Of a stretch of 64,000 bases of DNA, positions 1-64,000 are shown piece by piece. Position 1 is the first letter of the stretch, and each line of letters begins with the position of its first letter. Position numbers and translations under genes: made by a program. Below the pieces are notes generated by a model. It searched no databases and had not been told where the DNA came from. It was given only the letters and a program-made list of their open reading frames with translations. Origin of the DNA: Macrostomum lignano. Lineage: Eukaryota. The DNA lies in assembly GCA_002269645.1 (NCBI GenBank), contig NIVC01001296.1:1-64000 (forward strand), given 5' to 3'.

Positions 1-1539
1 TCCCTGGTACCTCGGCCATAGCTCTGTTAAGCTAGCTATCATTGCCCAGGTTACATCACAATCAAATGTGATTTTCCCGAGCTGAAACTGGATGTAAAAA
101 AGCACGACTATTACGCCAGCCGGTACATCACACTCCAATGCAGAGCTCACCCTCGGTTTCTTGTTTGCAAAATATTTATTCTATTGTACTTTTATCATTG
201 AAAGCCCTTTAAAACCAGGTTAGATAGCTTTGTAAACCAAAATTGCACCAACAAAGTTTAGAAACTTTCAACTTAGGATTTTGTATTCTCTAGGACCTAG
301 GTCGAACAGAAATCATACAGTTTTTTCACAGAATCAAGGTTCAAGTTCACATAGAAATAGAAAGTAGTAAAGGTAATAAGATATCACGGCCTACGCCAAC
401 ACCTACACTGTACTGTCGGTGTCAGTTTAAGATTAGAATAATCTTCAGTGGAAAATCACAAATTTGGAAATTATACATTTCGTAAATATCGCTATCGCAT
501 TGTCTATCGTTTCTACTGACAGTAGGCCCAAAATACAAAATGGAATCTTGCTTTACTCGTGAATTCTGTTTTTTTCTAATTTGCACTGCCATGGAATGCT
601 TTGAGTGAAACAAGTTATTTTTATCTAATACCATGACAGCTTCCTAGCATTAAAGTTATCACCGTGGACTTGGCTATTTGTGCCGGTTTGCGAAAATTTA
701 AGAAACATATGAGCCTACTGTGTGAGTGAATAATACATGTACACCCATTTAATTAAGTAATAAATTAATAATTCATTCAATCATTTAATTAATGCAAGAT
801 AATATATTTACTGACATAGGCGAATTGCATAAAAAGGCATATATTTTTGCTTTAATAAAATCGCTGCACTCATATATAGCTTTAAAAGGTTGCTGGTACG
901 AGGGAGCATTAAAAATCAGTTTGCAGCAGGAGCAGATTATAATAAAAAACCGCATCTCAGTCTGTTCATGCGATCAAATCGATATTTGTTAATCGGGCGA
1001 ACGAATTTAAATGCCGAGTTGTTCTCCACGGTAGGCCGTTTGAATACGCGCGCGCGGCGCCAAGAAAAATTAAAACAAAAAGGCGATCGATCGATTCTTC
1101 AAATTGAAAATTTGGAGACGCGATTAAAAAGTTGCGCAGATGCGAGTCGAGCGTAACAAACGAACCAACAGAACGCGAAACAGCTGTGAAATAATAAATG
1201 GTAAAATGAGGTTCGCAAGATTTGAAAACGTTTTTGAGGCAGATTTCAGCATGGAAATTAACATCGAAATTTAATGTGCTTATATAAGACGTCTTTTTAG
1301 CAGATTAGATAGCAAAAATACTGTAATACCGTATGGTACAGTACGATAACAAAAGTACGTATTATTGCAAAACTGAATTTACTAAACGCCATGTTTATGG
1401 TTAGCATTGAACTGTATCTACCGTAAATGTACCGTAAAATTGCGAGCCAATACTTGATAAGCCTATAATTACGAATTTAAATATGACAAATTTGACTGAG
1501 TCAAGAATCTGAGTTAAGTTGTCGGATTTTTAAAGGGGT

Positions 1540-1980
1540 ATTAGATAAACTCGGGGGTATTAAATGAACGAGGGTGTTAGGTAGAATACGAGGGTATTAA
1601 ATAAGCCGAGGGTATTATATGAAACAGGGGGTATCAGATCAACAGAGGGGTGTTACATCAACTGAGGGTATTAGCTGAAACGAGAGGCATTAGATAAATC
1701 GAGGGGTATTAGATGAATCGAGGGGTATTAGATGAATCGAGGGGTGTTAGATGAATCGAGGGGTGTTAGATGAATCGAGGGGTGTTAGATGAATTGAGGG
1801 GTGTTAGATGAATCGAGGGGTGTTAGATGAATTGAGGGGTGTTAGATGAATCGAGGAGTGTTAGATGAATTGAGGGGTGTTAGATGAATCGAGGAGTGTT
1901 AGATGAATTGAGGGGTGTTAGATGAATCGAGGGGTATCAGATAAACTGAGGGACATTAGATTCGCCGAGGGGTACATATA
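1540..1980. repeat. 19-bp minisatellite (GAGGGGTGTTAGATGAATC)n, degenerate at both edges
   Basis: Unit read directly from 1690-1940; decayed copies flank it. Confidence 0.9.
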
Positions 1981-2867
1981 AACTGACAAAATGGTATTTG
2001 TTGTATGACTAAAGAAAAGCGGAGTTTACTATTGACGAGTACTATAGTTGGAATTTTTACGGCTACTGGTAGCTGGTGGACTTCGGTAGAGGTATTGACT
2101 TAGGCGAAGGTAAGTTTAATTAATGATGGCTATTTGACATCCTAGATTTCTTACACGTATTGCAGCAGTCATTTATTCTCGCATGGTGATTACAAAATAA
2201 ACTTACAAAAATTCCAATAAAACTTGCACGAGATCGAAAATAAAACAGTTTGGAACACATCAGGCGTGAATGGGGAGCAGTGCAGCGCAACAAGCATAAA
2301 GCAGCGCGTCTTTTGAGGACACAATCTGAGGTTTCGTGAGCGCGTAGACAGGGTAGGTCAAATGTGATGAGGTCGTGATAAAAGGAAGCACCGAGTTATG
2401 GACTGACGCTTAGAGATGTGTGCATAGAAACAAAGCGCAAAAGGAAACTATAGAACTTAAAATGAGAAAAAAACTAAAAAATGAGCATGATGTTTTTGAC
2501 CGCTGCTTGCCGATTTAAGGTCTTATTAAGCTGCTAATATTGAGCAGCAATCTAGGAGCTTATTAAGTTCCTTTAGTTTCATGTCTTTTAATTTTTCGGA
2601 ATCGGAAAATTTGCTTAAAACCTAAGGCTGAAAGGCTTCAACATGCATTGTAGACCCTGTTCTAGACCGTGACCATTAAATCTTACGTCTAACTACGTTT
2701 CTACGAGCGTAGTCAGGATGAATTATGATTCATAGGCATTTAAAACCATAGGCATAACAGTTCGATTGTCTATGCAAGCAGAGGGCCTACCATTCGCATA
2801 ATACGAGCAAAATATCATAATACGAGCAAATAGTTGCAGTCCCCGCTTGCGGTCAAACTCTTCTTTT

Positions 2868-5800
2868 TTACCAATGCCTTTGTTGTCTCCGCCTCTTCCT
2901 CTGCCGCTGCTTCCGCTGCTTCTGACGCCGTCGGTTCCGCTTCTCTTGGCGCCGCCTTTTTGCCCTTCGCCTCTTCTGCTGTCTATACTCTTTGCGAAGT
3001 TCGTTGTAGTTGTTATTGACTCGCTGCTCTTCGTCCAGAGTGTACACCCGAAACGCGAATAAAGACAGGGCAGCCTGGCGGAGCCTCTCGCTGGGCACAG
3101 CGTAGATGTAAATGGCAAACATCCGGCTACCGTTCGGGTCAACTTTGTTCAGACTGTCGTTGCTTATTGTCGGAAGAAATTTCTGGTCGTAGTTTCCAGG
3201 CGCACTCCGATTTTCATAGATTAATTTCATAAATTCAACTGGTTCGTCCTTTTCAAGGTGTCTAATCTTTCTGATTGACTTTTCAGAGGCGTTGGTTCCG
3301 AAGCCTTGGTTCTTGTTGCTTGGAAGGTCAATAGTTGAAACAGTAGACAGCAGTCGAGTCTCTACGTCCCGTACTATTCTCTTGTATGCTTTTTTGAACT
3401 GATATAGTCTACTTCTAAGTCTCATTTTACTGATGCGATTCTGCAAGCTCTGGACAAGGCCCAGCTCAAACACCAAACAGATGTAGCCATTGGAAGATGC
3501 AGTGTAGTGTGCCACCAAATTTGCCGTTCTGGGTGAAGCAATCTGCACTAGAAATGGCACATTGGTTCTGCTGTGGTGCTGCACGTGCATGTGCAGCTGC
3601 AGCAGCTTCTTGTAGCACTTGGCTGTCTCCTTTACTAGCCGTTTGCTGGAACGGCGAAACTCGCGTTGCTTCAGCGTCAGTTCGCACGCCCTCGCAGCTC
3701 TCTCGCGGCGTTGACTCTGAAGTGTGAAGTGATTATTTATTTGCCATTTTGCTTATTGACTGACTTAAGGATTTTTTATTTATTCTTACGTTACCAAGAT
3801 GAAGCGAGGTAGAAACGCTCACCTGAGGTCCATAAGCGTCAGGACTCCTTAGGACTTTCATATTTTCAACGCTATTGTACAGTTCCCATAGCAAGTTGAT
3901 AGCTTCGTCAACCCGTCCGATTCGTGGCTGCACAATGTCCGGGCGTTCCGTGTTGGCCAAATGGACAAACTGCCACTGGAACTGTCGGGGCTTCGTAGTC
4001 CAACTTTCCGCAACTGTAAATGAGACATGTTGATACAAAATTCCGCTTATGCCTGCTCGCGAAAGGGGATGTCAACTTAAGCTTCAGCCCGAAGCAAAGC
4101 TAAGGACCAAACCGACTGCAATCGATAACTTTTCAGGTCGGAACAGCTGACTAGAAACTCCGAGACATCCCACCCAGGTCCCTTCCTTGTGCTCCCAGTG
4201 TCTCTAGTTCCGTAGCTTAAGTTGATATCCCAGTTGCGTACCATGGCCTTATAAACTTTACAAACTAAAAAAATCCGAGAATTGAAGGCAACCTACTGGC
4301 TCTCCGATGTCTGATGGGCCCCTGGCCCGGCTGGCCTTGGTCCTTGATCTTGTGCTCGAGTCTAATAAGCAGACGGATGCTGTCATAGCGACAGGCCTCG
4401 CTGTCGCCTGTTAGGCACATGTGCAACAGGTCCCGGCCGCAGGCCACGCCGCCATACGGCCACACGGAATCGTTGCAGCTATAGTTGGCGGCATTGATGG
4501 CGAAAGAGTCTGACTGGCCGCTGTAAGGCGTGATTTCAACTCTGTAGGCCGAGCCCACCATGTCCAGGCGAGACGGCCGGACCAACAGCGACGTGTTTGG
4601 TGGCATCTGAACTGAAACTGTAGCTTCGTACACACCGTTGTCGGTTCCTGGCACGGGCAGGAGGTCCGTTGAGGATTCCACGTAGTATTGCTGTGAGCAG
4701 GAGACAAACGGCTGGCGGATTCCAGTTTGGGGGTCTTTCCGGTGTAGCATTGACGTATGCCATGCTACTGACTCGGCTTGGCCATCTGGAGGTAGGAGTT
4801 CGAATTTGCTGAGTCTTAATTGTCCTGGTTAATCTCTTGGCTAAGAAGCTAAATTCTTACAGTCGATTTTTTGATAATTATGTTGTAAGCGTCGATAGTA
4901 ATTCTATGCAGGCATGTAGTAAACTGCAGCCAATGCTGCAACGCCAAAGTAACCCAAGTTACACTCACCGGAACCTGGCCAGACCAGGTAGGCGTTTACA
5001 TAGAGAACACTTGGATCGCGGCTCTCTAGCAGGCGAGACACGTTTACAAGAGGGTCTTGGCGATACAGGCTGGCATAGCTAGTGCAGTTGTAGGCGTAGG
5101 AGCCGATTGGCAAAGCGTATCGCTTGGTGCCGTCAAGCAGACCCTCGTGCGGATGGGGCAGAGCACCAGCAAGAGCGATCTGGGCTGAGCAGTACTGGTG
5201 CAGTGGCCGGATAGAGTTCACAACAACGCACACGTACATTTGGTTATGCAGCTGACGCGCCGCAGCCATCATGTGGCTGACGCGAATCCGGATCTGCTGC
5301 GGCGAGGCGCTATTACCTCCGCGACCTCCCGGATCGCAGACCTGCAGGTTATAGCGGCTTGTGCCAAGCTCGATGCTGGGGTACCGCGTGGACAGCTTGA
5401 TGAGCACTTTGGTGCTGCCCAGGCGTTGCAGTCTTTTTGTAGCATTGCCGAACGCGCCGAGGCGCATGCTGAGCGACTGGGTGCCACTGGTCTCCAGACG
5501 ATGAGTGGCGCTGTACCGACTGACTAGCTGGTGATTGTCTCGGACGGCCAAGTCTGCAGTGACGGTTTTGTTCGATTGATTTAAGAAATGGTTTCAAGAA
5601 GAGGGTTTCAAGTACAGTACAGGCTGATCAATCAAGGTGCTCACTTTCGCCGGGAGGCCGGTAGTAATCAGCTTCCAACGAGCGCAACTTCATCGGCCGA
5701 GAGCGCGGTCCGGCTAGCTTGCGGAACTCGAACTCCACAGGCGACAGACAGGGCACAACAGTGGCGAATAGGTTGGTTGGCAGATTGCTCGAGCTTTGGA

Positions 5801-8800
5801 AGACAAACTGCTCGTGCCTGTAGATACGTGATCGCGGGTTGGTATTAGTTACTTTTGTTGGTGCGTACTTGGCCGTGGCTTCTTAAAACTCAGGATAATA
5901 ATTTCAAAAAATAAAACCCTAATGCATTTTTAGAGTGGCAAAAAATATCAAGCTCGCTCATGACGAGAGTGGATGCGACGCATGACCTTGAATTATCAGG
6001 TGTAGTTTAAGCTGCATCTCTGCCTATAGCTTCATCCATCTCCTTCAGAACGCGCACACACGAGCACCCAGTGAACTACAATGAACTAACTGCACCAAAG
6101 ACGGCTATTGGTGAAGCGAAACGTCAACACTAATATTCCTCTGATCCTGCCCAACAAATCCCAGGTATTCCGCCTCGAATGTCATTGGTGTATGCGGCTC
6201 GGTTTACTAATTAACAGGAGCTAGAAACAAAAGTTTTCCGCCGGTACTTTAGCCTTAGCTGTTAGTTACCACAGACACTGGCTTATTACCGCCCACCCCT
6301 GGCTGAACCCAGTCGAGCTGACGTAAGCAAACGGTAATTATATTGGCGGAGGGCCCACGCCTCGTTACAATTTCGTTTATTTGCTGTGCCAAGCAATTTC
6401 GAGCCACAGGCAAATTATGCAATTATATTTTGCTTCTTTTCCGTTTGTTTCACATACCGCCAGATTTTAATCTATATATACCTGTCCTCGTGATGCGAAG
6501 CGGGCAGGTAATCTCGCCCAGTCGGTACACAATTGTCTTGCTTCCCCTTCTCGACATCCTAGACAGATAATACATGTAACTTCCGACTTACTCCAATTGC
6601 ACCCGTTCTTTTCTATTTATAGCACCTGCCGCGCGCCGCTGTTTATCATCGCGCCAGAAATGCAAAAACGCGATTCGGATTCGAATACCAATGCAATGCA
6701 GGCCGTCTCCGGCTATATCGGTACTATGCGGCCGCCCCTCACCGGACCCTCCGCCCGTAGAAGTTCGACCTTCAATCGGTGCAGCGTTCCGAATACGAAC
6801 TGCTGCTCGCTATGGGATCCTTGATATTTGTGTGGGGTGCGCGCACTCTATTATATGGACCTTGGCGTGTCCGCCCCCCAGCCTCTCTAATCAACGGGCT
6901 ATCGACACCTTCCTGGAGAGAGAGAGAGGCAGAGGATACCGCCAACGGTGTGGGATATTTCTCCCCTCGTTATCAGTGCACTAACTTCAAGTTCCTTCGC
7001 CGTCTTATTTTTCCCTTTTCAGGCCGCTGCCCTAGATTCGCGCCGCTATATATCTACAGGTGCAGGGGCTGCGGCAACTCTAAATTAAGCAAATCAGCCA
7101 GTGGTTGGAGGCACCGGTAGAATCGATAGAGGCAAGACTGCAGCAATTTGAAGCCCAGTATCGTTAAAAGATGGTTCGGATCGCCGTTGCCCGCTTGCAC
7201 TGGAAGCATTGTATACCACCGAATTTTTCTCTGCTTTTTTACTCGGAGCTCGGGTACAGACCGGAAAAGGACAGAATGTCATGGAAAAGAAACATGCAAA
7301 AGAACAGGTAAATTGGAAAAAGAAAAGGTAGACGGGCGGACAAACAAGATGAAATTAAGAGAAAGTACAGGTGGCACCGAAGCAAGGAAACTGTTGAAAA
7401 AGATGGACAGCATAAATTGATAAGAAATTACGTCTGTTCTAACAAACTTGTATCTTACTAACTTTAAACCAACCGATAAACACACATGAATCAGACAAAA
7501 CGGATCGGAAACCAACCGGTAAACACACATGAATCAGACAAAACGGATCGGAAACCAACCGATAAACACACATGAATCAGACAAAACGGATCGGAAACCA
7601 ACCGGTAAACACACATGAATCAGACAAAAGATATCAGAAACCAACCGATAAATACACATGAATCAGACAAAACGGATCGGAAACCAACCGATAAACACAC
7701 ATGAATCAGACAAAAGATATCGGAAACCAACCGATAAACACACATGAATCAGACAAAATATATCAGAAACCAACCGATAAACACACATGAATCAGACAAA
7801 ACGGATCGGAAACCAACCGGTAAACACACATGAATCAGACAAAACGGATCGGAAACCAACCGATAAACACACATGAATCAGACAAAACGGATCGGAAACC
7901 AACCGGTAAACACACATGAATCAGACAAAAGATATCAGAAACCAACCGATAAATACACATGAATCAGACAAAACGGATCGGAAACCAACCGATAAACACA
8001 CATGAATCAGACAAAAGATATCGGAAACCAACCGATAAACACACATGAATCAGACAAAATATATCAGAAACCAACCGATAAACACACATGAATCAGACAA
8101 AACGGATCGGAAACCAACCGATAAACAAACATAAATCAGACAAAACATATCAGAAACCAACCGATAAATACACATGAATCAGACAAAACGGATCGGAAAC
8201 CAACCGATAAACACACATGAATCAGACAAAACGGATCGGAAACCAACCGATAAACACACATGAATCAGACAAAATATATCAGAAACCAACCGATAAACAC
8301 ACATAAATCAGACAAAACATATCAGAAACCAACCGATAAACACACATGAATCAGACAAAACGGATCGGAAACCAACCGATAAACACACATGAATCAGACA
8401 AAACATATCAGAAACCAACCGATAAACACACATGAATCAGACAAAACGGATCGGAAACCAACCGATAAATACACATGAATCAGACAAAATATATCAGAAA
8501 CCAACCGATAAACACACATAAATCAGACAAAACATATCAGAAACCAACCGATAAATACACATGAATCAGACAAAACATATCAGAAACCAACCGATAAACA
8601 CACATGAATCAGACAAAACGGATCGGAAACCAACCGATAAACACACATGAATCAGACAAAATATATCAGAAACCAACCGATAAACACACATAAATCAGAC
8701 AAAACATATCAGAAACCAACCGATAAACACACATGAATCAGACAAAACGGATCGGAAACCAACCGATAAACACACATGAATCAGACAAAATATATCAGAA

Positions 8801-10822
8801 ACCAACCGATAAACACACATAAATCAGACAAAACATATCAGAAACCAACCGATAAATACACATGAATCAGACAAAATATATCAGAAACCAACCAAGCGAG
8901 GCAGCATTATGCAAAACGTAGAATATAATTGTCCTGCTGATTCGAGCAAAATCAGAGACAGATTAGTGCAACAGGAGCTGCTGAACCGGTCCCAGAGCGG
9001 GCGCGGATGGACAACATTCGTTGCACGTTCAAGGGTAAACGTCGCATTGAAAAAAAACTATAGAGAAAACTTTCGCAGTTCGAGAAAAGATTATTAGGGG
9101 ACGCCCTAACTTTCATACGGCATCAAAACGACTGCACCTGCTAACCAGCAAGTCGAGGGTGCAAGTCGAGGGTCGAGGACCAGTTTCGGGGACAGTTGCA
9201 TTGGGCCGACTGCACTTTTCCATCCTGGCCTGGAGGGGCACCCTGAACATTGTATACACGAAATAGACAAGATTCGACGCAGGTCGTCTGTCTCTCTGTC
9301 TGTCCCTACAGAGTCTGAAATCTACTAATCTGTATTCATTTTTGCTCCAGCAATCGGGTCCCAGCTTGGCCCCTTGACCAACAGACGGAAAAATGCCTCC
9401 ATGTCCCACTGATTCCACGACTGCAGACAGACGCCTCCCAGCTGCGGGAGCTACATGAGGGGTAGGAGGGAAACAAAGGGTTCAGACTTTGAACATCTGA
9501 ACGGACACTCTAGCCGATTTGTTCTGCTGCAGAAAGTCTACCGCAGCTATATACATATTACACAGTTTTGCCACCAAATTTAGGCGCCCATTCGAGTGGC
9601 GGCGGCTGCGGCGGTAAAATTCGAAAAGATTAAAGAGAAAAGAGAGATAGATAGGTCAAGAAACGACCGTTGGGCTGGTAAATTTGCACTGACAAGACGG
9701 CGGCCGAACCGCTGTTCCGTATTCGTGCCTGGATAGGCAACATTAGGGGGCTATGGTTAGCGAATGTCAGTTATCCCGATGGGGCAGGGGAGATTTACCT
9801 GCGTCATGTGACGCCGCAGCGTCAGTCAACCGACGGGGTCGCGACTACCGCCGGCCCAGCTTCAAGTAGAAAAAATGACGAATATCGCTTTATCCTATTT
9901 CTTCGTCCCAATATCCCACAGGCTCATCCTCTCTATTATAACCTTATTCTGTCCTCCGCTCAGACTACAGGCGGCGGGCCTTGTTTTCTGTCGCGCGGAC
10001 CAGAAAATTTCTCGCTTTGTAACGCGGCTCGACTCTTAAAAAAAGGCGATTTTAGCCCAAGGATATGCACTTTAAATAGGGGGACAGGCCTGGAAGCTGC
10101 TTCTTTGCAAAGCCAATTTTTCATGGGAAAAAAGTGGTAGAAGCTGGGATGGGTGGACTGGATGAAAACAAACGTGTGACGCATTTGTTTTAATCTCAAC
10201 AACACCGTCAGATATTGTAAAGAAGTCTAATTTTCATAGAAATTTTATGATTTTAGAAGTCGCCTTCTAAAAAACACAAAAAATCTCGTGGAAGTTTATA
10301 ATGCGAAGATTAAAAACGGACTGATTGCATGGTAAGCCACTGTTCAGGATTTGGCACGAATTTGAAATCCATGATAGTTCATAGTTTGGCGCGAATTTAA
10401 AATCTGCGATGCTTATATTTCATAGTCTACGTCAAAATAAGCTTGATGCGAATTTTATCTAATTAGTTCCCAGACATTTTTTCTAATTTACTTGTTTTTG
10501 TGGCAAAACTCCTGTACTTGCGTGCATCTTCAAATCATCCCTGTTTACAATCAATTTGAAAAAATTCGCGAAGTGCTACTTTTCCCAATTGTCGCATGCA
10601 CGGCAAAGCCAGTCTCAGTTTATCTCACCGAGTCGTGGCTAGAGTGTACAGCAGCTGCCTGTCCATCGCGTCTTGAATGTCGATCACCTTCCGGTGTTGC
10701 AGCACCGTCTGAGTCAGTCCCAGCGGCAGCTGCGAGCGACCAGCAGACAGCCGTGCTGGCGAGTCCAGCAGCAGTAGCAACGGCAACAGCAATTGAAACA
10801 TTGGCGGTAGAGTGGCTTTCAT
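2868..10822 (-). CDS. NDNF: NDNF/Nord-family secreted FN3-type protein, 6 exons, 839 aa
   Basis: Exons 10822-10629, 5817-5645, 5553-4969, 4824-4297, 4013-3823, 3716-2868. All junctions are GT-AG with consistent phases (2520 nt). Signal-peptide-like start MKATLPPMFQLLLPLLLLLDSPA. From memory of human NDNF: TNLFATVVPCLSPVEFEF ~ TPLSVTVTPCDAPLEWKL; YVCVVVNSIRPLHQYCSAQ ~ YCVVINKEHNFKSLCAVE; VDPNGSRMFAIYIYAV ~ LQPGKSYLLDVYVIG. Confidence 0.75.
7465..8893. repeat. 43-bp minisatellite in NDNF intron 1 (AACCAACCGATAAACACACATGAATCAGACAAAACGGATCGGA), about 33 copies
   Basis: Period 43 (7471 vs 7514), with variants ACGGATCGG / ATATATCAG / ACATATCAG. Confidence 0.95.
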
Positions 10823-13800
10823 GTCTGCAGTCTGTCTGTGCAGTGTAGTCTGGCCACCAGCTTTGAGAGGCGCGGAGGTAGCTGCTATCTGCGAACAGAA
10901 AGCGGGAATCGCGGATGCGGGGAGTAACGCGGTATTAAGGGGTTCCGCCCCGGTAATTATCCCGCCGGCCTGTCGGGCCTCAGCCAATGAGACAAAGACG
11001 CGGCTGACTGGACCGGTTAGGATTGGGAACCATGGGAAATGGGAACTTGCCTTCCCAGCGCGTCCGTGCGAGCGGCAACAAGATTGCGCTGCAAGATAAT
11101 TGCACCGTCTGATCGGCGCAAGAAGTCTGCGGCTTTGCTGGCGTGTTGAGGGCGAGGGCGAAATGCGAATTGGGGGGCATACATGCAGAGCTGGAGAGCA
11201 TTACTATTCCATGGCGTACACGGCGTAGAGGCTCATAGAAGTACCGAGGAGTCATAGGCCAGCAGACAACTGGAGTACCAGTATGCATTTCTTAAACAGC
11301 CGGTAGTTTTAATGTCCCGGCATTAACGTGAAACTTGTGTTAACTCGGCTAATGCTAACACGTATTTTTATTAGAGGCAGAGGGCTGTGTACTTTACCCT
11401 GGCGCACTTTAAACGACATTGTCTCACAACCGGCGAGAGGCATTACTGCCCATTCCCCCTCCCCTGAGCAGGCACACAAGCGCGCGGATACGTACGCAGT
11501 CATACGACAGGTACACACTCACACATGAGTGTACAGCGGCCCTAACTTTATTTATCGTTAGGCATGTACACTTCACTGTGCCTTGGGGGCTGGCCCCCTT
11601 TGGCCGAGGTTGGCCGTTAATTGCACGAGCAGAGCCAAGCCGAGTTTCCAATTCAGCCCCAAATTAATGTGCCTGCACTGGGAATCGAGCCTGGGCCGCT
11701 GGCACATCAAAGCGCCGCGCCAGACCACCGGGCTACGGCCCCCTTCTACACTGGAATTACTCATGTAATTTATTGACTATTATAATGCATAAGCTTCTTA
11801 TAACACTATCGCATTCGAAGAGCAAATAATTATTCCTTTCCACATTCTTTCCCATCCAGTATTTTATGCGATATAGCAAAAACTGCCAGATTTCCAACCA
11901 GATAAGAGCCCCGACCGACCCGGCAACCGGGCGGAGATCTTTAAAAAAAGCGGGACCTCCTGCATGCAGCCACCCATCGGCCCCATCCGCATCTTGGCAG
12001 CGGGCGAGACGTCGCTTCTGCGCAGCATCGTCGCAGAGAGTTTTAGTCATAATTGCCCATCTGCTGCGGCCGCTGTCTAACTGGCGGGGGTGCATAAAAG
12101 AAAAGAGATGGGGCAGGGGGCAGAGCCGCAACTGGTTGATTTGTCCTTGCGGCCGGCTCCGCCTTTTTCTGTTGTCAGAAAACGCCGCCTCGTATTACTT
12201 AACCCCCCCCCCCGACCACCCCTCCAAGGTCGTGGCCGTGTTTATCCCCGGATCGGCAGGGCGAGGAGAAAGATCGCTAGAGAGGGAGGGAAAGGTAGGA
12301 TAAGTGCGAAACTGCGCTGCTGGGTCAAACTGGTGTGCGCCTGCATGACTCAGCCTGTGACACCTAAAAACCCTTTTAAAGAATCATTCAACAGAAAAAA
12401 AACTGTTCTGTTTTTTAACCTTTCCCTGTAAAAAGCGGGGTAAGTTGGTACACATGTACTTGCTAGTTAAACAGCGCTACCAGCTATAAACGATTTGGTT
12501 AAACAGGGTCACAGGGTCACAGAAAGTCCAACCCTTTAAGCCCCCAGAAAGTTCAGAAAGAACAGCAGCAGACCGTCGGGTTCTTAAGATACGCTCGTAC
12601 GTGTAGCAACCACAGGTTGTATTTGGTTAAATGCAAACTTTCCCTGCAGCCGAAATCCCGCCCCAGGGACAGGCCCTAAAAAATTAGTTATCATTTGTTT
12701 TGCTACGATTTTTGACCACTTCTAAAGTTAGGTTGGAAGGCCAAAATTTATAGACCCTCGGCCTCAGCTGAAGGCAGCGCGGGGAAGTAGCGGGACCCGC
12801 CAGTCCGAACACCAATGTAAACCGGCCTGATGTAGGCAGTGGGCGCGGCATAGGAAGATCAGAAGGGAATTGGAAGGTCAAGACTGATGAAGGGGATCTG
12901 AGAGGAGAGAGAAAAATAACGAGCAAGGAGATACACAGACTTGGCTGGGATACCTGGAGGGATTAGGGAGATGATGGGTGGAAAAATAGCTGACTGGAAA
13001 AGCCCCCATGCCAGGGTCAGCTTCACGCTATAATCCCCAAGGTGCCCGAGCCGAGATTTTCAAGATATTACGGACTGAGGAAGGTTGTATTTATAAGATC
13101 TGCCAGATCCCTATAATTGAACTCGTTGATTGCAGGGGTGTAGCCATAATTTTTCACTGCATGGGGAGGCCACATCTCAGATACATGTAGGGACGCCAAA
13201 GCTACTGCAAGGGGGCGCCATATTACTTTTTTTCCAGCCGATTGTAGGGGAGGAGGGGGCCTTGACCCGGTTGATCGCCTCCATCACCAGCCTTACATCA
13301 GCTCGCCTCCCCTGCAATCCGCTCCGCAGTTGTCACCGCCGCACAAGCTCCCACCCGCGGCACCTCCCGCTACTATACCCGCCACAAACGCCGTTTTTCT
13401 AACCCGACTGCTGCATCCAAACGAAAATCTTTCCTCCTGCCAACACCCATTGGCCCATGTCCACCGACCCCCGCACCGCCAAATTTGGACTCCAAACTTT
13501 AAATAGGCGGTTAAAGGCCTCGTAAGACAAACTTTCTACTGATGAAATCTCCAAATCTTCGCCAGGAAGACGCAAGTCATCAGTAAAACGCCATCATGCG
13601 GTTGGCCCCGCTCGATCCACTTCAAATAAATGCAAATCAGCAATCAGCGTCGGCACGATCTAATCCCGCCAACCCTGACCCGCTGACGAGATTTAACTGT
13701 CCATCAGCACTGGAATGAAAGGATTAGTCTAACCCTGCGGTCACATGATGCATCTGCTGGAGTAGACAAAAAATAGCGTTTCTAACAGAGACCTCGCCCT

Positions 13801-14282
13801 ACTCGGCCCATGAAAGATGCTCTTATATTTAAAAAAGATAATGACCGTCCGTTGTTTAAAGTAACAAGCAGCTCTCTTGCAAAAACTCTTGTGCAAACCA
13901 CGGCCCCCATCCTGCTATTTTATCTGCTATTTTAATGCTGATAGCGTTTTATGTCGAATTTGATGACCGTTTTTGGGCCGGTCTATTGTTTGCATAGAAC
14001 AAGCCAGGGTCATTAAGCTCCTGTTTGATTTGTCTCCCCAACAGGCTTAGCGAAGTAGTTCGTACACGAAATTCCGCAAAGCTCTTGAATGGCAAAATAA
14101 ATGTACCGCTTAGCGAATACAAGTCACAGAGTACAAATGACAAAGCAAAACAAACACGCCAAAGTTCAACTGGGTGCAACTCAGAAACGACGGCACACGG
14201 ATAGACGAAATTCGTCTGGAAGATGACTCAAAGAGTCTCACATTCTTTAATGAGACTTAGGATTATTCAACCATTGATATGT

Positions 14283-15760
14283 TGCTCACAGAGACCAATC
14301 AAGAGATGCATATTGTGCTCACAGAGACCAATCAAGAGATGCATATTTTGCTCACAGAGACCAATCAAGAGATGCATATTTTGCTCACAGAGACCAATCA
14401 AGAGATGCATATTTTGCTCACAGAGACCAATCAAGAGATGCATATTTTGCTCACAGAGACCAATCAAGAGATGCATATTTTGCTCACAGAGACCAATCAA
14501 GAGATGCATATTTTGCTCACAGAGACCAATCAAGAGATGCATATTTTGCTCACAGAGACCAATCAAGAGATGCATATTTTGCTCACAGAGACCAATCAAG
14601 AGATGCATATTTTGCTCACAGAGACCAATCAAGAGATGCATATTTTGCTCATTAACGAGACCAATCAAGAGATGCATATTTTGCTCACAGAGACCAATCA
14701 AGAGATGCATATTTTGCTCATTAACGAGACCAATCAAGAGATGCATATTTTGCTCACAGAGACCAATCAAGAGATGCATATTTTGCTCACAGAGACCAAT
14801 CAAGAGATGCATATTGTGCTCATTAACGAGACCAATCAAGAGATGCATATTTTGCTCACAGAGACCAATCAAGAGATGCATATTTTGCTCACAGAGACCA
14901 ATCAAGAGATGCATATTGTGCTCATTAACGAGACCAATCAAGAGATGCATATTTTGCTCACAGAGACCAATCAAGAGATGCATATTTTGCTCACAGAGAC
15001 CAATCAAGAGATGCATATTTTGCTCATTAACGAGACCAATCAAGAGATGCATATTTTGCTCACAGAGACCAATCAAGAGATGCATATTTTGCTCACAGAG
15101 ACCAATCAAGAGATGCATATTGTGCTCATTAACGAGACCAATAAAGAGATGCATATTTTGCTCATTAACGAGACCAATAAAGAGATGCATATTGTGCTCA
15201 TTAACGAGACCAATCAAGAGATGCATATTGTGCTCATTAACGAGACCAATAAAGAGATGCATATTGTGCTCATTAACGAGACCAATCAAGAGATGCATAT
15301 TGTGCTCATTAACGAGACCAATCAAGAGATGCATATTTTGCTCATTAACGAGACCAATCAAGAGATGCATATTTTGCTCATTAACGAGACCAATCAAGAG
15401 ATGCATATTTTGCTCATTAACGAGACCAATCAAGAGATGCATATTTTGCTCATTAACGAGACCAATCAAGAGATGCATATTTTGCTCATTAACGAGACCA
15501 ATCAAGAGATGCATATTTTGCTCATTAACGAGACCAATCAAGAGATGCATATTTTGCTCATTAACGAGACCAATCAAGAGATGCATATTTTGCTCATTAA
15601 CGAGACCAATCAAGAGATGCATATTTTGCTCATTAACGAGACCAATCAAGAGATGCATATTTTGCTCATTAACGAGACCAATCAAGAGATGCATATTTTG
15701 CTCATTAACGAGACCAATCAAGAGATGCATATTTTGCTCATTAACGAGACCAATCAAGAG
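14283..15760. repeat. 30/33-bp minisatellite (CTCACAGAGACCAATCAAGAGATGCATATTTTG / CTCATTAACGAGACC...)
   Basis: Direct reading; it produces the repetitive 496-540 aa ORFs in the track. Confidence 0.95.
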
Positions 15761-16270
15761 ATAACTCTACCATCAATGTGCTCACCGAAGAGACAAAAGA
15801 GATGCACTATAATGGCTCAGATATCGGATGAAGGATACCAAACCAGAGAGATGGATGACTCAATCATCGCTAAGGTGCAAATCGACGAAAATAACCAATG
15901 AGATGATGACTCCAAAATCTCTAGTTTTAGACGATTGATTTCTATTATGAATAAATTAGTCAAGGAAAACTTGTTTCTAACTGCAACGAATTCGTTTGAG
16001 CTCAAAAAATGTGCTCACAAGTCCGCCAAAGCGACAAAAGCAACAACGGTCTGCCTTGCTACTTGCAGCAGCCAATGCAAAGCCTATCAATTTATTCAGC
16101 CACACAGTTTAGTTATATCGAAGCACAAATAGACTTAAGACAAGGATTAGGCCGGCTAGGAGAAGCGCAACGTTAAAAATGCTCAAGCCGAAACATATTT
16201 TGCCAGGTTTTCGACAAACACAAACTACTTTAAGTAGTCGAATAGAAAAAATGGCCTTTTTAGATGCTTG

Positions 16271-17339
16271 TCAAACCAGTAGCACGGCATTGATGCAGCC
16301 GTCATTCTCCGGACAGTTAGTCACCTGGGCGTATTTCCCCCAAACAACTTTGCCGGACTGCGTCACCAGGCCCAGATCGCTGACGTTCACCTCGATCACC
16401 GTGCCCTTAGTGATGATGCCCAGGCTGGTGTACAGAGACGATGTTGGATTCTTTTTCACGCCCAGCAACGGCAGCTGGAACGTGGCTTTGAGCTCCGGAT
16501 GAGTCACGTGAGCGACCTTGAAGCGCAGTCCGGTTGGCCGAATAAATCGCTCATATTTCGGCGGCTTCCTAGTGAAACCGTCAGGCACAAATGTCACCTT
16601 GGTAACCATCCGCTTCCAGGCTTTGCGCTTGGATTTGCCGCTGCGCAGAGCGCGGAACGCCTCCGCCTCGGACGTGGCGCGGACCTTCGGGATCGGCACG
16701 TCCCACTTGCCTGCGGATTAGAGGGGTTCCAATTGTGTAGGTGGGTTGCAATTGATATGGGGAATATCTGGTGTGGGATCAAGGAGTAACTATCCACTCC
16801 ACTAACCCAAGGAGTGACTGATGAGGGGATCAAGGAGTGGCTGATGTGGGAATCAGAGAGTGTGGCTGACATGGGAGTCAGGGAGTGGCTGATGTGGGGA
16901 TCAGAGAGTGTGGCTGACATGGGAGTCAGGGAGTGGCTGACATGGGATTCAGGGAGTGGCTGATGTGGGGGATCACAAAAAAGCATTACTCACCTGCTTT
17001 CTCCTTTCGCTTCTGCTTGAGCATGTTAGACAGCACCTTGGCCCTGGTCTGGTCCTCCCTATCCAGCAGGTAGACAGGCTTGGCGCCCTCCGGAACCTCC
17101 TGATCGTCGGCTCGCTGCCGCGTGTCCCGCTGATCGTGCGCACGCAGCGTCTTCTTCATCTGCACTTTCTCCTTGTGCCGCTCCTTGTTGTACAGCTTGG
17201 CCTTGAGTCCACGCAGAGTTCGCGCCTTCTTAGACCGCAGCCGGCCCTGTCTGGCCTCCTTCTTGCGCTGTTTCTCATCGTGATCGAACCGGCGGCCGTG
17301 CCGCTTCCGGTGCAGCTCGATGTGCTCGTTCTGAGGCAT
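16271..17339 (-). CDS. NSA2: Ribosome biogenesis protein NSA2, 2 exons, 261 aa
   Basis: Exons 17339-16994 and 16710-16271 (GCA G|gtgagt ... cgcag|GC). [15 protein letters not shown] start, [10 protein letters not shown], and the C-terminal [21 protein letters not shown] are typical of NSA2. Confidence 0.97.
16780..16975. repeat. Degenerate ~22-bp array in the NSA2 intron
   Basis: Repeated GGAGTGGCTGATGTGGG/GACATGGG units. Confidence 0.75.
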
Positions 17340-17469
17340 GCAAATATTAAAAATTACAAACTACTTATAGTAGAAAACCGATTTGAAAACTAAATTTCTA
17401 AATCGTGTGCTAGATTCCCGAGACTGAAGATAAATAATGAGTCCCTGTAGGCCTTAAACTATTAAAATT

Positions 17470-18285
17470 ACTCCAAGGACTCCTTTCTAAAAATCTACTG
17501 GACTAGAAGTCCAATTGGGTCAGCCAAGGAGTCCTTTCTAGAAGTCAACTGGACTGGGAGCCTATCAGAGAAATCCAAGGACTCTTTCGATCTAAAAATC
17601 TACTGGACTGGAAGTCCAATTGGGTCAGCCAAGGAGTCCTTTCTAGAAGTCAACTGGACTGGGAGCCTATCAGAGAAATCCAAGGACTCTTTCGATCTAA
17701 AAATCTACTGGACTGGAAGTCCAATTGGGTCAGCCAAGGAGTCCTTTCTAGAAGTCAACTGGACTGGGAGCCTATCAAAGAAATCCAAGGACTCCTTTCT
17801 AAAAATCTACTGGACTGGAAGTCCAATTGGGTCAGCCAAGGAGTCCTTTCTAGAAGTCAACTGGACTGGGAGCCTATCAGAGAAATCCAAGGACTCCTTT
17901 CTAAAAATCTACTGGACTGGAAGTCCAATTGGGTCAGCCAAGGAGTCCTTTCTAGAAGTCAACTGGACTGGAAGCCTATCAGAGAAATCCAAGGACTCTT
18001 TCGATCTAAAAATCTACTGGACTGGAAGTCCAATCGGGACAGCCAAGGACTCCTTTCAAGAAGTCAACTGGACTGGGAGCCTATCAGAGAAATCCAAGGA
18101 CTCTTTCGATCTAAAAATCTACTGGACTGGAAGTCCAATCGGGTCAGCCAAGGGCTCCTTTCTAGAAGTCAACTGGACTGGGAGCCTATCAGAGAAATCC
18201 AAGGACTCTTTCGATCTAAAAATCTACTGGACTGGAAGTCCAATCGGGTCAGCCAAGGGCTCCTTTCTAAGAGCATACTGGACTG
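17470..18285. repeat. ~105-bp satellite made of two related ~52-bp subunits, between ETFB and NSA2
   Basis: Period 105 (17591 vs 17696). Subunits AAGGAGTCCTTTCTAGAAGTCAACTGGACTGGG and AAGGACTCCTTTCTAAAAATCTACTGGACTGGA. Confidence 0.9.
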
Positions 18286-18989
18286 GAACACTAGGAAAAT
18301 AGAAGCAGCAATTTTACCTTTAAAAAGCACAAATATTAAAACATTTTTAAACTATGAAAATTCAATTCAACAATGAAACAATCATATTCGGCTTTTAATT
18401 CATATCAATTCATAGCTAAACAAAAAATTTAACAAGAAAAGGTTGCGGTACGATTTACCTTGTCCAGAACGCGAACACAGTAAAAAACACATTTCTTGTC
18501 GAAAATGAATAAGCAGCTTTAAGACCAGTGGATACCTATAGTAGCATATGGACTGGAACACTGGGCTGGGAGCGGCATAATTTATTAAACTCAAATCAGC
18601 GCTATAATGAGAGCGAGCAGCAATTTGATAGGCTAACTATTATCGATACACTATATAATTTACTAATCGCCAAATGGTTTCAATTAAAAACACAGCATGA
18701 GCTAAGCTGTCAATCAAAGCCAGGGGAATCTAATGGAGCAAAGTGAAAACACGCACACAAAATAATGGCAATCTTTCGTAGTTTGCTTTAACTGGTTTTC
18801 TTATAAATTCATTCTTCGTCACAATTTAAACTCGCGCCGAGATAAACTCCAGCTGTCGTTAAATACGTAAGACGCAATTGAGCCCCAAAAAAGATTGCCA
18901 TAATATAGAATTCTCATTGGATTAACACAGCCCCCGCTCCTAAAAGGCTCTCCAGTTCAAACACCAACTTGGCTGCGCAATCAATCAGT

Positions 18990-20981
18990 CTACTTCACCA
19001 GGCCCTTCTCGCGAAGCTTGCCAACGAGGTCTTCCACTGATTCAACTTTGGCGCCAGCTTTGCGCACCGGCGGGTCCTCGACGCTGATCACCTCCTGGCG
19101 GGGCTGCAGATCCACGCCGAGCTGGTCGGGGGACATCTTGGCAAGCGGCTTCTTCTTCGCCTTCATGATGTTCGGCAGGGTTGCGTAGCGGGGCTCGTTC
19201 AGCCGCAGGTCGCTGGTCACGACGGCCGGGACCGACACATCGATAGTCTCCATGCCGCCGTCCACCTCGCGGGTCACCCGGAGCTGCTTAGAGTCCTGCG
19301 GAGGGTATTGATGGGCAATGGAGAGTCAGTGATGGCAATGGAGAGTCAGTGATGGGAAATGGAGAGTCAGTGATGGGCAATGGAGAGTCAGTGATGGCAA
19401 TGGAGAGTCAGTGATGGGAAATGGAGAGTCAGTGATGGGAAATGGAGAGTCAGTGATGGCAATGGAGAGTCAGTGATGGGAAATGGAGAGTCAGTGAAGG
19501 CAATGGAGAGTCAGTGATGGGCAACGGTGAGTCAGTGATGGCAATGGAGAGTCAGTGATGGCAATGGAGAGTCAGTGATGGGAAACGGAGAGTCAGTGAT
19601 GTGCGATGGAGAGTCAGTGATGGGAAATGGAGAGTCAGTGATGGCAATGGAGAGTCAGTGATGTGCGATGGAGAGTCAGTGATGGAAATGGAGAGTCAGT
19701 GAAGGCAATGGAGAGTCAGTGATGGCAATGGAGAGTCAGTGATGGAAATGGAGAGTCAGTGAAGGCAATGGAGAGTCAGTGATGGCAATGGAGAGTCAGT
19801 GATGGAAATGGAGAGTCAGTGAAGGCAATGGAGAGTCTGATGGGAAATGGAGAGTCAGTGAAGGCAATGGAGAGTCAGTGATGGGAAATGGAGAGTCAGT
19901 GATGGGAAACGGAGAGTCAGTGATGTGCGATGGAGAGTCAGTGATGGGAAATGGAGAGTCAGTGATGGCAATGGAGAGTCAGTGATGGCAACGGCGAGTC
20001 AGTGATGGCGATTGAGAGTCAGTGATGGGCAATGGAGAGTCAGTGATGGCAATGGAGAGATAAGATACGATCTATAACAGAGTCGATTAGATCTATAAGA
20101 GAATCGATGAGATCTATCATCGATGAGATCTATAAGAGAATCGAAGAGATCTATCAGAGTATCGAAGAGATCTATCAGAGAATCGAAGAGATCCATGAGA
20201 GAATCGAAGAGATCTATAAGAGAATCGAAGAGATCTATCAGAGTATCGAAGAGATCTATCAGAGAATCGAAGAGATCTATCAGAGAATCGAAGAGTTCTA
20301 TCAGAGAATCGAAAGAGATCTAACAGAGAATTGAAGAGATCTATCAGAGAATCGAAGAGATCTATCAGAGAATCGAAGAGATCTAACAGAGAATTGAAGA
20401 TATCTATCAGAGAATCGAAGAGATCTATCAGAGAATCGAAGAGATCTATCAGAGAATCGAAGAGATCTATCAGAGAATCGATAGAGGTAACAATCGCTAA
20501 CCTGGCTAGGCTCAATCTTGGAGGCGAAGGTGGCTTGAGGCCAGTCAAGCAGGGCAGCCAGCATCTGGCCAGTCTGGTTGCAATCGTCATCAATAGCCTG
20601 CTTGCCAAGGATGACTAAATCCGGTTTCTCTGATTCGCACACTTTGGCCAATAGCTTTGACACGTGAATTGGCTGCAGTTTCTCTAATTGGGCCAGCGGA
20701 ATCTCAACGTGAATGGCCCGATCGATGCCCATCGCCAGTGCGGTGCGCAGAGTCTCCTGGGACTGCGGCGGGCCAACCGAGATGGCCACGGCTTCGCCAG
20801 CCAGTTTCTTCTCTTTCATGCGGACAGCCTCTTCTACAGCGATCTCGTCGAATGGGTTCATGGAGTGCTTGACGCCCTCGGTCACAACCCCAGACCTGTC
20901 TGGTTTGACGCGAACTTTAACAGCGTAGTCAATGACTCGCTTGCAGCCAACAAGAATTTTCAGGCCTTTGCTTGCCGCCAT
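18990..20981 (-). CDS. ETFB: Electron transfer flavoprotein beta subunit, 2 exons, 261 aa
   Basis: Exons 20981-20502 and 19295-18990 (CAG|gttagc ... cgcag|GAC). Motifs [73 protein letters not shown]. Confidence 0.97.
19312..20058. repeat. 20/21-bp minisatellite (GAGAGTCAGTGATGGCAATG)n, 3' half of the ETFB intron
   Basis: Direct reading. Confidence 0.95.
20075..20482. repeat. 21-bp minisatellite (GAGATCTATCAGAGAATCGAA)n, 5' half of the ETFB intron
   Basis: Direct reading; gives the 7-aa periodic ORFs in the track. Confidence 0.95.
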
Positions 20982-23706
20982 GTCTGCTTTGTTGATAATA
21001 TGAATATACTTGGCATGCATAAGGCCAATTCAATAGTAATGTTAGAGCCTGGGTTTCAAGTGTCAGCATTGCAGTGCATGCAGTGCATCAGAAAAGTTCA
21101 AAATCAAACAAACCACCAACATCTCTACCCTACCCTTTACACTGCTGAGTCTCTCTGGCTGACAGAAGTGTCAAAAGTCTACAGACTTAATCTTTTACAG
21201 ATTACTCCAATTTGACAAGTGATAGAAACCTTGAAATCCCAAAAGTCCTGGGTCCCAATTAGGGGAGTTCAGGTTTCCATTTTTGGTTAATTAAACATTT
21301 ATTTAATCTAATATCATATCGCAAATAGTCTATTATATTTATTATAGAAACTAGAGATAGATTGTAACTGATTTTTCAATTGAAATTTTAAGACAAAGTT
21401 TTCTAAAATTGAAATTATTTTTTAAAATCTTCTAGTAATAGTGCATTTTAATGATGAGGCAAAGACAAAACTTAATTATTTGAAGCACAAAACTTATACT
21501 TAGATCAAAATAGTTATAAACTGCAGCTCATGGCTTAATTGACATCTTCAATATAAAAATAAAGAACAGATTAAGTCAGATGAATCAATACAACTTATAT
21601 AGTAAATTGTTAAATATGTACCAATTTGGGATATGAAATCTTGACTCTTAAGGCAATGGGATTAGGCACAAAGTCTAAACTAGTAAGATTCCAAATAAAA
21701 ATGGAGAAATAGGATGTGCAGACCTTAGATATACAGATATATAGATAGACTAGGCCTATCAAACAAATAAATAGGTAACTAGGAATAAATAAGAACAGGG
21801 ATAAGGTAGAAGGTTATTGCTTATTGATATATCAAGCACTTTGTTTATCTATTGCTTTCTTCTTTTCTATTTTCCTCCCTAACCATTTTATCTTACATGT
21901 TTTATAGACAAAATATATATAAAATTTGAAATTTAAAATTGGTATATTTAAATCTTTAAATAAAGTTGATTTATATATCTTATATTTGCTTATAATTATA
22001 TATTTAATATTATGTGGTAGCCAGTGGTTATAATATAAAATTGTAGATATTTATGATTCTAAGAAGATAAGAAAGACTAGAGCTCCAATTGAAAGCTATA
22101 CTATTATAAGAAAGACAACCTAGCTAGCTATTGCTAATTGTATATCTAATTGTGATTAAAATAGCCAATATTGAATAAACAAGGATAATTGCAATGTTTC
22201 TATATATTTAATAGACCTAATTTATTATAACCTAATATTAATAACCTAATAATGGATAATATTAAGCTATAGCTTGTTTCTTATTATTGTTGTTTTATCT
22301 ATACTAAAAATTATTGATCTAGATAGGTAGATAAGTAGGTAGGTAGGACTATATGATTGATTTTAGCAAAAATAGCAATTTGTGACAGAGAGTGTACTCC
22401 ACCCTAGACAGTCTGTCCCCAGCGTCTAGTGCACTGTCTTGGTAGACATCATGCGCAACCTCCAAAATTCGGTCAGCCATGCGACTTAGTTTTAACAAAA
22501 ATGCGACATAGTTTTTGGCCAAAAATGTGACATGTAAAAAACCCTAGCATAAGTAGCGTAAAGCAAAATTAATGCTACTTTGGGTAAATGGCAGGAGTAA
22601 CTATGATTGTCTTATTAAGTCAAAATGCCTCATCAGCTACTTAGTACTACTACTTGGGTATTATTTTGGTTGGGCATTTTTGCGACTTCCTTTTTTGGCC
22701 ACCAAATTGGTTGGCTGGATCGGCTGACTTGGCCAACTGTTGCACATGTATATCGGTAGAAATGCACTATCTATCTCTATGCAGCGTGGGCCGAGCCCCA
22801 ATTGATTGGTTCAACCTCTGTAAGATCTGCATGTCTAGAAGCTGGGGAGGGGGGGACAAAGACTCATATTGCACTGGCCTACTATAAGGCTCTTTGTATC
22901 TCCATTCCATGCTTTACCATTTTTCCACTCTGCAAAATATACTTGCTCTGCGTGCAATACATAGCAAGTTTTGTCACTAGCTACAAATTACTATATTAGG
23001 CCTAGCTAAAGCTTTGCTATAGCTATAGTATAGGCCTAGTATTATATTGCTATCTAGACTATTATGCATTCCAAACTCTGCATACAGCATGGCTACATAT
23101 ACAATATCTAGCTGCCTTTCCAAGGCATCTATCAGGGTTCTATGTCTTAATGTTATATAATAATAGTTATAATAGAATTTACCAGCTAAGCTACAAATAT
23201 AAATATAGGAAACATTAATATTAGCTTGAAAATTATGTTTCTAAAATGAGTTAAAGTTTTATATATCATTTCAATAACAATTATTACTAATAAAAAATCA
23301 ATAGCATATTTAGGAATAAAGGCTAAAAGCATCCTTATAAAATATAAGTTTTAGTTTGATTTTATAATTTTTGTATATTGCTAGGCCCTATTTTACATTT
23401 TATTTAAATCAATCAATCAAAAGCAAAGATACAATTTGGTAGGCTTAGGCCTAATCTATCTATGTCCCTTTCAAAACTTTTTTAGATCTATGCTTATATA
23501 ATAAGAAATAAGGAAATATATAGACCTAGGGCCTAGGCTTACTTTACTCTTAATTTAGAGCTATGGCCATCTTGGATTATTGGTATATGGCCATGGCTAT
23601 CTTTGTCATATGCCTAATAATAACATTGATTATGCCTAAATATAAATTAAAACAATATTGCAATTTGGCCTATGCAATTATGGGTAACTAATAACTAATA
23701 ATAATA

Positions 23707-25055
23707 CTTCGCCTGTCTGGAAAGTTGTGAGAATGTGTCAGTCAAGCAAGAAAGCAGCAAGCTGATGACATGGCACACATAAAATTTCAATGATAGCCTC
23801 ATAGATGTCTATGGTGAAAATTCTTGTTATTCTAGCAGCAAAATTAGGGGCAGGGGCGAGCTCAGCATAAAGTGCTCAAAAACCAATGCAACGCAGTGAT
23901 CAAGCTTGAAAAATTTAATAGAGTTTGTCAAAATGGAAGATTTCCAGGCTTATGCCTACGCTAGATACCATCTTGGAATCTCTGCTATTAGTTGTTATGA
24001 TGAACTACTTAAAGTTTATGGAGATGCTGCACCAGGTCAGTCAACAGTTTACAGATGGTACTCAAAGTTCCGTGATGAAGCATTTCCCCTGGCCTCAGCT
24101 CCTCGGACTGGCCGGCCACGGTCAACAAGGACAATGGAACGGATCGAAACCTGCCAAGCTCTAGATGAAGAGGATTCATCAGTTAGTGTCCGAGACCTCG
24201 CCGACTTTTTGGAAGTTGGTAAAACAATAGTGCACGAAATTTTGACCAAGGATTTGCACCTTCGAAATGTTTCTGCCGTCTGGGTTCCTCATGCTCTATC
24301 CAAGGAGAACAAGACTGCTCGCATCAATTGTGCCAAGCAAATCCACAGGCTTTTTTACAACGAGGGGGTGGAAAACTTTTGCGATAAGTACGTGGTGGAA
24401 GATGAGACGTGGGTGTACCTGAACAACACTGGCACAAAGCAAAACAACAGGTGCTGGCTTGGCCAAGGAGATCATCGGCCCCAGGTTGTCAGGCACTCGG
24501 TCGGGAATGCAAAGACAATGCTTCTGGTTGCTTTCATTCCAAGCAAGTGCTTCTCCATTAAATCCACAGCCCCGGAGCAAACTGTTGATGCAGATGGCTA
24601 GTTGAATTCATTCGACACATGGGAGACCTATGGCATACTCTGAGGTCAAAGCCAATTCACCTGTCGGATGTTCTTTGGCAGTGGGACAATGCGCGACCTT
24701 ACGTAGCCCATTCTGTGCAGCAGTACATGGAGTCCTGTGGAGTTCAGCTGGTATTTCAGAGTCCTTACAGCCCAGACTTCAATCTGTACGACCATTTTTT
24801 GTTCAGTTGGATGAAGACTGATTTCTCCAGGCGAGTATTCAGCAACCACAATGAAGTTCAAGAAGCTGCGTTGCAATGGGCAAGAGGCCTTGACAAAGAT
24901 TGCTTAAAAAGAGAGGTTCAGCGACTCGTTGACCATTGCCAAGCTGTAATCAATGCAAGGGAAAATTACATTACCAACTAGTGCTGTTATCGTGTTTTTT
25001 GATAGTTCTAACTGATTTTTTAAATACATTCTCGCAACTTTTCGGACAGCTGAAG
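23707..25055 (+). mobile_element. Mariner-like DNA transposon (DD34D), full length, about 1.35 kb
   Basis: 29-bp TIRs at 23707-23735 and 25027-25055 (24/29 identical), flanked by TA at 23705-06 and 25056-57; transposase remnant inside. Confidence 0.9.
23906..24981 (+). pseudogene. Mariner transposase with a 1-bp deletion near 24600
   Basis: HTH region, VWVPH (WVPHEL-like), VEDETW, WDNARP and SPYSPDFNLYD with 34 residues between the last two Asp. Restoring one base at GGC TA[T] GTT joins the two ORFs (DGYVEFIRHMGD). Confidence 0.9.
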
Positions 25056-26145
25056 TATAATCAACCAAACCAAATTCTTAACTATTGCCAAGGTTGCTTA
25101 ATGGTTGGCCATTACCTATGTAGTAGCGGTACTGTATTTCTAGGAATTATTGTTTTAAAACTAGTGCAAAAATTAATATTCTTTTGTTATAATATGCGAA
25201 ATATTCTCAAGTTGTAAGAGTTTGTTTTAAATATACGCAATTGACTAGGAGAAATAGGAGAGAGCCGAAGGGATGGAAGGATAACTTGTTTGCTAGCCAT
25301 AAGCTCAAAACATGTTCGATAACTTCTATCAAATCATTGCTTATTTCTAAGAGTATTACAGAAAAGGTTGAAAGTTGCAATTGGAATTCATGCAAAGAGT
25401 AGTATTAAGAGTAATCGCTGTGACCCTCTAATCTCAGTAACACCCAGACTGGAGAAAGAGAGAGAGAAAATACATATAGCAGTACTAGACTGCTCAGGCG
25501 ATATACTAGCCTAAGAATGCTACCAGACCATATACTAAGAACACTACCTAGAAATATATGAGATTCAAAGAAACAGTTAGAAAAATTAAGGCAAAAATTT
25601 AGTATCAGCAGTAAAAATTTAATAGAGGGAAATTGAAAACCTGTCACAACTGGTAGCAATCAGTGGGATAGTCAGAGGATAGAAGTAAGCCCTACGACAA
25701 CTTTGGTGCCAACTGTAGGATAATTTCTACTAGAGAGAGCTGAAAGGCCTGTTACACCAATGCATTCAACCATCTAGTGCTAAGGATAAGTGGCTCTTTA
25801 ATAGGGCCTAGAGGCCTAGTAGGCAATAGCTAGGGCCTAGTAGTGGTACTGTCATAGTGACGTCATACCAGTAACCAAATAGACTAGGCCCCTAGCTTTA
25901 ATTGAGTAAACAACTGATAGACCTAGGCCCCTATTCATTTAAGTATAATGTTTTAATTAATGCTTTAGAGTTTAATGTTAATGTAAATTAAGTAAGCAAA
26001 ATTTAAGTATAATTTAATTTTACATTAAATTGCATAGCATAAACTTTTTTCTGAAGTAGGCCTAACATGTTTACTGTGCATTCTGATATTTTTTCTTTAT
26101 GTTCTAATCAGTTCAATTTCATTTTCAGACTGACCAGCCAACTCG

Positions 26146-26522
26146 TAGGCTTTTCATATTACCGATTCTAGAACCAGAATCGGTTCGAGAAGCTTTTCAT
26201 ATTGTCTGTTTATTTTCAGAATCGGTTCCAGAACCGTGTTCTAATTCTGGAAACTTGGATCGAGAAATTTTCATGTTTACTTACATTTAAACAGTAAAAT
26301 AGATTTGAAATCGTCAAGTTCTTATTGTCGGTATTTCGTTAATAATTATTCCTAGTTTTTGTTATATCCACGAAAAAACAAAGTCAAGGAAAGACAAAAT
26401 TAAATTGTAAAGACAGGCAAACATAAAATGGGTTCGAAGCTCTTTCATTTTCCTACCGATTCTGGTTCTGGAATCGGAAAATTATTCTGGTTTTTTTTAG
26501 ACCGATCTTCGTGAAAAGCCTA
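26146..26522. mobile_element. Possible MITE with short TIR TAGGCTTTTCA and internal ACCGATTC..GAATCGG palindromes
   Basis: 11-bp inverted match at 26146-26156 / 26512-26522 plus repeated internal hairpin motifs; no longer TSD seen. Confidence 0.4.
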
Positions 26523-27420
26523 TCGCTTGAATTGCGTCTTCTTCGGATTTCGATGAAAATTAAAATTTATGATAAACTTAACAGTAACTTTTTGGATAAA
26601 GTTAAAATTAGCGAAAAATTATAGTATATATCGTTTTTTGCATATAACGACGAAAAAATATGACTTTGTTTTATTAGTTTTAGAAGCCTAATCAAAAATT
26701 TTCGACTTCTTCAGAAAGTAAAATATTTATTTGTTACTGACTTATCAAAAATAAAAAAACTGTTTCTTAGGCCCCTAATGAGTAATGAATAAGGTTTAAG
26801 TACCTCGCTCAGCATTTTAATCGAAGAATCAGATATTTTCAAATCGTATATACTAAAATCAGAGCTAAAAACCTTATCATGCTGATGCTCTCACTCAGTT
26901 AAACTTCTGAATTCACGTCACGATTCTTGAACCTGATTAGCTGAGTTCTTTAGTTGAGTTCTATGCTAAGCTAAGCTAGGTAGCTAGGCTTGGTCCTATG
27001 CGATAGTCTAGATCATTAATTTTTTATATTCTAGACCTATCTAACTGAATAAATTAAATGGTATAATGTCTAATGATTTTGTGAAAATTTTAGGGACCCT
27101 AGCCTAGACTGATCACTGATGACGATGTACTATGTAGAAAGTTATAGAAATTTTTAACTTACTAAGTTTTTAACTTTTATAGGGCCCAACCAAAATTTTT
27201 TTGAGGGGAGGGCCATAGTCAAGATCATGGCATGCCTGCACCAGAACAAAAATCCTATCAAAAAAGTGTGCTTGCACCATGCACTAGAACTATTACTATC
27301 AGATAAATGTGCTCTGGGTTTTTTTTTTCGCCAGAGATAAGGTGCGAAATCGCACCTTGTGCCAAATTTCAAGGTGCGATTTTAAGGCTCAGAGTGCAAT
27401 TTCTCTTGAGTCTTGTTTAG

Positions 27421-29907
27421 AATGTGAGGGTTTCACGAGAGATATTCAGACAGACATTCGAAACGATCGTCTGTAACTTTAAACAAAATTGACCCGCTTC
27501 AACCATCTTTTTGGCAAATACTTACGCAAGTGTTGGGCGTCGAATAAGCTTTAATTTATTAACTGAAGTAAAAATCCTTCTGACATACATTGATTTAAAA
27601 ATTGCTTAGCAACACTAGCTCTGATTAGAAATCGCTTTAGTGTTGACTAAAATTGTTTTGATTGTAGCAGCCTAAAAGCAGATACTGGATTTAAAAATGC
27701 TTCGATTTACTCTATACGCATGTCTCAGCTTTAAAATGACACCTCAGGCGTCGCAAAAGACAGCTTTGATGCTGAGATATTCGACACTAAACATGCATTG
27801 CTTTGCGCAATCTCACATTCAGAAATTTCACTGATTTTTTGTCGATATTTGTGCAGTTGCCGTGTCCTTGTTTTTCATCAGAAACTTGTCAAATTCTAGT
27901 CATGTCCAGTTTAAACCTGGACTTCTCTTAAACTGTCTTAAGTATTTGATTTTTAATGATTCCTGCCTTTATATTGCATAGATTGTACCTGAGTCAGTGA
28001 GTCTGTGAGTGTACATTTGTACATATGGCAACCAATCATGACTTTTTCACTGCTTTGTGGTTCAAATAAATATACGAGTGTACGAGAAACATGTTCCAAC
28101 TGTTATTGAGAGAAATTGACGTCGCGTTTATTAACAGTCAGTGGCAATTAATATGAAGCAAATAGTTTATTGTTATGTTTTTACTTTTTTTGCGTGGCAA
28201 TTCTGCTATCCAAATCGGAATGAGGTAAGCGGTGGGAATAAAATAAAAAAGAAGAATTTTTTCTACTGTTGTTGCAACCCAATAGCTATATGTACTTCAA
28301 ACTTTTTAGATTGAACTGGCGATTTCTAATGTACTGCTAAGCTTTCCAATCCCTACGGACTACAGTAGCAGTTCTTAACTTTTTTTCTGTCTTGACTTCT
28401 AGACTCGGAATTCGGAACAACCTAAGGAGCCGCATGAAAATATTTAATTGGATAAAGATATTTTCTAAAAACAGCTCAAGTCGTGACACATCTTCTTCTC
28501 ACCTCAGTCCATCAACTGCTGCTCCTTCTGAGACCAAAGCGATCGTGAAAGTAAAACAGATCAGTTTAGATCCCATGGCCATGAATACAACCATTTCAAT
28601 TGTGAACCTGCTTCGCTTACAAGTACGAGCACTAGCCTTCCATTTGATGCCATTAGCTCACTTAACTCTGAAATAGTTCAAGGACGGTTCCAAATGTTGA
28701 GATCTGACGTAGAAGCAGTCCAATTTGTGGAAATTTATCAACTGGACTCCATGAATCACTCCAATGAAAGGCGGCGAATAGCTGCAGAATGCGTAAACAA
28801 GTTTAAGTGAGTCACAAAAACCCCATTTACTGTAACTACATACACTTGTACGTTAGCAAGGCTCCATGCGATGGTTAATAAATGGAGAAGTAGACAAGCA
28901 TCTGAACAAATATTGAATAAAAATCAGTGAAGTTTCCGAATGTGAGTTTGAGCAAAGCAACGTTTAGTGTCGAATATCTCAGCATCAAAGCTGTCCTTTG
29001 CAATGCCTGAGGTGTCATTTTAAAGCTGAGACATGCGTATAGACATGACTAGAATTTGACAAGATTCTGATGAAAAACAAGGACATGGCAACTGCACAAA
29101 TATCGACAAAAAATCAGTGAAATTTCTGAATGTGAGATTGCGCAAAGCAATGCATGTTTAGTGTCGAATATCTCAGCATCAAAGCTGTCTTTTGCGACAC
29201 CTGAGGTGTCATTTTAAAGCTGAGACATGCGTATAGAGTAAATCGAAGCATTTTTAAATCCAGTATCTGCTTTTAGGCTGCTACGATCAAAACAATTTTA
29301 GTCAACAGTAAAGCGATTTCTAATCAGAGCTAGTGTTGCTAAGCAATTTTTAAATCAATGTATGTCAGAAGGATTTTTACTTCAGTTAATAAATTAAAGC
29401 TTATTCGACGCCCAACACTTGCGTAAGTATTTGCCAAAAAGATGGTTGAAGCGGGTCAATTTTGTTTGAAGTTACAGACAATCATTTTGAATGTCTGTCT
29501 GAATGGGTCTCCCTAAAACACGCCCCGCACCGCCTTGCAGCGCTACACATTAAAACAAATTGGACTATAACTAAAGACACTTCAGAATGCGTTTTCTGTT
29601 AAGCTTCAAGTTTTTATTAAATTTAGTTTTTTTACTTTGAAATATAAAATTCGGTGAACAATAAGTGATATTAATAATAATATTAATAAAATAATAATAT
29701 TATAATTAAATAATGAAAACGAGAATATAAAAAATAAAAATATTTAAAAAAATAAATAAAGATATTTATTCCATTACTATTTTAACTTTTCCTTGCAATC
29801 AAATACTGCATTGACAAAAAATGTTATAATGTGTAGCAGTTCGGGGCCCGGTGCGGGGCGTGTTTTAGGGAGCCTTTGTCTGAATATCTCTCGTGAAACC
29901 CTCACAT
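27421..29907. mobile_element. Long-TIR (foldback-like) element with ~490-bp arms
   Basis: 27442-27906 is the near-perfect reverse complement of 29042-29504. The match continues as 27421-27451 vs 29877-29907 beyond an inserted MITE. A partial extra copy of the arm lies at 28925-29041. Exact outer ends and TSD not resolved. Confidence 0.85.
29505..29876. mobile_element. 372-bp MITE with 9-bp TSD (Mutator-like), inserted in the right arm of the long-TIR element
   Basis: TGTCTGAAT duplicated at 29496-29504 and 29877-29885; 24-bp TIR core CTCCCTAAAACACGCCCCGCACCG (29509-29532 / 29849-29872); AT-rich interior. Confidence 0.8.
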
Positions 29908-32258
29908 TGCTCACATTTCAGACAACTGGGAATGTATATTTTAATATCTTACATAAGGCTATAGCTATAGGCTATATCGCCTATATGACTTAATAGGATT
30001 TAAAGAGTTATTTTGTTTCATATTTTAAGGCAGTGCATAAAAAATAGCTTAAGCATGGTTAAGCCTTTAAAGAAAAATGGTTATAAGACCGCACCTAAAC
30101 CGCACCTACTTTTTTAATTTCAGGGTGCGATTTTAAAATTTAGGGTGCATACGCACACTCTGCGCACAAAAAAAAAACCCTGAATGTGCTTGCACTATGT
30201 ATCTTAACTTATTTTGTCAAAAAAACACAATAACATACATATCTCCATTTTTACAATAATTTTGTTTGCTTAGCTTTTGACTAGTCTCTCAAGTTCTGCC
30301 AACATTTTGACTCTTGACTGGTTGACCCACCTGACTTCCCCAACTGGCATGACCCCCAGACAAAATTCTTGGCTATGCAACTGACTATATTATTATAAGC
30401 ATTAAGTATTTACATTACAAGCTAATTAATTTACAAATAAATAAATAAATTTCAAGGTAAGGCATTTAAAGAACTATGCTTATAAAACATGTAAGATCAA
30501 AGACTACAAAGTGGTAATCAACAACTTTGCTGATGTCATAATTTGTAGCTTGGCCTCAAGTAGCAAAAAAGAAGGGGTCCTAATATTGCAAAACCCCATG
30601 CTCTCAGTCACCCTTGTAATAGAGGCAAGCAATGTTGTTTAGTAGGCTTAACATAGTATCTTTAACTATGTTAGCAAAATATCATGCCAATTTTTTTGTG
30701 CCAAATTGTGCCAAATTTTTTTCCTGCATTGCACTGTGTCAATTTTCCTCCCCCCTGTCTGCTGTTGCACTGGAATGCACTAATGTGGTGCATGTCCAAC
30801 CTCCTTTTGCAATGGAATTTTCCATAAAAAAAGGCCATCTTCTTGACTTTGGAAGGGGGCAGATTCTGAAGGGTAAAGTCCCAGGAGAGGGGCAGAGGGG
30901 TGTCTCTGTTTTTGGCAAAAATTTGCTTGGTCCCCCTCTTTCATTTTTTGGGTCTCTGCCTAAGGGGGGGGGGTAACTGCCCTCCTCCCCGCCCCCCCCC
31001 TTGGTTGCACCACTGATAGGGCCTAGCTTTAATGATATTTATAATGTGTATTGACTGTTTTTTGTTAGTTAATGTAGTGACCTTTACAAAAGTTTGATAC
31101 AGTAGGGTGAGTAGGCCTAAATACCCTATACTATAATATATTATATAGTATACCTAATCCTAATACCCAATAATAATTGGGTTTCAATGGGGGTAATTGT
31201 CCCCCTTTTACCTTATCAGAGACCTAAAAATGAGAGGGGGATCAAGCACATTTTTGCCAAAGTACAAAGCCATACTTTCTATCTCCCTTTTGGGTCTTTA
31301 CTTTGTAAAAGTCACCCTTCAACAATTTTTTTTGTATTAGGCCCCAATAAAATGTTGTTCTGCCTTCTAAAAGATTTATGAGGTAGCTAACAAAAAGCAA
31401 ATCAGTTTTTTTGCCAACTAGGCCCTAATAGGGTTGGAAAAAAGCTAGACTTAGCCATGATTAGTCATTAAATTAAATTCAATCTATTTCAAATCAAAAC
31501 CACAAGAACAATTAATAGAAAGGTATTTTAATATTCAAAAAATATATGCTTTGTTGCTTGCATGTCAATATCTTTCCCCCTTTCTTTTTGTCCCTATGCA
31601 TTCCCCCTTTATCCCTCTCATTAGTAAGTACTTTAAGTTATTGTTATCAACTTGCAATTCTATTACATGTGAATATGAATAACTTATGCCACATGTTATT
31701 TTGTATGTTATTCCACATATCATTCTGCACATTGTTAAGCATGCTATTCCATAAGTTATTCCACACATTATTTTGCATGTTACAAAGCATTTTTCTACAA
31801 TGTACATGTTCTCTATAAAATTTACAAGTAATTTTTCAATTTTTGGTACATTTTAAATGTAAAGCAAAAGACCACATGTACATGAGCTTGTTGTTATATT
31901 TTCCTGGATTGCAAGTATATACCATTTGTAAAATTATAATTGACTGCAACAAAGTACTGTAGTTGCAGAGTTGTAAGTTGAGTTATGGAGTTGCATGCAT
32001 AGAGGCGAGGTTGTAGAAAGGAAAGGGAAATATTTTTAAAAATTAGATGTGCCAAATAAAGTATAGAATAACATGCAGACTTGATTTACTGACTTAGCTG
32101 CAGGGCTGTACCAAAGGGGACACAGCGAGAAGGTGCAGGCACCCATTCCACTAATCCCTGAATGGTCAACACATCGCTATGGATGGAGAATAACATGTGG
32201 AATAATATGCAGAATAATAACATGTGGAATAACATGCGTAATAATGTGTGGCGTATGT

Positions 32259-32525
32259 CCCTATTGCAGCCAAGGTCTGAACCGCGCCGGACGCCCCCCT
32301 TTCCCGCGCCAGACATCTACCCGTACTGCGCCAGGGCCAGTCCCCAGGATCAGTGATTTGGTTCAATTAGTCAGTCAATGGCTCGCCGCGCGCTGCGCGC
32401 CGCCGCCACACACCACGCCACCGCGCGCCGCCGCCATGCGCCGCGCCGCCGCCGCGCGCCGCGCCGCCACCAGTCCAATCCGCGCCGGACGCCGTCCACG
32501 AAAATGGCCATTGGCTGCAATAGGG
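32259..32525. mobile_element. 267-bp GC-rich MITE with 8-bp TSD
   Basis: TIR CCCTATTGCAGCCAA at both ends; GCGTATGT duplicated at 32251-32258 and 32526-32533. Confidence 0.85.
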
Positions 32526-34021
32526 GCGTATGTTACACTCCTTTCTATTACTTTAATAGGCCTATATAGTTAAAAATTAATATAAAGTATTAGCACTGAC
32601 ATACTTGAGAGCTTTATTACTCTTGTGTTATCTAGCATTTGTCAAGTCTTGCTATTAGCACTTATACTATCTTTTTATTTATTAAAGAGATTTGTATTCA
32701 TTAAGCTTTTATCATTTTATAATTGGCAGCAATCTTATTTGAATTTCTCAATTTTATATTGAACTCTGTATCTGTCAATTCTATGCCTAGTTTAAAAAAT
32801 TTAAATATAGGGCCTAAGACTAGACTAGCTGCGTGAACTTTTCTTTTGTTAGTAGATGGGTACTAATACTACAATCTCTTTTTGAAAAAGACATTAGGAG
32901 CAAGCTTGACTTGGTCAGTTGATATAAGTTTGGTTTGACATAGTTGCAAAAGTTTGTTTCACAACTTCTTGAATACTTAAGACTAGTTTATTTACTAAGT
33001 AAATGAATTATTATTAATTAAAATTAATTTAAAACTTACAAATTTACCAAATATTCGATTGAAAAGCTAGACAGTTTGTCATCAGCTAATAATGAAGTAA
33101 AAAATAGGCCCACCCTAAGGAATAAGCATTGTTTTGAATTTGATTTATTTTTATGTTTTTATGTTCAGTAAAAGATTTAAATCAATTTTTATTTTAATAA
33201 TTCATTTTTTGGCATTAAAATTGATTGTATTTATTTAAAATTTTATAAAGATATAAATGCAATAGATAGTGATCAAAACTTAAGTGAAATTTATGACTTT
33301 TATTGACATTTTTAAATAAATGGTTCATTGATGGCATAGTGACTAGAAAGCCAAAGCACTATGCCTTTCTTTGGTCTAACTCTGCTTTTTTCCACTAAAT
33401 TTCTAGTTGCATAGTTGTACTACTATATTCATTTTTATCATAGACCCAGAATACACTATGCAGGCATTATAGCACTAATAGTAGTATGTGTAGCTTATAT
33501 CAATAGGCTATTCAATTGATAGGTTATAGGTTATAACAATATCATCAATAGGTTATAACAATAGTTATTCAGTTTTATATGCTTTGTTATTCTATTTCAA
33601 TGTGGTACCCCTCTAAAAATTTACTTTATTATGTCCAGACAGGAGAAATTTAGACAGAAAATATAAGCTAGCCTTTCTCTGCCTTTGGGTATTGCTCCTT
33701 ACCTTCTTAATAAAATTTAGGTATTATGGCTAAGCAAAGTATTAAAAAAACATACTATCAAAGCAAATACTTCTAAATAAATTAGCATATGAAATTCAAT
33801 GTAAAGCAGCTCATTATACTACCAATGATGTTGGGAAAAAATTGATATTCACATAATTTTGTTCATTTTCAATTACATTTAGGTAGCAGACTCTTAATAG
33901 AAGAACACAGGTGTGGATGTGTGCACAGTTATTTGTTAAAATCTAGTTTAATTTAGGAAATTACTACGTGGATCGGTTGAACTGGGAGTCAAAATGAAGG
34001 CCACGCACTCAGCTTGCAGCC

Positions 34022-37000
34022 ATGGCCTCTACTAGCACCGCGGGCAGTCCAATCAAAGAATCTTTCCCGCTGCACGCCGCCGTCTGGAACAACGACGCCG
34101 ACTGGTTGAAACGCCAGCTGGCAGAGCTCAACACTGATGCGTCATCGTCTGAGGCGGTCACGGCCAAACTCGAGCTCAAAGACCCTCGGCACCGGACAGC
34201 GCTGCAGCTGGCTGTAGTCCTTTGCCGGGTAGACTGCGCCAAACTTCTGCTGGACGCCGGCGCCAGCACTCAGGCCAACGACGGCATCTGGGACGTGCTG
34301 GACGAGGCAATCAGCCGATCCGATGTGGAGCTGACATCCTCTGTCCTTAGCTACAGGATTCTGCAGATGCAGCGCCACTTCAACGCCGACACCAGACGCC
34401 TGTTGCAGCAACTGAACGAATCGCCTGATTTCTACGTTGAACTCAAATGGGATTTCTCGTCTTGGATACCTTTGATTAGTCGCTATTGCCCCAACGACAG
34501 TTGCCGGGTGTACAAATCTGGCTCGCTTGTCCGAGTGGACTCCACCCTGATTGGCATGGACGGCACCACGGCTGTGCGGGGCAATCTGTCGTATATATTC
34601 CGCTTGTCCGAGAGCGGACTCCGGCTGGACATTGTTAATCACGATAAGCGCACCGTCATACAGGAGACTCTGTCCGATCTGACTGGGTCGGCGGCTGGCG
34701 GCGAGGGATTGGCGGAATCGAGACAGCCGGAGGTGGCGCTGCTGGGTCAGGTGAGTAATACATGTAATTCTGGCTATTAATATCAATATTATGATGCTAG
34801 TGTGTTGCTCAGGCTTGGCAAGAAAATACTAGATTTCGCTTCGATTATTAGCCATGTTGTCATTCCTAATCATCGATGAGCCAGGTGATAGTTGATCAGG
34901 TAATATTTGGATCCCGCTGACTAGCCAGGTTATAATTAAATCGTACTGATAAGCCATGTGATAATTAGATGCCGCTTATAAGTCAGATGATAATTAGATG
35001 CTACTGATAAGCCAGGTAAAAATTAGATGCCGCTGATAAGCCAGGTAAAAATTAGATGCCGCTGATAAGTCAGGTGATAATTAGATGCTATTGATAAGTC
35101 AGGTGATAATTAGATGCCGCTGATAAGTCAGGTGATAATTAGATGCTATTGATAAGTCAGGTGATAATTAGATGCTACTGATAAGTCAGGTGATAATTAG
35201 ATGCTATTGATAAGTCAGGTGATAATTAGATGCCGCTGATAAGTCAGGTGATAATCAGGTTCTACTGATAAGCCAGGTGATAATTAGATGCTACTGATTA
35301 GCCAGGTGATAATTAGATGCTACTGATAAGCCAGGTGATAATTACATGCTACTGATAAGCCAGGTGATAGTTAGATGCCACTGATAAGTCAGGTGATAAT
35401 TAGATGCCACTGATAAGTCAGGTGATAATTAGATGCTACTGATAAACCAGGTGATAATTTGATGCTACTGATAAACCAGGTGATAATTAGATGCCACTGA
35501 TAAGTCAGGTGATAATTAGATGCTACTGATAAGTCAGGTGTTAATTAAATGCTACTGATAAACCAGGTGATAATTAGATGCCACTCTCACCTGTGCCACT
35601 ATTCGGACAGGTCGAATACCTGCTGAGCCGGCCAGTCCGCGGCACCCGAGTGCTATTAGAAAACGTTGTTTTCGAGCGCAGCAAGTCCGGCATCCTCGGC
35701 TGGAAAGGCGAGCGCACGGAGACAGTGGCCGGTCGCGAATGCAAAGTATTCAGCGCTTCCGGCGTTCGAGTTCTCAATTTCCGGCGCACGGATCACCTGA
35801 CCGCCGAGCAGAAGGCGGAGCTGCAGAGCTCGGCTAACCCGTTAGCCAGTCTGGTGCAGAGCGAGCGCCGGCTCGAGTACGTGCCCGGTGCCGTCTCCGC
35901 CCAGGAGTACTTCAACCGGCAGCTGAGCCTAGCCGGCCGCGACGTCGGGGTGCCGCGCGACATCTCGCTGCGCGAGCACAGCTTCACAGCCAAGCTGTGG
36001 ATGTGCGACAGCTTCCCGCTCAATCTGCAAGACCAGGTTAGGTGCTTGTGTTGCCGAATTTTATTAACCAATTGTTTTAACTGTCCGCAGTTATGGCGGG
36101 GGCCATCGAGTGTGCGGTTGAGCACAAATGTCAAGTCAATTTTCACAGTCCCCAGTTATTGGTGATGGGATATATTAATACTTTTTTATAAACGTGTCAC
36201 CTGTCTCCCCTCCCCCCTCAGGTGCTGCCAGTGCTGGACCTGATGGCCAATAAATCGGCTCATTTTTCGCAGTTGCGCGAATTCGTCACCCTCCAACTGC
36301 CGGCCGGCTTCCCCCTGCGCGTTGAAATCCCGCTGCACACTCTGCTACAGGCCAACGTGTCCTTCTGTAACCTGTTCGCCGCTGATAGCCCCGCCGAGCA
36401 CGTCAGCTGCCTGCGCGATGTGGTCCAGGTGATGGCCCGACTGTACTAGCATCCACATTGGCTAGATTAGCAATCCATCCTCTACCTGCATCCACATTGG
36501 CTAGATTAGCAATCCATTCTCTACCTGCATCCATGTTGGCTAGATTAGCAATCCTTCTTTACCTGCATCCACATTGGCTAGATTAGCAATCCACGAACTA
36601 GATTAGCAGTCCATGAACTAGGTTAGCAATCCACGAACTAGATTAGCAATCCACGAACTAGGTTAGCAATCCACGAACTAGATTAGCAATCCACGAACTA
36701 GGTTAGCAATCCACGAACTAGGTTAGCAATCCATGAACTAGGTTAGCCATCCACGAACTAGGTTAGCAACCAACTAACTAGATTAGCAATCCACGAACTA
36801 GATTAGTTATCCATGAACTAGATTAGCAGTCCATGAAATAGGTTAGCAATCCACTAACTAGATTAGCAATCCACGAACTAGATTAGTTATCCATGAACTA
36901 GGTTAGCAATCCACGAACTAGGTTAGCAACCCACTAACTAGATTAGCAATCCACGAACTAGATTAGCCATCCAAGAACTAGGTTAGCAATCCACGAACTA

Positions 37001-38112
37001 GGTTAGCCTTCCACGAAATAGATTAGCAATCCACGAACTAGATTAGCCTTCCACGAAAAAGATTAGTTATCCATGAACTAGATTAGCAGTCCATGAACTA
37101 GGTTAGCAATCCACTAACTAGATTAGCAATCCACGAACTAGATTAGTTATCCATGAACTAGATTAGCAGTCCATAAAATATGTTAGCAATCCACTAACTA
37201 GATTAGCAATCCACGAACTAGGTTAGCAACCCACTAACTAGATTAGCAATCCACGAACTAGATTAGCCATCCAAGAACTAGGTTAGCAATCCACGAACTA
37301 GGTTAGCAACCCACTAACTAGATTAGCAACCCACTAACTAGATTAGCAACCCACTAACTAGATTAGCAGTCCACGAACTAGGTTAGCAATCCACGAACTA
37401 GGTTAGCAATTCGCGAACTAGGTTAGCAATCCACGAACTAGGTTAGCAATTCGCGAACTAGATTAGTTATCCATGAACTAGATTAGCAGTCCATGAACTA
37501 GGTTATCAATCCATCAGCAACACAATAGTTTATTGCTGTTCGACCCTCGCCTCTCAGGAGGAATCCCGCGGCCCAGACCATGTATACTGCGCTGTAGACG
37601 AGCGCGCATTTGCCATCCCTGGCGGCTACCGCCTGCTGTCAAATCGTCGCCCCAGATTCTCTCCGATGGGCCGAGAGGAGGATTATTACGCAAGCACAAT
37701 GGCCGCCTCATCTGGCGGCGGCAGCGAGTTTGAGCAGCAGTTCACGGAGGAGCAGGACCTGCTGCAGATGGCGCTGGCCCAGTCGGATCTGCAGAAGGCT
37801 ATCGAAGATTCTCTGCTATCGGCGGCTATTGAAGGCGGCGGCGGGGAGGCTGCCGAGGCTGCCGAGGAAGGCAGCAGCGCGGAGGACAGCAGCGGCCGGC
37901 AGCAACAGCAGCAACAGCAACTGACTGCGTATGAGTTGCTTCGCGAGCAGTCGCAGCCGCAGCCGCCGCAGCCGCAGCCAGCCGAAGTCGATCCAGAGTT
38001 AGCCGAGGCCGTCCGACTCAGCGAGCAGGCGGAAGCCGAACGTCGGCGTCTTGTCGAAGACGAAGAAGAGCAGCTGCGGCGAGTGTTGGAGCTGTCGCAG
38101 ACAGAGAAGTGA
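34022..38112 (+). CDS. ANKRD13: Ankyrin repeat domain-containing protein 13 (UIM-bearing), 4 exons, 638 aa
   Basis: Exons 34022-34750, 35611-36036, 36222-36428, 37558-38112. FPLHAAVWNND, RTALQLAV, PDFYVELKWDFSSWIPLISRYCPND, QLPAGFPLRVEIPL, and terminal UIM EEEQLRRVLELSQTEK match the ANKRD13A/B/D pattern. Confidence 0.93.
34870..35583. repeat. 29-bp minisatellite (TGATAAGTCAGGTGATAATTAGATGCTAC)n filling ANKRD13 intron 1
   Basis: Direct reading. Confidence 0.95.
36448..37512. repeat. Compound array in ANKRD13 intron 3: ~4 copies of a 39-bp unit, then a 20-bp unit (CTAGATTAGCAATCCACGAA)n derived from it
   Basis: Period 39 (36451 vs 36490); 20-bp period from ~36575. Confidence 0.93.
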
Positions 38113-38447
38113 CAGTAGTTCGAAGTTGCACCTGTTTTTCTAATTTGTGTGTTTCCATACCTGTTCTGATCATCACTGCGTCATTAATTGGCTCTGTGTT
38201 GTTGAACAGCTTGCCATCCAATGCCTTTGTTTATATAGTTACTGCTCAGCCGCTACCATCTGCTCACAACTTTGAGCTTGCTGAGTTTTGTTGTGTCGCG
38301 ATTGTTTCAAGTTTAATCATCAGTGCATATATAAAATTACAAATGATTCTTTATTTTATATTCAGATTTTGCACGCAAATATGGGGGGTGATTATCAATC
38401 TAATAAGTATTGCTGATCTTAAATATATTTAAGATCTTAAAAAATAT

Positions 38448-39112
<665 letters not shown>

Positions 39113-39419
39113 GATAGGATAGATGTGTATTTAGATTTATTGATTAGTAAATTAGCTACTGGCAAGTGCGAACCCGGAAATTACCAGACATTATAACAAC
39201 GGTGAAGTAATTATTAATGTTTTAAAGTAAAAACTACTTAGATAATAAATGGTTACTCTTAAGAAATGTAGTAATATTTGGTTATCACTTTTATAACGAG
39301 TATTTACGAGTACTGTATTATTTTAGGCATTTGTTTTTACCGAAATTACCCTCAGAAGACCCTATGGCCTCTTTCTTACCTAGGAAACATTTTCTTCAAT
39401 TAATGAGCTTGATTGGCCA

Positions 39420-40865
39420 CGCATCACATTTGCGTGTACGCTACTTTCAGTTCAGTAGCAAGTTTTAAATAGAAGCATTTTAATGTATTTTAGGCACCCC
39501 CAGCTAAACCCCTCCGACCGCGTCTTTCCACCCCAAACTTCTACCCCCTCCCCAACCCCAATTTTTTATTGCCTTCCTTTCCCCGGTGTTTCAGCCTAAA
39601 CCGCCTGCCATGTACATTCTTATTAGCGCTGGGCTAATGTACATTACGACTGCACCAATAGCAATAAGCTGTTCATGTCTGCAAACTGCCTTACTTTTTA
39701 TAAAATAGCTTATGTATTCCTTCTTGCTACTGAACTGAAAGTAGAGGAACGGTTTTACCAATCAAATATGTCGAAGTGGCCCATTTACATGTAAGTTATA
39801 TTATAGTACCAGAGCTTTGCAGTCTATTCGATATAATTAATTCTAATTATATTGCGCTAATTTATGCCCGCGTAAGAGTTAATTTGTTGGTTAATTAGAT
39901 TTGTTAGATCATCATAATGATAGCTAGCTGAATTTAATACACATCTGTCAATATTATTATATTGTGTTGTCGCACTGTGTCTTCTGTTGCCTGTCGCCTG
40001 TTCTTTCATGTAAGCTATTTTGGCTATTATATATATTGGTTAAGTTTTATATAGAATCAATAACGCTTGCTAGTCTCTGTCTGTGTCTGTTTTGTTGTTG
40101 TAAAATTCTTTAACGCCACGTCACGCGCCACGGTAACAATCGCGCTGTAATGGTTAATTACTCGTAAATCGCCTATAAAGGTTACGTAAAGTGTTCTGTG
40201 TCTTGAAACTCACCATTTGCTATTTTGTTCCGAAAAGCCGCTATCCACACTTTCACAAATTCGTCTTAGGCGTAATTTTATCCTGAGCTAAAAATTATAA
40301 TTAATTAACTGTTTTGAATAAATGTATTCACCACTATGCTATAAGCAATGAAGAAAAGTCTTTTTAGTTTTTATTCTTTTTCTGTTGTTCAAATAGCGAG
40401 TTCCATTGGCAAGGATTCGATGTTTCAGTGTTTAAGATCTCGGTTTAACACATTTTCTTGTGTCCTCTTTTTTTCAAACTCCACACAGATATAAACACTC
40501 GATGGACTATTTAGGCATATCCTGCTTCGTAAAACTGTTTCTCTACTTTCAGTTCAGTAGCAAAGAAGAATGCGTAAGCTATTTCATAAAAAGAAAGTCA
40601 ATTAGAAGTGACTTGCAGACGTAAACAGCTTACTGCTATTGGTGCAGCCGTAATGTACATTAGCTCAGCGCCACTGAAATGTACATGGCAAGGCAGCTTT
40701 AGGCTGGAACACTGGGTAATAAAAATTAGGCGCGTGGTGGGGGTGGGGGTTTGGTGTGGAAAGACGCGGTCGGAGGGGTTCAGCTGGGGCTAACCAAAAT
40801 ACATTAAAATGTTTCTATTTAATTTACTACTGAACAGACAGTAGCTTACACGCGAATGTGTTAGG
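39420..40865. mobile_element. Diverged long inverted-repeat pair upstream of CBS (old TIR element or two opposed MITE copies)
   Basis: 39420-39790 matches the reverse complement of 40500-40865 with many mismatches. The left arm has its own 22-bp inverted repeat CTACTTTCAGTTCAGTAGCAAG (39441-39462 / 39723-39744). Confidence 0.6.
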
Positions 40866-41173
40866 TAATTACGATTATATTGTATCTTTGACACTGTCGA
40901 AAACTTTAAATAAATCATCGAATAAATACAGAGATTTTTTAGTTCAAATAATATGTATGTCGCCAGGTTAATAAAAGTAGTTTGATTGCAATCCAAACTA
41001 ATACAAATTATAGTATTACTAGTATTACTTCGTACACGTAAACTCTGAGTCATGATTCTCGTCAAGTTACTAACAGTAGTTTAGTCAGTGCTTTGAGACT
41101 TGGTGAACAAATACAAAAGAATTATTCAATGCATGAATTTGCATTCAAACCGCGCTCTATAAATTTAACTACT

Positions 41174-44100
41174 ATGAGTAGTGCAGCGGAGCTCAATTCA
41201 TCCTGCCCTGTTAGCGGTGGCGACGACTCGACTAACGGCGGTCAGCGCTGGTTGCCGCCTAATCATGACAGCCGGTGCACTTTTCGAATTGATAAGCCGG
41301 TCTGCGAATCGCCGCACTTGCATCAGAAGCGGTGAGTTGCGAGTGCACACTGTACTTTTTTGCGCTAAACGGGCTTTTAGTGGGTTTCAAACTAAATATA
41401 AATGTGTTTATCTGTAGAGGTGAGATCTCAGAAGTGTTTATTCTGTTCTGTAGATGGTGAGATTCCAGAACTGTTTATTCTGTAGAGGTGAGACTCCAGA
41501 AGTGTTTATTCTGTAGAGGTTGAGATTCCAGAAGTGTTTATTCTGTAGAGGTGAGACTCCAGAAGTGTTTATTCTGTAGAGGTTGAGATTCCAGAAGTGT
41601 TTATTCTGTAGAGGTTGAGATTCCAGAAGTGTTTATTCTGTAGAGGATGAGATTCCAGAAGTGTTTATTCTGTAGAGGATGAGATTCCAGAAGTGTTTAT
41701 TCTGTAGAGGATGAGATTCCAGAAGTGTTTATTCTGTAGAGGATGAGATTCCAGAAGTGTTTATTCTGTAGAGGATGAGATTCCAGAAGTGTTTATTCTG
41801 TAGAGGATGAGATTCCAGAAGTGTTTATTCTGTAGAGGATGAGATTCCAGAAGTGTTTATTCTGTAGAGGATGAGATTCCAGAAGTGTTTATTCTGTAGA
41901 GGATAAGATTCCAGAAGTGTTTATTCTGTAGAGGATGAGATTCCAGAAGTGTTTATTCTGTAGAGGTTGAGATTCCAGAAGTGTTTATTCTGTAGAGGAT
42001 GAGATTCCAGAAATGTTTATTCTGTAGAGGATGAGATTCCAGAAGTGTTTATTCTGTAAAGGTTGAGACTCCAGAAGTGTTTATTCTGTAGAGAATGAGA
42101 TTCAATAAGTGTTTATTCTGTAGAGGTTGAAATTCCAGAAGTGTTTATTCTGTAGAGGATGAGATTCAATAAGTGTTTATTCTGTAGAGGTTGAAATTCC
42201 AGAAGTGTTTATTCTGTAGAGGATGAGATTCCAGAAGTGTTTATTCTGTAGAGGTTGAGATTCCAGAAGTGTTTATTCTGTAGAGGATGAGATTCCAGAA
42301 GTGTTTATTCTGTAGAGGATGAGATTCCAGAAGTGTTTATTCTGTAGAGGTTGAGATTCCAGAAGTGTTTATTCTGTAGTGGGTGAGATTCGAGTGCTGC
42401 TTCCTAAACTCCCCGTCCCCCACTGTTCATTCCACGGCAGCAAGGAGCGGCCGAAGATTCTGCCCGACATACTGCATCACATTGGCAATACGCCTCTGGT
42501 CAGAGTTAACAATATCACTAAGGAGGAGGGCATCGAGTGCGAAATTTGTAAGCGTTTATTCTTGCTGAAGGACTATAATTGTGCGTGTATATTTTTAACA
42601 TTGATTTTCAATAACTGCCACTTGCAGTAGTAAAATGCGAATTTTTCAACGCCGGCGGATCAGTTAAAGATCGAATTGGGCTGCGCATGATTGAGGATGC
42701 CGAGAGGAGCGGCCGTTTAAAGCCTGGTGACGTGCTAATTGAGCCGACGTCTGGCAACACGGGTGAGTCTCCGCTCATGTACATTCCACTGCTGTGATGC
42801 CCCCGCTCATGTACATTCCACTGCTGTAATGTCCCCGCTCATGTACATTCCACTGCTGTTGATGTCCCCGCTCATGTACATTCCACTGCTGTAATGTCCC
42901 CGCTCATGTACATTCCACTGCTGTGATGTCCCCGCTCATGTACATTCCACTGCTGTGATGTCCCCGCTCATGTACATTCCACTGCTGTAATGTCCCCGCT
43001 CATGTACATTCCACTGCTGTTGATGTCCCCGCTCATGTACATTCCACTGCTGTAATGTCCCCGCTCATGTACATTCCACTGCTGTGATGTCCCCGCTCAT
43101 GTACATTCCACTGCTGTGATGTCCCCGCTCATGTACATTCCACTGCTGTGATGTCCCCGCTCATGTACATTCCACTGCTGTGATGTCCCCGCTCATGTAC
43201 ATTCCACTGCTGTGATGCCCCTGTTCCCAGCACATTCTACTGCTGTGATGCCCCTGTATTGCATATAGGTATAAAGGTGGTTGTAGCCTAGTGGTTAGAG
43301 CGTCGGATTCACGACTTGAAGGTCGTTGGTTCGATTCCCGATCCTACTGGAATAATTTGTGTCTTTTAGCAAGACACTTAACTCTGCATTGCTTCAGTTC
43401 AGCTGTAAAATGGGTACCAGTGTTTGCTGGGGTAATTGAGTTGTGTGGCGACCCCCCCCCAGTCCTTGGACTGAACAGCCGTACGCAGCCTTCAGATGCG
43501 CCGCCGCGCAATAGCTGCGGCTGAGCTGTCGGTTGCACAACTGGCAAATTAGGGCAGATGTAATCAATTATTATTACATGCATTATTGTTATATAGGTAT
43601 GAACATTTTAAGAAATGAAGTCTACGAAATGTTGTGAGCGGTGTCATAAAATTAAGATTGTAGGTTAGCTGCTAATATAAAGGATTTGTTCTGGAACTAT
43701 ACACGGCGCGTAATAATAGAAGATTGATTGATTAAGTGGCGCCAATACTGTTCTACTGTCATAAAATATAATTACACTTGTAAACTTATGCATACCCCAC
43801 TTTGCTAAGTCATCGGTGAAGTCATAAAAAGGGTTACTAGAAGGTCACTCAGCACCTATTAAGCCTTATTGTCTGGGGGTTGCAAGACAATTGACTGCTG
43901 AAAATTTAGGTATAGGGTTAAGGTTTGGAATAGAGTTTAGGTTAAGTTAGGGTTAGGTTTTAGGTTTTAGGTTAGAGTTATGGTTTCTAAGTTAGGGTTA
44001 TGGTTTTTAGGTTAGGGTTATGGTTTTTAGGTTAGGGTTATGTTTTCTAGGTTAGGGTTATGGTTTCTAGGTTAGGGTTATGGTTTTTAGGTTAGGGTTA

Positions 44101-47100
44101 TGTTTTCTAGGTTAGGGTTATGGTTTCTAGGTTAGGGTTATGGTTTTTAGGTTAGGGTTATGTTTTCTAGGTTAGGGTTATGGTTTCTAGGTTAGGGTTA
44201 TGGTTTTTAGGTTAGGGTTATGGTTTCTAGGTTAGGGTTATGGTTTCTAGGTTAGGGTTATGGTTTCTAGGTTAGGGTTATGGTTTCTAGGTTAGGGTTA
44301 TGGTTTCTAGGTTAGGGTTATGGTTTCTAGGTTATGGTTATGGTTTCTATGTTAGGGTTATGGTTTCTAGGTTAGGGTTATGGTTTCTAGGTTAGGGTTA
44401 TGATTTCTAGGTTAGGGTTAGGGTTAGGATTTTGATTTTAAGGTTAGGTTTACTTTACAGTTTAAAATTATGATTACTTAGGCACTTAGGTTAGGCATAG
44501 TCATTTATCGTATTCCTATTGTCTGGACATATCCGCACAAACTGTAATGATAATCTGTATTCTAATATTCAGCAAATTCTACAACCAGCTAATTAAGGGT
44601 CACGTGATTCGCCATTTATCGATACACAGTCATAATAACTGTCTTCTCTCTGTTAACTTGCTAATGCTAGTTGTATTTAAATAGTCAGTCATACGATTGT
44701 CTCGTCTTCCCCGCTGCTGCTGCCGCCGCCGCCGCCGCCACCGCAACCTCCGCTGTCGCAATTGTTGGCAAAGTGCACCTGCAGCTGCAATCCGCGTCTG
44801 GAGGCCACGGCAGATCGAACTGCTAGCGAAGGCCTGGGCATCTGCTGCTGCTGCTGCTGTTGAGAATCTTGACGCTGATCGGGCTGCGTCAGGTTGCACT
44901 CGCTGACGGCCGAGCGCACCCGCCGACCTCCGATGCTGCCGTGCAGCTGGCAGACCGCCAGCGACTCCCCACCCGGAAGTGAATCGAAGCCACCGGCTTG
45001 ACTGGAAATGTCGCTTGTCGGCGGGGTGCGGATGCCGCCGCAGGTGGGGCACAGGCCGCCAGTGCTGCTGCAGCAGTCCTGCCTCCGCCGCTGTCTCTGC
45101 CGCTGCTGCCGCCTCTTCGCCGTGCTGCCGACTGGCAACGGCGAGGTGGCGGAAGCGGCCGTTGCTGCTGTCGCTGCTGCCGTGGCCGCCGCCGACGCGG
45201 AAGCGGCCGCTCGGGCAGTCCGCACCTGCGCCAGCCCGGCCAGCAGCAGCAGCAGCAGGGCGGCCGCTGACACGCCAGCGAAGGCTCTCATCAGAACGGC
45301 GGCGTCGTCAAATTCAATGCGGGACAGGTGCGGCGGCAGCGGCGGCCGATGGTTGGCCTCCCCGCCGCCCTGAAGTCCGCCGCTGGTCCCCGCGCCAGCC
45401 AGGCCGCCGCCTGCCCTGTTGACGCCTGTGCAGTAGTCAGTCCGGCAGTTGATCTCATAGGAGGTGTACTGTAACAAGCTGCTGGTATTGACCAGGTAGT
45501 TCAGGTGCAGATAATCAAGCGAGCACAGGGCGCCCATAGCCGACGGTTCAGCGGCCAGCTCAGCCTGCTGCCTGTACACTATGCACATTCGGTGCACATA
45601 GCTTGGCGGCGACTTGCACGGGACAGGGTAGCCCTTGCTGCCCGGCTCTACCGATCGGTCTCGGAATAGGCAGCTGAACTGCTCTCCGTTGTCATGGTTA
45701 CCAACAGTGCCAGCTTCGGGCTGCTGTTGCTGCATCTCCATCCGATCGTTGCACATTGGCCGATCTCTGCAATACTTAATGGTCACATTGTACTCTGACG
45801 GGTTCGGCTGTCGTTTAGCGCACAGTCTGTGCAGCAACAATTGGCGACCGTGGGCGTCGATGTACATCAACGAGGCGCAGCCGTGCTGGCACAGTTGCGG
45901 ACGGAACACCTCGGTGCGGTTGCAGCCGCCTAGGCGGTCGCATCGACCGGTTAGACAGGGCACGGCTGCTGTCGCTTTGGATTTGGCAGCGTCCTCGGCT
46001 GCTGCTGCCGACTTGATTATCGTGACTTGAGTAGTTCGCGCCGGCATGTGCGACAGCGCGGCCAGCAGCAGGACGGCTATTAAGGCTGGAAGATGTCCGC
46101 TCATGCCTCGCTTGCTGCGTTGGGGCTCGTCTGCAGTGTTCAGTTATGGAGTTTGGCTCGGTTCTTGCTTGCCCTATTCTTGCATCTGGCGTCCTGTGCT
46201 CTCATCACCCAGTCTCTGCTACTCCCATCATCCTGTCTCTGCTACTCACACCATCCTGTCTCTTTTACTCCCACCATCCTGTCTCTGCTACTCCCACCAT
46301 CCTGTCTCTGCTACTCCCACCATCCTGTCTCTGCTACTATCACCATCCTGTCTCTGCTACTCCCATCATCCTGTCTCTGCTACTCCCACCATCCTGTCTC
46401 TGCTACTCCCACCATCCTGTCTCTGCTACTCCCACCATCCTGTCTCTGCTACTATCACCATCCTGTCTCTGCTACTCCCATCATCCTGTCTCTGCTACTC
46501 CCACCATCCTGTCTCTGCTACTCCCACCATCCTGTCTCTGCTACTCCCACCATCCTGTCTCTGCTACTCCCATCATCCTGTCTCTTTTATTCTGATCATC
46601 CTGTCTCTTTTACTCCCACCATCCTGTCTCTGCTACTCCCACCATCCTGTCTCTGCTACTCCCACCATCCTGTCTCTGCTACTCCCATCATCCTGTCTCT
46701 TTTACTCCCACCATCCTGTCTCTGCTACTCCCATCATCCTGTCCCTGCTACTCTCACCATCCTGTCTCTGCTACTCCCATCATCCTGTCTCTGCTACTCC
46801 CATCATCCTGTCTCTGCTACTCCCACCATCCTGTCTCTGCTACTCCCACCATCCTGTCTCTGCTACTTCCACCATCCTGTCTCTGCTACTCCCACCATCC
46901 TGTCTCTGCTACTTCCACCATCCTGTCTCTTTTACCTTGTCTTTTACCTCCCATTATCTTGTCTTCTATATATTGATAATTATTGCAATAGTTGCTAATG
47001 TCTATTATGAATACTTTTAGTATTTAACACACCGTGGCATTTAGCGCGTTGATTCACAGTTTTTTTTCACTAAAGGAGAGGGGGCCTTTTTCGGTCCAAC

Positions 47101-50100
47101 ATTTATTTCTCTGTTGTAGCGATGGACTGGATGAAAGGTGCTGATTAGGGTTGCAGTTCCGGGACTGTAGTAGACCCATGTGGTAGTGCTTGTGTGTTTT
47201 TTAGTGTGCCTACTACCTACCTCCAAGACCCTCTCTCTCTCTCTCTCGGTTTTTTCTCAGTCCTTAGCCGACAATCGGAATGACTGATGATTGCCCTTAT
47301 TCTAATGAATTATTAATTAGCTGATGAGGTGTGCGGCTAGCTAGTTGATTTTTTGCTACTATTGAGTTGGTTATATACCTTGTAGGGTGTGCTGTTCTTT
47401 TTTTGTGAGCTGGTGCCGCGCACGTGAGGCGTTGTTACACGCCAAACTGTACTAGCTAGTAATGCTAACTAACACGAGGGTTAGTCAGTAGCTGCGCCGG
47501 TTCAAGTTTACTGTTTTCAGGGGTCAACTAAGGGATGTAAAAAATGGCTGTAGGTGCCCCACTCCAAACAGAATAAACTGGGGCTGTAGGTGCGCCACTC
47601 CAAACAGAATAAACTGGGGCTGTAGGTGCCCCACTCCAAACAGAATAAACTGGGGCTGTAGGTGCCCCACTCCAAACAGAATAAACTGGGGCTGTAGGTG
47701 CCCCACTCCAAACAGAATAAACTGGGGCTGTAGGTGCCCCACTCCAAACAGAATAAACTGGGGCTGTAGGTGCCCCACTCCAAACAGAATAAACTGGGGC
47801 TGTAGGTGCCCCACTCCAAACAGAATAAACTGGGGCTGTAGGTGCCCCACTCCAAACAGAATAAACTGGGGCTGTAGGTGCGCCACTCCAAACAGAATAA
47901 ACTGGGGCTGTAGGTGCGCCACTCCAAACAGAATAAACTGGGGCTGTAGGTGCCCCACTCCAAACAGAATAAACTGGGGCTGTAGGTGCCCCACTCCAAA
48001 CAGAATAAGCTGGGGCTGTAGGTGCCCCACTCCAAACAGAATAAGCTGGGGCTGTAGGTGCCCCACTCCAAACAGAATAAACTGGGGCTGTAGGTGCCCC
48101 ACTCCAAACAGAATAAACTGGGGCTGTAGGTGCCCCACTCCAAACAGAATAAACTGGGGCTGTAGGTGCCCCACTCCAAACAGAATAAACTGGGGCTGTA
48201 GGTGCCCCACTCCAAACAGAATAAACTGGGGCTGTAGGTGCCCCACTCCAAACAGAATAAACTGGGGCTGTAGGTGCCCCACTCCAAACAGAATAAACTG
48301 GGGCTGTAGGTGCCCCACTCCAAACAGAATAAACTGGGGCTGTAGGTGCCCCACTCCAAACAGAATAAACTGGGGCTGTAGGTGCCCCACTCCAAACAGA
48401 ATAAACTGGGGCTGTAGGTGCCCCACTCCAAACAGAATAAACTGGGGCTGTAGGTGCGCCACTCCAAACAGAATAAACTGGGGCTGTAGGTGCCCCACTC
48501 CAAACAGAATAAACTGGGGCTGTAGGTGCGCCACTCCAAACAGAATAAACTGGGGCTGTAGGTGCCCCACTCCAAACAGAATAAACTGGGGCTGTAGGTG
48601 CCCCACTCCAAACAGAATAAACTGGAGCTTCATACTCGTAAGTACAAGCACCTAAATACACAAGCAGGACTTACCAATGTGAATCGCTTCTTTATATATT
48701 GTTGATAAGTATTTAAAGCATTATAAAAATGTTTACGTCTGGCCGGCTAAAATGTAGAGCTTTGGTTCAGAGCAAAGTTAAAATGCTTATAGCATGCTAT
48801 TCTGAGCAAAACATGCATGGGTTTAGTACTACCAACTTATTAGGTAGTGGCTGAGCACTGCCCGCGGAGCTGATTCTGATTGGCTTACCAGATTGAAGAT
48901 AGAAAAAAGGCAGATGGCAATGCCGCATAGTACTGTGGTGTGTATGCTCACGGCTAAGAATTGATTGTCCTTCTGTGCCTCCATTTCTGTCTTCACCAGT
49001 TGATGAAGGCTTGGACCGCTGGGGGCTCTTGACGGATGAGGCGGGACGGGTGGAGTAGAGTGAAGCTTAGGTTTAGTTTCAGCTCCTTCCTCCTTGAGCA
49101 GTCTCCGGTCTTCAATGCCTGTTTGTCCGTTCATTTCTAGCATCTCATCTTCTCACCTTACTATCTGTTCGCGTATGCCTCATCAGGAACTGCTGGGTGC
49201 TGCTCTTGCAAATTGTGTCTAACTCATATACGACAGTAGTGCAGTAATGTGTCAGTAGCTAAGTAGAATGTTCAAGGCTCACTGATTAAACATTTAACAG
49301 ATGACATGAGCTGCACTATCAGGTGCTGTTTTCCATGGCTGCTGCTGTTCGTGACCAGAGTGGGCAATACAGTATTAAATTCTTCTATCTATCAATCATT
49401 GGTCCCCTCTATTGTCGCTAGATAGAAAATTGAATCAATCGCATTTTTACTGATTTCATTTGAGCAGTGCTGGGGTCACTAGCTACTGATTGCTTTAGTG
49501 CCAAGGCAGTCCAATTTTGAGCATTTGATTTCATTTTAGCGAGTTCAATAGCTTCATTTACTCATTATTTTGCCTGACAAGCGTGATTTTTGCCCGACTG
49601 GCCCTAATGAAGCGAGGCGCAAAGTTTCTCACTTTATTGGCTTGTGTCTTGTTAGCTTCACTTTGCCGACACGATTCAAGTTGACTGCATTAGAGACCTC
49701 CGGTTATTCTACAATTCAAAAGAAGAGACTTGGAGAGAGAAGAGAGGAGAAAGAATAGAGGAGACAGATGAGAGATGAGACAGGGAGGAGAGAGAAGAAA
49801 GGGGAGTGAAGAAAGTGAGCTGATTCGGTGTTAGAGCTTGTACGATGCCACACGGCCTAACTGTTGAAGAAGATACCAACCCAAGTGTTGAAAGCATTTG
49901 TGGTTTCTACACTGGATTACGAGTAGGATTTCAGTCCCATTATATCCCATGCTTGTTGTCCCTGTCTCTCTGCCGTACGGGCTGAGCAAACACGCCAGAC
50001 TCTGTGCTAATATGTTCGCGCTGCAACTCTGAGCCCGGGCTTCCTAAACCATTTGGGACAGCACTCTCTTGCCTGCCTGTCAAATCCTGGCGTCTGCGAT

Positions 50101-53100
50101 CCCTATAGGCCTCTTAGTTTTTGTTCCTGAACTCCCTGGCACGTGGCCTGCATTCTATCCCATCCCATCATTCCCCAAGGTGGTCTCTAGTGAGGGTGTC
50201 ATTGTCTTTTAACATCTAATGATCGCTACAGGTTGACATCTACCCGGGTATTGATTATTATGCTTTTTTTCTTCGTCGCTATTGGACAGAGTCAGTCTGT
50301 ATTCTGAGCCTCTCTATCAGCAGTCGGACAGAGTCAGTGTGTATTCTGAGCCTCTCTATCAGCAGTCGGATAGAGTCAGTGTGTATTCTGAGCCTCTCTA
50401 TCAGCAGTCGGATAGAGTCAGTGTGTATTCTGAGCCTCTCTATCAGCAGTCGGACAGAGTCAGTGTGTATTCTGAGCCTCTCTATCAGCAGTCGGACAGA
50501 GTCAGTGTGTATTCTGAGCCTCTCTATCAGCAGTCGGACAGAGTCAGTGTGTATTCTGAGCCTCTCTATCAGCAGTCGGATAGAGTCAGTGTGTATTCTG
50601 AGCCTCTCTATCAGCAGTCGGACAGAGTCAGTGTGTATTCTGGCATTCCCAGATATATCAGGAAATATATTATAGAGCAATTGTTTCAGAAATTGTAGCT
50701 TTAAAAAGGAGCGAGCAGTTCGTTGCAGCTTGTGTCTATTTTTCGTCTTCCATATTTAGCTGGGGAAAAACATTTTCCCAAACGCTTGCACGGTGACAAC
50801 TCAGCTTCCCCATGGCGTTTCCTGAGCTGATGTCGTGCCCATTGTTTTAAGTCTTTTTTCTTTCATGTTTTTTGCTGCTGAATTTCTGCTGGCTACAAAA
50901 AATAAAATTAATTTCTGCTGCGAGTTAGGACTTTTGTTTGGTTGCACTTTTGTGTACCGGCTTGCTTGACATTCAACGATTTGCCTTAGCTGATGGGGAT
51001 TTACCACCATTGCTGATGGGGATTTACCACCATTGCTGATGGGGATTTACCACCATTGCTGATGGGGATTTACCATTGCTGATGGGGATTTACCACCATT
51101 GCTGATGGGGATTTACCACCATTGCTGATGGGGATTTACCATTGCTGATGGGGATTTACCATTGCTGATGGGGATTTACCACCATTGCTGATGGGGATTT
51201 ACCACCATTGCCGATGGGGATTTACCACCATTGCTGATGGGGATTTACCACCATTGCTGATGGGGATTTACCACCATTGCCGATGGGGATTTACCACCAT
51301 TGCTGATGGGGATTTACCACCATTGCTGATGGGGATTTACCACCATTGCTGATGGGGATTTACCACCATTGCTGATGGGGATTTACCACCATTGCTGATG
51401 GGGATTTACCACCATTGCTGATGGGGATTTACCATTGCTGATGGGGATTTACCATTGCTGATGGGGATTTACCACCATTGCTGATGGGGATTTACCACCA
51501 TTGCTGATGGGGATTTACCACCATTGCTGATGGGGATTTACCACCATTGCCGATGGGGATTTACCACCATTGCTGATGGGGATTTACCACCATTGCTGAT
51601 GGGGATTTACCACCATTGCTGATGGGGATTTACCACCATTGCTGATGGGGATTTACCATTGCTGATGGGGATTTACCACCATTGCTGATGGTGATTTACC
51701 ACCATTGCTGATGGGGATTTACCACCATTGCTGATGGTGATTTACCACCATTGCTGATGGGGATTTACCACCATTGCTGATGGTGATTTACCACCATTGC
51801 TGATGGGGATTTACCACCATTGCTGATGGGGATTTACCATTGCTGATGGTGATTTACCATTGCTGATGGTGATTTACCACCATTGCTGATGGGGATTTAC
51901 CACCATTGCTGATGGGGATTTACCATTGCTGATGGGGATTTACCACCATTGCTGATGGGGATTTACCATTGCTGATGGTGATTTACCATTGCTGATGGTG
52001 ATTTACCATTGCTGATGGGGATTTACCATTGCTGATGGGGATTTACCATTGCTGATGGGGATTTACCATTGCTGATGGTGATTTACCATTGCTGATGGTG
52101 ATTTACCATTGCTGATGGGGATTCACCATTGATAATGGGGATTTACCATTGCTGATGGTGATTTACCATTGCTGATGGTGATTTACCATTGCTGATGGTG
52201 ATTTACCATTGCTGATGGCGATTTACCATTGCTGATTAGGATTTACCATTGCTGATGAGGATTTACCATTGCTGATGGGGATTCACCATTGCTGATGAGG
52301 ATTTACCATTGCTGATTAGGATTTACCATTGCTGATTAGGATTTACCATTGCTGATTAGGATTTACCATTGCTGATTAGGATTTACCATTGCTGATTAGG
52401 ATTCACCATTGCTGATTAGGATTTACCATTGCTGATTAGGATTTACCATTGCTGATTAGGATTTACCATTGCTGATTAGGATTTACCATTGCTGATGGTG
52501 ATTTACCACCATTGCTGATGGGGATTTACCACCATTGCTGATGGGGATTTACCATTGCTGATGGTGATTTACCACCATTGCTGATGGGGATTTACCATTG
52601 CTGATTAGGATTTACCATTGCTGATGGGGATTTACCATTGCTGATGGGGATTTACCATTGCTGATGGGGATTTACCATTGCTGATGGTGATTTACCACCA
52701 TTGCTGATGGGGATTTACCATTGCTGATGGTGATTTACCATTGCTGATGGTGATTTACCATTGCTGATGGGGATTTACCATTGCTGATGGGGATTTACCA
52801 TTGCTGATGGGGATTTACCATTGCTGATGGTGATTTACCATTGCTGATGGGGATTTACCATTGCTGATGGGGATTCACCATTGATAATGGGGATTTACCA
52901 TTGCTGATGGTGATTTACCATTGCTGATGGTGATTTACCATTGCTGATGGTGATTTACCATTGCTGATGGCGATTTACCATTGCTGATGGGGATTTACCA
53001 TTGCTGATGAGGATTTACCATTGCTGATGGGGATTCACCATTGCTGATGAGGATTTACCATTGCTGATTAGGATTTACCATTGCTGATTAGGATTTACCA

Positions 53101-56100
53101 TTGCTGATTAGGATTTACCATTGCTGATTAGGATTTACCATTGCTGATTAGGATTCACCATTGCTGATTAGGATTTACCATTGCTGATTAGGATTTACCA
53201 TTGCTGATTAGGATTTACCATTGCTGATTAGGATTTACCATTGCTGATGGTGATTTACCACCATTGCTGATGGGGATTTACCACCATTGCTGATGGGGAT
53301 TTACCATTGCTGATGGTGATTTACCACCATTGCTGATGGGGATTTACCATTGCTGATTAGGATTTACCATTGCTGATGGGGATTTACCATTGCTGATGGG
53401 GATTTACCATTGCTGATGGGGATTTACCATTGCTGATGGTGATTTACCATTGCTGATGGGGATTTACCATTGCTGATGGGGATTCACCATTGATAATGGG
53501 GATTTACCATTGCTGATGGTGATTTACCATTGCTGATGGTGATTTACCATTGCTGATGGTGATTTACCATTGCTGATGGTGATTTACCATTGCTGATGGT
53601 GATTTACCATTGCTGATGGCGATTTACCATTGCTGATGGGGATTTACCATTGCTGATGAGGATTTACCATTGCTGATGGGGATTCACCATTGCTGATGAG
53701 GATTTACCATTGCTGATTAGGATTTACCATTGCTGATGGGGATTTACCATTGCTGATGGGGATTTACCATTGCTGATGGGGATTTACCATTGCTGATGAG
53801 GATTTACCATTGCTGATTAGGATTTACCATTCTCAAATGAGGATTTACCATTGCTGATTAGGATTTACCATTGCTGATTAGGATTTACCATTGCTGATTA
53901 GGATTTACCATTGCTGATTAGGATTTACCATTGCTGATTAGGATTTACCATTGCTGATTAGGATTTACCATTGCTGATTAGGATTTACCATTGCTGATTA
54001 GGATTTACCATTGCTGATTAGGATTTACCATTGCTGATTAGGATTTACCATTGCTGATTAGGATTTACCATTGCTGATTAGGATTTACCATTCTCAAATG
54101 AGGATTTACCACTGTCAATTTGAGAACAAAGAACAAAACATGGGTCATACTGCTATCTGAGCTCAGCTTACCAACTATCGCTAGATGCTGCGGAGGTCCA
54201 TAGTGACACTTTCGCACTGATGTGGAACTCCCATCGTCTACCCGGGACATATCTCCCTCCCAAGGGGCCTCTGGGGTTAACTGGGCCAACTAGAGGGGAC
54301 ATATTTGAGTCGAATAGTATCCCTTGTCTACCCTACTCCCAACCTCCCCATCTCAGACCGCGGGAAGGATGCAGCAGGCCTTCTCAACTTGTGATTGATC
54401 GGATCGTTTGCTCCAGACTTTGGGAAATCGATCTGCTTTTCCTTACTTCGTTCGTCCGTTGCTTTTTTAACTTTGCTTTCTTTAAGTAGACCAATCTTTT
54501 AACTCTTCTGCTGACTCAACCCGCTGCAGGAATCGGCCTGGCTCTGGCTGCTGCTGTCAAAGGCTACCGCTGCACCATTGTCATGCCGGAGAAGATGAGC
54601 AAGGAGAAGGTGATGCGCCACCGCCAGACTTCACAGATCCCCAGTTTCTGAGCCAGCCTCCCAGATCCCCAGTTTCTGGGCCAGCCTTCCAGATCCCCAG
54701 TTTCTGGGCCAGCCTCCCAGATCCCCAGTTGCTGGGCCAGCCTCCCAGAGCCTCAGTTGCTGGGCCAGCCTCCCAGATCCTCAGTTGCTGGGCCAGCCTC
54801 CCAGATCCTCAGTTGCTGGGCCAGCCTCCCAGATCCTCAGTTGCTGAACCAGCCTCCCAGATCCCCAGTTGCTGGGCCAGCCTCCCAGAGCCCCAGTTGC
54901 TGGGCCAGCCTCCCAGATCCTCAGTTTCTGGGCCAGCCTCCCAGATCCTCAGTTGCTGGAACAGCCTCCCAGATCCTCAGTTGCTGGGCCAGCCTCCCAG
55001 ATCCTCAGTTGCTGAACCAGCCTCCCAGATCCCCAGTTGCTGGGCCAGCCTCCCAGAGCCCCAGTTGCTGGGCCAGCCTCCCAGATCCTCAGTTGCTGAA
55101 CCAGCCTCCCAGATCCTCAGTTTCTGGGCCAGCCTCCCAGATCCTCAGTTGCTGGAACAGCCTCCCAGATCCTCAGTTGCTGGGCCAGCCTCCCAGATTC
55201 TCAGTTGTTGGACCAGCCTCCCAGATCCTCAGTTGCTGTGGCACTAGCCTCCCAGATCCTCAGTTGCTGGGCCAGCCTCCCAGATCCTCAGTTGCTGGAC
55301 CAGCCTCCCAGATCCTCAGTTGCTGGACCAGCCTCCCAGATCCTCAGTTGCTGGGCCAGCCTCCCAGATCCTCAGTTGCTGGGCCAGCCTCCCAGATCCT
55401 CAGTTGCTGGACCAGCCTCCCAGATCCTCAGTTGCTGGGCCAGCCTCCCAGATCCTCAGTTGCTGGGCCAGCCTCCCAAATCCTGTTTAGGACCCTCTAC
55501 TATCCTCGCGATTTTCCTAGACAGCATCTCGCCCCCTCTTATGCTGACCGTCAGGTCGACGTTCTGCGCGCCCTCGGCGCCGACATCGTCCGCACGCCGA
55601 CGGCGGCCAGCTACGACAGCGCCGAGTCGCACATCGGCGTTGCCAAGCAGCTGCTGAACACCGTGGCCAATTCGCACATCCTTGATCAGTACACCAACCC
55701 CTCCAACCCGATGGCCCACTTCGACGGTGAGTTTCACGTTTTATACTGCTGGATGTCATTTGCAATTTAGAGGCTGACTATTCTACCAACCCACTCATAG
55801 TAGATTTTGTATTAATCACTCACATTCCACCTATATAATCATTCATAATTTACCTGTCAATCACTCGTAATTCACCTGTCAATCACTCATAGGCCACCTG
55901 GCAATCACTCATAGTCTACCTGTCAATCACTTACATTCTACTGTCCATCACTCCACTCCACCTGTCAATCACTTACCTTTCACCTGTTCAATCATTCACG
56001 TTCCTACTCCAGGCACAGCCGAGGAGATCCTGGAAGCGTGCTCCGGTCAGCTGGACATGGTGGTGCTTGGCGCTGGCACAGGCGGCACCCTGTGCGGAGT

Positions 56101-59100
56101 GGCTCGCAAGCTGAAGCAGCGCTGCCCAGACTGCCTGATCATCGGGGTTGATCCGCTGGGCTCGATACTGGCTCAGCCTGACGAGCTGAACGCCACCAAA
56201 GTGACTGGCTACGATGTTGAGGGAATCGGGTGAGTTGGCTGCACTGAAATCATATGATCTGTTCTGATATCACTGTTAGTCTATGACCTGATATCACTGT
56301 TAGTCTATGACCTGATGTCACTGTTAGTCTATGACCTGATATCACTGTTAGTCTATGACCTGATATCACTGTTAGTCTATGACCTGATATCACTGTTAGT
56401 CTATGACCTGATGTCACTGCTAGTCTATGACCTGATGTCACTGTTAGTCTATGACCTGATATCACTGTTAGTCTATGACCTGATGTCACTGTTAGTCTAT
56501 GACCTGATATCACTGTTAGTCTATGGCCTGATGTCACTGTTAGTCTATGGCCTGATGTCACTGTTAGTCTATGACCTGATATCACTGTTAGTCTATGACC
56601 TGATGTCACTGTTAGTCTATGGCCTGATATCACTGTTAGTCTATGGCCTGATATCACTGTTAGTCTATGACCTGATGTCACTGTTAGTCTATGACTCTGT
56701 TGTCACTGTTAGTCTATGACCTGATGTCACTGTTAGTCTATGACCTGATGTCACTGTTAGTCTATGGCCTGATATCACTGTTAGTCTATGACCTGATGTC
56801 ACTGTTAGTCTATGACTCTGTTGTCACTGTTAGTCTATGACCTGATGTCACTGTTAGTCTATGACCTGATGTCACTGTTAGTCTATGACCTGATATCACT
56901 GTTAGTCTATGACCTGATGTCACTGTTAGTCTATGGCCTGATGTCACTGTTAGTCTATGACCTGATGTCACTGTTAGTCTATGACCTGATATCTGTTAGT
57001 CTATGACCTGATGTCACTGTTAGTCTATGACCTGACGTCACTGTTAGTCTATGACCTGATATCACTGTTAGTCTATGGCCTGATGTCACTGTTAGTCTAT
57101 GACCTGATGTCACTGTTAGTCTATGACCTGATATCACTGCTAGTCTACGACCTGATGTCACTGTTAGTCTATGACCTGATGTCACTGTTAGTCTATGACC
57201 TGATATCACTGCTAGTCTATGACCTGATATTACTGTTAGTCTATGACCTGATATCACTGTTAGTCTATGACCTTATATCTGTTAGTCTATGACCTGACGT
57301 CACTGTTAGTCTATGACCTGATGTCACTGTTAGTCTATGACTCTGATGTCACTGTTAGTCTATGACCTGATATCACTGCTAGTCTATGACCTGATATTAC
57401 TGTTAGTATATGACCTGATATCACTGTTAGTCTATGACCTGATATCTGTTAGTCTATGACCTGACGTCACTGTTAGTCTATGACCTGATATCACTGTTAG
57501 TCTATGGCCTGATATCACTGTTAGTCTATGACCTGATGTCACTGTTAGTCTATGACCTGATATCTGTTAGTCTATGACCTGATGTCACTGTTAGTCATGA
57601 CCTGATATCACTGCTAGTCTATGACCTGATATCTGTTAGTCTATGACCTGATGTCACTGTTAGTCTATGACCTGATATCACTGTTAGTCTATGACCTGAT
57701 ATCACTGCTAGTCTATGACCTGATGTCACTGTTAGTCTATGACCTGATATCACTGCTAGTCTATGACCTGATATCACTGTTAGTCTATGACCTGATATCA
57801 CTGTTAGTCTATGACCTAATATCACTGCTAGTCTATGACCTGATATTACTGTTAGTCTATGACCTGATATCACTGCTAGTCTATGACCTGATATCACTGT
57901 TAGTCTATGACCTGATATCACTGCTAGTCTATGACCTGATATCACTGCTAGTCTATGACCTGATATCTGTTAGTCTATGACCTGATGTCACTGTTAGTCA
58001 TGACCTGATATCACTGCTAGTCTATGACCTGATATCTGTTAGTCTATGACCTGATGTCACTGTTAGTCTATGACCTGATATCACTGCTAGTCTATGACCT
58101 GATGTCACTGTTAGTCTATGACCTGATATCACTGCTAGTCTATGACCTGATATCACTGTTAGTCTATGACCTGATATCACTGTTAGTCTATGACCTAATA
58201 TCACTGCTAGTCTATGACCTGATATTACTGTTAGTCTATGACCTGATATCACTGCTAGTCTATGACCTGATATCACTGTTAGTCTATGACCTGATATCAC
58301 TGCTAGTCTATGACCTGATATCACTGCTAGTCTATGACCTGTTATCTGTTAGTCTATGACCTAATATCACTGCTAGTCTATGACCTAATATCACTGCTAG
58401 TCTATGACCTGATATTACTGTTAGTCTATGACCTGATATCACTGCTAGTCTATGACCTGATATCTGTTAGTCTATGACCTGATATCACTGTTAGTCTATG
58501 ACCTGATATCTGTTAGTCTATGACCTAATATCACTGCTAGTCTATGACCTGATATTACTGTTAGTCTATGACCTAATATCACTGCTAGTCTATGACCTAA
58601 TATCACTGCTAGTCTATGACCTGATATTACTGTTAGTCTATGACCTGATATTACTGTTAGTCTATGACCTTATATTACCCGGCAGGTACGATTTCGTCCC
58701 CACCGTGCTGGATCGGTCCCTGGTGGACCACTGGTACAAATCGAATGACGTGGACTCGCTGCGCATGGCCCGCCGTCTGATCAGACGCGAGGGCCTCCTC
58801 TGCGGCGGCAGCAGTGGCAGCGCTTTCGATTGCGCGCTGCGCGCCGTTCGCGATTTTGGCCTCGGCGCCGGCAAGCGGGTTGTTGTGCTGCTGCCCGACT
58901 CGGTTAGAAACTACATGACCAAATTTCTCAGCGACGACTGGATGATTGAACGGGGACACATGCCCGATCCCGAGGTTGGCTGGCTAGTTTTACTACTAAC
59001 TCTCTTAAATCAGTAGCCAGTAAAGAAGGTTTTCGCTATTTTTATTGTATTCTATTAAAGATTCTGGTACATTTTCTGAGCTCTAATACTTACGAGTTGG

Positions 59101-60084
59101 AAAAAATATTTATTTTTCTGTTGAGAAAGGAAGATAAAAAGGATGACATACTTTATGAGCGTATTATTGGTGCCGGAGAAATGTACATTGTTATCAGCGC
59201 GGCAGATAGGCAATGTACATTGTTATCAGCGCGGCAGGTAGGCAATGTACATTGTTATCAGCGCGGCAGGTAGGCAATGTACATTGTTATCAGCGAGCGC
59301 GGCAGTTAGGCAATGTACATTGTTATCAGCGAGCGCGGCAGTTAGGCAATGTACATTGTTATCAGCGCGGCAGGTAGGCAATGTACATTGTTATCAGCGC
59401 GGCAGGTAGGCAATGTACATTGTTATCAGCGCGGCAGGTAGGCAATGTACATTGTTATCAGCGCGGCAGGTAGGCAATGTACATTGTTAACAGCGCGGCA
59501 GGTAGGCAATGTACATTGTTATCAGCGCGGCAGGTAGGCAATGTAGATTGTTATCAGCGCGGCAGGTAGGCAATGTACATTGTTATCGGCGCGGCAGGTA
59601 GGCAATACATTGTTATGAAAATGCTGTAGAAAGAAGAAGCGATACTACTGTTTTGAAAGTAGCTTAATTTTTAAAGTTGAGTAATTTTCAAACAACGATT
59701 TTAATTGCTTTTTTGCTGCCCAGGACGATCCCAGCCTGGGCCCGTCCCATGCCTGGATGTCCGTCCGGGTCGGCAGCCTCGACCTCCGCGCCCCCCTGAC
59801 CGTGGCGCCTGACGTGTCCGTCAGCGAAACCCTGGAGCTGTTCAACCGCGAATCCATCGACCAGGTGCCAGTTGTTGAACGGTCCAGCGGCGCCATCGTT
59901 GGCATGGCAACGCTGAGCAACATCACGTCGAGAATTATTCGAGGCAGCCTGGCACCCACCGACCCGGTTGGCTCGGCGGCCTTCGACAAGTTCACGAAGG
60001 TGACGCCCGACGCCAAGCTGGGCGCCGTGAGTCGGAGGCTGGACACCGACCACTTCGTGCTGGTGGTGCAGCAGCAGCGGCAGT
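41174..60084 (+). CDS. CBS: Cystathionine beta-synthase, 8 exons in window (~506 aa); final exon lies beyond the window
   Basis: Exons 41174-41331, 42441-42547, 42628-42762, 54530-54609, 55555-55726, 56013-56229, 58686-58974, 59724-60084, phases consistent. Heme ligands SRC...ESPH, PLP motif [64 protein letters not shown]-terminal CBS domains. Confidence 0.97.
41412..42390. repeat. 32-bp minisatellite (CTGTAGAGGATGAGATTCCAGAAGTGTTTATT)n in CBS intron 1
   Basis: Direct reading, about 30 copies. Confidence 0.95.
42771..43255. repeat. 32/33-bp minisatellite (CCCCGCTCATGTACATTCCACTGCTGTGATGT)n at the 5' end of CBS intron 3
   Basis: Starts about 9 nt after the donor. Confidence 0.95.
43276..43590 (+). 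mobile_element. tRNA-derived SINE with a CORE-like central domain
   Basis: A box TAGCCTAGTGG, B box GGTTCGATTCC (43328-43338), segment GTGTCTTTTAGCAAGACACTTAACTC...CTGTAAAATGGG resembling the MIR CORE, ATT-rich tail, and TSD ATATAGGTAT(A/G)AA at 43263-43275 / 43591-43603. Confidence 0.85.
43950..44430. repeat. Telomere-like 20-bp satellite (GGTTAGGGTTATGGTTTCTA)n
   Basis: Each unit carries TTAGGG; flanks are degenerate TTAGG runs. Confidence 0.9.
44689..46104 (-). CDS. Intronless type I membrane protein with two three-finger (Ly6/uPAR- or activin-receptor-like) Cys modules, nested antisense in CBS intron 3, 471 aa
   Basis: Signal-like [19 protein letters not shown]; 8-Cys module ending CRDRPMCN; 6-Cys module ending CRTDYCT; N-glycosylation sequons NRT, NVT, NTS; TM segment [20 protein letters not shown]; low-complexity tail ending EDETIV; GC-rich with polyQ/A/G tracts like other exons here. 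Confidence 0.85.
   Translation of the reverse strand: MSGHLPALIAVLLLAALSHMPARTTQVTIIKSAAAAEDAAKSKATAAVPCLTGRCDRLGGCNRTEVFRPQLCQHGCASLMYIDAHGRQLLLHRLCAKRQPNPSEYNVTIKYCRDRPMCNDRMEMQQQQPEAGTVGNHDNGEQFSCLFRDRSVEPGSKGYPVPCKSPPSYVHRMCIVYRQQAELAAEPSAMGALCSLDYLHLNYLVNTSSLLQYTSYEINCRTDYCTGVNRAGGGLAGAGTSGGLQGGGEANHRPPLPPHLSRIEFDDAAVLMRAFAGVSAAALLLLLLAGLAQVRTARAAASASAAATAAATAATAASATSPLPVGSTAKRRQQRQRQRRRQDCCSSTGGLCPTCGGIRTPPTSDISSQAGGFDSLPGGESLAVCQLHGSIGGRRVRSAVSECNLTQPDQRQDSQQQQQQQMPRPSLAVRSAVASRRGLQLQVHFANNCDSGGCGGGGGGGSSSGEDETIV
46210..46930. repeat. 23-bp minisatellite (CTGCTACTCCCACCATCCTGTCT)n
   Basis: Direct reading; lies just upstream of the nested gene. Confidence 0.93.
47546..48630. repeat. 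36-bp minisatellite (GCTGTAGGTGCCCCACTCCAAACAGAATAAACTGGG)n, about 30 copies
   Basis: 12-aa periodic ORFs in all three minus frames. Confidence 0.97.
48889..49143 (-). CDS. Candidate coding exon (85 codons, one TM-like segment) in CBS intron 3
   Basis: ATG at 49143, natural-looking sequence ending [24 protein letters not shown], followed by donor CTG|gtaagc. No homology recognised. Confidence 0.4.
50283..50642. repeat. 42-bp minisatellite (GAGTCAGTGTGTATTCTGAGCCTCTCTATCAGCAGTCGGACA)n
   Basis: Direct reading, about 8.5 copies. Confidence 0.95.
50990..54110. repeat. 3.1-kb 23/20-bp satellite (TGCTGATGGGGATTTACCACCAT / TGCTGATTAGGATTTACCAT)
   Basis: Direct reading; variant blocks recur. Confidence 0.97.
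54630..55480. repeat. 28-bp minisatellite (CAGCCTCCCAGATCCTCAGTTGCTGGGC)n filling CBS intron 4
   Basis: Direct reading. Confidence 0.95.
55800..56000. repeat. Degenerate ~24-bp repeat (CACCTGTCAATCACTCAT-like) in CBS intron 5
   Basis: Several imperfect copies. Confidence 0.6.
56262..58672. repeat. 24-bp minisatellite (GTCACTGTTAGTCTATGACCTGAT)n filling CBS intron 6
   Basis: Direct reading; 8-aa periodic ORFs; last unit decays into the acceptor. Confidence 0.97.
59180..59615. repeat. 32-bp minisatellite (AATGTACATTGTTATCAGCGCGGCAGGTAGGC)n in CBS intron 7
   Basis: Direct reading. Confidence 0.95.
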
Positions 60085-60102
60085 GTGAGTTCTAGGAAGA
60101 AG

Positions 60103-60228
60103 TTTGTGTAGTTTGTGTAGTTTTTGGTGTAGTTAGTGTAGTTTGTGGTGTAGTTAGTGTAGTTTGTGGTGTATTTAGTGTAGTTAGTGGCGTAGTTAAT
60201 GTAGTTTGTGGTGTAGTTAATGTAGTGA
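60103..60228. repeat. Short GTGTAGTT-based simple repeat at the start of CBS intron 8
   Basis: Direct reading. Confidence 0.75.
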
Positions 60229-60239
60229 GGTGCCGGGCG

Positions 60240-63200
60240 TGTTTTGATGTACTGCACTGCACCTGACTCACCTGAGTCCAATTATGAGTAACTCTAACTA
60301 GCCAGCCAGCCTAACTAACCAAACCGGCCTACTCCGGTGTACGCTGCTCTGCGTACTTTTTCTCTCTCTCCCCCTTGACATGATAATATTCAGTAGTGAT
60401 CGATTCTGAGTTTTAAGCCCACTTACTTGTTGTCTTTTAAGCCTATATATTGGTCTCGCCACCTACCACCTCGTATCTCACAATCATTGCAATAATTCGC
60501 TCATCTCAAATACACAACTTCGTACTTGACTCAAACCAAGCTCACGGGCGGCCTTGTCATCGTTTACTGGGCGCGACTTGACAATGGCGTCGCAAGCAAA
60601 CAACTCCGAACTAAACTTGGATGACCCAGACACAGCCGAAGCCTGGCTGCTCAGCTTTGCGGCTGCCGCACGAACCAAGAAACTGACGGACACAGAAGAA
60701 GATCGGCAGATCACCGATCTATTCCTCGCCAGGGCAGGTCTCAAGGCACTGAGAACGCTGTCCCTCATGGCTGCCCCGACCAGCCTGGAGAAAAAAACAT
60801 TTGAACAAATTCGAGACATCATCAAGGAGACAATCCGGCCCAAGAAGCGCCTCGATATTGCCGAACGAGCAAAATTCCTCGCCCTCAGGCAGGACCCAAG
60901 CGAAAGTGTCGCCTCCTACTACCGCCGACTCCGTGCAGCAGCGGCTACGTGTAGCTTTGAGAAGCTCGGGACGAAACAGTCAAGCGAGGACGAGCTCATC
61001 ACCATGCGGCTCGTGGACGGACTCGCCTCTGTGGACCACAAACATAGACTGTTGGAGAGAATGCAAGCTACCGACATGCTGCTGAACGAGGTGCTGCAAA
61101 CACTTGAGCAACTTGAGCAAATCCGCTGCTACAACACCAGCACCGGGGCCGCTGCCAACACCGAGGCCAGCATCGCCTATGCAGGGCGGCGCGGCACGCC
61201 CCCACAGCCAGCGCCGGACACCAGACCACCGAGGAACATCAGCAAGACGAAGTGCCAATATTGCGGCGGTTTGCACCAGCAAGGCGCATGCCCTGCGTTC
61301 GGCAAGCGGTGCACCGCCTGCAACAAGAAAAACCACTTCGCTGCCGTATGCAGGTCCCGCACCGTGCATCTAGAGACCTGGGAGGAGAACGAAGGCGCCG
61401 ATATGGAGCGAGATACTGCCAACGTCTTCGTCATCAGACCAAAGCGCAGAGAGCGGAACGGCATCTTCCGGCAGGTAAAAATCAACGGCAAGGAGCTGCA
61501 AATGCAGGTAGATACGGGCGCTGATGTGAGTCTCATTCCACGGGGCCACTGGGAGACACTTGGATGCCCAGCACTGAGGAAATCCAGACGAATTCCGAGA
61601 CAGTTCGACGGATCGATCATAAAAACCCTGGGAGAGTTCACTGCCACGTGGGATGACCAAGAAAAGTTCCGCACAGTCGACTTGGTGGTCACAGCAGCGC
61701 GCAAGTCACATGGACTGCTGGGTCTTGACAATCTGGATTGGAACCCCGAAGGCCAGGCAGCCAGTGCTCAGGATTCCGTAGTTCAACATCTCGATTGTCT
61801 GAAAGGCTTCCAGGCCAGGATCAAGCTGATTGAGGGTGCCAAGCCTTTCTACTGCGCAGCCAGAGCAGTGCCGCTGCACCTGCGTGACCGCGTCAATCAG
61901 GAGCTAAAGCGTCTCGTGACTGAGGGCATCATCGAGCCGGTGACGGAGGGCGGCAGCGAATGGGCGTCCCCGATCGTCTGCGTCCTAAAACCTAATGGCA
62001 ATGTCAGAATTTGCGCCGACTACAAAGCGGGGGTCAACCATCAGGTGTGCGGGGACACCTACCCCATGCCAACCGTCGAAACGATCTTCTCGGACGTTGC
62101 CGGAATGACTGACTTTGCCACTCTCGACCTATCTGACGCCTACTTACAGATCGAGCTCGAGGAGAAGAGCAGGGAGGTCACCACGATTGCAACTCCTTTA
62201 GGGCTGTTCCGCTACACCCGACTAGTGCCTGGCCTCAAGTCAGCATCCGCCATCTTTCAAAAGGCAATGGAGACCACCCTCGAGGACGTAAGCGGCAAGG
62301 TCATTTATCAAGACGACATCCTTATCGGAGGTCAATCTGCCGAGGGTCTCAAGGCCAAAGTTGATGAAGTAATCAAGACCCTACAGGCGGCCGGCATGAA
62401 TATAAATCTCGCCAAATCCAACCTGGGGGCCAAGACAGTCAAGTTCCTGGGCTACAGAATCAGCGCAGACGGAATCTCGCCAGACCCCGGCCTGGTCAGC
62501 AAAATCATGGAGATCTCCGCGCCACGCGACCGTCGCCAGTTAGAGTCGTTCCTTGGTCTCTGCAATTTCTTCGGAAGGTTTGTCAACAACTATGCGCACG
62601 TTGTCGAGCCTTTGAACCAGCTGCGCAAGAAGGGAGCGGAGTTTGTGTGGGGAGCTGCGCAAGAAGCGGCCTTCCACCAGCTGAAGAAGCTGCTGAGCTC
62701 CGGCCCGATCATCCAGCCTTATGACCGAGCCAAAGAGACAACGCTGACGACAGACGCCAGTGAAAAGGCGGTGGCCGCCGTGCTCACGCAGGAAGGGCAC
62801 CCCGTCATCTACTTCAGCCGGCGATTGACACAGGCGGAGGCGCGCTACTCCAACATCGAGCGGGAGGCTCTGGCGATTGTTTGGGCGATGGAGAGGGCTC
62901 GACAGTTCCTTCTAGGCAAGCGTTTCATACTGCGAACGGACCACCGCCCTCTAGAGTTCCTGTTTGGAACAAGACAACAACTCCCCAAGGTCGCCAACGC
63001 TCGACTGCTTCGCTGGGCCATCCGCCTCATGGGGTTCGACTTCGCAATTGAGTACGTCCGAGGAGCCCAAATTCCGCACGCCGATGCGCTCTCCCGGCTC
63101 GACTTTGCCGACGTTCCGGACGACCAGGCTGAAGCTGCGACTCACCACCACCACCTGGTGCATTGGGCTGGTGAAAGCGTCATTGGTTGGAATGAGCTAG

Positions 63201-64000
63201 CAGAGGAGACAAAACGTGACAGGCTGCTAGCAGATGTCATGCGCAGGATAGCCGGAAATCGCTGGTCGGGCTGCTCCCCTGCAGAGCGGCCCTTCAAGGC
63301 AATTCGTCACGCGCTTACAATAGACGACTCGGTAGTGTGCTACGGAGACCGGCCAGTCATTCCCTCGTCTTTGCGAAGCCGCGTCCTGGAGTTGGTACAC
63401 AGCGGGGCGCACCCCGGTGCCTCGAGCACACGAGCGCTGGTCCGCAACTCCGTCTGGTGGCCAGGCTACTGCGGCGACGTGGAAGGATTCGTCCGTGCCT
63501 GCCACACCTGCGCCAAGCAACGCCAAAGCGGCCACAGCAGCGTCCATCAATGGCCGGCCGACTCTGAACCCTGGGGACGCGTCCACATGGACCACGCTCA
63601 CGTCCCAAAGGTCGGGCTCCTGCTGGTCCTGGTCGACGCCATGTCCGCCTGGCCGGAGGCCGTCCGAGTGCCGGACAAGAGCGCCGCGACCGTCAGGAAG
63701 GTCCTCCAGGAGGTCTTCGCCCGCAATGGAGTTCCCCGAACCCTGGTGAGTGACAATGCTGCTGAATTTCATGATGAAGGGTTGGTGAGTTGGCTGAGCA
63801 GAATTGGCTGCCGCGCTGTGAAAACTCCGCCATACCACCCCCAGTCGAACGGCCTGGCTGAGCGCATGGTGCAGACGATCAAGGTGGCCTCGGCGGGCTG
63901 GGACCAGCAGGAGTCGTACGACGCGTTCCTCGCGCGGATTCTGCTAAACTACCGATGCGTGCCGCATGCCGGAAGAGAGTTCAGTCCAGCGCAGCTGATG
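60240..64000 (+). mobile_element. Ty3/gypsy LTR retrotransposon, Mag-like clade, runs off the window
   Basis: Putative 5' LTR 60240-60583 (TGTT...GACA) with TATA-like TATATA near 60445, PBS-like TGGCGTCGC at 60585, then a single gag-pol ORF. The LTR start is inferred; the 3' LTR is not visible. Confidence 0.9.
60584..64000 (+). CDS. Gag-Pol polyprotein (single ORF, at least 1139 codons, open to window end)
   Basis: Two zinc knuckles CQYCGGLHQQGAC / CTACNKKNHFAAVC, protease VDTGA, RT YQDD (62306-62317), RNase H TTDAS...EREALA...TDHRPL, integrase HHCC and MDH...SDN...GLAERMV. All checked landmarks are in one frame; absent from the ORF track because there is no stop. Confidence 0.95.
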   Translation, partial: MASQANNSELNLDDPDTAEAWLLSFAAAARTKKLTDTEEDRQITDLFLARAGLKALRTLSLMAAPTSLEKKTFEQIRDIIKETIRPKKRLDIAERAKFLALRQDPSESVASYYRRLRAAAATCSFEKLGTKQSSEDELITMRLVDGLASVDHKHRLLERMQATDMLLNEVLQTLEQLEQIRCYNTSTGAAANTEASIAYAGRRGTPPQPAPDTRPPRNISKTKCQYCGGLHQQGACPAFGKRCTACNKKNHFAAVCRSRTVHLETWEENEGADMERDTANVFVIRPKRRERNGIFRQVKINGKELQMQVDTGADVSLIPRGHWETLGCPALRKSRRIPRQFDGSIIKTLGEFTATWDDQEKFRTVDLVVTAARKSHGLLGLDNLDWNPEGQAASAQDSVVQHLDCLKGFQARIKLIEGAKPFYCAARAVPLHLRDRVNQELKRLVTEGIIEPVTEGGSEWASPIVCVLKPNGNVRICADYKAGVNHQVCGDTYPMPTVETIFSDVAGMTDFATLDLSDAYLQIELEEKSREVTTIATPLGLFRYTRLVPGLKSASAIFQKAMETTLEDVSGKVIYQDDILIGGQSAEGLKAKVDEVIKTLQAAGMNINLAKSNLGAKTVKFLGYRISADGISPDPGLVSKIMEISAPRDRRQLESFLGLCNFFGRFVNNYAHVVEPLNQLRKKGAEFVWGAAQEAAFHQLKKLLSSGPIIQPYDRAKETTLTTDASEKAVAAVLTQEGHPVIYFSRRLTQAEARYSNIEREALAIVWAMERARQFLLGKRFILRTDHRPLEFLFGTRQQLPKVANARLLRWAIRLMGFDFAIEYVRGAQIPHADALSRLDFADVPDDQAEAATHHHHLVHWAGESVIGWNELAEETKRDRLLADVMRRIAGNRWSGCSPAERPFKAIRHALTIDDSVVCYGDRPVIPSSLRSRVLELVHSGAHPGASSTRALVRNSVWWPGYCGDVEGFVRACHTCAKQRQSGHSSVHQWPADSEPWGRVHMDHAHVPKVGLLLVLVDAMSAWPEAVRVPDKSAATVRKVLQEVFARNGVPRTLVSDNAAEFHDEGLVSWLSRIGCRAVKTPPYHPQSNGLAERMVQTIKVASAGWDQQESYDAFLARILLNYRCVPHAGREFSPAQLM

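What the first reader, a model, noticed from the sequence alone, without database searches (positions are those of the whole stretch)
44689..46104. Nested antisense gene for a kinase-less, tandem three-finger receptor-like protein
Single-exon 471-aa type I membrane protein: two Cys modules ending CxxxxxCN and CxxDYCT, like Ly6/Quiver or activin-receptor ectodomains; then a TM helix, a basic stretch, a Cys cluster ([14 protein letters not shown]) and a class I PDZ motif ETIV. Established: most Ly6 proteins are GPI-anchored; TGF-beta receptors have one module plus a kinase; BAMBI is a one-module kinase-less decoy. A two-module, TM, PDZ-tailed form fits none exactly. Inference: an uncharacterised decoy/co-receptor or ion-channel auxiliary subunit. 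Best candidate for novelty in this window.
Basis: partly seen in the sequence, partly recalled or inferred. Interest (0 to 1): 0.7.

Follow-up and report, generated by a model that had tools for sequence, protein, structure and literature searches.

The report
Unannotated flatworm cysteine-rich membrane protein gene
A real but never-annotated gene of the flatworm Macrostomum lignano lies backwards inside an intron of the cystathionine beta-synthase gene and encodes a lineage-restricted, cysteine-rich single-pass membrane protein with a scaffold-binding (PDZ-type) tail. The proposed three-finger (Ly6/activin-receptor-like) fold could not be confirmed.

Summary
The window is the first 64 kb of M. 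lignano contig NIVC01001296.1. Bases 44689-46104 (-) hold a 471-codon single-exon ORF, antisense inside an 11.8-kb intron of the CBS gene. It encodes a signal peptide, an 8-Cys module (ends C-x5-C-N), a 6-Cys module (ends C-x4-C-T), one TM helix, a polybasic stretch and a C-terminal ETIV.

It is very probably a real gene:
- It is longer than any ORF in 1000 shuffles.
- Its codon usage matches neighbouring exons.
- It sits in the same intron in all three homeologous loci.
- A 29%-identical paralog lies next to the paralogous CBS gene, with the same 8+6 Cys framework, sequon, TM, poly-Arg and C-terminal DTFV.
- dN/dS among homeologs is 0.2-0.45, only in this frame.

No source calls either gene, and neither has a detectable homolog in 1.8-5.8 billion proteins, Pfam or PDB.

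The three-finger reading is unproven. The "absolutely conserved" Ly6 C1-X-X-C2 motif is absent, and profile-profile probabilities are below 1%, where genuine divergent LU domains give 6-13%. The AlphaFold models are unusable (pLDDT 33-45).

Best reading: an orphan, PDZ-tethered type I surface glycoprotein family. Transcription is untested. Interest is modest.

The parts
44689..46104 (-). Complete single-exon CDS (471 codons plus TGA stop) of the 'type A' gene
   Evidence: Beats 1000/1000 shuffles. Codon usage matches the window's exons. Present in three homeologous loci with dN/dS 0.31-0.44.
46027..46104 (-). Signal-peptide-like N-terminus (residues 1 to about 26, [26 protein letters not shown])
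   Evidence: Hydropathy peak at residues 1-22. The paralog also starts with a hydrophobic leader. The cleavage site is inferred; no signal-peptide predictor was run.
45748..45957 (-). Cys module 1: residues 50-119, 8 Cys, spacing 4,5,10,3,18,16,5, ends Y-C-RDRPM-C-N
   Evidence: The paralog has 8 Cys with spacing 5,10,5,3,18,14,5 and ends Y-C-RHRAD-C-N. Smith-Waterman z = 10.3 against shuffles.
45427..45672 (-). Cys module 2: residues 145-226, 6 Cys, spacing 17,10,19,25,4, ends C-RTDY-C-T
   Evidence: The paralog has 6 Cys with spacing 9,6,11,25,5 and ends C-RDRPM-C-T. z = 9.9, and 5.6 with Cys masked.
45481..45495 (-). Conserved LVNTS N-glycosylation sequon (N206) in module 2
   Evidence: Identical pentapeptide in both paralogs. 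Unchanged in all homeologs.
45229..45297 (-). Single transmembrane helix (residues about 270-292)
   Evidence: Kyte-Doolittle 19-residue windows reach 2.35. The paralog has an equivalent helix at about residues 322-347.
45079..45117 (-). Polybasic stretch [13 protein letters not shown] (residues 330-342), cytoplasmic side
   Evidence: The paralog has TRRRRLRAAHRRRRRQRQ directly after its TM. By the positive-inside rule this implies an N-out/C-in topology (inference).
44692..45228 (-). Low-complexity cytoplasmic tail (residues 293-471: Ala-, Gln- and Gly-rich, with scattered Cys)
   Evidence: Not alignable to the paralog's tail (z = 2.8). dN/dS is 0.53-0.84 in A and 0.13-0.20 in B.
44692..44703 (-). 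C-terminal E-T-I-V, a class I PDZ-ligand-type motif (X-S/T-X-hydrophobic-COOH)
   Evidence: The paralog ends DEDTFV in 3/3 copies.
46131..46136 (-). CTGCAG, a candidate (trans-)splice acceptor 26 nt upstream of the ATG
   Evidence: Matches the published M. lignano SL acceptor consensus [T/C]TNCAG (PMC8629364). Conserved in all A copies. The B copies have TTGCAG 15 nt upstream of their ATG. Use of the site is inferred, not shown.
42627..42764 (+). Host gene: CBS exon upstream of the intron that hosts the ORF
   Evidence: tblastn with human CBS, 85% identity over residues 106-151.
54556..54612 (+). Host gene: next CBS exon, closing the ~11.8-kb host intron
   Evidence: tblastn. Same arrangement in L003 and L004.
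43951..44425 (.). 20-bp minisatellite (GGTTAGGGTTATGGTTTCTA) bounding the gene's 3' flank
46212..46930 (.). 23-bp minisatellite bounding the gene's 5' flank, starting 108 bp upstream of the ATG

Best explanation
This is a genuine, previously uncalled, single-exon protein-coding gene of Macrostomum lignano. It lies antisense inside intron 3 of a cystathionine beta-synthase gene.

It belongs to a small lineage-restricted family. Two anciently diverged paralog types, A and B, are each linked to one of the two CBS paralogs, and each is present in three homeologous copies.

The product is a type I membrane glycoprotein. A cleavable leader is followed by two independently folding, disulfide-rich extracellular modules (8 and 6 Cys) joined by a polar linker. 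Then come one TM helix, a poly-Arg/Gln stop-transfer stretch and a long disordered low-complexity tail. The tail's last residues (E/D-T-hydrophobic-V-COOH) form a class I PDZ ligand.

Inferred mechanism: the ectodomain binds an extracellular or cis partner. The C-terminus tethers the protein to a PDZ scaffold of the Dlg/PSD-95/Scribble type at a junction, synapse or other membrane subdomain. This is how Crumbs, neurexins, syndecans or glycophorin C are positioned.

What is shown: the gene's reality, the purifying selection and the conserved architecture. What is inferred: the topology and the PDZ tethering. The fold of the modules (possibly degenerate three-finger/LU-like) and the ligand remain open.
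For: ORF and coding signal:
- The ORF and its anatomy are as described.
- It is longer than any ORF in 1000 shuffles.
- GC3 is 0.73, equal to neighbouring exons, and only this frame has a positive codon log-odds.
- The window is identical to contig NIVC01001296.1.

Paralog B:
- The ORF at L002 25186-26646(-) shows the same order of signal peptide, 8-Cys module ending YCRxRxxCN, 6-Cys module ending CT, LVNTS sequon, TM, poly-Arg, poly-Q and C-terminal DTFV.
- Ectodomain Smith-Waterman z = 15. Each module separately gives z of about 10.

Homeologs:
- A copies lie in the same CBS intron in L003 and L004.
- B copies are intact in 3/3 loci.
- dN/dS is 0.31-0.44 for A (p = 0.009 and 0.065) and 0.20-0.23 for B (p = 0.002 and 0.0004).
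- Omega is about 0.8-4.5 in the other frames. The one exception is the stop-ridden antisense frame that shares wobble positions.
- No ectodomain Cys, the sequon or the C-terminal motif is altered in any copy.
- All indels outside homopolymers are multiples of 3.
- dN of about 1.1% compares with about 2-3.3% non-coding divergence between the same loci.

Why it may be unannotated: the GenBank annotation excluded transcripts overlapping repeats (PMC5730564), which can explain the absence.

Upstream signal: an SL-acceptor consensus lies just upstream of the ATG in all six copies.
Against: - No transcript or protein evidence could be consulted.
- Neither paralog is called in the record or is present in 15 billion predicted proteins.
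- As assembled, two of the three A copies carry 1-bp deletions that truncate them to 404 and 270 aa. Both lie in 4-base homopolymers and are private to one copy, so they may be long-read consensus errors. They could equally be real decay of redundant copies.
- Substitution counts are small (19-24 per pair), and the pairs are not independent.
- The A tail has omega up to 0.84.
- A four-residue PDZ motif is weak evidence on its own.
- No canonical AATAAA follows the stop.
Confidence: 0.6

Rival explanations
1. The two modules are true three-finger (Ly6/uPAR or TGF-beta-receptor-type) domains. The protein would then be a kinase-less, TM-anchored tandem three-finger receptor, decoy or co-receptor.
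For: - Module 1 has 8 Cys in 69 residues, which can be mapped onto the LU scheme 1-5, 2-3, 4-6, 9-10 with 7-8 missing. That is the pattern of the N-terminal LU domains of uPAR, C4.4A, Haldisin and schistosome Sm29/SmLy6D (PMC6600238; PMC4492491).
- It ends Y-C-x5-C-N with a non-glycosylatable Asn in both paralogs.
- Module 2 (6 Cys) could parallel Haldisin D1, which lacks both 2-3 and 7-8.
- The only hhalign matches are to the C-terminal CC-x4-CN motif of the LU and ActRII profiles.
- The low-confidence AF2 models are all-beta, with a hairpin between C76 and C95.
Against: - C1-X-X-C2, called absolutely conserved in Ly6, is C-x4-C or C-x5-C here.
- C4-x3-C5 is shorter than usual.
- Module 2 ends in Thr, although Asn 'invariably' follows Cys10.
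- Pfam gives no hit even per module at E <= 10.
- PDB profile searches give no hits.
- hhalign probability is 0.3-0.9% over 5-16 columns. Controls: uPAR D1 12.6%, uPAR D2 6.2%, LU against receptor profile 26%, typical LU 83-97%.
- The two modules are not detectably similar to each other.
- The gene is single-exon, whereas LU genes typically have three exons.
- Structure prediction is uninformative (pLDDT 33-45) and Foldseek returns noise.
Confidence: 0.3
2. The ORF is not a functional gene. It would be a chance or decaying open frame in a GC-rich, low-complexity island of the CBS intron: a pseudogene or a relic of a duplicated gene.
For: - It is uncalled in the transcriptome-based annotation.
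- It has no homolog anywhere.
- 2/3 A copies are frameshifted as assembled.
- Other frames of this GC-rich DNA also hold ORFs of 120-147 aa.
- The A tail is nearly neutral (omega 0.53-0.84).
Against: - 0/1000 shuffles reach the ORF's length.
- Frame-specific omega is 0.2-0.45 in both paralog types.
- All 14 ectodomain Cys, the sequon, the TM, the poly-Arg and the C-terminal T-x-V are kept across about 70% sequence divergence.
- B is intact in 3/3 copies.
- The frameshifts lie in homopolymers.
- The annotation filter removed repeat-overlapping transcripts.
Confidence: 0.1
3. It is a transposon- or virus-derived envelope-like glycoprotein gene. Envelope proteins are also type I Cys-rich membrane proteins, and this one could have been carried into the CBS region by a mobile element.
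For: LTR-retrotransposon ORFs (gag/protease/RT/integrase) occur near both paralogs: window about 60.7-64 kb, and L002 12096-15287.
Against: - The ORFs lie 10-15 kb from those elements, and in B on the opposite strand.
- They are not flanked by LTRs in the stretches examined.
- There are no paralogous copies elsewhere in about 270 kb of fetched loci beyond the syntenic ones.
- There are no hits among billions of predicted proteins, which a multicopy element would give.
- The ectodomain has no furin-type site or heptad-repeat region (sequence inspection).
Confidence: 0.03

Closest known systems
Multi-LU-domain Ly6/uPAR proteins (uPAR, C4.4A/LYPD3, Haldisin/LYPD5; schistosome Sm29/SmLy6D)
   Same: - Signal peptide followed by tandem small disulfide-rich modules.
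- The first module has 8 Cys that can be mapped as 'LU minus the 7-8 disulfide'.
- C-x(4-5)-C-N ending.
- Membrane-attached surface glycoprotein.
- Sm29 shows that flatworms have a two-domain form (PMC6600238, PMC4492491).
   Different: - No C1-X-X-C2.
- Module 2 lacks the terminal Asn.
- No Pfam or HH profile similarity.
- Anchored by a TM helix with a 179-aa cytoplasmic tail and a PDZ motif, not by GPI.
- Single-exon gene.
TGF-beta/activin/BMP receptor ectodomains and the kinase-less pseudoreceptor BAMBI
   Same: - Type I membrane protein with a Cys-rich ectodomain ending ...C-x(4-5)-C-N just before a linker and the TM.
- No kinase, as in BAMBI.
   Different: - Two modules rather than one.
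- No Activin_recp or BAMBI Pfam match.
- hhalign probability 0.5-0.9%.
- The tail has no GS, kinase or BAMBI-type domain and is low-complexity.
PDZ-tethered single-pass surface proteins (Crumbs, neurexin/Caspr, syndecans, glycophorin C, nectins). This is a functional analogy from established knowledge.
   Same: - Type I topology.
- Basic juxtamembrane stretch plus a C-terminal PDZ ligand.
- E/D-T-x-V resembles the E-S/T-x-V preference of Dlg/PSD-95 PDZ domains.
   Different: - Unrelated ectodomains.
- No sequence homology.
- PDZ binding was not tested.
- The tail is much longer and of low complexity.

Membership tests
Ly6/uPAR (LU) domain family (PF00021) | 60-110-residue module with 10 canonical Cys (8 if the 7-8 or 2-3 pair is lost) | tested here: inconclusive
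   Module 1 has 8 Cys in 69 aa. Module 2 has 6 Cys in 81 aa. Both paralogs agree. The counts are compatible with uPAR-D1-type and Haldisin-D1-type erosion, but Cys counts alone do not define the fold.
Ly6/uPAR (LU) domain family (PF00021) | N-terminal C1-X-X-C2 spacing ('absolute conservation', PMC4492491) | tested here: not met
   Module 1 has C-x4-C in A and C-x5-C in B. Module 2 has no C2.
Ly6/uPAR (LU) domain family (PF00021) | Non-glycosylated Asn directly after the last Cys, with C9-C10 spacing of 3-5 | tested here: inconclusive
   Module 1 meets it in both paralogs (C-x5-C-N-D/Q). Module 2 does not: it has C-x4/5-C-T in both.
Ly6/uPAR (LU) domain family (PF00021) | Detectable profile similarity to LU domains | tested here: not met
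   Pfam gives 0 hits at E <= 10, for the whole protein and per module. hhalign against a verified 6-member LU profile gives probability 0.43% for module 1 and 0.31% for module 2, over 5-10 columns. Leave-one-out controls give 6-97% over about 70 columns.
Ly6/uPAR (LU) domain family (PF00021) | Three-finger beta fold with disulfides 1-5, 2-3, 4-6, (7-8), 9-10 | tested here: inconclusive
   AF2 single-sequence models have pLDDT 32.8 (both modules) and 44.5 (module 1). The best Foldseek E-value against PDB is 1.4, with no three-finger hit. No deeper MSA was obtainable.
Ly6/uPAR (LU) domain family (PF00021) | Secreted or GPI-anchored (C-terminal hydrophobic signal at the very end) | tested here: not met
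   The hydrophobic helix at 270-292 is followed by 179 further residues. The paralog's helix is followed by 139.
TGF-beta receptor superfamily / BAMBI | Single Activin_recp-type ectodomain (PF01064) or BAMBI N-terminal domain | tested here: not met
   No Pfam hit. hhalign against the ACVR2A/2B/BMPR1A/TGFBR1 profile gives probability 0.87% and 0.54%, matching only the C-terminal CN motif. There are two modules rather than one.
TGF-beta receptor superfamily / BAMBI | Cytoplasmic GS/Ser-Thr kinase domain, or the BAMBI-type intracellular domain | tested here: not met
   The tail (residues 329-471 scanned alone, and the full-length protein) gives no Pfam hit at E <= 10. Its composition is Ala/Ser/Gly/Gln/Arg-rich.
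Class I PDZ-ligand-bearing membrane proteins (functional class) | Free C-terminus X-[S/T]-X-[V/I/L] | tested here: met
   ETIV in A and DTFV in 3/3 B copies, each preceded by acidic residues, although the tails are otherwise unalignable.
Class I PDZ-ligand-bearing membrane proteins (functional class) | Actual binding to a PDZ domain | not testable with these tools
   Needs peptide/PDZ binding assays or co-folding with M. lignano Dlg/Scribble-type PDZ domains.

The most novel reading that the evidence does not exclude
The A/B genes are founding members of a fifth architectural class of three-finger (LU) proteins. The four recognised classes are secreted, GPI single-domain, GPI multi-domain and TGF-beta-receptor kinases. 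This class would be tandem, 7-8-less LU modules on a transmembrane stalk, with a PDZ-scaffolded, kinase-less tail. Such a protein could be a flatworm-lineage co-receptor or junctional/synaptic organiser. It would also show that LU domains can drift beyond all sequence-profile detection, losing even C1-X-X-C2.
Probability: 0.2. Interest if true: 0.5.

Novelty: new variant of a known kind. Interest (0 to 1): 0.3.

Why it matters
M. lignano is a transgenic, RNAi-tractable model for regeneration and stem cells. Here a conserved, selected gene family (at least six loci) is missing from its public annotation and from every protein database searched. The likely cause is that its members are single-exon, antisense or intron-nested, and hemmed in by minisatellites that the annotation pipeline filtered on.

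This is a concrete example of how repeat filtering hides real genes, and of a taxonomically restricted surface receptor with a clear, testable handle: the conserved PDZ-type C-terminus. If the modules prove to be three-finger domains, it would extend the architectural range of that superfamily. Otherwise it is one more orphan membrane protein, useful for annotation but not surprising.

Tried and rejected
Searches that found nothing:
- Word-indexed search with the full protein gave nothing. It was probably swamped by poly-Q/A/G words, so I repeated it with an ectodomain profile. That also gave nothing, not even self.
- Exhaustive phmmer of residues 45-235 against 1.84 billion representatives gave 0 hits at E <= 1e-3.
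- Exact look-up found the product not on record.
- Pfam gave 0 hits at E <= 10, for the whole protein, per module and for the tail.
- PDB phmmer returned only low-complexity noise.
- PDB profile searches for the ectodomain and for each module gave 0 hits.
- Rfam on 38-56 kb found nothing.
- Look-up of the UniRef-only CBS copy P0002 found it not on record.

Structure:
- AlphaFold2 without an MSA, for both modules and for module 1 alone, gave unusable models.
- Foldseek on the better one returned noise.

Internal comparisons:
- Module 1 against module 2 shows no detectable similarity.
- There is no paralog inside the window.
- A tail-to-tail alignment picks up only poly-R/poly-Q, so the 'Cys cluster' is not a conserved feature.
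- MAFFT mis-registered module 2, so I used hand-anchored alignments for hhalign.

Readings considered and rejected:
- TNFR, EGF/laminin-EGF, PSI, Apple and Frizzled-type Cys patterns. Their spacings do not fit and Pfam gives no hit.
- A retroelement envelope origin (see rivals).
Full report
**1. Observation**

The ORF is exactly as reported: window 44689..46104, minus strand, ATG start, 471 codons (sequence). Its anatomy:
- A hydrophobic N-terminus.
- Eight Cys between residues 50 and 118, ending C112-RDRPM-C118-N.
- Six Cys between 145 and 225, ending C220-RTDY-C225-T.
- N-x-S/T sequons at 62, 106 and 206.
- One strong hydrophobic helix at about 270-292.
- [13 protein letters not shown] (330-342), then [14 protein letters not shown].
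- Low-complexity Ala/Gln/Gly tracts and a C-terminal ETIV.

The open frame is not a by-product of GC-rich DNA. It runs 484 stop-free codons, against a mean of 159 and a maximum of 346 in 1000 dinucleotide shuffles of the island between the two flanking minisatellites. GC1/2/3 is 0.64/0.56/0.73, against 0.64/0.42/0.73 for bona fide exons of the window. Only this frame has a positive codon-usage log-odds.

**2. Where it is**

The window is eukaryotic and full of 20-40-bp minisatellites. It carries these genes:
- An S8e/NSA2-like gene.
- ETF-beta.
- A mariner-like transposase remnant.
- ANKRD13 (+).
- Cystathionine beta-synthase (CBS, +).
- An LTR-retroelement fragment.

A rough join of the CBS exons hits M. 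lignano protein PAA69733.1. The DNA around the ORF is 100% identical to contig NIVC01001296.1 of assembly GCA_002269645.1, with identical coordinates.

CBS exons lie at 41249-41323, 42451-42555 and 42627-42764, and resume at 54556. The ORF therefore sits antisense in an ~11.8-kb CBS intron, so 'nested antisense' is correct. It is bounded by minisatellites at 43951-44425 and 46212-46930. The record calls no gene there.

**3. Is it a gene?**

Searches for homologs found nothing (details in 'tried and rejected'):
- The word-indexed search of 5.8 billion proteins, with the full protein.
- The exhaustive phmmer of the ectodomain against 1.84 billion representatives.
- Pfam, whole protein and per module.
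- PDB sequences.

The product itself is not on record.

Synteny rescued the analysis. The locus of the paralogous CBS gene (71% identical; L002, NIVC01000433.1) contains an uncalled 486-codon ORF on the minus strand, about 6.5 kb downstream of CBS. It matches residues 45-228 of the query. This 'type B' protein repeats the whole architecture:
- Leader.
- 8-Cys module, spacing 5,10,5,3,18,14,5 against 4,5,10,3,18,16,5, ending YCRHRADCN against YCRDRPMCN.
- Polar linker.
- 6-Cys module ending CRDRPMCT against CRTDYCT.
- An identical LVNTS sequon.
- TM helix.
- TRRRRLRAAHRRRRRQRQ.
- Poly-Q.
- C-terminal DEDTFV against EDETIV.

The ectodomains are homologous beyond doubt. Smith-Waterman gives 113 against 32.5 +/- 5.4 for shuffles (z = 15). 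Each module separately gives z of about 10. Module 2 still gives z = 5.6 with all Cys masked. The tails are not alignable (z = 2.8, driven by poly-R/Q). That makes the shared acidic-T-hydrophobic-V terminus more telling. It also shows that the juxtamembrane Cys cluster is not a family feature.

**4. Selection**

The assembly is redundant because M. lignano is a hidden polyploid (PMC5730564). Cluster look-up gave two more copies of each CBS locus, and all four were retrievable.

- Type A lies in the same CBS intron in L003 and L004.
- Type B is intact in L005 and L006 (493 and 495 aa, same C-terminus).

| Pairwise Nei-Gojobori dN/dS | Type A | Type B |
|---|---|---|
| Whole ORF | 0.31-0.44 | 0.20-0.23 |
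| Signal, ectodomain and TM | 0.22-0.29 | 0.24-0.33 |

Variable sites by codon position are [6,8,13] for A and [3,5,18] for B.

As a control, the same calculation in the other five frames gives omega of 0.75-4.5. The only exception is the antisense frame that shares wobble positions, which is full of stops. Binomial tests for an excess of synonymous change give p = 0.009 and 0.065 for A, and p = 0.002 and 0.0004 for B. Non-coding divergence between the homeologous loci is about 2-3.3%, similar to dS of 3-3.5% and well above dN of about 1.1%. None of the 14 ectodomain Cys, the sequon or the C-terminal motif differs in any copy.

Caveats:
- Counts are small and the pairs are not independent.
- As assembled, L003 and L004 carry 1-bp deletions that truncate A to 404 and 270 aa.
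- Both deletions are in 4-base homopolymers (CCCC to CCC, GGGG to GGG) and each is private to one copy. All other indels are 3, 6, 9, 12 or 27 bp.
- I read the deletions as probable long-read consensus errors, but real decay of redundant copies cannot be excluded.

**5. Why unannotated, and is it transcribed?**

The GenBank annotation is transcriptome-derived. [quoted passage not shown] A gene 108 bp from one minisatellite and 263 bp from another, with internal poly-Q/Ala/Gly tracts, is the kind that would be lost. Absence from the annotation is therefore weak evidence against expression.

Both paralog types have an exact match to the published SL trans-splice acceptor consensus [T/C]TNCAG just upstream of the ATG. 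It is CTGCAG at 26 nt in A and TTGCAG at 15 nt in B, conserved in all six copies (PMC8629364). This is suggestive only. I could not consult RNA data, so transcription remains untested.

**6. What fold?**

The LU review defines the domain as follows (PMC6600238):
- 60-90 residues with 10 Cys paired 1-5, 2-3, 4-6, 7-8 and 9-10.
- An invariant non-glycosylated Asn after Cys10.
- N-terminal LU domains of uPAR, C4.4A and Haldisin lack 7-8, and Haldisin D1 also lacks 2-3.

The schistosome Ly6 paper adds an 'absolutely conserved' C1-X-X-C2. It also describes Sm29/SmLy6D as a GPI-anchored double-domain protein whose first domain lacks C7-C8 (PMC4492491).

Module 1 can be mapped as LU-minus-7-8 and has the C-x5-C-N ending. 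But it has C-x4/5-C at the start. Module 2 ends in Thr.

I verified recalled human CD59, LYNX1, SLURP1, uPAR D1-D3, ACVR2A/2B, BMPR1A and TGFBR1 ectodomains against PDB. I built LU and receptor profiles from them and ran hhalign with Cys-anchored alignments of each module:

| Comparison | Probability | Columns aligned |
|---|---|---|
| Module 1 or 2 vs LU profile | 0.4% / 0.3% | 5-10 |
| Module 1 or 2 vs receptor profile | 0.9% / 0.5% | 9-16 |
| CD59, LYNX1, SLURP1, uPAR D3 (leave-one-out) | 83-97% | about 70 |
| uPAR D1 (leave-one-out) | 12.6% | about 73 |
| uPAR D2 (leave-one-out) | 6.2% | about 72 |
| LU vs receptor profile | 26% | 44 |

The module matches are confined to the terminal C...CN motif. 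AlphaFold2 without an MSA gave pLDDT 32.8 (both modules) and 44.5 (module 1), with beta strands only. Foldseek against PDB gave noise. The three-finger assignment is thus a reasonable hypothesis from Cys arithmetic. It fails one stated defining feature and has no statistical or structural support here. I put it at about 0.3.

**7. Mechanism**

Shown:
- A conserved, selected ORF.
- Its conserved order of leader, two Cys modules, sequon, TM, basic stretch and T-x-V end.

Inferred from established rules:
- The leader plus the positive-inside rule give an N-out/C-in type I topology.
- The sequons imply glycosylation, and the Cys modules are disulfide-bonded extracellular binding units.
- A free X-S/T-X-V terminus preceded by acidic residues is the preferred ligand of Dlg/PSD-95-type class I PDZ domains.

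The tail therefore most likely tethers the protein to a PDZ scaffold at a membrane subdomain. The long disordered tail would act as a spacer. The ligand, tissue and process are unknown.

**8. Comparison, novelty and verdict**

The closest architectures are multi-LU GPI proteins (uPAR, C4.4A, Haldisin, Sm29) and kinase-less BAMBI. It is a demonstrable member of neither. Functionally it resembles PDZ-tethered single-pass surface proteins.

It is an undescribed, lineage-restricted family: at least two paralog types, each in three homeologous copies, each linked to a CBS paralog. Nesting is specific to type A. The equivalent CBS intron in the B loci is only about 40 bp.

Orphan membrane proteins are common in flatworms, so the surprise value is modest. 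The main practical point is a real gene family missing from the annotation of a model organism.

- Interest: 0.3.
- Probability that it is a real gene: about 0.8-0.85.
- Probability of the PDZ-tethered type I receptor reading: about 0.6.
- Probability of a three-finger fold: about 0.3.

Noticed in passing
window 60683-63973 (+); L002 12096-15287 (+): LTR-retrotransposon-type ORFs (gag, zinc knuckle, aspartyl protease, RT, integrase by Pfam). They sit inside an intron of the type-B CBS gene in L002. A 27-34%-identical relative lies just downstream of CBS in the window.
   Followed up: partly
window 23906-24981 (+): Mariner/Tc1-like transposase split over two ORFs (HTH_48, then a weak DDE_3 match below Pfam's cutoff). 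Probably a decayed copy.
   Followed up: partly
window 42764-54556 vs L002 11075-11117: The CBS intron that hosts the type A gene is ~11.8 kb and mostly minisatellites (for example a 20-mer x150 at 50978-54111). The equivalent intron of the paralogous CBS gene is only about 40 bp. There the type B gene lies outside CBS, about 6.5 kb downstream and also antisense. Nesting is therefore not ancestral to the family, or was lost in B.
   Followed up: partly
window 43951-44425: A 20-bp minisatellite (GGTTAGGGTTATGGTTTCTA, about 24 copies) containing the TTAGGG telomere-type hexamer lies interstitially, right at the gene's 3' flank.
   Followed up: no
L003 ~14330 and L004 ~13850 (codons 360 and 238 of the A ORF): Single-base deletions in CCCC and GGGG runs, each private to one homeolog. 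They would truncate the protein to 404 aa, or to 270 aa just before the TM. They are either assembly errors or real decay of redundant copies.
   Followed up: partly
window 46131-46136 (-); L002 ~26662-26667 (-): Exact matches to the M. lignano SL trans-splice acceptor consensus [T/C]TNCAG lie 26 nt (A) and 15 nt (B) upstream of the start codons. The published SL ends in ATG. In B that ATG would be in frame with the ORF. In A it would open a short upstream ORF overlapping the start codon.
   Followed up: partly
L002 20168-23172 (-), L006 20524-23590 (-), L005 16667-19531 (-): A called gene (324, 324 and 268 aa; no Pfam family) lies about 2 kb downstream of the type B ORF on the same strand, separated mostly by a 16-bp tandem repeat. 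The two could share a transcription unit or operon.
   Followed up: no
window 2868-5551 (-): Three ORFs of 161-240 aa with no Pfam match, one ending in a long Arg/Lys/Gln-rich tract. They may be exons of another unannotated or orphan gene.
   Followed up: no
window 14223-15901, 38437-39165, 47517-48661, 54729-55770: Long 'ORFs' in several frames on both strands that are just translations of minisatellite arrays. They are artefacts to ignore in any ORF-based scan of this genome.
   Followed up: yes
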